A DNA stretch of 63,319 bases, filler included, from Sphacelaria rigidula (lineage: Eukaryota), in assembly GCA_964200075.2 (NCBI GenBank). It is 11 parts of 11 records of this genome, joined end to end, with 100 filler letters (N's around TTAATTAATTAA, not from the genome) between each part and the next. Parts side by side here need not be neighbours in the genome. Positions count along the whole stretch, not along the records: positions 40,360 to 46,024 come from CAXNAA020025444.1; 10 more parts are not named here. One strand, written 5' to 3'. A program made the translations under genes and the position numbers. The notes beneath the pieces were generated by a model. It searched no databases and was not told where the DNA came from. It saw nothing but the letters and a program-made list of their open reading frames with translations. Below, piece after piece: positions 1 through 63,319 of this stretch (its first letter is position 1; the number at the start of each line of letters is the position of its first letter).

Positions 1-164
1 CCTCATTTTTTTTTCAACCCCATTTTCGAAAATCGGCTGTTAGTTTTTTTTTTTTATGGAAGTTATCGTGCTCACTCACTACGCGTTTGCAACGCAGTTC
101 GCGTGCCTGGAAGCTCTACAATGATGTACTGCAGACTGACCGATGTGTTGCTGATCTTGGTCAG

Positions 165-3100
165 CATCGTCACCATTGGAGACGTGTCGCACCACTGCAA
201 CCTGCAAGAGCTAGACCTTGGTCACAACGGCATCGAGGAGATTCAGGGACTGTCCTCGCTCAAGTGTCTCCGCGTGTTGAGGCTGAACAACAACAAGATA
301 CAGGAGATCAACGGCATAGATGGTGAGATGGATAGATGCACCAGTCAATGACGATAAGCTGCTACACGCGCCTTGCTCTTCTCCTCGCCGCACCGCATCC
401 TCGACTGATGAGTACCGGTGCGAGGATATTTCGGCGTACAATACTCCTGTCCCGGATCAACTCCCGCATATTTCGGTTCCCCCTATGGACGAGTAAGTTG
501 TATATACTCTCCGAGGACACACCCTGGATTGGCGATACTATTTATGTTGTCCTCTTGCTCTCCGCTGGCTCTACCTCATGTGTCCAGACGAGGCCGCCAC
601 GACACAACACTTCGAGCAAAGCTGGTACAGGCGAGTAGAGTATGCTTCAAGCTGAACCTACGAAACACAGCAAACACCACCATTTCCACGGAGATGCTTC
701 TCAATCAATATTCTTCAAACAAGACTACGGGCTGTTGGCCATACTGACCGAGGTGCACAGCATGCCGCGCTCACCGTTCTCTTGAAAAACCATATTGCGA
801 TACCTACCGTTTCACGGCGTACGGAAAAAGGTCTGCCCCTAGTGGAAGTCAATCTCGACAACAACGAGATACGCGCTGTTCAAAACGTCGGAGCCGAGAA
901 ATTACCAAATTTACGCACTCTTCGACTCGGCTACAACCACATCAGTATCCTGGAGGGATTAACTGGATGCTCGTCGCTGGCCCTTCTCGACGTGCAGTTC
1001 AACCGGTGGGCACAAAAAACACGGGGGTGTAAACACATGGGTAAAGATGCAGGCTCACACCTCCTAAAACCCAGCAAACGGAACGTTTGGGTTGACTGAA
1101 AACTGTGTTATGTCAGACGCTTTACTGAGTAGTTACCGCGAGGACAATCGTACCGAGTAAACATGCATGTTTTCCCGTAGTCTCCCGTGACAGACTTCAT
1201 GTCTCCATTTTGCCCCACGTAGACGGCAGCCTTGATTCGTGCAAAAGTATCCAGGATGCCTAGACACATGGCACCAGAACGAGATGATGGTGATACAGTA
1301 GAAAGTCATGATTACTTACGAATCACTGTGCCTTCTATCGAATGCACAACACCCTCCCGGTCGCGTCTTGGTTTATTCTTGGGCTCGCCTAGCTGTGCAT
1401 GTCGAGCTGTGCATGTCGGCACATGGCGCGGTAGTCGCAACGAGAGGTGTATCTCGTGGGCAGACTCATCGTACACTGACGTTGCGTTCGTACTTTTCGC
1501 AAGTAACAAATAAACAAGATGAAAATTGCTGTTGGCTATACACTCATTTGCCGAGGCTGATTGTTCTTCGTCCCGTCTTGTGCTCGATTGCTTCGCTTGA
1601 TCCGCATCCACGCGAACCGAAAGGATAATTGCCGTACGACAGGTAGAGTTCCTGCAGCAATGCCCCTTCCTGCACACATTGATCTTGGAAGGAAACCCTG
1701 TGGACACACTCGAGGCTTACCGCAGCCGTGTGATTTTCCGGCTTCAGGGGCTTATGGTTCTTGACAGGAACAAGGTGTGCGGTACATCGTTCTCGTGTAG
1801 GTGTCTGTTAAGGGTGGAACGGATGTGTGTACGTTTAGGCGTACATGATGGTTTTATCCCCACTCCTTGGTCTACCAAATTCTACAAAGCGTTAGACATC
1901 GGGGGGATTGCTTCGAAATTCGTGTGCGTACAAAGCAGGGTGATCCTGTGTACGTCGCTACACTTTCCCCTAGATCAGCACCGCCTGAAAAGTGCATCAT
2001 GACTGCTGCCGAGATAGCCCCCTCTCCGAACCGGCCAAAAACGTGCACGGAGGCGATGATCATGAATGCCGTTAGAGCTGGTTTCGTGCTGCACTACGCG
2101 ACTCATTCGGGCGTTATAGCTGATTTCGGACTGCTACACGCCTCTCATGCGGGCGAAATTGCTGCAAACGAGCCCAATAGAAGGATTGCAGCCGTTTTGT
2201 TGGACGGTCTCCGATGCACTTTGTGTGGGAGGGCTATCTCGGGATTAGTCTCATGTACTGCTACATCAGCCATGTTACCGCGCCCCAGGCGCCCAGCGTG
2301 GCGTCAGCGTGCACGGGGAACTGAAATGCCGATTGGACTCCTCATGCCTCATGCGAAAACCCCCGTGTTGCGACAACACGTCGACCACAGCGACAGTCTG
2401 TCGATGAAGTACAATAGTCCTTCCGAAAACTCCGGGTTTAAAAACTGAAAGCGTCATGCCATGTCGAATATCAACTTTGCTACAGCCCACTCGCCCTCTC
2501 TGTATTTGTTTCGACAAAAAGATCAAGACTTTTTGCTACTTGTCTGTGCCCCCTCCGTACCCATACGCGCATAGATCCCTCCAGAGGAGAAAGTCAAGTC
2601 TGTGAACCTCATGGGAGATGAAGACAGCGACCTCCCTCACAGAAAACAGGTGATCAAAACCCCGACGGAGTAGCCGCCGTCGAACAATTTGTGAGAGCGA
2701 CACTGAAGTACAAATGCATGCCTTCACCCTTCGTACAGCCTGTGAATACCTTCACCGGGTGAGGGATAGTGGAAGGTCGACTCTCCAGTCTGATTTCGTT
2801 AGACGCCAACCAAGTGCCAAGCTGCTGGTTTCTTCCACGTATGCTTGCCAGAAGAGAAGAAAGCCAGGAGAAATATCTCCGAGTCAAATTTGATATGGCC
2901 ATGCTCGGCGCCCCTTGTATGGTGCAAAACCAGATTGACAAGGTTTGCAGGCTAGCTGGCCATTTCCGATTTGAGTTAGACGTTATCTGGAAGGTCTTGC
3001 CGTTGGCTCCTTTATTGTCCGGTCGACACAAGAATACTCAGGAGCGAGCTTGCAATAATGCACACATTAGGCGTCAGCTTTTCTGTTGTCACGTTTCTTC

Positions 3101-3362
3101 TTGTTCTGATATCGCACTCGACCAGGTCTTCGAGGAACATCTTCCGGGGACAGACTTCATTAATACCCTCCCGCCGTTTAGCGAGCCAGAGGGTCCCCCC
3201 TCCACTGAACCAGTCGGTGTGGGGAATAATACTCGTCGCGATCTTAGCGACGACAGCAGCGAGCCTTCGACATCAATGGCTCTCGCTACGCGTTTGTACA
3301 TGGACGAAGTGGTTGCTTCCGCGGCGTCCTCAGCGCGTAAAAACAGCACTCCTCGCCAATAG
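165..3362 (+). CDS. SDS22-type leucine-rich repeat protein with LRRcap, LRGUK-like; 5'-partial, last 5 exons
   Basis: Phase-compatible GT-AG exons 165-322, 831-1005, 1624-1774, 2575-2649, 3126-3362 (stop). Repeats LQELDLGHNGIEEIQGL, LRVLRLNNNKIQEINGI, LRTLRLGYNHISILEGL. LRRcap LEGNPVDTLEAYRSRVIFRLQGLMVLD is followed by RNKIPPEEKVKSVN, which resembles the post-cap segment of LRGUK as I recall it. Confidence 0.85.
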
Positions 3363-4554
3363 TAGCCATTCGAGTAAGGTGGGAGAAGGAGCGATGAGGC
3401 GCTGGTTTGGTTGTTCAATATCCAGAGGAATAGACCTTTGCTGTGCGTTCGGCGTCCCAACAGTTGCATGTACGGCAGCACCAACGAGCGGAAGCACTGC
3501 ATCAGGACGATGGCGTCGATTTCGTTTTTGTAGCCGGACGTGTTACGGTCGGTTCGTGGATATCAGGCTAGATTGTAGTGCTCGTTTTGTTTTATCTCGC
3601 CGGCGAAACGAGCATCTGTCGAGTTGTGCACCTTGTAGAGGCTCGCTCACTGAAAGGCAGAAAGTGTCGGACGAAGGAAGCTTCTTCCGTACTTTTCGTC
3701 GGTAAATCATCGCACACCACGAGAACCGCCCGGTTGCTTGCAGCTTGGGCTTAAGTAATGGACGTCAGGAAATGACCTTTTCAGTCAACATCATGCACTA
3801 GATATCCAACGGACAGAAGCTCGGGTGTGTTGGTTATTGCGCTTCAACGTTTCCAATATGTCTCAAACATAGATTGCCCTGTGTCCAGGGCGCTTCCACT
3901 TTCAATTTATTTCGGTGTTTGGGACGTTGCCGTCTCGGATTTCGGCGGTGAACCCGGAGTGGTCTTGGCTGGGCCCTCTACTCTAAAATGAAGGTCTGCC
4001 CGTAACTTATTTTGTATTCAGACGTGGCATTTATCTCCTTACGGTAGGTAGTGGAGAGACTGAAGGACTCGTTTCAGTACCAAAACGCCCAGGTTTCATC
4101 ATGTAAATGCTTTGTTTTGTGTCTCGTTCGAATCACGTGTTGCATGAAAAACTACCTGTACGGCAGTGTGGTTGCGTCCTTGCATTCCTTTCTAAACACT
4201 ACGGTCCCCGCGCCTCGTACACACTACAGTTCATGATAAACCAGAGCATGTTGGTAGCGTTTATTTCATGCAGATCCGTTTTTGAACTGGTACGGTATAC
4301 TAGTTGTACAGGACGGAGAATGCGGCAGTACTTGATCGAAAAACTTGTACACCACACCTCCAAGTGCTACAATGATGGACTCGCTGGCATTTTTTCTGCG
4401 TGCTTTTGAATAAAGCGTCATGAAACACAAGAAGCAATACCGTGACGGGCTGCCACAGGAGAGTACAATGCTGTAGTGCACAAGCGCGCTGGCACGGTGT
4501 CGGCAACACGGAAACGCTAGCGCGCGTGCTGCTCGAAAATAACCAAGGAGGGAT

Positions 4555-4825
4555 ACGTGACACGTGAACGTGAACGTGACGTGAATCGCGTTCGCAAAAT
4601 GTAACGTGACGTGACACGTGACGTGTGTCACGTTCGGAAAATGTAACGTTACGTGAACGTGCCATCTGGAAATTTAACGTGACGTGAACGTGACGTTAAT
4701 TATGTTAAAAAAATTTAACGTGACGTTTCGTTACATGTCATGTAATATGTCACGTGACATTGTTACGTATCACGTACTATGTAATGTGACATTGACATGT
4801 GTCACGTTCGAATTTAACGTTTCAT
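4555..4825. repeat. ACGT/CACGTG/TGACGT-dense low-complexity repeat
   Basis: More than 20 ACGT cores in ~270 bp, with recurring AAATGTAACGT/AATTTAACGTGACGT units. Confidence 0.85.
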
Positions 4826-5610
4826 TCTATGCATATCGCGGCTCACACCAGGGTTGGAGGTGTTTTGACGTGTCGTGTAACGCGTGAAGTCACCGTGTAC
4901 GTGGCACTGACGGTCGCCTATCGTATGTTTGATCGTAGGCGCATTATTTGAGTGTATAACGAATCTTTCTCTACAGTGTATCATGCATTCGTCCTTGACC
5001 GGATAAGTTTCCCTGCCTTTTCACTGTTTCATTTCAAGTTTTCAAGATTCGAATGCTTGGTCATTCGCGCGACAGCACATACTGTACATACAATCGTTCG
5101 CGAACGAGATTGAACGCCGGCTTGAGTCTTCCTGGCATTGCCCAGACAGAACTACGTCGGTACCCTTGGTTTTACACGTGTATGACAGGTTTACACCGCC
5201 AGGCAATCTACAAATTTCTTTGGCTTGACAAGCTTTTGTTTCACTGTACGCAGACTGATGGATTTTCCACTTTTCCATCAGATCAAACCGCCACGAAACC
5301 AGCCGTGAGCGCAGGACAAATGCACCCGACATGGAAAAAAAACGCTCGCTACTTCGACGAGAAAAAAACTCAAGAGAATAATGAACAGTGAAAAAAAAAA
5401 GAAAATCAACAAAACAACAAAGTAACAGATTGTAGCGCGCGATAATATCACCCGAAAACCTCAACGGAATAGTACATTAAAAAGAATAAAGAACAAAGAA
5501 CAACTAAACAAGAGAAAGGAAGATAATCCTCTCGGCCACTGAGGAAAACGTAGCACATGATACAAAGAATAAACTCAATACAAGCATGCATGACCCCCCC
5601 CCCGCCCCTC

Positions 5611-5666
5611 TGCTCCGTCTCGAAAGGGATGCGTGGTCAATGGTCAAACGACTAAGGCAAGCAACA
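5611..5666 (+). mobile_element. LINE family A 3' fragment, 5'-truncated, preceded by a C-tract
   Basis: TGCTCCGTCTCGAAAGGGATGCGTGGTCAATGGTCAAACGACTAAGGCAAGCAACA matches the 3' end of the LINE at 43890-45000. Oligo-C at 5594-5610. Confidence 0.9.
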
Positions 5667-5766
5667 NNNNNNNNNNNNNNNNNNNNNNNNNNNNNNNNNN
5701 NNNNNNNNNNTTAATTAATTAANNNNNNNNNNNNNNNNNNNNNNNNNNNNNNNNNNNNNNNNNNNN
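5667..5766. other. Artificial scaffold linker N44-TTAATTAATTAA-N44 (first of ten)
   Basis: Identical 100-bp linkers at 5667, 11433, 17199, 22965, 28730, 34495, 40260, 46025, 51790 and 57555. TTAATTAATTAA gives stops in all six frames. The pieces between are 5666 bp (x4) then 5665 bp (x7). Confidence 0.98.
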
Positions 5767-5788
5767 TAATAATAATAATAATAATAAC

Positions 5789-5828
<40 letters not shown>

Positions 5829-5953
5829 GTAATAGTAATAGTAATAATAATAGTAATAGTAATAATAGTAATAATAGTAATAATAATATTTTTATTAGTA
5901 CTATTATTATCATCATTATTATCATTATTATCATCACTATCATTATCATTATC

Positions 5954-5990
<37 letters not shown>

Positions 5991-6056
5991 ATATTATTAT
6001 CATTAATATTACTATTACTATTATCATCATTAATATTAATACCATCATTATCATTA
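5767..6056. repeat. Compound AT-rich microsatellite, (AAT/AGT)n switching to (ATT/ATC)n
   Basis: Read directly. Strand polarity flips near 5887-5900. Confidence 0.95.
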
Positions 6057-6507
6057 GTGTTAGTGTTATCTTTGTTCCATATAATTGATGTCTACGTCAT
6101 CCAAATGAACAAAGACCAAGAAAAATGGTATGTTCTGGGGGGTCGATTGTTTTATGCCACGTAATCGCCCCTGAAGAGGTTGCTTGCATACAGATGAACA
6201 ACAGCTTCGTATGAGGTAAATTGTGCTCTCTTTACTACCACTTAGCATACTTGGTTCCTGGTGACCCTGTCTCTGCTGTACAACTCTCGAAAGGCAAATA
6301 CTTTATGGAAATTCAAGGCGGAAGTACACAACCCATTGAATGATGACGATACTCTGAAGTGAAATCGCTGTGCTGCGTAAGCAAAGCGCCAACGCTTGGC
6401 GGTGTGGGAATTGAAATACTATAATATTTAAACCATCACAGTAGAAAATCATTTAGTCCACGCCAACATCTTTTACTATCCGCAAAGACTCGGAGGTGCT
6501 TGGCACG

Positions 6508-6787
6508 TGACCCGTGGCTGACTCTGGAAGTGGCGGTACCGGACGGTGGAACAACTCGTTCGAGGCTGCAATTAATGTGCAAGGTGGTTGGCACGCTCGG
6601 GGTCGAGCAATACGCTCCGGCCCGAACAATGTTATTAGGATGTAGCGCATCTTTCATGCAACTCGTTTCGCGCTTGGTGATTGCGAGCCCGGTCCGGCGA
6701 AAACGCGGCGTGCGGCGTGCTCCGTCCCGGCTTTACTGAGATGCGAGGTACATGGCCTTATGGCTCCGGCATGCAAATCATGAGTAC
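6508..6787 (+). mobile_element. Family B non-autonomous retroelement, diverged 3' part
   Basis: GTGGCTGACTCTGGAAGTGGCG...GTCCGGCGAAAACGCGGCGTG...GGCATGCAAATCATGAGTAC aligns to 62990-63264. Followed by ACCCTCTCC. Confidence 0.85.
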
Positions 6788-6867
6788 ACCCTCTCCGTGA
6801 GCGTTCATATCAAGGGGCACATCAACCTTTCGGTTCTGTTTTTGATTCTTGTGCCTCCCTACCGCAG

Positions 6868-7021
6868 ACACGGACCAAGTCGGAGGCGGTCCCCCTTCCA
6901 ACTGGGGTTCAAACGCCCTGCAGGTGCTGTGGAAACCCACAGACGAGATGGGATGTGCGGTCGAGACGTGCGAAGCGGGCGGCATGTACTACGACACGGT
7001 GATCTGCATGTACATTCCAGC
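6868..7021 (+). CDS. Internal exon of a CAP (SCP/PR-1/CRISP) domain protein
   Basis: AG-GT bounded exon (cgcag|...gc|gtgagt) encoding TDQVGGGPPSNWGSNALQVLWKPTDEMGCAVETCEAGGMYYDTVICMYIPA, fitting the CAP pattern QxxW..T..xGCA...C...xxCxYxP. Flanking exons not identified. Confidence 0.72.
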
Positions 7022-10000
7022 GTGAGTATGTTGTAATATTCGTATACACCATTCGTGAACGGAAGAATGAGTGCAGTACTTCTTGTAAAAAAAATGAAGC
7101 TGTACCTTTGATGGTTTGTGTTGCTGGGTGTTTTTCGAGGGGGCGCGTGCGGAAAGGGTGCTTTAATGAAAAGGGGTGTTTGTGGGAAGGCTCATCAGAC
7201 ATGAATCAATCCACGGTGATGCATGGCTGTACGTGTCGACATGTACTGTATTCTAGAATCAAGCATCATACTGGACCCATTTTTGTACTCACGCACACGC
7301 AGGACGATTTTCGGGGTGTCGAGTTTCGTCTTCATTTTTCCGCCGCACTGCCAACTGCCCCCTCCCTCCGGGCTAGCTTGCACTCTCAAGGGATCAACCC
7401 ATCTCTCCCCCCATGTCTATCAGTCTGACATGTTGTTATCAAGTGTTTCAATATCCCTCAACGCGTTCTTGGAACTTCACGTGCTGATCTCGGGCTTTCT
7501 AGGGCGGGAGCCAGTAAAATAATCCGTCCTTACCGTCGAGCATCGAACTTAACCGCTCGATCCACACTGGCCGACGATACACCGGTAAGTTTGTGACCCG
7601 GGTTACGGTGGGGTTGTCGTCATCAAGTGGGGGCCTTGAGAGTATCGAAGAGGGTGTTAGACGCCCGACATGATACCAACCCCAATACCTTGCTTGCGTG
7701 ATTGCGTGATGGCGTGGTCGCATGATCGTTTGCTTCCGCAATTGCACGAACTGATCCCCTACTGTAGTCCAGCCGGGATCACGAGATGCGGACTTGAGGC
7801 GTACGTCCCCAAGGGTAAACCAATAGAGACACGATCACCATACTCGATCAACACATACTGACGGAGACTCCGGGGGAGAAACAGGCCGGCACAACGGGAA
7901 GCTTTGCGCAGTGTTGAGTGTTCGGGGGATCAAGGTATGTGCGACAAACAATCGATCAACCAACCAGCGTATCCTCAGTTGCTATGCGTCCAAGATGCCA
8001 TCACCACACGTAAAGTCCGTACTGTTTTCTCCCTCTCCGTAACCGACCCCCGACCGCACGTCTCCGCTCCTCCGTTCCCTTCCGTGTCCTTCTCTCTACT
8101 TCCTTTGCAACGTATTTTTCGCCCCGATCATCGCGATGGCGCATCGGGTCACTCGTCTCCTCTTTGTCACGTGTGTACTGCACTTGGACACGAAACCACG
8201 CCTCATCACCTGAAATTGCGGCAAATCTGGATTCAAATACTTAAACAGCCGCGATGACGATCTCGGTGAAGTCGGTGTTAACGTGGCATACCAAAACACT
8301 ACATTCCAGGATTGCGGCTTCGAACGTCAGTGACCCCCCGTAAACAGCGAGTCGTCAGCTCTCTTGGCATGGTTGTGTAATACTGTCTGTCTTGCGCTGC
8401 GAGTGAGCGTTTTGCTTGTCGAAAATCGGGTGATGTGTATATGGCAATTGCTCGGTGTTATACACTCCGGAGTATTTATATTGTTCCTTTTCGGGACAAA
8501 AATTGAACCATCCACTGCCAGTTCATATGTTCTACGTATGGCCTTTCCATATGTATGTGTGTGTGTGTGGAGTTGTAGTATACCTCCATCCGGTGGTGAC
8601 TGTAATTTGAATTCGCAGAGAATAGCTCGCGGTTTGTTTATGGGTTTTCGACCATGTATGAGGTGTGTTTTTTTCTTGAACATGCATGATGACTTCCATT
8701 GTTTGGTAGGCGCCCTCAACTCTGTGGATGTGTAGGAATTCCCAGGGATGGTTTATCATAGGAGTGTCTGCAGGTTGTCCAGCATATGCCGCATGACGTT
8801 CTTTCCACCAGACACTGCCAAATAAAATCGGAGGCGGAACATGTGCCTGTAGTTGCTAGCGTTGTAGGTGGATGTTGCCGTCCGAATAGTGTATGCGCCA
8901 GATCAAAGTCACTCTTCCTGCTTGTCGGCGGTGTTCTTCGATAAAAATTAGGGGGGAGTTAGGCGGCCGCCCGTCTACCTTCCGAGAACGTGAAAACGAT
9001 GTTCTTACAAAATGCAGTGTGATGATAATTGTAGTATATTCAACTTTTCGTTCGACGAAGTCAACCATGAAAGCCGATGGAAACAAGTCACTCGTGTCGT
9101 ACGTGGCGCAACAAAGGAGTCAATCCGAATGAAGTTCACGTATTTTTGTTCGTCTTATTTTCTTTTATTTCCTTTGTTTTGTAACTACAGTACTTTTCTT
9201 GTACTATTTTGGATGTTTTGGTGTGTGCGTGTGTTCGTTGTGTGGCTCGCTTTTTCTTTAAATCCTGCGGTCAAGACTACCTGGCTGGGGGAGGGGAAGG
9301 GTACTATGATGGATGAGGTAGTAGTGATGGAAGATGGTTGATCTAGATTCGGGCGTGAGGCCCTTACTGTAGCGACGTGCACGACTTACTACTTCTGTTG
9401 TTACGAAACGTAGATCGAGATCCACGCGTTTTTGGTTCGTGGATGTAGAGCTACAGAGGCCGCGTGAACCAGTTTCGCTTGACAAGATACATATTTGTGT
9501 GAGAAGGAACACGAGAAGCAATGAAGATCCGGAACGGGCGGGTGTACGTTGTTCAAGCTGGTTCGGAGTACAACGAGCGGCGATGTGAGCTTTCCTGTAG
9601 CACGACAAAAGCTAAAACGAGGTAAACTATTACGTACCTGCTGGTATCCATCCGAGGTATACACGCAACTGTGCTTGCTTCGTGAGAAAGAAACGTTCGT
9701 CCTCTGAGGGCGAGATGGTGGGGCATCTGGCAGCCATGACTTTGTGTGCTGATTGGTCATCTTCTGTGGGCAATGAAGAATGAGTGTGTCGCAACTCGCG
9801 GCCCAGCAGAGAAGATGGACAGGGTAACAAATCACGGTTGGCTTCAAGGATGGTACGTTTTGTTCGCCGTGACTTCAACACGAATTGCATGCGATGGGAA
9901 AAGAGCAAGAATCATCGTTGGTGGGAGATGCCCTCCAAGTGGTATCCCAGGCTGCGGGGGGCAAAGCGTTCGTAAAAAATTAATTAGAGGCAAATGCCGA

Positions 10001-10135
10001 TAGCGGTGATATTTTCTTCGCAGACATCAAAGGTGAGCACCATTTGTGTCTGCACCGTGAGACTGGTCGATGTTGTTGACCATGACTTTGCGGTGAGCGC
10101 GAAGAGAGAACATGCCTTGCAGAAAACCTCGAAGT

Positions 10136-10500
10136 ATACCTCGTGAACGTGATAGCTGGCGGGGGATCTATCCGTGATGACGTCATCTACACAACACATA
10201 TACCTCGTGAACGTGATAGCTGGTGGGGACACTTGCTACGATACCCCCCCCCCAAAACCAGCTAAAAGAGTCACGAAAAAAATCGCCATACAGCGCCTGA
10301 TGTCCGGGTTCAGGCTGCATGAAGCGCCTAATATTGGCGACATTGGCTAGAACAAATCCAAGCATGGGAATTCTCAGCGTCTCGTTGTGCTTGTCTTTTC
10401 CCATTTTGATTTACGTGAAGATATTGCCTCCCACAACCATGTACTTTTTTAGGGGGGGCTATCGTAGAAAGTGTCCGGGGGATCTGTCCGCGATGACATC
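10136..10500. repeat. Small composite repeat with direct and inverted units
   Basis: ATACCTCGTGAACGTGATAGCTGG at ~10136 and ~10200. GGACACTTGCTACGATACCCCCC (~10227) is inverted to GGGGGGCTATCGTAGAAAGTGTCC (~10452). GGGGGATCTRTCCGYGATGAC at ~10161 and ~10477. Confidence 0.7.
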
Positions 10501-10662
10501 GAGCAGGGGCTTCAGTGCTTACTTACTGTGTGCTTACTGCAGGGTTCGTTGGAACGGAAATGAACAACCACACCAATAAAATGTGCAGTCTTTTACCGAG
10601 TTGAATGTATGAAGGAGCAGGGGGGAAACAGCCACGTTTATGTAACTTCACCGTTTGTTATT

Positions 10663-10830
10663 GAAAATTCCAGTTTGGCAGGAAAGCTGCGGCCACCGGA
10701 ACACGTAAAGGTGTCCAGGAATGATCTCAATGAGTAGAGCAAGTCATCCCAAGAGGTCAACATCCACGTAACCCTCTTTCAGGAAGTAAAACGACGGAGA
10801 AGGGTCGAAAGGCAATTTTCATCAAGATTA
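10663..10830 (+). mobile_element. Single arm of the foldback/MITE family seen at 13310-13776
   Basis: GAGTAGAGCAAGTCATCCCAAGAGGTCAACATCCACGTAACCCTCTTTCAGG...ACGACGGAGAAGGGTCGAAAGGCAATTTTC aligns to ~13653-13742. Confidence 0.8.
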
Positions 10831-11355
10831 GGTTTTAGACGCAAAAGAAGTGGCCTTGTCATTACCATTATTATCATTACTTTTCCAAATTTCAAATTGG
10901 TTGTTGTCTCAGGCCATTTCAGATTCGGCATTGGATTTCTGTGACAGAAACCTGTCTCGTGTTTTTCAGAATACGTTTAAAAAACAGGCAGAAATTTCCG
11001 AAAAACTTCCCAAAACGTGCCCCCATAATATGGAGTACAGGCTACTACACTGAACACAACACAATTATGTAGCGTAAAGAACTCTGCAGTGTTTTTTAGA
11101 ACCTGAGCTCGGACTGTATACAGTATACATCAGCTGCTTCCTCTGGTTGCAGTAGCCACGCGTGGGAGACACACTCCACGTGCACAGCTCCCACAGAGAA
11201 ATGCGCACAGCTATATCTCCCAGAACTTCGCCGAGTTAGCAAGCATGGACCCATCGGCAGGTAGTACGTATGCTGAATCGGCATCAATATTCGCTTGGGA
11301 AAAGTACACGTGGTCCAGATCGACTACGAACACCACGGTCCAAGGGCTAAGCAAC

Positions 11356-11432
11356 TCTGGCTAGGTGCACCCAGCGAATGCGGCGTACACGCGTGTCGAT
11401 GACGAGACCACCAGAGAGAGAAGCAACGACAG
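11356..11432 (+). mobile_element. 5' part of a copia LTR (same family as 36495-36837), cut by the scaffold end
   Basis: TAGGTGCACCCAGCGAATGCGGCGTACACGCGTGTCGATGACGAGACCACCAGAGAGAGAAGCAACGACAG is closely similar to 36501-36571. Confidence 0.88.
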
Positions 11433-11532
11433 NNNNNNNNNNNNNNNNNNNNNNNNNNNNNNNNNNNNNNNNNNNNTTAATTAATTAANNNNNNNNNNNN
11501 NNNNNNNNNNNNNNNNNNNNNNNNNNNNNNNN

Positions 11533-11608
11533 CCTCCAATGAGTTGCGTTATTTTCTGGTATCGCCACTTCCAGAGACAGCCACGGCTTATACACTGCAT
11601 CATGGGTT
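11533..11608 (-). mobile_element. Family B internal fragment
   Basis: TTTTCTGGTATCGCCACTTCCAGAGACAGCCACGGCTTATACACTGC is the reverse complement of ~62980-63028. Confidence 0.85.
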
Positions 11609-11979
11609 ACGCATGCCCATCCAGGTATTATCCGTAGAATACATAAGAGTCATACTACAACATACCTGAGGTATCGCCCGTGGACAAAGGACAAAGTGCT
11701 TTGAAGTTTCGCCCATTTCGGTTGTACTGTTCAGCAGCTGAGCAGGTGCGAGATTGTCTGCCCATATACTCAGCACTCGTGGTATGGCAAAAACGTGTTC
11801 GATCGCGATATCGACAGGTGATTGCCACAAAGTAACCTCTTCTCTCCGCCCCCTGTACAATACAAAACCATTTGACAACACTGTGACAGAGGCGAGGCGC
11901 GGTAGCTAGCACAGGGGATACGAACATACATGCAATGTGTTCCGACGAAATACAAAACGAGGTTGTGACATGTACCCAC

Positions 11980-14841
11980 CTTGACCTGAACGAATCGAAT
12001 CACTGATTCCGGCCCAGCCACCCGAAAGTCGCAGCATGTTGACAGCTCAGCCCCGCCACCGATCGCTGCTCCGTCAACGACTGCTACACTAATGAGAGGG
12101 AGTCTACCTCCACCGTCGGTACATGTCGTCCGACGAGAGAGCAAGAGGTGATTGGGCCGGCCGATTTGCGTTTTACACGTACAGTTTGTAATAGAGAAGA
12201 AACAAAACAGGGAAGGAGGTCACAGCCAAAACTAACTTTCATCTGTTTTTCTCGCACATGTCGAGCCAGCTGTACTTCGAACGCAGAGGTCAAGTAATAC
12301 AAATCGTCTGGCCGTGTGTGAATATCGCAATAACTTTCGGTAGCTGCGAACAGTAAGGACAGTCAGAGGTGATCAGATGAGGACGTGGCAAGGCCGCAGC
12401 CCGGCTTTTGCGATTGATTAGAGTCATGACGGCCAATCGTGTGTGAATGTGGAAGTGTTATGGACAAAAACTACGTCTAGTCGACCCAACCCTCATTTGC
12501 TGATATTGGCTGTGCATCACTAATCCTCTGATATAGCATCTTGCTACCTCGCGTTCAACAAAAAATACAAGGAAAAATAGTTGAACAAAAAATACGCTAC
12601 AAATTCTTCTTCCTGTTCCCAGCCGCTGATTACCACCTACCTCCTGAGACGGGACAGGATATCCGTCATAAGAGCGCACATGAGTCGCCCGTCCTCGCCG
12701 GTGACCAAGTGTTCGCGTGCCAGTGACAGATCGGCTCCCGCGCAGAAATTGCCACCCGCTCCCTGCACCAGGAGCGCCACCCCCTGCTCCCAGTTTTCCA
12801 GGGTGTTTACGGCCTCTGCGAGTTCGGCCATCATCCTACCAGAAAGCGCTGTTAACAAGCACAGGAGAAGTTACAGTAAGTAGTCGTAGATACATGAGTG
12901 TGCGCGGCAAAACCATGGGGGTGGCCAGCGGTGGTGATCACGGTGCCATGACACACAGCAACATCAACGTCCCAAGAGACGGCCACCTTAACTTTCAGGG
13001 TAACGTTGTTGTTGGAGAGATGATGGCTGCCCGCGTCGCCATCAAGCGGGAACCGTTTGGTCCCGTTGGTTGTGTGGAGTTTGACAGGACTCTTGATAAA
13101 AGCGTAGGGAACTAGCGTTTCTCTAAAAAGGTACGTGTACAGCGAATTCAGTGGAACTGTTGTAGCACACCCCCGCACGGGATGCTGGATTCGGGGATCG
13201 CTCTCCGCCAGTTGTCGATTTATCTCGGCCCCCAAAGAGCACACGCCATTTGAACACAGCTACGCGGGGGTAGAACCACTAGATTCAACGGCGATTTTTT
13301 GGCGTTAGACCGACTCTAGTGGGAGCCGTTCAAAAATTCTGTTCAAAATTGCCTTTTTGGCCCTTGTCCGTCGTTCTACGCCTGAAAAGAGGGCTAGACG
13401 GATGATGACGCCTTGGAATGACTTGCTCTACTCATTGAGGCCGTTCCAGCGCAACTTCGCCATTTCCTCTGGCCGCATTTTCATTTTTGGCCAAGCACGG
13501 ATTTTCAGTAAAAAACGGTCAAGCGATTAAAAAACGGGGGGACATTTGATCACCTGACCGTTTTTTACTGAAAATCCGTGTTTGGCCTCATTTGGCCAAA
13601 AACAAAAGTGCAGCCAGCCGGAAATGCAAAGTTGCCCTAGAACGGTCCCACCGAGTTGAGCAAGGCATTCCAAGGCGTCAACATCCGCCTAGCCCTCTTT
13701 TCGGGCGTAAATCGACGGAGAAGAGCCCAAAAGGCAGTTTTCGACAGAAATTTTGAACGACTCTCATTAAAGTCGGCCTTTGGCCGACTCTTATGGGAGC
13801 GTTTAGAATTTTATTACGCAATAATTTTAGACGAGTTTTTTTTCCTTCTTTGCCGTAGTTGTGTATTTTGCGCCCGTTCACCATGATGGCAAAAAAAAAA
13901 AAACTCCTCTGAAATTGTTGCAAAAAAAAAATTCAAACGCTCCCATAAGAGTTGGCCTTAGTAGAAACTATCCACTGGACCACTCAGTCAGCGGTTACTG
14001 ACTAGTCTACAAGTACCAGGTTTAATTCCCGGGTGGCTAATGGTGTTTTTTTCTTCAAGCAATTGAAAGGCGTTACAGTACTTGATTCAGGACTACGGTC
14101 ACGTCGGTGGGGCTTGCATGGAGAGATAAGCCTCAGAGTCGCGACCGGAGAGCTTTCGAGCTCAAACACAATGCTTTTGTTTGTGACAAGAATCCATCCC
14201 CTAGACCGTTCAGTCCGTGCCGATTGAGTGGTCCACTAATGGAGTTCCCCATCACGAACACGACTAAGCACTTTCGGTGACATTGTTGTATTCCTCACCA
14301 ACTGTCCAGGCGTCCCATAGCCTGTACTGTACTGTATTACGCGTATGACACTAGGTAATAATCCCGGCTGGAAGGCTTCAACCGGCGAACTGGCTCTAAA
14401 TATCTGGCTTCGCCGAGAGCCACACCGCTGCGGTACTTGCTGTATTGTACACTCATCGTCTCTGTATACACACGGCGCGGGGGGAAAGGGGGGCACACGC
14501 TACTGCTCCTAACCATTCCGTCTCTCGTGGTTGTCGAGGATCAAGGTGGCCAGCCCGGTGTCATCATTGAGCGACAGCTCCACTGTTCCTGGCCCGATGG
14601 GCGTCAAGCGATCCAAAAACTCCGCTGTTGAGAATGGTGAGCTTTTGTCGCTGCCACTGCCTGCATTGAAACAACGGCAAGTACGAGTAGCCGTTATTAT
14701 CATTGCTGAATTTACCGCTAGCGGGGTATGCGGCACCAGCGGCACTATCGTCGATGGCGGTATCGCACGGGCGCGATGTACAGGAAGGCATTGTTGTCGT
14801 TGCAAATGGTATCCTCGCAGGGCGGGCAGATGTCGTCGCAT
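11980..14841 (-). CDS. ECHDC1: Ethylmalonyl-CoA decarboxylase-like crotonase-fold protein; 3'-partial, first 3 exons
   Basis: Phase-compatible exons 14841-14514, 12848-12641, 12103-11980. Spliced product ...GLATLILDNHERRNALSGRMMAELAEAVNTLENWEQGVALLVQGAGGNFCAGADL...RLPLISVAVVDGAAIGGGAELSTCCDFRVAGPESVIRFVQVK. LENW, RLPLISVA and ESxIRFV match ECHDC1 as I recall it. Later exons lie beyond the scaffold end. Confidence 0.9.
13310..13957. mobile_element. Foldback/MITE-like element: two abutting long hairpins in ECHDC1 intron 1
   Basis: Arm 13310-13531 is inverted to 13545-13776 (e.g. CACGGATTTTCAGTAAAAAACGGTCA / TGACCGTTTTTTACTGAAAATCCGTG). A second inverted pair spans 13782-13957 (GGCCGACTCTTATGGGAGCGTTT / AAACGCTCCCATAAGAGTTGGCC). 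Confidence 0.85.
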
Positions 14842-17298
14842 GTTTTAAAATCTGTCGCTGGAGCTAGACCAGAGATATCCGCAGTCTAGTCTCGAGAGCT
14901 GCTTGTCGCAACGAAGGGAAGAACCCTGGTCCTACGAATGTGACACCGCAAGGAGAAGTTAATGCACCTCAACATGCATATCAGGTAAGATGTAACGAGT
15001 ACCGGGCGGAAGCGCAGCCGCACGTTACGATACTGCACTGTAATGGACTGTGGTGTGCTGTTCAGTTGTACTCGGTTTTCCTCTCCATTCTGTACTTCGA
15101 ACACATCACTACCGTGAGCAACATCACTCTATGTCATTGCCCACAAAAGTAAATGGCGTTGTCATACTCCAATATGCCGCGCACACCCCTGAGCGATGTG
15201 TCAAGAGGGATCGAACGTTTGCCCGCAGCTTCTGTAGTGAAAGGGTGTGCTGCGAAGTCTGTGGGTCTTGGATACAAGGGATCGCTAACTAGGCGGAATC
15301 TTTTTCAAGGGGCGCCGCGGCAAGAGGCGCCAAAAAACAAAGCTGCGGCTGTCATCCATTTTTCAAACTTTTGAGGGTGATATTTGATCTGCTGTCGTAG
15401 CGAGGTTGGGCCAGGACGCTCCTCTGTTGCGTGGTGTGTGCAGAGAGCCCTAAGCTGTCATGGACCTGCACGAGAGAGATGTCGGCTTGGACCATCCTGT
15501 ATCCTTCACACAGCTTCAGGTGTGTGTTCGTATTCGTAAGGGTGTTCGTGATGTTACAACGTGTTTCGCGGTGCTATTACACGAGGAATCAGTACAACGG
15601 TCGCAACACATGCTGTAATTGGGTCACCGGACTATAGTACAGACAGCAGTCCTGTATGCTCTGGTGACAACAGTGTGGCAAGAGGCATGCAATATTGCAT
15701 CGACTGTACAGCACGGTAGTGCATTCAATAGAGGATGGTCGCATCTCTCACAGTGTGCCGTCGGATTCCATGAGCTTTTCACGCAAGTTGTGAGCACGGC
15801 TGTTGGATCTCTATCATCAATAACGGATTATTGCCACAACAATCGCCGCCGCCGACAGTAACCGCCAGTCACGTGGACAAACAGAGGTGATCCTGCAGAA
15901 AGGTCAAGCCCAGTGAATATATGCTGTGGGCTTAGGTGGGTGACTTGATGCATTGCGAGGGTAAATGCCCGTCTGCAGTAGCTACATGCGGAGCCTAGCG
16001 GCATGTCGGAGGCATAGTGGTATGTGTTTCATGCATGGGTGTATGTACTCTGTCGGTCATTCAGGATACCTGTTCTGCTCTGACCGCGGGTCCGACGAAC
16101 ATGCTGTTTTGATATGAGCTGTTTTGGCGCCCATGAACTGGGTTAGGGTGTTTTTATTTCTTTTCTTTCTCGAAGGTGTTTCGGAACAATTTATTCACGA
16201 CAGCTACATGGAAAATGCCATTGCTACTCATCAGTCTTGCGCCAAAATTAACATTATTTTCGGAACAAAATCTGACCTCTTCTCACCCCATTGCGCACTG
16301 CTGCAATGTGCAACCCCACATGGAGCGATGTGGGTGTGTTCACTGTCGTTGACATGACATGTTGCCGAAGTTTCAGGGCGTCGCAACGCCGACAGCGCGC
16401 GTGCGGCCTTGTCTCTCGAACTGAGCACTTTTACAGGCGATATGTAAATGAGTTTTGTGCAGTCATTATCCACAGGGTGTCCCAGTACGGATCGATGTTG
16501 CTTGCCAGCACAGTAGCCGCCCAGCTGCTGAGTATGTGGAAGTAAGTGCACCAGCGTGTCTAGATATGCATGTACTCACGGTGCACCAAGTCTGGGCTGC
16601 GGAAAAGCCGTTATTAGGACGGTATTGCCCAAAATCGCTAATCGCTTTGCTCGTTTTTGTGCACGCCCCAAACGTGCCGCCGATTGGTGCACATGCTGCG
16701 TGTGTTGTGTTCGACTCGTGCGCCAAGTTTTACGGCGGTTGGTCCGGCCGCGGTGGAGAAATCCGCAAGCAAATTTGCTCTTGAAAAGAGCAATAAATTT
16801 CTCACGCTACCCTTGTGCGGGCATCTACATGTATTCTTGTTGCGGATACCACCACGCCAAGGAGAGAAATTCCCGTACGAGCTGGGCCAGCCAACAGTGG
16901 GCAGTTTTCTCGCTCAGGCGACGCACGGCGCGATATTAGGAGTTGGACGCGGAAATTGTGACAGCAGCTTTTCATGATCGACATCTAGAATGTCACATAA
17001 GCAGCAAAAAAAAAAGAAGAAAAAGAGGAAGTTGTGGGGATTTGAAATCGCAGCAAAAACAAGATGATTTCATGAGTCCAGGAAAAAAATGAGAATCTGC
17101 AGCTGCTCACGGGACATATCATTTCCTTGGGTGCAGAAGGTCTTCGTGAAATTTCAGCTCAAGCGTCGTCGAATTGGGCCGTGCGTGCAACGTTTTGCNN
17201 NNNNNNNNNNNNNNNNNNNNNNNNNNNNNNNNNNNNNNNNNNTTAATTAATTAANNNNNNNNNNNNNNNNNNNNNNNNNNNNNNNNNNNNNNNNNNNN

Positions 17299-17370
17299 CG
17301 TCTAGAATCGTTAGGAGCCCCTGAACTAGACATAATTTCGCGAAAAAAGTGCACCCCTACCGTAGCATTG
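17299..17370 (+). mobile_element. Right half of the small TIR element seen at 18767-19030
   Basis: CGTCTAGAATCGTTAGGAGCCCCTGAACTAGACATAATTTCGCGAAAAAAG...CCTACCGTAGCATT matches 18954-19029. Confidence 0.8.
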
Positions 17371-17882
17371 CTCGTGATAACTTTTTTCATTCAAGTACAA
17401 AAAGACAAAAGCTTGGTCTTGGTCTTCAGCAAGGAAGGCCAAGTTCGTCCTTTTTCCGCTGCAGTCCTTTTGTGCAAAGCTGGAATTATTGGCACAGGCA
17501 AATAATCGAAAACTGAATTCCAAGAGTGGAGCACCCCAATGCCTGCCCAACTTGAGCATGCCAATAATGAGCATGCAATAGGGCTTGTTTTGGCATGAGG
17601 ATTTGATTTACAATAAAAGCACGACGACACTTCGTCACCTTTTTTCGTAGATAATTGATTTCATAGAATTACACTGACTGGTCAACCAATCCTCCCCCCG
17701 GCAGCGCATCGTCTCTCCCCCTATTTATCATCCGATGACGATGATGCTGCATTCCGCTTCCTCTTTGCCAACAATTTTTGGCCTCTGCTACTCGCGCGCA
17801 CAACCCTGTTAGACGTCGTGCCGTGGTCGCTACCATCCCCGCCCGTCCCCGCCACCCCCCCTCGCCCCCCGTCATGTCCTTC

Positions 17883-18345
17883 CTACCTGTCGTCCTCTTC
17901 GCCGTCGTCCCCGTCGCCGTCGTCCACATAGTCGTCCTCGCTCTCGTCGCTCCGACATTCTCTGGAGGAATCACTCAATTCGCTCGAGGCGGCTCGGCGA
18001 CCTTTCCCCTTGCTACTCTTCGTCGCGCTTTTGGTCACGGTTCCTCCCTTCTTGTTCCCGCGAAGTACTACGTTCGTATTGTGTTCGCCACGATACCCAC
18101 CCTTCTTTTTGAACAATGAGCCCACAGCTTTCTTTTCAGCCTCGCTGACAGCACTATCCTAAACAAAACGTTGGCCGTCCGGGTCGGCCATCCTTATGTT
18201 CGCTGCACTATTGTGCGATTTCGCGGCGTGACTACTCATGAAGTATTTCATTTCCCATTGCTTACAAAATATGCACGACATCGGCACATTGGTACACGGA
18301 CTGTTTGGGGTATATTTATTTGCCGTATGTATAGCTTGTAGCCCC
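17883..18345 (-). pseudogene. Decayed Cys/His zinc-binding domain plus basic/acidic tail, possibly a DNA-transposase C-terminus
   Basis: Reading upstream in the frame of ORF 17883-18125 gives GLQAIHTANKYTPNSPCTNVPMSCIFCKQWEMKYFMSSHAAKSH...FV*DSAVSEAEKKAVGSLFKKKGG...DDGDGDDGEEDDR, with one in-frame TAG at 18159-18161. Confidence 0.45.
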
Positions 18346-18685
18346 TCTGGCTTTTAAAGCAGAGCCTCGTCATGTACTGCGCTCGTGTCACCTTCCTATC
18401 TATCCAACCTTGCCGAGGCGGCCTGGCTTTTTTGGACCGGGTTTAATCAGACAATCATCGATGTTATTCGCCCACTACACAGCAGACACCATCTGCTGCT
18501 CTTCCTTCATTTTGCTGTCTTTGACTCTGATCAATTATTCCCTACCTTATTTAACGTCAGGCTAGGGTTAGTGTACTTGGTGTGTAGAGGAATGAGTGCT
18601 GACTTGATATGTATATACAGAAAATAGTATGGGCGACCCCCCTCCCGCCCCCCGCCCCCATCAGAAGGTCGAAATAAAATATGGG

Positions 18686-19630
18686 AGTGTGGGTCCAGGA
18701 ATATTTTTTTGTGCCCTCTTGGTCAGACGGAGGGCCCCCAACGATGTTAATCGCCCACAACACGTTTGAGTGATGCTACGGTAGGGGTATACAAATATTT
18801 TCTGAGGTCAGAATTGCTAGGAGCCCTTGATCTCATCCAAAACACGACTGACTTGAGAAAGTATGCGAGAGTACGCCAGGATTACTATTCCAATGAGCTG
18901 GGGATATCCCGAATTAATCTGCAAACGGGGATGCCCTGACCCATATTCTTGTGCGTCTAGAATCGTTAGGAGCTCCTGAACCAGACAAAATTTCGCGAAA
19001 AAAGGAAATGAACTCCTACCGCAGCATTCCTAGTTGGCGCTCATGTCCATCAGAGGGACAACCATTAGTGACAACACCACACCAACAACGACAGTCGTAA
19101 ACTCCTGTCCACACATATTGCAAGTTCCTACAAAATATAAGCGTTCCAAAATTGTAGAAACGTGACGTCATATAGTCACAAGTAGTGTCATTATATACCC
19201 ACAACATGTCCATCTGTAGCTTCTCAACCGTACCTTAACGGAGTATAATATGCTGTATACGTGGTTTCGCGATGTAGGTGTGGCGATAGACGACAGAGAA
19301 TATTTATCGGTGGGCACTATGTACCACAGTAGATTCTGGTATGTATTTATCGATGTTCATCGCCGCCATGTATAAATTTATACGCAAAATACTAAACTCT
19401 ATTGCCGCCATCAACAGATTTGGTACATTGTCTGTCAATACCCATCGTCGCCGTTAATAGATTTGGCACGCGGTCTATCGATAGCCAGTGCCCACATCAT
19501 TAGATAACAACGTTTCGTGGGATTGAGAGTAGGGAGCTGATTGAGAGTGGTTTTGATCATTCGCTCCAGCTTGGCCAATTTTTGTTCCGTATGCAAGGGC
19601 GCATGAAAACAACATTCCTGGACCCACACT
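18686..19630. mobile_element. Non-autonomous TIR element bounded by inverted AGTGTGGGTCCAGGAAT
   Basis: Exact 17-mer at 18686-18702 (+) and 19614-19630 (-), with a third copy at 20775-20791 (+). The subterminal ACTCTCAATC...CTACTCTCAAT motif recurs at ~19520-19550 (-), ~20980-21010 (+) and ~51735-51770 (-). No TSD identified. Confidence 0.6.
18767..19030. mobile_element. ~260-bp MITE-like element nested in the 18686-19630 element
   Basis: ATGCTACGGTAGGGGT (~18773) is inverted to ACTCCTACCGCAGCAT (~19012). A second copy of its right half is at 17299. Confidence 0.6.
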
Positions 19631-20224
19631 ACGCCCCACCCCTCAGCAGCTCCTGATTTGATTTTTTTTTCTCAAACGAGACACCTGTTTATCAGCCTTT
19701 GGGCGTCAGTTGCTCAGCAAGACGTTGTCGAAGCGACGTGCACGAGCCGTGCGTGGTTTGTTCGTGTGTTTCATTAATGAACTTGGATGGTGTGCAATGG
19801 TGTGAGCAGTGTTGAGTGTTGTTTTCGATTAACTTATCAATAGTTCTTTGATGATTCGAGATGATTCAAGCAAGCAAGTATAAATGATTACGCCAAATAA
19901 ATTACGCAGATCCTCCGGCTACACTCCCTCAGCCACACTAGTGCGGCCGTTGCAGTGGTTGCTGCGGTCACAGACAGGTGAAGGGTTTGTGATTCGTCCC
20001 AACTGTCCCCCTTCCCCCGCCTCGATCTTTTGCCCCGACTCAATTAACCCATTTCCCCCCACTGCGTTTTTGACGGTTTCAGTTTTTCGGCTCGTCGCCT
20101 TTTTGCGAAAAGTCCTTGGCTCTGCTCAAAGGTTATGACATTGTACATTGGTATAGTGCACTCGCTGGGATATTCGCCATCATTTGTGATACACAGACGG
20201 TGCAGTTAGGATTGTTTTATAAAT

Positions 20225-20400
20225 ATTTTAGTATGGGACAATCGGAGCAGAAACAAGTGCACTACCTATGTGTATATCTTTCTTATATATATATCTTTTT
20301 ATCGTCTGTGGATCGTAGACGACATATTTTTAAATATTTTCATATATATTTTAGTATCGGAAAATCGGAACAGAAACAAGTGCACTACTTATGTATATAT
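20225..20400 (+). repeat. Direct repeat, 2 x ~52 bp, ~124 bp apart
   Basis: TTTTAGTATGGGACAATCGGAGCAGAAACAAGTGCACTACCTATGTGTATAT and its variant at ~20349. Confidence 0.85.
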
Positions 20401-21957
20401 GTCATAACCTTTGGCTCTGCTTGTTCTGGTGTTAGGGTGCCGAACTCTTGTCATCTGACTCACTTGGGTTTGCTAGGATTCATGATCAGGTTGCATCAAG
20501 AAATGGATCAAGCGGTTTATGTTCGCCTACACAGCGTACTCCAAGCTCAACACCAAACCAAGACTTGCCGAGACCGCGACTGCTGTTTTGTTTTTCGCTG
20601 CCTGTGCTTGGGTGTGCTTTGCAAGGGAAGTGACTCTTCTCCCCTGTTCAACCCAGTCTAAAACCGAGTAACTTGTAGTTGAGCTTGGTTGCATTGAGTA
20701 TATAGGATTTGGTATAGAACCGGCCGTGCTACCACCATCCCCCACGCCCAATCGGCCCTAAATGGAAAAAAGTGAGTGTGGGTCCAGGAATATTTTTTTC
20801 ACGCGCCCTTGCTGTATGTGCTTCTTTTTTCCTCTATTAATGTCGTGTGCCTACAGCTACATGTCGATATCTTACTCAGAGACACCAAGGGCCTCAGTGA
20901 CAAACTGTTACAGAAGGCGTATCAGGCCTCGTGGAGGGGCTTTTCGGAACTGAAACGATTCATTCAATAATCGACCGCTGACTCTCAATCGTATTCTCTA
21001 CTTTCAATATCACAAGAACGTTGTTAGATTGGGAAAGCTATCGATTGATGCATTTGGTCGGCCGTAATAGGTTTCGATGTAGGGCCACAACAGACTGCTG
21101 CCCACACGGAGGTACGAGAAACTGGTATATCGATAGACATTATCGACGACAAAAGAAAGAAAAACTTGCCGGTCGATGGCGATTGCGGAGGACAATATAT
21201 TGGCATCTACTGCAGCAGACTCTACTGATATCACATTATATGCTTTCTATTGTACAGGGTGTGCACATTTAGAAGAACATGTTGAAGTTGTCGATAGTGC
21301 GTATTTGGAAGAACGATGGCGCAGTCATTGTTCGAGACGATGGATTCTCTCGTGGACGTCGTGCTGAATCTCAAATGTGTTATATACTTCTGCGCCAGCG
21401 TGACAGGAGGTCATAACAACAGTGTCAGTGGTGACTCATGTGGGCAGTGCCGTGAGGAAAGATTCACACAAAGCGTCGATTGGTGCAAGAACAACAATTA
21501 TTACATCGCGAAATATTTCTCCGCGATATCAACGTCAAGTACATCAGAACAACGTAGTCCGGGGGTATTGTACGGTTTTGGTGGATGTCGCTTTCGTACC
21601 TCCTGCAGTATGTTCTGTCGTCCTGTATTACCGTTTCATGTCGTGTGAGGTACCTCGATGATTCACGGTGTGGGGCAATGTGCAACTTCTCTCTATGTTT
21701 GCTCGTTGTCGGCAGATACCTTCATTTCATGCTGGTGATGATGCACGTTTTCGGGTGCCTTGCTATCGCTGCCGGGACATGGAAGCACAATATGCGGCAC
21801 CCTCTCGACAACGTGTGCATTGCGGCTCAAAGATCGTTCATCATCAGCATAATTTTGTTTCAGGTATGTAGCGATTTGTGCCACGAAGTGGAAGAAGGGT
21901 TTGCGTTCACAGTTGTGATGCGTTAGTAAGATCGTACCTTGTGCGAGTTATGTGAAA

Positions 21958-22407
21958 AAACACGGAATCTTACAAATTGGGGATGGATCTTTTATTGGAG
22001 ATGAGAAACCCGCAAAATTAAAATCTTCAAATTCACACCAAATCTTCGAAATGTGGTTTCATTTTTTCACCTACTGATAGCTGTTGACAACTGCTACGCG
22101 CCAGAGGAACTTGAATTTTGATCACCGAAATGTCGGGGCCCTAGGTAAAAAACAAACTTCGGAACAATTTTGGCGTCCGTTCGGACACCGGGAATTCCCC
22201 AAAATTAGTTTTTCACCTAGGACCCCAAAATTTCGGTCATCGAAATCCAAATTTCTACTGCGTGTAGCAGCTGTCACTTGTCATCAGTAGGCGAAGAAAT
22301 GGAACCATATTTCGAAGATTTGGTGTTGATACGAAGACTTTAATCCTCCCGGTTTCTCATCCCTAATAAAAGATCCATCCCCAATTTTTTTGTGAGATCC
22401 CGTGTTT
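21958..22407. mobile_element. ~450-bp fully palindromic MITE/foldback element
   Basis: AAACACGGAATCTTACAAATTGGGGATGGATCTTTTATT is inverted to AATAAAAGATCCATCCCCAATT...GTGAGATCCCGTGTTT. The arms pair imperfectly all the way to a central GTCCG-TT-CGGAC at ~22175-22186. Confidence 0.9.
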
Positions 22408-22479
22408 GACGCAGTTGTTGTCATCACATCCACGAAGAGTGAAGTAGATGCGCATAAACTGCTACTGTCGTTGGCACAT

Positions 22480-22506
22480 CCTAACCCTAACCCTAGCCCT
22501 AACCCT
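22480..22506 (-). repeat. Short interstitial telomere-like (CCCTAA)n
   Basis: CCTAACCCTAACCCTAGCCCTAACCCT. Confidence 0.8.
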
Positions 22507-23064
22507 TGCCATAGGGATGTTTCAATACCGATGCGGTCCTCTCATGCATTACAGCGACCTGGATACTCTCTAGAGTATCTTTCATTGACAAATCTTGACA
22601 ACACGCCCGCTCCTACTTGAACCGTCACTCAGACAGGTAGGCTGTAAATTACCACAAAAGAAGTTCTCCGTCAAAGAGATACGTGGTTCGTGATCCCCTT
22701 GAACCGTCATAATAAGTTTGACCGCTTATCTTTGCTGCAACTACTCCATCGAACGCAATGGATATACACTTTAATATGGATTGCCAACACCTTCCTCCTC
22801 TCTGGAAATGTTGTTTTCGTTGCACGAAGCAGCTCAGACACCGCCCACCTTACATCCCCAGGATGTGCCAACGACAGTAGCAGTCGGTCTAACTAACAGG
22901 GTTGCCAGAAAAATGAGAACGTATTTTGAAATGAGAATCAACCGCTCCCCGGGATTGTGTCCATNNNNNNNNNNNNNNNNNNNNNNNNNNNNNNNNNNNN
23001 NNNNNNNNTTAATTAATTAANNNNNNNNNNNNNNNNNNNNNNNNNNNNNNNNNNNNNNNNNNNN

Positions 23065-23114
23065 GGATGCGTGGTCAATGGTCAAATGACTAAGGCAAGC
23101 AACAAATGAGTACG
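23065..23114 (+). mobile_element. LINE family A 3' end
   Basis: GGATGCGTGGTCAATGGTCAAATGACTAAGGCAAGCAACAAATGAGTACG, then C10-TATCGTAGGATGACTC. Confidence 0.9.
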
Positions 23115-23197
23115 CCCCCCCCCCTATCGTAGGATGACTCGCTACACGTTCTAGAAGCCTTCCAATGGGAGCAGGAACAAAAACGTCTTTAGAGGAG

Positions 23198-26175
23198 ACA
23201 GCCAGTACATGCAGCAACGAAATTACAGTAACTTTCCGCGCTGGACCGACTGCCTACTACTACTGTCGTTGCTCGAAAGCTGTTTTCAGGCAAAACCTTC
23301 CTGGTCAGCGCTTGACGGCGCAGGTCAGGAATGCAACGGCAGGTGATTAATCATAGGACACCCCTGTTTATAACCATATCTTGCCCCAGCTTAGAATGAC
23401 TCTCCTCACATAACAATATTTTGCGACGGCCACCCCCCCCCCGATACACACACACCATGCATGCGACCGGTCGACAGCAGAGAAGCTCAATAAGAGGATC
23501 CCAGCCCCCATTTCGGTCACGCCAGCAAGAGCTCAGTCACCCACATGAGGCATCTTCTTTCACTCTGCATACCATGAAGCTCAACACGAGTTTTTGATCT
23601 CCCATGTATCTATCCCCCCAACTGGGATGTGGCAGACGGTATGTCGTCCTCGTTTCGCAGACGTCGGGTGAAATCAACGACTGCAATAACATCCCCCAGC
23701 GTCCGATTATGCGATCTCGCCGCAAGGGCGCAGCCGTCCTTGCTCGCATGTGTGGGTGAGAGAACAGTAGCGGTGACGAGAACATCACCCTGCTTTTCGG
23801 CGACGTGTTCTACTGCGCATAGAGACACTTCCGGTCCAAGCAGAGTGGCAGAGAGGAATCGAGCTTTGCATTGCTTAGCGCCACAGACAGGAGACGACAA
23901 CTGGGGCGTCCCGCAATCTTGTTTTCGCGGCTGTGCTACAATAACCCGCTTGCACACACATGACAACCTGGGTATGTGCTGATACTATAATAGGGTGCCA
24001 ATCTCTGCAGCGATTGGGAAAGCGACACCGGCGAGGAGCTTCCACTCCGCCGTTGCTCCTCTGGTGATATCGTCATCGACACGTATGTGCACGGCTTTCA
24101 CTCAGTGCACCCAACCACACCAGCGTAACTGCAATAGAAACTCTGCTTGCAAAAACGCTTTCCCGTGTTGATATGGTTTGGCGTGAATTCTCGAGGTTTC
24201 GAATTGGGGTTGAACCGCATTTAATTGTTCAACCTCAAAATTTAAAATCGGCTGTAAATGGCAGCTGCACCAATCAGGGCGTGAAGAGTTGACATCAAGA
24301 TCAGGGACGTGTGGATGTCGCCATTGATATCCTGAAAACACAACGAGAATTGTTGAGCACAACAAAAGTCACACGACTGAAGCAGCCAGAAATTCAGCGA
24401 GCGCTTCAAGTATGAGGCAAGCTGCCACACAGCCATCTTCGAAGCGGGCACAACAATTATCTCATAGTCATCCTTGAACAGGAAAATGGGATTGAAGATC
24501 ATGTCGGTGACTATTTTTTCACTCCGGACAAGTCTCGGATGACCGCTTTTGACTACCCGGCAACGCAGTGAAAACCTCGCATGAGCATCCTTGGAGCTGC
24601 TGAGGGTAATAGAAACGTACAAAGCTCGTCTACAAGGTCGCTCGAACGAAAAGGCTTGGAAATCAGTGGTGGGCATGATACAGCAGTCAGTCAGGTCGCG
24701 CTCGTTGCGTTCCAATCCACAGTGAAATGATTTTTCTGCACATCGTGTTCGTGGTTCTTTCATTTGTGCAAAACGTGGTTGAACTTCAGATATCCGTAGA
24801 TTGTGATTTGTGCGACGATACGACAGGCAAATCGTGGCCTTAACACACGGGGGCAGGTTGTATTTAGTGCCATACGCTGCGAGGAACCGCGTGGCACACA
24901 GGTATCGACGGGCTGACGATGTTCGTAAGTGTGCAACAACGCATTTCACATGCCGTACGAGCACAATCTGCAAGGGGAAATGCGGTTTCTGGCAGCTTGC
25001 AAGGACCGGTTTGATTCATCGGGTGAAGATTCTACTGTGATTACCCTTCTCTCTTACAAGAGATTACCCTTCTCCCTTACAAGAGTTGTACAATCGAATT
25101 GCCCCAGGCAGCCAGTACATGCAGCAACGAAATTTCAGTAATCATCCGAGCTTCACGTACTGCCGACTACTGCCTGTGCGTTGCTCGAAAGTCATTCTCA
25201 GGCAAGGCCTTCCTGGTCAGCGCTTAACGACGTGGGCCACGAATTGAATGGCAGGTGGTCATTTACAGAGCACCCTTGTTCTCAACCATCTCTCGCCTCA
25301 GCTTAGGGTGACTCCTCACAAGTTAATTTTCTGTGACAGACACCGATGCAACACACACACCCGGCTGAGCACGTGACTGTTTGTACGCAGAACAGCGCCG
25401 ATTAGAGAATACGATGCTCGCGCCAGCAAGATTCAACTCACCCCCAGAGGTATCGCTTTTTCACACCGCATGACAGGAAGGTCTGCACGGGTGTTTCATC
25501 TCTCACACATTCCCCCACCTAGGATGTGGCAGCCTGTTGTCCTTGTTTGCAGACGTCGGGTGAAATTTACGAGTATAATAACACCCCCCCAGCTTGTGAT
25601 TGTAAGATCTTGGCGAAACGGCGCAACGGTCCTTGCTCGCATGTGTGTGTGTGACAACAGTAGCGGTGACGGGAACATTGACCTGCATTTTGACGGCTTG
25701 TTGTACTGCGCACAAAGGCACGCCTTGTCCAAGCAGAGAGGCGGAGAGGAATCGATTTTCGCATTGGTCAACACCACAAACAGGAGACGACAAGCAAGCG
25801 TGGTCATCGCGGTCTTGTTTCCGGGGCTGTGGCACAAAAACCCGCCTGCCGACACATGGCCACTTGGGCACGTGATGGTAACATGATGTCAATCTCTCGA
25901 ACGGTTGGGAATCGCCGACAGAGGACACACAAAGGACGTTGGTGAAGGGCTTCATCTCTGTCGTCGCCCCTTTGTCTAGTGATATCGTCATCGACAGACG
26001 TGCACACCGCATTCGTTCGGTGCACCTAGACACAACTGCATAATAACTGATACAACCGATTGTTCTCGGGGGAAGATGCTGTCCATTGGTGCAACTGTTC
26101 CGCACTATTTGTGAAAATTAGTTATACCATTTGAACATCACTATTGTGTTTAACCTCATTTTTAAAAATCGGTTG
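23198..26175. repeat. Diverged tandem duplication: ~1.05-kb units at ~23198-24255 and ~25108-26175
   Basis: Both start CAGCCAGTACATGCAGCAACGAAATT, share CCTTCCTGGTCAGCGCTT, GCAGACGTCGGGTGAAAT, CCTTGCTCGCATGTGTG and GTGATATCGTCATCGACA, and end near TTTAAAATCGG. Offset ~1.91 kb. Confidence 0.88.
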
Positions 26176-27783
26176 TCAATTGTTGTCGTCTGTAGCCTCT
26201 GCCAGACGATCTGGACAAGAGGGCTATTCAGTGAGGGACTTCTCCAGGATCCACGGGCCTCACGCTCGATAAGAACTTCTCTCAGAGTTTCCATTTATGA
26301 AGTAAGCAGCCGCGACCTGTACCATCAGCCTTAGGCCACACAGCAAGGGTCATCATCCACAGGATGCCCTTGCTCCCTGGTCATCATCCAGGATCCTACA
26401 CATGCTACATCTACTACGCCTTGGTGTATTTTGGCTACAGCACCCCCAAAGCGAGTTCAAGACAAACGAACGAGCTTGACAACCAACAAAAAACCAAGGC
26501 GAATTCGCATGCTCCAAATCACAAAGAAATGCCATACCCCGACGCTAATTCACTTGTCAGCGCCTGAGTCAACCTCAGCTTACGCAATTCCTGCGCAACA
26601 CATTTCAGGCGCAGAAACGTATCTTTCGAAGAGACTTCTACGTAATTTCTTCAGCACCGAACCCATCTCAATCGACCAAAACAATAATATGACCATTGCT
26701 TCAGAACCATTCGACCGATGGGTAAACGCAACATCAAATGGGTGTTGCACCTCCAGCGCTTCGCTCTGCTGCGCGATTCTTGTATTCGGTTCTCGAAGTG
26801 CGTGGCTGTCTCACTAAGCCACACACGCCGCACCCCCAAAGTCTTGCACAATTGCAACAAATACTCAGCCGTAACCTCGGCAGTGCAACCCTCGGTTGGT
26901 TCTCACCAAACGAAATTTGACAAATCATCCAGGATAACAAACATACAGCAAACCATCAGGCAGTTAGTACCGTCAAGTTCGCTACTTCCGACGTACAAAA
27001 ATCAAGTTGAACAACCTCACCTGGCGCGATACCTTAAACAGTATCGCCAAAAACGTGCCAGGAGCAAGGATCAGTTTTCATACGTGCATACTTTTTTTTA
27101 TCCTCAAACACACGAAAACTCGTGTGATCTCTGCTCACAGACAACGAGCCTACGCATTTCGTAATTTCAGCTCATTTTCACGACATCAGCAGCAGTCACC
27201 ATCTCCTACAGTCAGTACGAGCCGACACATTTCGCTCATTATTCAGCAGCATTTTGTTAACTGCCCCACCCTGACGGTCATCAGACACCATGCACATCAG
27301 TAGCATTCGAGCGAAATTCCACACATGCACGCCAAGATCCCACTCAGCATACGAAACTTCGTACATCCATGCCAATATTTGACTCAGGACCTGCAATTCA
27401 ATCCGTGTTGCACAAACCATGCATCATGCATGCTATTCAGAGCAGCACACACACGCATACCAAATTCCACGCGTACACCGGCATTTTCCAGCGAACGCAA
27501 CACGAGCACACCCGCTCTACTGTTATGCTTCATGCGCGAACAGCGACACAAACGTGACCCGAAACACACACCATAACAACTTTTATTCGTCAGAAAACGA
27601 CTCGAAAATATCAGTCATCATGTGTTTCCTCATGCCCTAAAAGCCTTTTACATCTAGCACCCCCATGGTGCATCTCAGCATGTCACCAAACAGCATATAT
27701 CCTTACTGCCGAACCGATGTGACAAATACTCTGCCTTCACAGAAGCTTGCGCATCGACAATTTCTCCTGTTTCAGTCGCTTGA

Positions 27784-28728
27784 TCAGGTGAAACGAGGGG
27801 TGGAACGGGAACAATCATACAGTCCCGCATAGCAACATGCTCTCGAGGGCACCACATCATCCTCATTAAGCACCTGACTTGACATCATATGAGCAATATC
27901 ATGCATCATTCGTTTACATTTACGATGGGACAACGACAAATTGACCATCCGAAATCTACGATCCATCAACGCCTTATTAAACGCTCTCACCGCACAATTC
28001 TTCACATGCCATCCCGTATCGCCGACCCATACCTCCGGCGACCCCATCGCTTTTGCTATGAACCATGTCAGAAAATGCTCCACCTTCTTCGCCTCCACAC
28101 TAAACTCTGCGGGCTCCAACCACACGAAGTTGCTCATATCGTCTTTGATCGCCAAATTATCTTGGATCGGATCTCCATCGTCCAACCCACCATTTTTCAG
28201 CTGAGCACTCGCTTCATCGCTGAGGAAATTGAATTCCATCACTTCCTCCGGGCTAATACCATGCACCTTATCCCCACCATGCACCATATCCTCGTGGGGA
28301 GGGGGAATGTGCGCCCCCACCTTGGATTCGCTCACCCCTCGCGAGCAGAAATTTTCCGGCCTTTCCATCGCCGCTCTTTCCAAGCTTGACTGCAAACTGC
28401 AGTACAGTAACCCAAACGCCACCAAAACTGCAATGCACGAAGCTAGCCACCCGGCCTTCACCGGATCGTTGCAATTGGGCTGGGCCTTCGCAGCCGTCGC
28501 CTGTGACTGTGGCTGCACCCTCATAGGCGGTACGGCTCCACTCTCAGGAGCTTCCTCTTCCTCTCCACCTGTATCCTTCTGACTCTCACTTTGAAATGAC
28601 CCCTCAGGGACGATCACCCGCCTAGCCGGAAGATAACTAGGGTTGTTCATGCCGATCTGCACCGGCACAGCACGCGGGCGTAACTTTTCCAAAGCCAGCG
28701 GATACAAATCTACCCCGAGTTCCTTCAT
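27784..28728 (-). CDS. Ty3/gypsy integrase-derived intronless ORF (314 aa, possibly 5'-partial)
   Basis: LAIKDDMSNFVWLEPA, EHFLTW, GSPEVWVGDTGWHVKN and RMMHDI resemble the gypsy rve core. Canonical residues appear altered (FNFL for FDFL, CKR for VER, no HHCC). The ORF abuts the scaffold end. Confidence 0.75.
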   Translation of the reverse strand: MKELGVDLYPLALEKLRPRAVPVQIGMNNPSYLPARRVIVPEGSFQSESQKDTGGEEEEAPESGAVPPMRVQPQSQATAAKAQPNCNDPVKAGWLASCIAVLVAFGLLYCSLQSSLERAAMERPENFCSRGVSESKVGAHIPPPHEDMVHGGDKVHGISPEEVMEFNFLSDEASAQLKNGGLDDGDPIQDNLAIKDDMSNFVWLEPAEFSVEAKKVEHFLTWFIAKAMGSPEVWVGDTGWHVKNCAVRAFNKALMDRRFRMVNLSLSHRKCKRMMHDIAHMMSSQVLNEDDVVPSRACCYAGLYDCSRSTPRFT

Positions 28729-28829
28729 ANNNNNNNNNNNNNNNNNNNNNNNNNNNNNNNNNNNNNNNNNNNNTTAATTAATTAANNNNNNNNNNNNNNN
28801 NNNNNNNNNNNNNNNNNNNNNNNNNNNNN

Positions 28830-28887
28830 CTCGAAAGGGATGCGTGGTGAATGATCGAACGACTAAGGCAAGCAACAAATGAGTACG
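28830..28887 (+). mobile_element. LINE family A 3' end
   Basis: CTCGAAAGGGATGCGTGGTGAATGATCGAACGACTAAGGCAAGCAACAAATGAGTACG, then a C-tract and CCTAGAGTAGCA. Confidence 0.9.
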
Positions 28888-29191
28888 CTCCCCCCCTTCC
28901 CCTAGAGTAGCAGTTGAGAAAGGCAACCGCTTTCGTTCTTCCCGAGGCGCCTTTCAATGTCATAACGTCTTTCACATTCTTCACGCAGAGCAGAGATTCT
29001 GGGAGGTGTAGCATAACCCAGAGTCTCTCTACCGATGTACACGTGATGCTCGTCGGGGCGCTGCGCAGTCCGTGTACTTGTCACAGGTTCCGACGCCCTG
29101 AGGTTTTCTGTCATTCGGGTCAGCAAGATCCCCCCAAATATTGACAACAACGCAAGTGGATTCAACACAATCGCACGAATGCACTGTTCAG

Positions 29192-32100
29192 GTACTGGTC
29201 ATTCGTCGTGGAGGAGGCATATCTAGCGGTGTCCACCGGACGATACGAGAGACTATTTTGGCTCACGGCTCGGTGGCCGGCTCTCGTGCATCATACGTTC
29301 CCCTCTACTTCTTTCGAAAATGGGAACCTTCAGGGAGAGGGGGAAGGGTTGCTGCATCGGGCGTGTCGAGCAGCGGCTGAACGCTGCGTCCTACTGTGCC
29401 TCCAGCGCGAGGTACCAAAGGCTGGTGACGTGTGCTCCGGTGGGGGGGAAACTCATTTTGGTGTTTTCAGACTCTGAAGACCAGCCGACGTTTGTCCGCA
29501 CATTGTCCTTGCCATTGTTACTCGACGAGCTACCTTGTAAACACAATTTTCACTGCGTCGTTGCGTTTCACAGTGAGTTTGATCGTTGTGAAGGAAGGCG
29601 TGTATTTCCGTCTTCAATCCTGTCTTTTCATCTCCATGCATTCTTTGGTGTCCCGAGGAAGAAGATACACGCCCTCCGATGGACGTCTCTTGCCAAGAGC
29701 CTAGAAATTCGGCGGGTCACTGCACGCATCGAGCCTCATCTGAGAGTAATTGAAATCATGGCGCACGCCGCGACGAATGCTACAACAATCATCTCGAGGT
29801 CCCCTTGCACCGATATTCGTTGCAGACCCTTCCTTGCCCGGTAACGTATTCTGCCTACCACGAATGGTGCAGTCGGCGTACGTCGCCTGGCCTACCTCCC
29901 GGGGACTCACCCCTTTACACTGCTTAGCGCTCTCGGGTTCTACGCCAACAAGCCTGCACTTAGGAAGCACACTAAACGTCGCAAGCGCTGGCAGCGATAC
30001 GGAAAAGGACGATTTATCATCGACCACACGCCCAGTCGAGAACCAATCGGATCACTGCGGTGGGATGGCAGACCTTCACCTCTCATCTCAGAGGGTGGCT
30101 TTGGAGGCGAGTCTTACAGTGGCAAAGGGGTCAAGACTATAGCGGGAAGGAATAATTGCACCGCAGTAGCGACCCGCTGAGAGAAATCTCACTTCGTAGT
30201 ATCACTCAAAACACAATACATTTCATTGCCGCAACATGTGCGAGAACTCGCATGGGATCAAGGGTTCAAGTCTGGTTGTTGGGCCGGATTCGAACTCTTT
30301 TAAGGTGAACCTAGCTTTCCTATGTATGCACGCCTTTATCAGCTGGCCGCTACTTTTCGTTTCTCGTCGTCGAGATTGGTTACTTGTGTTCTTATGCTCC
30401 AGCCCTTTCCCTGCCTTTTGTTGACTTGTTTGTATTGTTTTGTCTCTTGTTGTCGTTCAGTGAACTTCACTTGCTCCATCTGTTTTTGTTTTTGTCTTTT
30501 CCCTCCCCGAAGTTCCTCCAGCCACACTTTTCGTTTTGTTCACCTTTGGGAGGTCTATATTGTGACCACGGCCGGAGCCCCATGGGGCCACCTCATGTAC
30601 AATAATCAGTTAGTCAGTCAATCAACTGTAATATTGAAAGAGGGAGAGGACAAGATGTTGCGGAGGCCCAGGTATCGGGTGTGTGGTGGCACTCATGTTA
30701 GTCCCGGCCACGATTGCCAACGAAGCTAGTTTGTTAGCCGGAACTTGAGCACGTGAAGTGATGAGTTCCTGATCGATCCACATGTGATCTGTGCTGTGTT
30801 TCTTGAATGTGTTTCCTGCAGCAGCTCCGTCTCCTCGTGTTTTTGTTCCTGCGTCATGTACCAAGTGTGCAGCTGGTGAGCAGCACAGCATCGTTACGGA
30901 AACAAAAGCAACATCGAACGAGAAATTAGGCCGGTTTATTGTCGTACTTGCAATAAATCACCGTTTAAGATGGTGAAGCTGTGTTATCCCCGTAGCTTAA
31001 AAGCTATGGGAGCGTCGAAACCTTGGCGGTGCGACAGCGGGTGGCATACCATCGCCGGTGTGTATTCAAAGCACTAATAATCTTTGGCACGGAGAGGAGG
31101 GACCTTGAAAGCGAATTGTTCTGATTTCTAGGCACAAAAAGCATCGCTTCACAAGATGAGGAGAACTATGAAATGAGTACAACGAAGCAGGATCGAAACA
31201 ATTGTCTCGTGCAGGAGTGATCATTCCCCCTCCTCAATGGCTATATGTTCCAGGCATCGGTTGCAAATATCACAGACTGGTTGCTGGACGCCGGTGCACC
31301 AATCGAGGCCAAAGATAACGAAGGAAACACCCCGCTCTTGACAGCAGCCGCCGCTGGGTGCACGGTGCTTTGCGAGCGTCTGCTAGAACGAGGAGCCCCA
31401 GCTGATGCAAGGTTTTTGCAATACTCTCTGACGGAAGTACGAATAAGTTAGTACCATGCAGTGAATTCGTCGGTAGAACATCGAACATACTCCTTGCCGA
31501 AACTGCAGGTCGCCCTGCCTTCGACGTAGTTGAGTGACCAAACGATAGAGGTTGAACGAAGATGCCGCTTTGAGGTGTCCCGAAGGCCGTTAGGTGAGTG
31601 TACACGTATGTACGCCGTTATCATCAGCACCGCCCTGGTGAGCTTGACGATATTCTCAGCCGTAAATCCACTCGAGACGAAACGGACGTGGGCTCGTATC
31701 GCACACCCATGAACGTGCGTCCGCCGTTGCCTCAACTTACTCATCGTCAGATAACTCACTGCCCGAGCAGGGGTAAAGTAACGTATACCTTCGCTTCCGT
31801 GCAGGACATTTGGTAGCTTTCGTGATGCACGATCTCTTGCTCCTGAGTCGAATGGTGGGGCGAACCCTGACGGATATAACTCAAATCGAATAATGAAGTA
31901 TTCTGGAAGTTTTGGGAAGAAAAGGTGGTCAAGACTCATCACAACCTTAATATGCTCGAACCACGCGTCAGGAAGTAATTCGTTTTATCACTCGGTCCCC
32001 AAGCATTATCGAATCTTGTACCACCACTGTGGGCTATTACCCTTCGGGCGTCCCTCTACAACCTTCGGTACGCAAATCATGCACACTCTCAACGAGCGTT

Positions 32101-33396
32101 GCTACATACTCGTATACGGAATGGAAAATACCGTCATTATGCTGCTTTCTGACGGAAGAAGAAGTGTTCGTCACCCCCTGGTAGTACTCTTTGTCTCGTG
32201 ATACAGAACACTTGGCTCTCCTGCCGTTGCAACCAATGTTTGATGTCCTGTATCCCAGAACGCGTTTTCGACCAAGGCTTCCTACGCTCCCTCGCGTTTT
32301 TTGCCAGGAACTACGGTGGGCTAAGCGCGCTGTTTGTCGCTGTGACGGGTAAAAGCTCAGGCTGCGTTGAGGCCCTTCTCCACGCAGGCAAGCACACTTG
32401 ACCAACCTGCACACAAGGCGAACCTCTACCATAGTCCCTATCTTAACACAAATGTAAAAGCTTACAGCGAGTCATCTGAGCAGCGTTTAACGTGACGCCC
32501 GGAGCAGTACTGCGTTTTCCCGGGCCCTCGACCCTCTGAATGTTCAGAGTATCTCTGCATCGCCGAGTTGTTTGCCCATGGTATGGCACCTTTGATCTAC
32601 GGTGCCGATCAGAATCCTCGTTCATATTCGCACAACTCGAGTTTGTGCCATTCTCCACTGATTCTGACGCCGAAGGAAGGTAGCTCTGCAGAAATTTGCG
32701 CACCTTGATGCGTCGTCATCTATCGTGGCGTCGAGATCGGTCCAGCTTCGAGGTTGACCTCAGGAAGTGGATTATGAAAACAGCCGGCGGACGATGAGCT
32801 TCAGTTTTCAAATGGTATATTAGTTCGAGGTGTTATCACGATTTTGCGACGATCGAGCATGAGAGTCAGACACCGGGGGACATTAACAGGAACACTGGCG
32901 ACCCATGGCCACCGTGTGTTGTCATCCGGTGCAAAGTTTGTCACCCAAACTACATTCACGTCAACTTTCGAGGACTTGGCATTATTGTAGACGTAGTGAA
33001 ATCGTGCCCGACGTGTGTATCCGGTGCTCCGTCGGCTAAACCTTCGCAATTCACGGTTTGCTCGATCGCAGATACAAACTGCATTCTACTGTGGTTCCGC
33101 AGCAACAGTGCTGAGCGCTTGGGTACCCGGCGGAAGCAAAAACATACCGAAAGTGGTCTCTTCGCAGTCATCTCAATCGACCCAACTCCTAGTACGTAGC
33201 GCTACAGATCATCATCATCGAACGTTTGTGCTAACTTACTGCCGACCACGGTATGTCATGAGCTTCCGACGTGCTTCTCGTCCATTGCACCCATGTTGCG
33301 GTATACACCGATCTTATAAAAGGAGCAAATCCTGATGAGAAGAATGAAGAGGGAGTGACCGCGTTGCACATGGCGGCAAGGCAAGGAGACGTGAGG
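29192..33396 (+). CDS. Ankyrin-repeat protein, partial (internal exons)
   Basis: Proposed exons: 29192-29411 (GLLHRACRAAAERCVLLCL), 29873-30094 or 30106 (TSRGLTPLHCLALSG), 31254-31411 (LLDAGAPIEAKDNEGNTPLLTAA), 32308-32387 (NYGGLSALFVAV...VEALLHAG), 33323-33396 (ANPDEKNEEGVTALHMAARQG). Phases are compatible. The last three exons are the most secure. Confidence 0.82.
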
Positions 33397-34594
33397 GTGA
33401 GCAATACGGATTATGACTCCGGCAACTTGCGCATGTTTGCGCTTGATCAGGCACATCGAAAGATGCAGCATGGTTGACATTGAAAGTAAGATGCGAGGAA
33501 GAACGGCACGCGATGCGGACCTCGTGTACCTACCCACGGAAGCAGAATCGGGTTTCGATCCCGTATCCACCACCGTTCACACTGACAGCTGACCGCACGA
33601 AGACCGTAAGTTGAAACACAAGATTTCCGTCTAGCAGAATACACCCAGTAAGAGGACCACAAGGCTTCCGATCTGTCTGTCTGCCGCAGTGTTGATTGAA
33701 TTCAACCTGACATTTTTTGGGGTAGATGGGCAGAATGCCTCCGGAGGCTGTCATGAAGGGGTCCTCAAACAAATACCTTTTGAAAATAGTGGCTCTTTTG
33801 TGAATAAATAGCCTCTCTGTATATTCAAAATCATGTCCTCAAATGTCAAACCATTTTGGAACTCCCAATGGCTACCTGGGAATCCTCCATGGGCATCTGC
33901 ACCCGGAATTTCAGGCTTCAGTCCTTCGACATCCTAAAAGATTTACCGATTCGATATTTTCGTGCTGAAGTCCGAACATCGCACTAAAGCCCTACCGTGT
34001 TGTAGATGGTTCTGGCCAAAACATTTTCTGTCGTGAGTTCCGACCAGCAACGGGTCGGGGATGAACACGAGTGTTAGTAATGAACACGGCGTGTTTAATG
34101 TTTGTACCAAAACCTCCCTCAAGCGTGCAGCTTGGGCGCTTGCGAGTATACAAGGATGGTTTTTAAATACCAAAACTTCCAGACGGCAGAACGCTGTGCG
34201 TGGCCCACCTCGCGATACTTGTACGCTTACAGGATGCACATAGGCTTAAAGGCGATCCCACGTTCGGCGTCGGGTCGCGACTTTCCGCCCCCTGAATGCT
34301 CTGGGTGTCTCTTCGTTGGCCCAGCTCGTACGAAACGCAGTTGCACGTACACGAATACGTGACTTGATGCTCATTCATTGTCGCACATGAACTGGTCTCC
34401 GAGAGATCCAGTTGTGGTCACAAGATATCTTCACAAAGATGAACGAAATGAGAACACTCCTTGAATGGCAAGAAAATTGGGGGGGGGGGGGAGGNNNNNN
34501 NNNNNNNNNNNNNNNNNNNNNNNNNNNNNNNNNNNNNNTTAATTAATTAANNNNNNNNNNNNNNNNNNNNNNNNNNNNNNNNNNNNNNNNNNNN

Positions 34595-34646
34595 AAGGGA
34601 TGCGTGGTCAACGGTCAAACGACTAAGGCAAGCAACAAATGAGTAC
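34595..34646 (+). mobile_element. LINE family A 3' end
   Basis: AAGGGATGCGTGGTCAACGGTCAAACGACTAAGGCAAGCAACAAATGAGTAC, then GCCCCC-TATCGTAGGATGACTC. Confidence 0.9.
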
Positions 34647-34987
34647 GCCCCCTATCGTAGGATGACTCGGAACATGTTCCAGTCTACAGGGGAGTCACCC
34701 GCCTATAAACTGGGACATGTTTTGTTCCGATCCTGTCCATGCTGTGAGAATGATCCTCAGTTGTCTACCCAATCCGCGGACCTTACCAAAGGTGGATAAG
34801 GTCCCAAAATGGCCAGGTTACAGACCCCAGTGGCCACCCGTGAGTATACGGGATTTGCACAGCGAAGGCCGTTCTAAAATCCTCGCGTTTGGCCCATCTG
34901 ATATGAATTGGCGGGCAAGGCGCGAGGGATTTTGAACAGCCCCTGCTGTCCGAATTTCATAGACTGACAAAGCAGTACAGTATATAT

Positions 34988-35760
34988 GGAGTTTGAACAG
35001 CAGAGGCTGTCCGAAAGTCCTTCTTATTTGCCTAATTTCAGGAGAAATTGGCGGGAAAAATAAGAACTTTCGAGCATCATCTGGTGTTCAAATCCCGGAT
35101 TTCCATAGTATGGGTGCCTTCAGAAACAATTCAGGGGATTTCGATATTGACAGGCCCTCGAAGGAGACCCCAAAATTGATAATTCTCTGGAGGATTGCGA
35201 ACGCTGACGACCCTCTAGTGGGGAGTTTCACAACGGACGGCATGTACGGAGACGTTTGAGAAATCGACCAAAGGATTTTCAAGGCTAGCCGGATGGCCGC
35301 GTGTGTGGCGGGCAAAATGAAGATTTTCGAGCAGTCTCTTCTATTCAAATCTCGTACGCCGGTGTAGGGAGTTTGAACAGCAGGGGCTGTTCGAGATAAA
35401 TCTTCGTTGTGCCCAATTGAAGAAATTTGGAAAAACGAGAATTAATCTCGCACAACCTTTCGTAAAAATCCCATATACTGTATACTCTATCGCCAATATC
35501 CCATATATGCTGTAAGAAGCATCGGATTTCCACAGCACGAGTGCCTTCGGAAACAACCCAGAGAATGTGGACATTGACACAAACTCTCGAGGGAAACCCT
35601 TGTGTTGAAAACCCTCTGGAGGATTGCAAATGCCGAAGATCCTTTAGTGGCGAGTTTTGAAACGGGCGGCGGCATAGTGAGACACGTTTGGAAAACCCAT
35701 TTCAAGAGGATTTCGAGGTCAGCCGAATGGCCGCGTTTTTGGAGGTTTGTGGTTTGAACA
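34988..35760. repeat. Diverged tandem repeat, 2 x ~380 bp
   Basis: Units start GGAGTTTGAACAGCAG at ~34988 and ~35368. They share GGATTTCCA..GTGCCTTC.GAAACAA, CTCTGGAGGATTGC and AGCCG.ATGGCCGCGT. Confidence 0.8.
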
Positions 35761-36494
35761 TTCCCTGGAGCACTGGGGAATGATCGATACCCTCACCTTC
35801 ACCTAACTTGTTATCCATCAAGAGACATGGCACTGAAAAAAAGGCATACAAAAATCAATTTATTACGAGGAGAGGCACTGAATGCACTTCATCTGGATTT
35901 CGCGTCCCGGTTTTGAGAGTGCTTTTGTTGTGCATTGAAATTTGATATGGAGAATCTCTGGGGCATAATACGAGTTTTTTTTTTTTTTCATGCCTCAGGC
36001 TTTTGATGAAAAACGGACATTGCTTTCAGACCATATTTCCCTTTTTCAGCTCATTTTTACAATTATGACTCGAATTTGAGTCTGGAAAATTACAACGGCA
36101 TAGCGAAAAAAAAAGTAGACGTTCATTTTTTCGTGCATTAACAACGTTCTGGTAAATTAACAGTCCGTACTACTAAATCGTCGTCAACTCCTCAACAACG
36201 AAAAACATGACGTCCCATTTTTTGTTGCACCATGCCCTAGTGATTTATTATACGAACGTTCAAGACACAAGTACCAAAATCTGAGCTCGCAAAATAATGT
36301 TCCAAATTTCGATGGCCGACCTTCTGAATCGCCCGTTCTCAGGTCAATTTTTGAGAACTAACAGCGGATCCTAATTTTTGCGGTTTATCTCTAAAATGAG
36401 GTTCAAATGACGTATCGTTTCGCAGGGATGACGTGAAACGGTTACACGGAGCGAAACCATATTTCCCCCCAAATGTCTACAGCAGTTAGGTAGT

Positions 36495-36837
36495 TGTGGG
36501 TAGGTGCACCGAACGAATGCGGTGTACACGCGTGTCGATGACGATATCACCAGAAAAAGAATCAACGACAGAGAGAAAGCTCCTCGTGTTCATGTGAACA
36601 GGTACACTGAGTGAACATGTACATGTGCGGATAGATTAATGCGGACGTCCGGGTACTGGTAGTCGAGTGTGTGTGACTACAGCACCCCGCTCACGGCAGC
36701 TACCGAGCTGCCTGCTGAGCTCACTCAACATCTGATCCCTCAGTCATAGGGTCGACTCAGTCTAGGCACTCTCAGATAACACAAAAGATAAAAATATGTA
36801 TCCTTCGCCACGGGCCACGGAATACTCTAGTGTTACA
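36495..36837 (+). repeat. 5' LTR of the copia element (TG...CA, ~343 bp)
   Basis: Starts TGTGGGTAGG, where similarity to the copy at 11356 begins. Ends TGTTACA, followed by a degenerate PBS-like GGTTGGGCAG and the gag ATG. The 3' boundary is inferred. Confidence 0.7.
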
Positions 36838-39800
36838 ACCGGTTGGGCAGAATGGCGGAACAAGGTGATAGGCCTGCTACAGTTAGGGGTGAGCACGATG
36901 TTACTGAGGAGCTGCGAGAAGTGCGTAGTTAGATCAGTTCCTTGGCTCAGGTCATGCGTGATATGCAGCTAAGCCAAGCTACATTACAGAGTAACATGGA
37001 CAATATGAGGTTAGAACGAGAGGCCGGGGGCGCAGAAAATAACGGCGTCCTCGACAGTGAAGATTCCCATAGTCAACAGGGGGAATTCAACATAAATAGA
37101 ACGGTGGAGCGACGCGGTGCTGGACTTCGACGAGGGCGACGGTACATCGGGAGCTAAGCTGTTCCAGAGAACAGAGCGCGCGACGCAATGGACAACGAGG
37201 CCACCAGTGACGAAGCCAGGGGCTTTGTCCCCACACGTGAGTCAATCCAAATAATGATACAAGTGGAAATGGGTCAGGGGTTCCCGCTTTTCGACAGAAC
37301 GTCCCAAAATTTTCAGGGAAGAGGCGCTGATTATGCTCGGTACAGGCACGAACTGATCAACTTCGCAAGGAGCGGAGGAATTGGCTGAGAGTTCACCATG
37401 GCCGACAATAGTTCTTACGATGTAGATGTCGGTAATCGTGAGATAGAAACGGGGTATCTGGAGAGCAGACACAGGGAGGACACAGTGGCAGCCAACGTAA
37501 GGGTCAGACGAATGCTTGTAGCTAGTTTAGAAGGAAGGAGGGGGTAAGAAATTTTGCTTAGAATCCACTCATCTGCTACGGTTTGGAGAAAACTCGAGGA
37601 TGTCTTTCGCCCCAAAACGAATGGGGGCGAGAACCGCTTTGTTGCAAAAGTTCGATGGAGTCCATATTGGTGTCCGTGATGATCCAGAGCAGAAGCTGCT
37701 CGAGATGGAGGAACTTGCACGTAACCTGAATTCATACGAGGAGCATGAACGACTAAGCGAAAACAATATTATCTTGAAATTCCTCAACGCGTTGCCCTTC
37801 GAGTATCACATCCAGAAGCAATTGCTCGAGGCTCGAGAGGGACCACTGACACGGGAGGTTGTGTTGACTTCGATCCGAAAGCGCTTCGAGTCAACATCTT
37901 TGAAACAGAAACTTGCCCGGGGAAAGAAGTCATCCCCGGGCGACCAGGCTCTCCTTTCCAGGGGTGGAACGGGAAACCGAGCGGTGCGCACCGGAAGGGA
38001 AATCCGGAAAACCCGTAGGGCTCTGGTCAGAAAAACGGCGTGAGCCAGAGTTCGAGTAGCTCTGGGTCGGCATCATCGGACGGCAAACCGGCGACTGGGC
38101 AGCTGCTCCGCTGCCACATTTGCGACGAGAACACGACACATCGAGCCAGGAACTGCCCGAAGAGATACTGCGGGAGGTGCGGTCAGCAGGGGCACACGTC
38201 CTGGGACTGCCCGAGATCGACAGAGAAGAAAGAAGACGCGGTGATGGCGACGGGCGCGGCCGGCGACAGCGACAGCTCCTCCGTCTGTTCGGTGGCGGAT
38301 GGGGAGGCTTTTACCTCTCTTGACACCACGATCAACGGCGACACAGGCGAGTATGCATTGAGTGTTGAGCGGGGGGGTGATGGTCAGCAGGGTGAGGGCG
38401 AACCGTGGATATTTGACACGGGGGCTACCCAGCATTTCTCCCACGATTCCCATGGGATGACGGAGTACAGAGAGTGCAAGGGTGGGGTACTACGGTGCGC
38501 GGGAGGTAGTACTTACCCGATCGTAGGCAGAGGACATTTGTCTCTCGCCTTCAGATCTGACGGACAGGATGTAATCCTAACTCTAGTGGATGTTGACCAT
38601 GTACCTGGTGTCCGTCATCACCTCTTGTCACTCACGAGGATCTAACACATGAGACACACCTACACTGGTTTTCGTGATGGTTTCAGGGTAGATCTCAATT
38701 AAGGAAACGCACTGATAATACCCGGACAACCACGTCAACTCAGAATGTGCGCCCGCCGCCTCGATCAAAGTGGCAGTGACAAGTGTGCTTCGGTATATGC
38801 TATTATTGCCCCGGGGGCTTCGCCTAGCCCCCAGACCGCTGACACAAACGAGTTCCACCGTTTCCACGCTCACGTCCACGAGGATTTACTCAGGAAGACG
38901 GCGAAGCAGCAGGGAAAGCGGAGCTGCAGCCCTGCCGCGGCTGCTCAGAGGCGAAGGGACTGCGGGCACCGATACCAAGATCGACGCACACGAGAGCAGC
39001 TAAGTCAGCGTCTAGGGTGTGTTTGTAGATCTTTCCGGGCCGAAACCAGTCAAGTCTAACGGGGGAAAGTCGTACACGATGATTGTCCGAGATGATCACT
39101 CATGGCACACAAAGCTGTATTTCCTCCGTAAAAAGGATGAGGCAGAGAGATACTTCGCGAAAGACATTGCGTAGGTCTCTCCGAGAAAAGTTGAGATAGT
39201 CCGTAGCGATGACGGGGGTGAATTTTCGGAGGGTGCATTTGGTGAACTGTGCAACAGGAAAAAGATAAAGCAGGAGAAGACACCTGCCGACTCACCCCAG
39301 CTCAGCGATGTTGCAGAGCGAGCGTTAGGTATAATCGAAACAGCAGGCCTTGCGGCCAGAATCCAAGCATCTAAGCTGTACCCCGACGAGCGCATCCCAA
39401 ACGGCGACAGCTTGTGGGCTGAACAGGCGAACTGAGCGTGTCACGCCCTGAACTGTACCGCTACCTTGGCTAACCCGCACCACAAATCACCGCATGAGAT
39501 GTGGTATGGATCACCACCGAAAGGTGATCTCATTCCATTCTTGAAGCCTGGTTTTTGTAGGAGGAAGCGAACAAATAAACTACAGTCGAAGGCCGAAAAA
39601 TGCTGGTACTTGAGCCTAGCCGAGGGCTACCCAAGTGACGCGATGCGAGTTCTGACTGTACGAGGAACTATCTCCGTGACAAGACATGTAACATGGGCAC
39701 GTACGTCCGCTGCTCCCCCCCGCAGACTACAGCAAGTGATCCATCCAGACGCCAGGCGAGCTGAAGGATTCCAGTGTCGATCAAGGCCAGGATGTGGGTA

Positions 39801-40034
39801 AAGACAGGACGGAAAGCTCGACAGTGGACACTTCGCCCAGCGGTTCCTCAAGCGCGCCGTCCTCCCCATCGAGTTCCGTTGGTGGGAGGGGTGGAGCAGC
39901 ACCGCAGATTCCCGTTAGTAGTGGAGGAGGCGAAGTGCCTTCACCGTCCCCGCGAGGGGGGGGGGGAGGCGGGGTGATACCAGAGATCCCCGTTCCAGAT
40001 TTTGTCAATGGAGGGGGTGAGGTGAAGCCGGAAC

Positions 40035-40069
<35 letters not shown>

Positions 40070-40259
40070 ACGCTAACATCAGCGCCGACGCCGACACCAG
40101 CACAGACGCCAACACCTACGCCGACGCCGACATCAGCGCAGACGCCGACACCTACGCCGACGCAGACACCAGCGCAGACGCCGACACCTACGCCGACGCA
40201 GGCACCTACGCCGACGCTCACATCGGCATCGGACACTGCCTCGTCGCCCGCACTGTCAC
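36495..40259 (+). mobile_element. Ty1/copia LTR retrotransposon, decayed; 5' LTR-gag-PR-INT, cut by the scaffold end before RT
   Basis: Gag from ATG 36852 with stops and frameshifts. Zinc knuckles CHICDENTTHRARNC and CGRCGQQGHTSWDC. Protease WIFDTGATQH. Integrase VFVDLSGP, VRSDDGGEF, AERALG, SPHEMWYG. PR-INT order is diagnostic of copia. Pro/Thr/Ser-rich INT-RT linker at ~39800-40259. Confidence 0.93.
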
Positions 40260-40359
40260 NNNNNNNNNNNNNNNNNNNNNNNNNNNNNNNNNNNNNNNNN
40301 NNNTTAATTAATTAANNNNNNNNNNNNNNNNNNNNNNNNNNNNNNNNNNNNNNNNNNNN

Positions 40360-40426
40360 TTCTTCCATACATTACACAAGAAACTCCTACATATCTTATC
40401 CACGTCCTGTTTCGCCGTCTCTGGCG
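40360..40426 (-). mobile_element. LINE family A 5'-truncated fragment with adjacent C-tract
   Basis: TTCCATACATTACACAAGAAACTCCTACATATCTTATCCACGTCCTGTTTCGCCGTCTCTGGC matches ~44011-44073. G-tract at ~40425-40443 is a C-tract 5' of the element. Confidence 0.88.
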
Positions 40427-42053
40427 GGGGGGGAGGGGGGGGGATGGGAAAGGAGAGACGGAGGAAGCAATGGGGGGGGAAGCAGAAAGCATTCGAATTC
40501 GAAAGTATTAAAAGTTTGATGATATGCGCATGCAACTGCTGGCCACGACGAGCTGTGGACATGAAAAAACCACGGGTGAGGACCGATCGGGAAACGATGC
40601 TTCTCTTGATGAGTGAAGCGTCAAGTACAAAAGAAATGAACAGATCTGCACGACCACGCCACCTCGTGCATGTGGAAATATACCGGTAAAATAACGTCAT
40701 TTGCACACAAATTTTCAATACCACAACCGCTGTCGATACCCGCGAGAATACCGAGGCTGACGATTTTATCAGCACGAGGGAGTGTTGTCCTCCGCATACT
40801 GTTACAAAATCCGAACATTGATGTGTAGTGGGCATCATAGAGTCGTTGCGGGTCGCGGAATAGAAACCGCGGGTCATTGATGCGACACCTCGTGATGAAC
40901 TCGGGCGAGACTATCGTCATCGGCTGAAGGCAGCACTTGCACAAGAACAAAAATCTAAAGTAGACGTGAGTGGCCCCGTACGGCCTGCAAGATCCACGTG
41001 ACCTGTACCGAAAATACCCATCACGCGGTTAAGGCGCGATACCGTAGCAACTTGCGTCGCCGTCCTCATGGCTTCACTAGTAGTGCGACAGCACTAGATT
41101 CGAGAACACATGAACCCTGGCGAAGAGATACGAGTATATTAAATGAATTGCCAGCATGTAAACGCACCTGCCGACATCAATATGGATATGCGCATGTTTC
41201 AAGATATTTGTCGATTGCATCAGGCACCCCAGCGGGGTTAGCTTTGTCGCGACAACCATCGTAAGTCATACCCCCAAAACGTACTGCGGCGCGCGTTAAC
41301 GCGATAGGAGAGTATTGTGAACCCCTTTGCACCAAGACAGGTGTGCGACTGAATCATCACACCCCTACGCTCCAAAGTGTCCGCGTGAAGCATGTTTTTC
41401 TCCAGAGAAGCGCTGGCACCGACACCGCGCAGGCACGCAAGCACGTCCAGCCCTGGTGCGAGCTGACCACAGCACGCTGTAGGTGACGTCAACACAAGCC
41501 ATGATGATTATATTTCAATGATGCGATCCAGATACATGACATATCGCTGTCCGTGGAGAGCACACCCACTGTCGGCGCTGCGAGATTCAAGCCCGATTAT
41601 CCTAACCACCAAACACTTCCCTCCACCGTCAAAAGATCACACACAACGCCAGATCTCGATGACATTTATCCGGCAACAATGGTTGCGGGGTCACTAGAGC
41701 CGCGAGCTATCGTAGCCCTTGAAGAACCCGAGGACGATGAATAGTGTCATCAGATGCAAGGCTGATATCCGCGTGTTCAACGGTCGACCATGTATGCCCA
41801 GCACGTGGTAAGCTAGCGATGTGCACCAGACACGATTCGAAATGAGGCCTGTACGCCTCATGCGCCCGTACTCGTGCTCGAACAAAGCGCTCACACAAAA
41901 ATAAAGATCCAGACAAAATCGCACGTAGTATGAACACGCATAAAAAGCCAAGGATGAAGCCGCGCCAAAAGCAAAAGAGCAAACGAAGCATGACAAGGGG
42001 CAAAGGGAGTAGTACTGAAAAACGCCAAACCAGATCAAAACAAACGTGCGTAC

Positions 42054-42200
42054 CGTGATTAGCTGGGTCGCCACGATCTTCATGGGCCGCAAGTAGAAGG
42101 TGATCATGTGCATGTCCCGGGAAATCTGTTGGATTGCGCGTACCACTTCAAGGGACGGTCCCATCTCTTCAGACAAGAGCTTCCCCTGGAGCTCAACCAA
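42054..42200 (-). CDS. Internal exon, CorA/Mg2+-transporter-like stalk helices
   Basis: ggcag|...acg|gtacgc bounded 147-bp exon encoding LVELQGKLLSEEMGPSLEVVRAIQQISRDMHMITFYLRPMKIVATQLIT. A possible upstream exon near 42977-42728 (SFEDVRTYV...ADRILDA) could not be phased. No GMN motif seen. Confidence 0.5.
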
Positions 42201-43307
42201 CTGCCAGAATGTGCAACGAACAAACGGATCACCGCATCACGGTGGGGCTCAGGGCTAGTGCTTGAATACAGGTATAGGGCAAGCAGGTGTTCGACGCTCG
42301 GGACTATTTGCTTCAAGACCGCCTTCGGGGTAAAACGTTGACGGTGACAGTAGGTCATGCTCCAGGATTCGGGTGGAGGAGAGGGTTAGGGTTGGATGGG
42401 TTTGGGGTACTGTAGGGTGTAAGGCGTCGCAAGTTGTCAGGGTCGCGTGTTACATACTGTAGGAACTCGCACTCTTTTCATGAGTTCGTACCGCAATACT
42501 TTGCATGTCTGGAGCATGACATTCACGATGCACGCATGGCGTTTACTGCTTGCAGTGCCGTAGGGCCTGTGACCCAACATACTAAGTTACGTTCGAAGCC
42601 GGTGATTGACGGTTCACCTTCGAAGTGCCTCATTACTTTATTTCTCGCAACATTTTCACCCCACCCCTTCCTCGAGAAGAATTAGAGGTCTCGAGCGAGC
42701 AACCCATCTTCCCCCCCGGTACACACCTCGCATTGTGGCATCAAGAATTCGATCAGCACTACCGCGTAGACTCCCATCAACTAAACTCTCATTGCTAGAC
42801 ACATACGTCCTCACGTCTTCAAAAGACGGAAATCGCATACTTTTGATAAAAAGCCCAAACGGATTCACCACAAAATCGTACCAGCCGTATCTCCCGACCT
42901 CATGGCTCAAGCTGTACCACTTGACCACGGCGGCGCGGCGGCAACTGTTAGCCCTCGCACTTGAAACTTTTCGTGCCCTGTAATAAGGTGGTGTATCTCT
43001 CAATCCACTACGAACCCCGATGTCCCTGCTTCCCTTGTTTTTGGCTGAGGATGAATTTACACACTGGCCAAAAACCACCGTAGAGCGGCATCGACGCCCC
43101 TGCGAGCCCTGCAACAGCTGCACATGCTATCCAACGTACGGCACAACTGACCATATGAACTGAACCTGCTACTGTACTCCCCATGAAGAGTGCGGCGCGG
43201 GCTCCAGGGCAAGGCTCCGGACCCGTTAGGGTGACCCCTGCGTTGAACTAAATCCGTCGTGTTGAATTGGACTTACGTGAACCAAAAGTCATTTTTTGCG
43301 TTATGTC

Positions 43308-43609
43308 GTACTCATGATCATGCATGCCATAGTCATAAGACCGTTGACCAAGCATTCCTACGAAGCCGGGACCGAGCACGCCAGGTATGCGCCGGACCAG
43401 GCTCGCGCTCAATCACCAAGCACGACGCGCCGTGGTGTGTTCTGTGGGTCGCATGAAGGGTGAGCTGCATCCTGCCAAGATTGTTCGGCCCGAAGCCTAC
43501 TGATTATCTTGCATCTGGATGACAGCCTAAAATGAGCTGCTTCAATTTCTGGTCTTGCCACTTCCAGAGACAGCCATGGCTTATGTACTGCCTCATGGGT
43601 GTCTCGCCA
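43308..43609 (-). mobile_element. Family B 3' part (~300 bp)
   Basis: GTACTCATGATCATGCATGCCATAGTCATAAGACCGTTGACC...CACTTCCAGAGACAGCCATGGCTTATGTACTGCCTCATGGGTGTCTC is the reverse complement of ~62968-63264. Confidence 0.9.
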
Positions 43610-43889
43610 TTGAGGGGGGAAAATCTGAAAATACCTCAACGAAGCCGTAATTTGGTACCGCAACAAATTCGGGGTATATCTCTCGATGTACGAAACAATC
43701 AGCAAGAATCCACAGCTTGAACGACAGCCCCCACTATGAGCAACGTGTGAAACACGTCTACTGCTGCACGCTGTGACGATATTTGGCGTGAGTTACCTTG
43801 GTGAAGATGGAGCGAATGATGTGCGAATTGTTCACACGGAGATGGTATTTTCATCCCTCATTTCGTTTCACCGTTTGTCTGGGGAGGGG

Positions 43890-45000
43890 GTGTTCTCATT
43901 TGTTACCCGCTTTGGTCGTTTGACCATTGACCACGCATCCCTTTCGAGACGAAGCACCGTTCCCACTCCCAATAGAGACACCTCCAACATATCGGCGCTC
44001 ATCACGTTCCTTCCATACATCACACAAAAACCTTTTACATATCTTATCCCCGTCCTATTTCGCCGTCTGTGGCACCATCTATCCCTTAGTATAGCCATCG
44101 TTTTCTGCCACTGTCCAGTGCATTAATCGATTTCATACCACCTTCGTTTACTTCTCACACTTTCCCTTCTAGCACGTCACGTTCGTCCTTGTATACTTCA
44201 CATTCTGCAACTACATGAGTTCTGCTCTCTATTGCTTTGCCACAGGGGCAATTCTGTGCATCTGCTTCCTCCTCCTCTCGACTTCTGGTGTACCACACTC
44301 TTGTTTTTGGCAGGCCCAGGTCCCCCACCCGAAATCGCAGTTTCACATTTTTTTGCAGCGTCCGTTGGGTCGTGCAGATATGTTGTCCTACCTATCCCCT
44401 CGCTCAACCCCCTGTATATCTTCAGGTGAATGTTCTTCCTCGTCTACCCTGCGTCTGAGCGTTTCCTTTTCCCTCATTCCCATCATGCCTCTTACTTTGT
44501 CTTGTACCCCGCACCTTCGTCTATGGACAATATCTCGTCTTGATTTCCTCCCATCTCCTTCCATACTTTCTCGACTTTCATCCCACCTTTCTCCAGGCTT
44601 CCCTTTCGTACTTTTCTTCCATACAGCCTTATCAACTACAGCTGGCAATCTCTTTCTCTGCATGTTCTTCAAGCTATATCGCCATCGCAATTTCCTCATG
44701 CCTCTGTTTCAAGTGAGTACATTCCCAACCCTGCTCTCAAAACTGTATAACTCGTCGTTTTCCAGCATCTAAGTATTTTCCTATCTGCCGTCATATGTAC
44801 TGTTTCCAACTTCTTCACCAACTTCGCGTTCCCCTCCCATACCTCTCCTACATATTCCAGACTTGGGATAAGCACGTTCATCAGGATATATCTCTTGATC
44901 CTAGTGTCTGGGTGCGAGTCTCTGAGGATCACGCCCATCCTGGCCATCAGTGCCGTACCCTTCTCTACTTCCTCTGTCCCATAAGTAAAGTCCGTTATGG
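43890..45000 (-). mobile_element. Non-LTR retrotransposon (LINE family A), 5'-truncated ORF2 C-terminal part, decayed
   Basis: Post-RT segment ILMNVLIPSLEYVGEVWEGNAKLVKKLETV...VLRAGLGMY, then KLRWRY...RLPAVV, LRFRVGDLGL, CCHC knuckle CPCGKAIESRTHVVAEC, and AILRDRW. Several frameshifts. Ends CAAATGAGAAC plus a C-tract. Clade (RTE/RTEX-like) is only an inference. Confidence 0.9.
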
Positions 45001-45514
45001 GGGGGGTAGGCCGTACCTCGCCAACGGAGGTGCTCACGATGTCATGGTTAGGTTCATTGAAATTATTTAGTTGTGGAGATGGCCACTGAAAGAAACAAAA
45101 ACAATACAATTGACCTACAACCTTAGAATCGTTGGGTCAAACATGACCAAGCGAGCTAGAATCTTCTGAGAGAGTCCAGCTGTAAGGCTTCCTGAGGTGG
45201 AACAATCCGCTGATCGCCGTTTTCCAGCGAAAATTGGCACTGAGCCGCGGAAATAGGCTTTTCGGACATTTACTTTTTACAACAATGGTGATGTCAAGAA
45301 CTTTGGCAACTATGTTGGCTGATCGAACGAATGGAAAACAAATAGGGGTTCACTGGCGGAAGGTGGCTGAAGATTCTTGTTCCAAAAACATCACGACAGG
45401 GGTCACAAACTAGCCAACCCAGCGTAGCAACACCTCCTGAGAGTGACCGGTGAAAAACCGTACAGTCACAGATGCTGACCGGCTGACCCTGGCGGAAACT
45501 CCGATCTGACTCGC

Positions 45515-45742
45515 GTCCAAAAAAACGCCTCCACATACACAATTACGAAATGGCACTGCACGAGGTCTTACATAGCCGTATGTCTACACATACAAGCAGT
45601 ACATAGAGCGGAAGTCATTCTACTCTGAACTAACCCGAGTCCTAAGAAACGCCTCCTTGCACGCACTACGAAATGGTGCTGCGCGAGGTCTTAAACAGCC
45701 GTATGTCTACACACACAAGCAGTACATGAGTAGAAGTAATTC
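45515..45742 (+). repeat. Tandem repeat, 2 x ~123 bp
   Basis: AAACGCCTCC...TACGAAATGG...CGAGGTCTTA...AGCCGTATGTCTACACA.ACAAGCAGTACAT occurs twice. Confidence 0.88.
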
Positions 45743-45934
45743 TCCACTATAGTACAGGATCGCTTACCCATTTCTGGAAATGCTGCATGATGGGAAAAAC
45801 TTCATCAACGATGCTGTCCATCAAGCTGTATACCTGCCACACCGAAAAAATACCAGCATGAGTCGAGGCCAGAAAGGAAATGATTATCGTAGCGGGGGGG
45901 CATGAGTCATGCTACGATAGGAGGGGGGGGGGGG

Positions 45935-45973
45935 TGTACTCATGATCATGCATGCCATAGTCATAAGATCATT
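45935..45973 (-). mobile_element. 39-bp 5'-truncated family B retrocopy with ~19-bp target-site duplication
   Basis: TGTACTCATGATCATGCATGCCATAGTCATAAGATCATT flanked by GATAGGA(G)12 at 45916-45934 and GATAGGA(G)13 at 45974-45993. Confidence 0.88.
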
Positions 45974-46124
45974 GATAGGAGGGGGGGGGGGGGTCGATTC
46001 CACAAAAAAATGGGCTTACAAGTANNNNNNNNNNNNNNNNNNNNNNNNNNNNNNNNNNNNNNNNNNNNTTAATTAATTAANNNNNNNNNNNNNNNNNNNN
46101 NNNNNNNNNNNNNNNNNNNNNNNN

Positions 46125-46306
46125 AGATGGGTTCAGCAACCCCTTTCCCTCGTCGACCGTTAAGTCGAATTTTGTGTATCCACCACAGAGTCGCTCTTGA
46201 CTGTTGAGCATGGTGTGAGAAAAAATCTCATATCGTTCCGAGAATTGAACCCACGACCCACCCGTCAGAAGGTCTCGAGTTTACCAACTGAGCCACCGGG
46301 GCGACC
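46125..46306 (-). mobile_element. tRNA-derived SINE (head resembles tRNA-Arg TCT), cut by the scaffold end
   Basis: Minus strand GCCCCGGTGGCTCAGTTGGTAAACTCGAGACCTTCTGACGGGTGGGTCGTGGGTTCAATTCTCGG has A-box TGGCTCAGTTGG and B-box GGTTCAATTC. The acceptor stem does not close, and ~110 bp of unrelated body follows. Confidence 0.75.
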
Positions 46307-47006
46307 GTGGATTGTGTAGCTACGCCACTGAGGCGGAAGGTTACGGTCTCGACTCCCGATGAACATTGATTTTTTTACTATTTAGAATCTGTTTCATACG
46401 TATGAAGACGTGAAGACGTGAGTAACAAGTATGACTCGAAGAGGGTCGATTCTGTGCGGGACTGCTGATTGCACCCGCGATCCAAAAATATCAGGCGTGT
46501 ACCGGGGGAGACATGAGCTGAATCCCTCGGGACCACAAACTCGTCCCCGGGGGAGGAAGGGTCTAAAACTATGACTACATGTAACAACAAACACCATGAG
46601 CGCTGCAGATTCTGATGGTACTCGAGTCCCACTATAGTCTGCCCTCTTAAATTATCGACGTTGAACCCGGGCGTGCAGCGCTTCCAGGAGCGATAGAGCG
46701 CACGCCACAATCGAACGAATCCACCAACATAGCCCACGATGTCCCTCCAGACCGCAACCATTAATATCGAAGGCGCTGCATACATGCTGCTCCGCAGGCC
46801 GTCGTCATGGACGTTGAACAAAAATATTCCACTGAAGCGCCATCACCACAACGCGTTGGGTCCACGACATCTACAGCGCCGACACGGCGACCAGCAGACG
46901 TGGCAGGTGCCCTACAAGACAGCACACGACCCCATCATGCGATCGTGATTCATCGTAAAAAAGACGTCGCGATCACGATGACGGCAATATTGGCACCAGA
47001 TCGGTT

Positions 47007-50000
47007 TCAGCCCCCTTTCCGAGGCCGCCCTCCTCCTCTTTTGTCTTTCAACTTGCCCCTGCTTCCAGCACCATCTACGCTGTCGTCGCCCGCTACTAGC
47101 TCCCTAGCGCAGCGAATCATAGATTCGATCTCTGACGGCGTGCCGTGCCCATTGCCTCGCCATCGTACTCTAGCCATCTCGTCCACTAAATACAGGTCGA
47201 GCGACACTCGGCTTCTGATGTCTAAGTTCTTCTGAAGCTGCGTTCATTTTGACGTTTGAAGGGTAACGGCGAAAAGTGGGCACATTGGGGTAACGAAACG
47301 CGGGATTTCGAAGGTCAGAAGAGATGAACTTGTGACTGCCGCACAAAAGTAAGATCCATCGTTGTTGTTCACGGGGTGAGAAAAGGGGTCTGATGCATTC
47401 TCCTACTACCAAACGCCTCCGTTGTAATTCGGGTTTTGGATAGCGCGGTCTGCAGCGCCAAGACCTGCCCACCATCTTGGGCCTGCGTGGGACCGCGGGT
47501 ACTTTTCGTGGGTGAAAATCATTCGGCTGTGGGACTAGGGCGTCCCCCTCGCAGTTTTACCTCGTTTCCCCGCGTGTCCAATAATTTTAGGAACCCTCAT
47601 TGTTTTTCAAACAAGGATCGATCGGGAGCGTTCCGTTCAGGGAAGCGACACTCCAAGGGAGCAAGAAGCCCGTATTAGGAATATTTTTCCAGCTGAAGAT
47701 TGAAGTTTTCCTGTATTCATAAGAAAATGCTTGAAAATAAAAGGACACATTTTGGCGTGGTGACAATCAATGTGCGTCGTACATACCTCTTCGGTTTTGC
47801 CAAAGCGGAAAAAGAATGTGTCCCGCTTGTCGTCGGGCACACCCTTAGCCATTCCAGACACGGCGAGCGTTTTGAGCACCTTCATCAGCCAAGAGTCTAT
47901 CAACGACAGTTGAATGACCTTTGGCACCTTGGGTTGACCCGCAACCACAGACTGGGATCCTGCTCGAAAAAGTTTGTTACAACATGCACACACGACGAAA
48001 TCATTCAGAAACTGAAAAAGACGCCGCTGCGAGTCCCGCTGAGGGACGCCTTCCACTTGATCATCATACTCTTTCTGCATGTATTACGCTACATATTGTG
48101 CATGTGTGGCGGTAAAGAATCGTCAGAGGTCGGCAAAAAACACTGAATTGGCGAATACACTGTTGTTGGAAATAATGCAGACCGAGACATAAAAAAACTA
48201 TAGAGAAATGGGGAATACATGGCGAATTTTTTGCATCCTCTCATCTCACAGTACAGAAAGCTCTCATAAACCGAGATCTCGGCTCCGAAGATATTAAGCG
48301 TGAACGGTCGAGAATATGTCCTGTGAGGATTCAACGAAGCATGGAAAAAACACCCACGAAAGCAAGCACGGAACGATGCGGGAGAGTCGCTCATTCTCGT
48401 CCGAGCACCAAGGACGCCCCCAACTGTCTGAACAAACGAAAATGACTGAAGGAAACTACACATCGCACCCATACATCCTCCTCCTTCCTCACCGGACGCA
48501 ATACCAAAGGCCTCTTCGAAGGGCTCTAGCCACGAGCTCATCATCTGGAAGCCGGAACCACGGTGGAACACCCCCACCAGAGAAACGCCACCCTTCAAAA
48601 CACCAGGGAATCTCACGGTTTTTCCCGAAAGCGACGACGCCTCCAGCGGTGGAAAATCCTGCGCCAGCTTGGCAGAGATGAGCTCTGTGCTTGCGTCAAA
48701 GAATTTTCTGCGGGTGGGGTCGGATAAAATGCAACAGTGGCGATGGCGGGGAGGGAGGGGAGGTGTACTCATGATCTTTCATGTCATCGTCGGAAGACGA
48801 TTGACCCCGCATGCCTACAAAGCAAGGACGGAGCACGCCGGGTTTTCGCCGGACCAGGCTCGCACTCAATCACCAAGCGCGAAGCGCCGTGGTGTGTTCN
48901 NNNNNNNNNGTTCGGCGAGTCGCATGAAGGGTGAGCTGGATCCTGCTAAGATTGTTCGGCCCGAGGCGTACTATCACCTTGCATTTGGATGACAGCTTTT
49001 AATGAGTTGCTTTAATTTCTGGTATTGTCACTTCCAGAGACAGCCACGGCTTATATACTGCCTCGTGGGTGTCTCACCATGTAAACACGACGTGGTACGA
49101 TCATTCCCTTTGCGCGGAGTTGAGGTTTTCCCACGCCGTGCAACAATCGGTAACCTGGTTGCCTAGTTTACGCAGTGAATGGCGTGTTTTACAGCGTCAT
49201 CGCCAACGGATGCCAACCTCATAGGAGGTCCGCCCCTACAAAGCCGGGACGGAGCACGCCGGATTTTCGCCGGACCAGGCTAATTGGGGAGGGGGATAGC
49301 GTAAGATTCATCGAACTGCAAGGGCCCAGTCACGCACTCGGTCGGAAGCATTTCACGGCGTTTTCTGATGTAGTGCCGCCACCGGAGTGTTATTCTACGC
49401 CAAGATTTACGGGCTGCAGGCGGAGTCGCAACTTGCAGTAGCGTCCACCACCAGCCGACCACTGATGTGCTGGCGTACATCGCTGCGGGAGCTAAGGTAG
49501 CCTCGGGGTAACAATCAGCAGTCGTTCGGCCGGCCAAGTAGATTTTAGTGTAGTTCGGTGGGCGTCCAGGTGTGAGACCTCCCACTGCTTCGCAGCCAAT
49601 AACACCAGCACGTGTGATAATCTGACAAAGAAGGTCACTATATCATCCCCACATCACTGCCCATGGCGATACAGAACATTGTGGTGTGCATTATTCATTG
49701 CACTGCGCCATTACTAAACACCAAGCCCTGCAGAAAATCTCCTCTACTTCGAACACAAACGGCACACGGCACACGGCACACAGTACTCCTCTGTTCGCAC
49801 GCACGCACACGCACACGTTGTTGCACTGACCCCTTCCTGACGCTCGCGAGATTGACCACCTCCACCATGTGCCTCCTCTCCTTCAGTTCTATTCTGGGCA
49901 CCTCCCTTGGCGTCTTCACATCTGTCCCCTTCCTCTTTTTTTTCCTGTTATCCAACCTTGCTCGGATTGCATCGTATAATGGCGAATTTTCGACCGCGTT

Positions 50001-51180
50001 CTCCGCTTGTGATGCTGCTATGCGTGTGCAAATACCAAGCATGCGTGAGAGTGCAGCATGGTAGGGAGGGGAAGCAAGTCATAACTCATTACATGCACCT
50101 AATATTTACTGCAGCAAAACGGTGAGGCTCAAGAAACATGCTGCGCACTATCCCTTGTCACGAGACGATAGTTGGAACCCTGGCCGATGTTGGAGCTAAA
50201 ATATCTACCGCGTATCCTACGACGAAAGACACGTAATCAGCAGCGACTATATTTGGAACTCGTTACGCAAATCATGGGAAGATCGCCACAAGGCAAGACG
50301 TCCGACCGCGGTGTGCGCTGTTCCTGATAAATCTTGGCCTACACTATTTTCTTATAGTAAAAAACTCGGATTTATCAAGCTCATCTGTACTGATATGTTT
50401 CGGGTCTGCACTGCTATTTGCTCCGACAGTAGTCAATTGCTCTACGGTTGGTGCTGTAATGTGTTGTCCTTTGTACCGTACGAGTAGGGCAATCCTGCAG
50501 TACTGTGCGTAACTATTGTATGCACTGTCTTCGCGATCCGACGGTATTTCGCTAGCAGATTAGGACTTGTTGTGCGAGTGATGGTATAAATTTCGGAACA
50601 GTTTCGATTGCTTTGGCCGCAAGGGGCGAAAAACTGAGGTACAGTGCAGGAGTGCGGTCAGCTATTCGCACGAGGGTAGAAACCAAGCGCATATGGGGAT
50701 AATAGCTGCATCACATCCAATGCTGCGGGAAGCCTTGTCAAAATGCCAGATCTTACCTTTAGAAGCAGCTGCCTCCTCACCACCTCCTGCTGCCGCCTTC
50801 GCCTGCCCCCTACTGCCGCTTTTGCTGCCCACGAGGCCGTCTGGTGCTGCTGCATCATTATCCACAGAAGAATTGGGCGCGGTCTCCGAAGAGAGGGAGC
50901 TCGAACTTGACGATACCGTGTTATGTTCCTTATCTCCCCAGTCGTTCTGCCTGTTGTCAGAAGAGAACGACAGCATACCGCTGCGAGCGATTTGCTTGCG
51001 TCGCACCCTACGAGCCGTCACCGAACCTACCACTATCGGTACACCCACGACAAGCTGCCGTTGTTCCTGTTTTCGTGCTCGTCGGCTTACATAGTTTCCA
51101 CCGCCATTAACAACGCTACTGACGCCTCTCGATCCAAGTGATTTTGCTCTTAGGCAGTTGCATGCCTGCCTGCATGCCAT
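47007..51180 (-). CDS. ATP10: Mitochondrial ATP synthase assembly factor ATP10, complete, 5 exons, ~408 aa
   Basis: GT-AG exons 51180-50757, 50014-49831, 48707-48493, 47959-47787, 47237-47007 total 1227 nt in frame. Motifs GKFFDASTELISAKLAQDFPPL, VSLVGVF, SSWLEPF, IQLSLIDSWLMK...GVP, LYLVDEMARVRWRGNG. Arg/Ser-rich presequence-like N-terminus. The exon 3 donor could alternatively be at 48469. Confidence 0.88.
48764..49281 (-). mobile_element. Family B apparently full-length copy (~520 bp) in ATP10 intron 2
   Basis: Colinear with 62700-63264. Internal ~44-bp direct repeat at 48817-48860 and 49238-49281. G-rich tracts on both flanks (C-tracts on the element strand). Confidence 0.9.
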
Positions 51181-54100
51181 GATAGATGCTACCTCAGTGA
51201 CCGGCTCTGGTGTGATGTGTTGGTTTGACCCCCCTCTGTCCTGTTTTTCATTCTTCACACTTGCTTTTGAGCAGGCCCGCAGTAATTGCGGCAAATCGTT
51301 CTACTGACGGTAACGGATACGAATGGCAAACAATACCGATGTCCTGAAGGAGAACAAGAAGGTGGGTAGAGGGATCCATGTCGCAGAGAGTTTAATTTTT
51401 GGAGCACAGCCGAGAAGTTTTGCCTGTGTGCGAGAGCCGCCCCCGAGTATGCACGTGACGGTCTCTGTGGACGGTTGAAAAATAAACGTCCGCACCCGAC
51501 GTTCGAACGTTGAAAGCACGATCATCACCAACAACCGCCGGGTGAGTGCAAAATTCAAATAATGTATTGCTACTTGATATAATCGTTTTATTTTGAGGAA
51601 TACACGTGCGATGTTGCCACATATTTTCCTTCGAGAAAAAAAGAATGTACGTCCATAAAGCTGGAAGCTTCGTCCGTCAGGGTTGGTTAACACGTAACAG
51701 TGTTTTCGTAAGATTGAGAGTAAAGAGTGTTTTCGTGAGATTGAGAGTAGATGATACGATTGAGAGTGGCTTTGATTATTCGGTTCAAGNNNNNNNNNNN
51801 NNNNNNNNNNNNNNNNNNNNNNNNNNNNNNNNNTTAATTAATTAANNNNNNNNNNNNNNNNNNNNNNNNNNNNNNNNNNNNNNNNNNNNCCGGGGATGAA
51901 ATTGGGTAAGGCTGGGTTGCCTCTGGTGCCGTGTTCGCTGAACGATGCGGAAATTTCCAGACTGCCAACCCCGGTGCCCCCTGGTGTGTTTGTTGTCGAG
52001 ACGGAGGTACCGGTTCCGTCAGACGAGATGTGTGGAGATTTAGGTGCGGACAAACGCGTGGCTTTTCGGCGTATGTGGGATCGCCTCCCTGTGCATTTGC
52101 GGAGTATAACTTTCGGATCGGAGGACAAATACTGGCAGGTGGAGGATATCGACAAATTAGCGGATGTATAGTGCAAGTTCTCGCATCGGTTTTCGGTTGA
52201 CAAGATGGATTTAGGGTATTGCACGGTGGCCCCGTTCAAGATTGAACTGAAACCCGGGGCTACTCCTACCAAGCAGCGGCCGTACCGTCACGATCCCGCC
52301 CTGCAACAGAAGGTGCAAGTGAAGATTGACAGAATCTTGGCTGGTGGGTTGTTGCGGCGCTCTTATTCCAATTGGAGCTCCCCGCTGGTGGTAGTAAACA
52401 AGAAATATGGGGGGATTCGTTTGACGTGCGACTATCGGAAACTCAACGAAGCCACCCTCATCCCTGTTTTGCCCATCCCCACCATCGATCAACTTGTGGA
52501 TGAACTGGGCAGCGCGAAAGTGTGTACGTGTTTAGATATTCTATCGGGTTATTTCAATATCCCGCTCCATCCAGACACCATCCCCTTCACCGCCGTGTGT
52601 ACGCAGTCGGGTCTGTACGAATGGCTAGTTATGCCGCTGGGGTGCAGCGGTAGTCCGTGTTGGTTCCAATCTATCATGGCGAGGGTGTGTGAAGGGCTGG
52701 AACGGTGCCGCCTTTATATTGACGATATCTGTACGTTCAGCGCAAATGGGACTGAACATGTGAACAACTTGGGCGCTTTTCTGGACCGACTGACAAAACC
52801 TAATTTGAAACTGGCGCCAAAGAAAGCGCACGTGTGGGCGCGTGAAACGCAATTCCTGGATCATCGCATCTCGGCCGACGGTATCGCGCCCGACTCTAAG
52901 AAAGCGGGCGCGCTGCGATTAATGCCTGTGCCGACCAATGTCAGTGAGCTGCGTTCGCTCCAGGGGGGGTTAAGTTATTATCGGAAGTGTATCTCCAAAA
53001 TTGCTGCCCGTACCAAAGCCATTAATGAGTTGTTGAAAAAAGGGGTTGAGTTCAAGTTCACGCCAGAACACGAGGTTACCGTTCGCGAAATTCTGGACGA
53101 TTTGTCTAGCTCTAGGGTTCTGGCTTTTCCAGACTCTGGGGGTGCTACGTCTGGCGGCCGTCCTTTTATGTTGGTTACTGATGCCAGCAAGGAGGAGCTG
53201 GTGGCTGTGGTGGAACAGCGCCAACCAGACGATGTGGTGCGACCTTTATGCTTTTTGAGTCGGAGCACGTTGCCGAATGAACGAAACTGGACGGCCACTG
53301 AGTTGGAAGCGGGTGCGGTCGTGTGGGCGGTGAAGAAAAATCGTCCGCTGTTTAATGGGGTGCCTTTCCAAATTTATAGTGACCACCAGTCTCTGCGCAG
53401 CCTTTTTAGCCTAGCAGAGAAGGTGCCGCGGGTTCAGCGTTGACAGGATTTTCTTCGCGCGTACACGTACGAAATGTTTTACAAACCAGGTGTCGCTAAC
53501 TCCAATGCTGTCATGTTGTCCCGTCTGCCGCAAGCCCATAGTCCGGATGATGTTAGTGGGCAGTTCCAGATCAACGACGCTGCCGATGTCGATGTATACT
53601 TTATTGGCGCAAGTGGTATCATGCCTCGTGATTTTGAACGGCACCATGGTTCTGGTTTGGATGGGTTCCCCGGTGTGTCGGGCGCGCCCCAGGGTTCCAG
53701 TTTGGATGGGCTTCCTCCTCATGGTGTAGTTCAAAGGGGGGGAAGAGAACACCCGGATATGCCGCTGACACTTTCAGAAGTAGCAGACGACGAATGGGAT
53801 CAAGTTCAAAATATTCTCAGACAAAAACGGTCGATGACAGTCTGGAAGGGTCCAGAAGTGGTAAGCGATGACTCGTGACTTCTCCTCCCGAGCGTTACGG
53901 ATGTGCTGTGTGGGCACTGGGAACCGGAATTGTGCTTACATGCTTGCCCGGTTACTGAAGTGGAAAAATATTTGTTACACAAGACGGCGGGTCCGGACGT
54001 TTTGGTAATCCCGGACGGTGAGGCTGGGTCAGCCGAAGAGGACGTTTCGGATACTCCCGCGCCCACTTTAGAGGCGGCGGAGGCATGTAATTTTGGTGAG

Positions 54101-54378
54101 CGTTTGTGCACCAAGTCAGCGGGTGACTGGGTGCACATCCAAGAGACTGATCTGACCGCTCGCACGACTACTATGTACCTCTCACAGGGGGCAATGGTAC
54201 TCTCGAAGGAAGAATAAAAGTCAGTGGATAGTGGTATCGATGTGAAAGAACTGAGGGCTTTAGTGAAACAAGGAGAACTGTTTGAGCTAGCGGATGGTAG
54301 CAAACTGCTGGTGAAAACGTTGACTCCTGCACCTTTCGATTCAGATGATCGTCACCCGGGGGTATTTGAGCGATACCT

Positions 54379-54412
<34 letters not shown>

Positions 54413-54541
54413 ACGGCGGGGGGAAGGGGTGCGAGGGGGTGTGCGGGGGGGGGGGGGCGAGGGGGGAGGAGGGGGGGGGAGGGACGGGNNNNNNNNNNAG
54501 GTATTTTGCGTCGGGTGGTCAGATAGTGGGCGCGGGGGGGT

Positions 54542-54587
<46 letters not shown>

Positions 54588-56449
54588 CGATACCTGGGGG
54601 ACGAACCTGTGCGAAGGTATGTCCCGTTGATGTGAGGCCCTGGGTAATGGACCAGACGCACAAAGAGGCGGTGCACCTTGGTGAAACAGTTACCCTCTCT
54701 TTGTTGCGAAGGTTTTACTGGTGGATCGGCATGAAGGAGAGTGTGAAATTCTGGATTCGGCGCTGCTATTCTTGCCAGGCCAAGAAATCGGATCGTTATA
54801 CGGTGCGTTGGCCTTTGGTCTCGCTACCACTACCCAGTCGACCGGGGCAAATGATGGCGTTTGATTTTCTGGGCCCGTTGCCGGAAACAAAGCGTGGCAA
54901 CAGACACCTCTTCCACATGGTGGATCTGTTTAGTAGGCACGCGGAAGCGTACGCGATTACCGCTGAAGAGCACTCGGCTACGGGGTGTGCTGCAATCCTT
55001 GTGGGAGATTATGTACCACGATGGAGTTGCCCGCACACATTCTTGTCGGATCGGGGATCGGAGTTCACTTCCGCTGCGTGGAAATCGGTCTATGAAATCA
55101 TGGGGGCGGTAAAGCGGTTTACGACTTCGTATCATCCTCAGACGAATGGGATGGTGGAGCGGTTGAACCACACTTTGTGTCAAATGCTGTCTTATTTGGT
55201 GGTGGATGATCAGAGCAACTGGGATGAGTCCCTGATGCATGCGATTTTAGCCCATAACAATAACATCAGTAGGGATACCGGGTTGTCTCCAAATGAGGTA
55301 CATTTTGGACGCTACCTGCGCATGCCCATGACCATTCTAGAAGGTAGGGGGGTGCGGGGGCACCAAGATTTGAAGGCCGACCACTCGGACTATCTCCAGC
55401 TGATGAGAGACCGGCAGGTAAAAGCGTACGAGTTGGTGAGGCAAGAGGGATTTTTTATTAAAGCGAAACATGAAGCCAAGAACCAGGATATTGAGGAAAT
55501 TGCCAACCGCCGGCCCAAATGGGAAGCGGGGCAGTGGGTGTTTGTGTACGATGATAAGAGCACCATCGCCGCGGGAGGTAAGGTCGTGCACGTGGCGGCG
55601 AGTTCAGCCCGGGCGCCTTTGGCTCTGTCAGCGACGCTGGCTCAGTGTTGGACGGGGCCATTCAAACGTTTATTGGTGGGACCGGGGGCAATCTCGGAGG
55701 GTGAACAGGTGGGTTTAAATTTGTTGTTGCTGGAGCTTCGCCGAAACGCACCAGGGGTCAACATGAACCCCAGGGCTTCGGTGGCAAGGTGTAAGCGGTG
55801 CTATAACCCTCGTGAGGGGCCAGACAAGCCGAGGTTTTTGCCTGGGGTTTGAGTCAGTATGTGCTGAACAAATATTCCGAACTGTCGCCTCCTCTGCATT
55901 CAACAACGGAGGATGTGACGAGGGGGTTGGACACGCACCGAATACTCCCTGAAAAACTGGTAAAACACAGGTTGTCGCGGGGTGTGGGTTGTAAGTTGGA
56001 GGTGCAATACCTCACGCGTTGGGGTGGCTTGGATTTTCCTCGGTGGGAGCATGAAGCCGACCTTGAGCAGCACGGTCGGGAGGTAATTCTGAAATATTGG
56101 TTGGGGGAACCAATTCAGGTGAAAGGTGACAACGCGCAGTATCGTAAATACCGCATTCATTTGTCGAGGCGCATAACGGCGCACGAGCGTGGTGGGTATT
56201 ACGTGGCGCCAGGGTATAAGGTGTCGGGGCGCCGAAAAGATGGGCCGGACGTGTATGATCCTGACATTGTTGGTTCCTATGTGTATTGTAAAACGGCCAC
56301 CGCAGATTGGCAGTTGCCCGAGGTGGTGAGACTGGAGGAGAACCCCGGTCAGCAGGAGCGGTCGCACACCTTCCGCATGATGGACTTGGGTCGCAAATAC
56401 GCGGTACACCTCAAGTGGACAGCCCTCGATGAGAGCCGGGGTCGGGCGG

Positions 56450-56850
56450 GGGACTGGTGTTGGCACATCCACATCCCGTGGAAATCCATCAAACATTTCG
56501 CGCATGGCTCGTGACGGGGCGGGGCGTTTTCGTGGTGGGTCTAATCGTGGTGGTTCATGTCGGGTGTTGGCACATCCACATGCCGCGGGAGAACATCAAA
56601 TATTTCGCGCATGTGTGGAACAGGACGGAGCTTTTTCGTGGGGGAACTGGTTGTGGTAAGGGATACTGGTGTTGGCACATCCACATCCTGCGGAAATCCG
56701 TCAAACATTTCGCGCACGGCTGGTGACGGGGCGGGGCGTTTTCAAGGAGGAGCTAAGGTGGACGGGCGGAGGAATTGTTTGTGTTGGTTATGTCGGGGCT
56801 TGGGCCGTCCATATGCTGCGGGAAACCGTCAAACATTTCGCGCATGTGTC
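56450..56850 (+). repeat. ~105-115-bp tandem repeats at the pol end/3' UTR of the gypsy element
   Basis: GGTGTTGGCACATCCACAT...ATCAAACATTTCGCGCA at ~56456, ~56563 and ~56668, with a partial fourth at ~56805. Confidence 0.88.
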
Positions 56851-57053
56851 GAGCAGGCCGAGGTGGATCGAGGTGGATGGAGACATTGTTGTTTGGAATA
56901 TGCTACCATGGAGGGGGGGGCTATCCGGAGCGCGGCGATAGGAGCTGGACGGAGCGCCGCGGAGCTGCATGCAAGAACGAGCAGGAGGACGCTGCGAGTG
57001 ACTGATGTGATGGCTGGAGCTTGGAAAATAATTGACTCATGACCATTTGTAGT

Positions 57054-57299
57054 TTTCGCGTGGACGTTTTCTTGGTGGATTGAAATTTGGAGCCGGAGTC
57101 GCCGCTGGTTTTCCGATTTCCCCACTCCTTGTGAGCGGTTGTGTCCGGAGGCGGTGACTCTGGATAGTAAGTAGCAGCATTCGCGTGAACGTTTTTTTGG
57201 TGGATTGAAATTTGGAGCCGGAGTTACTGCTGCTTTTCCTATTTCCCCACTCCTCGCGAGCGGTTGTGTCCGGAGGCGGTAAGTCTGGATATTAAGTAG
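57054..57299 (+). repeat. Tandem repeat, 2 x ~125 bp, in the gypsy 3' UTR
   Basis: TTCGCGTGRACGTTTT.TTGGTGGATTGAAATTTGGAGCCGGAGT...GAGCGGTTGTGTCCGGAGGCGGT occurs twice. Confidence 0.9.
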
Positions 57300-57654
57300 A
57301 AACATGACATAATAGAGGATTCTATGAAATGAGGTTCATCAATGAAATGAGGTTCGAGCTCAAAACAGTACTTTCTCCAGGCTTTCAGCGATGGTGCCCA
57401 ATGAGTTTCTTGTCGGCCTAATGCCCCTCGATCGCGTAGATACTTCTTCAGCGCATTTTATCGACTCTGTGAGCTTACAGCGCTGTCCGAAACCGCCATT
57501 TCTACTTCTTTTTTTTTGAGGGGGGGGTGATATCAGGGTGAACAGCAGTTTCGGNNNNNNNNNNNNNNNNNNNNNNNNNNNNNNNNNNNNNNNNNNNNTT
57601 AATTAATTAANNNNNNNNNNNNNNNNNNNNNNNNNNNNNNNNNNNNNNNNNNNN

Positions 57655-57699
57655 GAGGTCAATGGTCGTATGACTATGGCGTGCATGATCATGAGTACA
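57655..57699 (+). mobile_element. Family B 3' end
   Basis: GAGGTCAATGGTCGTATGACTATGGCGTGCATGATCATGAGTACA followed by CCCCCACCTCCCCCCTCC. Confidence 0.9.
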
Positions 57700-58355
57700 C
57701 CCCCACCTCCCCCCCTCCAAATCTGCGCTCGCTCAATCTAGGCCAGATTCGGGGCGATGTAATGTAGATCGCATTATGAGCAATCTCAATCTGCGTGCTA
57801 ATTCACACCTGGTGGGCTGCATAAAATTGGTCTGACAGACAGACGGCTTGGTCCACAACCTAGGCGAGAAGAGCTAAGCATGTAGCCCTTGCTCCACCCA
57901 TCCAGCGAGGTATCGGCGAGTGAAGACGCAACGCTCCTATTGCTGTGTTTTTTGCATCACATGGAACTATTTTATTTCAAATCCGCTGTTGAAAGTAGAG
58001 GAGATGCCACGCAATATTTGCGTCGTTCACCGATTGCGTTAAAAAAAATCTGGAACACGACGAAAAACGGCGACGTGGCGCGACTTTTTTTTACCGGTCA
58101 GTTCGAGTTGCCAGTAGCACAGCCAAGCTCCACAAGATCTATGCCCACCTCCCGTTACAGCATGCTCTTAACAATTGCGTGTACGACATACAACGAACAT
58201 TGTTGCCAGGGACGGGACAGCTCCAGCAAACCCCGTGTGGAGCTATTGATGTTTTACGGCAGGTCGGTGTGGAGCATACCTCGAGAGTTTCATATGCAGA
58301 TCGTTATAGAACGCGCCTCAGTATCCTGTTGTGGATATTGAAATGGTGCAAAAAG

Positions 58356-58595
58356 GATCCGAGAATCTATCACCCTGTGGTATTCTTCAGGGGTGGTATC
58401 AACCGTATGAGTGTTATGCTGAGTTACACACGGTAGATCCGAAAATCCATCAGCCGGTGGTATTCTTCAGGGGTGATATCCACCGTATGAGTGCCATGCT
58501 GAGTCACACGCGGTAGGTCCGAAAATCTATCACCCGATGGTATTCTTCAGGGGTGGTATCTACCATATGAGTGTCATGCTGAGTCACACACGGTA
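58356..58595 (+). repeat. Tandem repeat, 3 x 80 bp
   Basis: Units at 58356, 58436 and 58516, each with TGGTATTCTTCAGGGGTG and ATGCTGAGT.ACAC.CGGTA. Confidence 0.95.
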
Positions 58596-58764
58596 GCCTC
58601 GCACGCTCCTCGTAAGACGTTACCGGAAGATTGGCGGAGATACAAACCGCGCTGTCGTGCTGACTTCCTATTTTTGCCACAACACTTGTTTTTACTTTCC
58701 CGCCCCTTGTGTGTTGTGCCGTGCCACCTCCACCGCCAAATGTCGACGCTGGATGCGGTGAAAG

Positions 58765-61700
58765 GTACCAGATACACGGACGCTTTGCAGGCTTGCCAGG
58801 GGGTATTTTTCTACGCGAACGCTTTGAACGACAACACAGTGTCGTACTGCGCGGCGGCCGTGGCGAGGGTAAACAGATACAGGTAGGTGTGCAGAAGCAA
58901 CGGAGACCCACGTTGGCGGGTATTTTTGAGGACGGTTGCCGTTTGCACGTGAAATCAGTAGAGCTCCCGCGTTGGCCGTAAGAACGGTTAATCACTTGAT
59001 TTTAGAGTGAACACCGATATTCGGATCTTGAGAGTGGCTGTAAGTGCCAAGTGCTTCTAGCCTGCCCAGAACGTGTCCTTCTCCAAATCGGCGCCGCACG
59101 AGGGTTAGGGTTAGGGTTAGGGTTAGGGTTAGGGTTAGCGTTAGCGTCAGTTCTAAATCATGAATTTTCGAGAACGTTCCATCAGCCATGCTCACGACCA
59201 AAATTTAGGCAACCCCCCCCCGTGGAATGTGTCGAAACGTGAAAGAAATGTGTACTAAGTCACTCAGGTGAAGGTTGCCAGCGCGTACTCGTGTTACATA
59301 TAATAATACGCTGTGTGGCATCCGTACGCAGGATAGTTCCCCTCTGAAAAGCATCCCTCAGCTGGTCCGCTTCCGGCTCTTGCTCACACCATGCTAGTAC
59401 CTTGGGAGCTCCGCGATATAGTTGTGCCGCGGCTCGCACAACGCTGTTTTCGTACAATTACTTGGTATCAGAATGGCGGATCGACCTTGCGAGGAGTGAT
59501 TTTGATTTTTCATACCCTGGACAGTGACATTGAACTACACTGGCAAAAATAATACTGTGTACAGTATCGAACATTGCATCTATTGTGGACGATAGATTGC
59601 ATTGGCAAAAAGTGTACTGCGTTCAGTATCGAGCATGGCGTCTACTGTGGACGATGGGTTACATTGGCAAAAAACGTACTGCGTACAGTATCGAATATTG
59701 TGTCTCATGTAGTACGAAATGTTTCATCCCGTATGTAATAGACACAAAAATCGGCACTGCACGCAATTCACTTTTTGCCAATGAAATCTATCGTCACTGT
59801 ACAGGGTGTGGTGATTTTCACCGCACTGTGGCTAGACCCCGCATTTTAGAAAACCGCACTATAGGGGGACCCGAACTGCACCTGCACTACTGCAGCGGGG
59901 CACGTAGTACATGTAACGTCACCACTTACCGCCCGAAGGTCGTATAACCGGTGATATACCGTACGGAAGTCAAATCAGGCAACTATGTCTGACCATGACT
60001 GTTAGAGATGCGAATCGGACGGGTGTTAGCCCCCGAATTTTATCTGGGCTGCTCGACGAAATTTTACCGATCATAGACAACTCATCCTCGTTTCCGTTCT
60101 TCCATGTGGATACACTTGATTAAAAAATACATCCTTAGAACGAGCACATGGTGCGTTCAAGCGATGCTCTCCCTGTTTAGGCGCCACATATACGTCGACA
60201 CCTCTGATACGCGTGCCTGGTCAAACTCCTTTTTTTCTCAACTCTTCTAGCGTTCCCTGAAACTCTGCAACAAAAAAAATGTCGTCTGGTGGGCCGAGCG
60301 TAGGACCGTCCCCGACAAGGGCAAATGGAATAAAACCACGCAGACGGGACGAAGGCGGGGCAATATGGGAGAAAAGGTCTGAATCGGGGTAACTTTGCTT
60401 CTGTGGCTACAAATTAGTAACAGAAGCAGTGTTGCTTGTATACCCAGCCGCTCTGGGAACCCACGTTAGTGAGCGTGGTGTGTACTGGAACAGACAACAC
60501 CATGGTGACTGCCTTGCGCTCTCCTGTTTCTTGATTATGCAGAGTCTACCTTTACCGCCACATGCGGCCTGCCGTCTGTGCATCATCCCTGCGCTGCCAC
60601 GAAGCTTCTGAGTTCTGTTCGCATATATTGAATCGGCGTGATTTAACTCGAAATATGAACAGGACCCAGATGACCCACCGTGGACTCCCGAGGACTCCCT
60701 TTCAGAGCTGTGGGCAGGACGAGTTCACGCTCTCCAAATATTTCTTGTAATCTGGTCCATGTTAATAGCCATAGATAATGGGAGCAATTGGAAGGAACGC
60801 AGGGAGGGAGAGAAAGAAGACAACCCTCTACTGAACTGTACTTTTCTGCACTGTACTGTTGCCCTTTATTGTACTGTCCCTGGTTGTTCGGCTTTGTCCA
60901 TTTATATACAACCACCTTCAGGGTGAGTCACCCGTTGTGTAATGGCATAAATTTGACTTGAAAGATGAATGCAAGACCCGGAATCCCGACCGTGGAGGCC
61001 CAAGGGTTTACTTTCGGAGCTGGGGGCAGGACAAGTTCATACTCTCCAAAGACTTCTTGTAATCTGGTCCATAGTGATGCCCATAGATAATGGGAGCAAT
61101 GGGAAGGAACGCAGGGGGGGGCAGAAGAGAAGACAGTACTCTACTGAATTGCACCGTTCTGCATCGTACTGCATTGTCCTGTACTGTGCTTTGCCTTGTT
61201 CGGATTTGTCCATCTATATTCAACCACCTTCAGGGCGAGTCATCTGTTGTGCATTGACATAATTTTGACTTGAAAGATAAACGCAAGACTCAAATTACCC
61301 ACCATGGAGGCTCACAGGTTCAATGTTTTTCAAAGGTTTCGTGTGATCTGATCATTGGTGGTACACTCTGAAGAAGGGAAGGAAAGTAGCGGGGACAGAG
61401 ATAAGACAACACTGCACTGTACCACACAGCTTTTGTACTGCATTGTACTTCTGTTGTTGCACTCTGTTTATTTCGGCTTTGTCTATAGTCACGCCCAGGG
61501 TTGGTCATCTGCATCGAAATAATCTTTACTTGAAAACTGAATAATCAATTCGACCATGAGGAATGCTCCTGCGGCAGTGTGTGTAATGTGCGCAGAATGC
61601 CTTCTGGGGTTCTCTTGGAACCAACCGGACGAATCGTTTGTTTCTGACTGGCTGGCTTGATTAGTCGATTTGTCTATCAGGAAGAGCCGGGACACTTTTG

Positions 61701-62286
61701 GAGGAAAAATTCCTATATGTTTTGTGAGCGATTCGCATCCCTAACTGTACTGTAAAGTCGCGCAGCTATTGTAGTGTGGCCACTCTGACTCATCATACGT
61801 GCGTGTTGCCGCGCTCTGGGGTGCCGTAGATCACCCATGATGACTCTTTGGGCTACATACATGACCAGTCCGGGTGCGTGATTCCGGGGGTGGTATACAA
61901 CGTATCCTAATGAGGTACTGTACATAGCGGCATGATACTAGAAATAGCTCATAATCTGTCATCTGGGGAATGGAATACAATGTATTGGTGGCATATGGTG
62001 AAGTCCAAATGGCATACGGAGTACCATGCGGAAGATATGTTCTACAGCTTTTGGGTGAAATGTTCATGAATCAGTCAATTGGCTCGCACGTGCCTGTTAC
62101 TGTACACATGCAGCTCTGTCTGGGTCCGGGCTATACTACATGCTCCGCTCTTGCTGCTCTGCTGCTCTGCGGGTTGTTCTGCTCGTCCGCACAGGCATTT
62201 GACGGATATCCCGGAAGTGGAGGGATTCCCGGCGATTGCGGGAGTTTTCGCCATCGCCGATGACGAAGATCTGCGGCATAGTGCCG
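58765..62286 (+). CDS. Two phase-compatible internal exons of an unidentified protein
   Basis: 58765-58882 (aaag|...acag|gtaggt) and 62195-62286 (acag|...ccg|gtaagg) splice to TRYTDALQACQGVFFYANALNDNTVSYCAAAVARVNRYRHLTDIPEVEGFPAIAGVFAIADDEDLRHSA. Support is splice signals and frame only. Confidence 0.45.
59101..59146 (+). repeat. Interstitial telomeric repeat (AGGGTT)6 plus AGCGTT variants
   Basis: Read directly. Confidence 0.92.
59539..59705 (+). repeat. Tandem repeat, ~3 x 62 bp
   Basis: TGGCAAAAA...TACTGYGTWCAGTATCGA at 59541, 59603 and 59665. Confidence 0.88.
60640..61545 (+). repeat. Diverged tandem repeat, ~3 x 310 bp
   Basis: GACTTGAAAGAT at ~60955 and ~61268. GGGCAGGAC.AGTTCA..CTCTCCAAA...TTCTTGTAATCTGGTCCAT at ~60712 and ~61024. 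The third unit is shortened. Confidence 0.85.
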
Positions 62287-62699
62287 GTAAGGACGAGGAG
62301 CGCTTGAGAGTAAATGGCCTTGGTGGAGCGGGGGTTCTTTGAACAATATTGTATTGCGTGATCAGTGCGCTCCTAATTATTTTTTGTCGTGATATCGATC
62401 ACTTCGTAGGCGAGGATGGGGGAATAACAGTGCTTTTTCTTAGGATTCCGGCCAACTTTTTTTTTTTCTTTTGTTCCTGTTCCTCCCCTTCCGGCGCCCT
62501 TTTTTCATGATTCTCGTTTTTCAGGTTACTGTCTTGTTTTCTTGTTTTGAGCAGTGTACAAAAAAAATTATACCCTCATGTTTTTGGAACAAAAACGGGC
62601 ACCACATTTTTCGGTTTGGGGCGTGGCGCTGCACGCGGGCGGAACACCCCGAAAATACGTTCCAGCGCCTCAGCCCCACCTCCATGGTACCCGGGAAAT

Positions 62700-63264
62700 A
62701 GGCTGGTCCGGTGGAAACCCGGCGTGCTCCGTCCCGGCTTTGTTTGAGGGACGAATCCCTTATGGGATTGGCGTCGGTTGGCAATGACGCTGTAGAACAC
62801 GCCACTCACGGCGTAAGCTAGGCAGCCGGGCTACCGTTTTGCTTCGCGCGCTTGCGTTTTTGTTGCGGTAACCATGATGGTGGTCGAGCTAGAGCAAATT
62901 TTGCGGGGTGAGAGAACCTCAATTCCGCGCAAAGTGGATGGTCATTCTACGTAGTGTTCAAATTGTTAGACACCCATGAGGCAGTGTGTAACCTGTGGCT
63001 GTCTCTGGAAGTGGCGATACCAGAAAATGAAGCAACTCGTTGGAGGCTGTCATCCAAATGCAAGATGATCAGTACGCTTCGGACCGAACAATCTTAGTTG
63101 GATGCAGCTCACCTTTCACGCAACTCGCCGAACACATCACGGCGCCTCGCGCTTGGAGATTGATTGCGAGCCTAGTCCGGCGAAAACCCGGCGTGCTCCG
63201 TCGCGACTTTGTAGGGAGGCGAGGTCAACGATCACATCACTATGGCATGCAAGATCATGAGTAC
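62700..63264 (+). mobile_element. Family B apparently full-length copy (~565 bp)
   Basis: Starts GGCTGGTCCGGTGGAAACCCGGCGTGCTCCGTCCCGGCTTTGT, repeats this at 63170-63212, and ends GGCATGCAAGATCATGAGTAC followed by a long C-tract. Confidence 0.9.
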
Positions 63265-63319
63265 CCCCCCCACCCCTCCGGCCCCCCCCCCGACCCCCGC
63301 CCCCCCCCCCCCCTCCCCC

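Follow-up and report, generated by a model that had tools for sequence, protein, structure and literature searches.

C/G homopolymer runs flank the insertions of an APE-type LINE and its non-autonomous partner in the brown alga Sphacelaria rigidula

At one locus of Sphacelaria rigidula, a 39-nt retroelement fragment is enclosed by two copies of a short sequence that opens with a long run of C. The locus raises the question of whether such runs belong to the target, to the element or to the assembly, and whether the element behind the fragment prefers to insert at them. The window, by which we mean the whole stretch of 63,319 nucleotides that was analysed, consists of 11 pieces of 5665-5666 bp each, linked by N44-TTAATTAATTAA-N44. 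Together with three outside contigs (L001, L002 and L003) it forms the evidence base. All-against-all BLAST of the window and direct reading identified copies of two dispersed families, A and B (Table 1); several of them lie at piece ends and have one visible junction each. The copies terminate in ...ATGAGTAC. This shared tail end occurs 11 times in the window against 1.45 expected, and nine of the 11 occurrences are element tails.

Table 1. Family A and family B copies in the window, with their flanking runs, target site duplications (TSDs) and TATCGTAG boxes
Positions	Strand	Feature	Remarks
5594..5666	+	C10+GCCCCTC (5594-5610), then 5'-truncated family A copy (5611-5666)	Copy reaches piece end
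6507..6797	+	Old family B copy (6507-6788)	67% identity; 3' flank ACCCTCTCC, weakly C-rich
11533..11607	-	Family B internal fragment	At piece start; without readable junction
23065..23114	+	Family A, last 50 nt, including stop codon TGA	At piece start; 100% to L003 tail
23115..23154	+	C10 run and 30-nt TATCGTAG box	After family A tail
28830..28888	+	Family A, last 59 nt	At piece start; then TC7TTCCCC at 28889-28905
34595..34647	+	Family A, last 53 nt	At piece start
34648..34682	+	C5 run and 30-nt TATCGTAG box	After family A tail
40360..40443	-	Family A internal fragment (40360-40425)	5'-truncated right after C9TC8 (40426-40443)
43308..43619	-	5'-truncated family B copy (43308-43613)	C6 at 5' end (43614-43619); 3' flank without C-run
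43881..45006	-	5'-truncated family A copy, 1.1 kb (43891-44998)	C5TC4 on 3' side (43881-43890); C8 on 5' side (44999-45006)
45885..45919		TATCGTAG box region	TATCGTAGC-G7-CATGAGTCATG-CTACGATA
45916..45934	-	TSD copy at 3' junction	C12-TCCTATC on element strand (plus strand GATAGGA+G12)
45935..45973	-	Family B 3'-terminal fragment, 39 nt	Ends ...ATGAGTACA; BLAST and direct reading
45974..45993	-	TSD copy at 5' junction	C13-TCCTATC on element strand (plus strand GATAGGA+G13)
48748..49300	-	Full-length family B copy (48765-49288), with N10 gap	Between C/T-rich runs; 3' flank ACCTCCCCTCCCTCCCC, 5' flank CCCCCTCCCC
57655..57718	+	Family B, last 45 nt (57655-57699)	At piece start; then CCCCCACCTCCCCCCCTCC
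62670..63319	+	Full-length family B copy (62693-63264), 572 nt	CCCCACCTCC 15 nt upstream; C8ACCCCTCC... downstream into C-rich piece end

The 39-nt fragment is 95% identical to the family B tail at 43308-43347. A direct duplication, 19 nt on one side and 20 nt on the other, surrounds it, which confirms the clean TSD of C12-TCCTATC that had been claimed for this family B end in an earlier note on the same DNA (45916-45993). A tandem repeat at these positions was ruled out, since the 39-nt insert is present once only. Because C13 on one side and C12 on the other are both followed by TCCTATC, the C-run at this locus was already in the target.

The coding frame of family A is represented in the window only by the decayed 1.1-kb copy, and public contig collections were therefore scanned with the 26-nt A tail, yielding the three outside contigs. 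Each has one long open frame on the tail strand, of at least 1253 aa in L001 (5'-open), 1426 aa in L002 and 1382 aa in L003. Pfam domains Exo_endo_phos (E 3e-11 to 7e-13), Exo_endo_phos_2 and RVT_1 (E 8e-33 to 1e-30) are found in all three, with the endonuclease N-terminal to the reverse transcriptase in a single ORF and a CCHC motif at the C-terminal end. A conserved stretch of ~130 aa without Pfam match precedes the endonuclease (ORFs at 122-4399 of L002 and 116-4261 of L003, both on the minus strand). No separate ORF1 was found in the 0.7-1.0 kb upstream of the LINE ORF in L002 and L003; the 5' region of L003 carries tandem repeats. The frame ends in ...KASNK-stop, 5 nt ahead of the C-run. 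As its TGA falls inside the terminal ...AAATGAGTACG, within the last 8 nt of the element, there is practically no 3' UTR. Runs of C8, C10 and C13 follow directly after ...GAGTACG in L001, L002 and L003, respectively.

L001 and L003 are 95% identical over 3.8 kb and have unrelated flanks, and thus represent independent insertions. L002 is 78% identical, and it can be aligned with L003 over at least 5.0 kb, a stretch that does not extend to the 5' ends of the element. Within the window, 43881-44962 aligns to the outside elements at 76-80% identity. The good alignments begin at 44986-44998, so the C8 at 44999-45006 marks the 5' junction; a continuation of LINE coding sequence past this run was considered, and only one weak, gap-rich tblastn extension (P0007) was obtained for it. 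The start points of the family A copies differ (5611, 40425 and 44998), and all seven A tails end in ATGAG(T/A)AC. Besides the clean 19/20-nt TSD of the 39-nt B copy, three approximate C-run TSDs are seen across A and B copies. Variable 5' truncation, a fixed 3' end, TSDs and the lack of LTR or TIR are the hallmarks of a LINE. Family A is a real LINE, as the note had implied by calling it one, and is of the APE type; the class of its endonuclease, for which the note had named APE and RLE as the choices, is settled by Exo_endo_phos in all three outside copies.

The best named homologues of the family A protein are Ectocarpus proteins annotated as 'unnamed protein product', at 48-71% identity. 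Brown algae give the best matches for both the LINE protein and a host exon of the window; the exon shares 84-88% identity with proteins from Pylaiella, Ectocarpus and Scytosiphon. A PDB search with the family A reverse transcriptase returned only L1 ORF2p (E 2e-21) and R2 (about 1e-21) and is uninformative on the clade. Viral contigs gave no match to the tail pattern or to the LINE protein, and the MAG that contains L003 holds a single copy of the element. At L003 1-95 (minus strand), ~25 nt after the C13 of the LINE, lies a family B-like fragment with 39 of 57 nt identical to B ~106-163; the arrangement suggests that the LINE landed next to an older B copy, at its 5' junction. It is also noted that AAATGAGAACAC at 34440-34491 resembles the variant A tail at 43891, with G13 at the piece end 25 nt further on, and may be a decayed tail remnant.

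Family B is ~570-600 bp long. Its last 60-75 nt are common to family A (64-72% identity over the last 75 nt), and ~47 nt of its 5' end are repeated ahead of the tail. ARAGORN found no tRNA gene in family B, and its copies had no Rfam match at E<=1; the family does not show the Pol III-type head, from tRNA, 5S or 7SL, that defines a SINE. Family B is a non-autonomous partner that uses the 3' end of the LINE, and it is presumably mobilised in trans by family A. A conserved 3' RNA structure was also sought. RNAalifold of eight tails gave only 14 pairs, three of them with compensatory change, at -7.6 kcal/mol, and the candidate was dropped.

C-runs recur at the junctions of both families. Ten copies in the window and the three outside loci provide 13 3' junctions, ten of which have a run of at least five C's within 14 nt, as do 1.4% of 14-nt windows in the background (binomial p ~7e-17). 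All seven family A 3' junctions have a C-run. The remaining 3' flanks are C/T-rich without C5 at 48748-48764 and 6789-6797, and not C-rich at 43300-43307. On the 5' side, C5 is found within 30 nt upstream at six of seven junctions, against a background of 3.1% (p ~6e-9), the seventh being that at 62693; the set leaves out 6507 and 11607, whose boundaries are unclear, copies running off pieces, and the three outside loci. The richness of the flanks in C relative to background had been set beforehand as a check on the idea, and the enrichment at both kinds of junction is seen in a sample that is small, with both ends visible in only five copies. In these five, the 5' and 3' flanks are C13TCCTATC and C12TCCTATC for the 39-nt copy, C8 and C5TC4 for 43891-44998, CCCCCTCCCC and CCTCCCCTCCCTCCCC for 48765-49288, CCCCACCTCC and CCCCACCCCTCC for 62693-63264, and C6 and no run for 43308-43613.

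The C-tracts that the earlier note had listed are all present, on the 3' side at 6788, 43881-43890, 48748-48764, 57700-57718 and from 63265 onward, and on the 5' side at 5594-5603, 40426-40443, 44999-45006 and from 49289 onward. The copy at 43308, which it had singled out as an exception, is one on the 3' side; its 5' side does carry a run. The absence of poly(A) from every A or B copy also holds. The 5' runs precede copies that are cut at different points of A and B, which means that they are not element sequence. Runs at both ends, with a TSD that contains the run in the cleanest copy, indicate that the run is at least partly target.

G/C runs are in strong excess in the window as a whole. 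A first-order Markov model predicts 6.9 runs of at least 7 nt, with no more than 14 in any of 200 simulations, and 36 are present; for runs of at least 8 nt, 2.2 are expected and 23 are present, only nine of which adjoin an A or B junction. At 23433-23442 a C10 stands where a 70%-identical paralogue (23196-24128 ~ 25106-26043; site 25342) has CC. This is an orphan homopolymer, without element or TSD, so C-runs can arise without a visible element.

The sequence that follows some of the runs raises a second question. TATCGTAG occurs seven times in the window against 1.10 expected, a count reached in none of 100 shuffles, and six of the seven occurrences abut a G/C run of at least 5 nt. The 16-mer TATCGTAGGATGACTC is present after C10 (23115-23140) and after C5 (34648-34668), where the earlier note had reported a shared motif behind family A ends; the degenerate version that it saw at ~28888-28912 (28889-28912) has no statistical support. 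Behind the run, the flanks 23125-23154 and 34653-34682 match in 26 of 30 nt, and beyond this point their similarity ends. A box of this kind (~16-30 nt) follows the run at four of the 13 3' junctions (23125, 34653, 45919 on the minus strand, and a variant in L002), and the context of the C-run otherwise differs among junctions. At 45885-45919 the box region is a near-palindrome broken by a 7-nt homopolymer, and the TSD of the 39-nt copy takes in its final 4 nt. Compared with 23125-23145, it contains an additional ATG+C7 on the element strand between GACTC and GCTAC (45901-45911 and 45894-45900); the extra C7 is a second orphan C-run insertion.

Did the box lie in the target, as the earlier note had held, or did it come with the element? 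Only the 39-nt copy allows a judgement, and there the answer is the target: since TCCTATC forms part of its TSD, the beginning of the box must have been in place before this copy arrived. This part of the claim stands. The wider claim of a repeat that serves as target finds no empty copies: each of the three Cn-TATCGTAG sites in the window is taken up by an element tail, and the exact C5-TATCGTAGSATGACTC pattern had no match in metagenome contigs. We lean towards a target-side repeat, while giving this reading somewhat less than an even chance. A derivation from the element, as a 3' extension past an internal C-run, as a 3' transduction or as the 3' end of an older and extremely truncated copy whose C-run received the new insertion, is doubtful, though it would explain the occupied sites, and the metagenome contigs that lack the exact pattern gave two matches to the A tail. 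Its other attractions are that 23125-23154 and 34653-34682 share the point at which the box stops, and that a variant is also found behind the C10 of L002, a member of a subfamily with just 78% identity. An element-borne box, however, should not appear within the TSD of the 39-nt copy, nor after A tails and B tails alike, and L001, L003 and the copy at 43881 are without it. Transduction primed by a C-run would need a run after the box, and there is none at 23155 or 34683. The curated Ectocarpus consensus, according to its table entry, also ends at (C)n (PMC12477816).

TATCGTAG next to a homopolymer also forms termini that are independent of the LINE, which likewise speaks against an element-derived box. 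Such termini belong to a 249-bp MITE-like element at 10228-10476. Its inverted ends, of 25/26 nt, follow the pattern GACACTTKCTACGATA-(G)-C7-10, the left one being GACACTTGCTACGATA-C10 and the right one G7-C-TATCGTAGAAAGTGTC. This element lies within the second copy of a local duplication (10135-10164 ~ 10199-10228); set against the first copy, GCTGGCGGGGGATCT, its TSD would be 3-4 bp long (YGGG). Beyond the box, the flank at 34653 may resemble that of L002, with z 4.6 in shuffles but no significance by BLAST. A further idea, that the box is the 5' end of a third retroelement between the C10 runs at 23115 and 23433, was rejected, because the sequence from 23196 onward is another repeat, whose paralogue is without the upstream 71 nt and the run.

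Shared architecture and homology to Ectocarpus would place family A in the RTE-X group. We propose that family A is an APE-type RTE-X LINE with family B as its partner, and that both probably insert by target-primed reverse transcription (TPRT) at G/C runs, duplicating the run. The preference for C/G runs, which the earlier note had put forward, and a C-run-associated, target-primed insertion with the run duplicated are well supported by the flanking runs and by the TSD that contains the run. The first nick would fall in the bottom strand at the 3' end of the G-run, a position immediately 5' of the C-run as read on the top strand. The 3'-OH of the G-run would then prime cDNA synthesis on the RNA end ...AUGAGUAC(G/A), and read-through RNA might in addition carry C's that anneal to the G-run. 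If the top strand were cut 0-7 nt past the run, the entire run (about 8-17 nt), at times with a few more bases, would be duplicated as the TSD.

A bolder version, which we offer only as speculation and consider on balance unlikely, is that the RTE-X endonuclease reads the G.C homopolymer as a structure and cuts at both of its borders. Each jump would then copy its own landing pad, and the TATCGTAG-box repeat, with its subterminal homopolymer, would be the preferred pad. If true, this self-seeding would explain why G/C runs are 5- to 10-fold more frequent in the genome than expected.

The main competitor of insertion at pre-existing runs is that the C-run is chiefly a tail of the element, a (C)n derived from the RNA, from slippage of the reverse transcriptase or from non-templated addition, with a role like that of the poly(A) of L1. 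Target choice would then be loose, and the 5' C-runs would result from landing in earlier tails or in orphan C-runs. The table of the Ectocarpus study does give (C)n as the 3' terminus of RTEX-1 (PMC12477816). The 3' C-rich stretch also exceeds the 5' one in two copies (17 vs 10 nt at 48748/49289, much longer at 63265), in assemblies from short reads, where homopolymer lengths are unreliable. The C10 at 23433, which replaces CC of the paralogue with no element present, and the general excess of G/C runs would fit a process that makes runs. However, the same TCCTATC after C13 and after C12 in the cleanest copy puts the run in the target, and C8 against C5TC4 at 44999/43881 leaves no space for a long tail. 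With a run at six of seven 5' junctions, nearly every insertion would still have to pick a C-run. We therefore regard the tail as quite unlikely to be the main source of the runs; a (C)n tail, element-borne or made by the reverse transcriptase, that adds to a preference for C-run targets is possible.

That the runs stem from errors of sequencing or assembly (poly-G noise, for instance, or repeats that were collapsed) is extremely improbable: noise of this sort is seen in G33/G43 around N10 at 54379-54584 and in the C-rich stretch at 63265-63319, and several copies sit at piece ends, but the runs at the junctions have unique sequence on either side and are internal to their pieces, they are found again and again at defined ends of the elements, are present in three independently assembled outside contigs, and were recorded by manual curation of the chromosome-level Ectocarpus genome (PMC12477816). 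The block at 54379-54584 (G33 ... N10 gap ... G43) lies between the RT/RNaseH and integrase regions of a gypsy element and has GCGATACCTGGGGG on both sides. Poly-G noise in the reads, joined up during scaffolding, is its most likely origin; alternatively, it could be a C/G insertion that consists of a tail alone and has a TSD. Poly-G/C assembly noise is also what the piece end at 63265-63319 looks like.

The earlier note had taken the association with C-runs to be undescribed, and this claim fails. In the supplementary table of the Ectocarpus study, RTEX-1 is entered with 'single EN-RT ORF; (C)n 3'', a 'C-rich' TSD and a length of 5867/5511 bp, and RTEX-2 with a single EN-RT ORF, '(C)n termini/TSD' and a 'C-rich' TSD (PMC12477816, Suppl. 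file 1). The same table lists the non-autonomous RTEX-N1 with 607 bp, '5' head unknown', '60 bp 3' end 83% RTEX-1/RTEX-2' and again a 'C-rich' TSD (PMC12477816, Suppl. file 1), so that (C)n termini and C-rich TSDs are on record there for RTEX-1/2 and their non-autonomous partners. The TE families with the highest abundance in Ectocarpus are the RTE-X elements together with their partners, at >16,000 copies; the most abundant family is RTEX-N1_Ec32, a non-autonomous element of ~600 bp with a 3' end common to RTEX-1 and RTEX-2, whose 5' head the Ectocarpus authors too could not assign (PMC12477816).

Families A and B look like the counterparts of RTEX-1/2 and RTEX-N1, judged by shared architecture and by the table descriptions. 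As in RTEX-1/2_Ec32, the families here have a single EN-RT ORF, a length >5 kb, (C)n at the 3' end or at both termini, a C-rich TSD, a brown-algal host and a high copy number, contigs breaking in the element (PMC12477816). Family A has these table features, with an ORF of 1382-1426 aa and a C-run at each 3' junction, and family B those of an RTEX-N1-type partner, with its 572 nt and the tail shared with A. The likeness of family B extends to RTEX-N2_Ec32 as well as RTEX-N1_Ec32, in the ~600 bp, the unknown 5' head and the shared 3' ~60 bp (PMC12477816). In contrast to RTEX-1/2_Ec32, the elements here come from another brown alga, and their LINE protein is merely 48-71% identical to the named Ectocarpus proteins. 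The Ectocarpus account, as its table presents it, also differs in consisting of notes, without junction analysis, a TATCGTAG box or an ORF that extends to the 3' end (PMC12477816). The terms 'C-rich', 'target specificity' and 'insertion preference' are absent from the main text, as far as available, and the C-run habit is recorded there rather than analysed (PMC12477816). Full-text literature searches found no published analysis of a LINE that targets C/G homopolymers. What is new here is the junction-level evidence, the ORF that runs to the very 3' end and, as a lead, the TATCGTAG box.

If a LINE inserts into G/C homopolymers and doubles them in the process, this would account for the places in which these elements build up and for the high frequency of such runs in brown-algal genomes. 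It would also bring a mononucleotide target onto a list on which rDNA, snRNA, tRNA, telomeres and microsatellites already stand. Kibi/Koshi, Waldo and Mino are microsatellite-specific non-LTR retrotransposons. The (TG)n-specific Togen is another (PMC4640811). Families A and B share with these elements a simple-repeat target rather than a gene, the lack of poly(A), the repeat at both ends and the multiplication of the target by insertion. They differ in that the target here is a mononucleotide G/C run, whereas theirs is a di- to tetranucleotide repeat; in the clade, presumably RTE-X as opposed to NeSL/Tx1/R1; and in a specificity that seems to be a strong preference rather than a fixed site. 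Compared with strict targeting of the R1/R2/Tx1-like kind, a C-run is present here at 10-12 of 13 3' junctions in varying context, and the box at four of 13.

Human L1 nicks its target at TTTT/AA, and the T-run primer pairs with the poly(A) tail. The elements described here resemble L1 in the APE-type endonuclease, in the probable TPRT from a homopolymer primer, in 5' truncation and in a TSD that begins with the homopolymer, which makes the boundary between tail and target ambiguous. Unlike in L1, the homopolymer is C/G, there is no polyadenylation signal, poly(A) or 3' UTR, and the TSD is essentially the run itself.

As for the remaining make-up of the window, a Ty3/gypsy RT-RNaseH-integrase region occupies 52172-55852 and a copia-type fragment 38019-38645, and exons for LRR, ATP10 and enoyl-CoA-hydratase are present. 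An unclassified dispersed repeat of ~0.9 kb, at 70-88% identity, was observed at 23196-24128, 25106-26043, 36476-36586 and 11358-11432.
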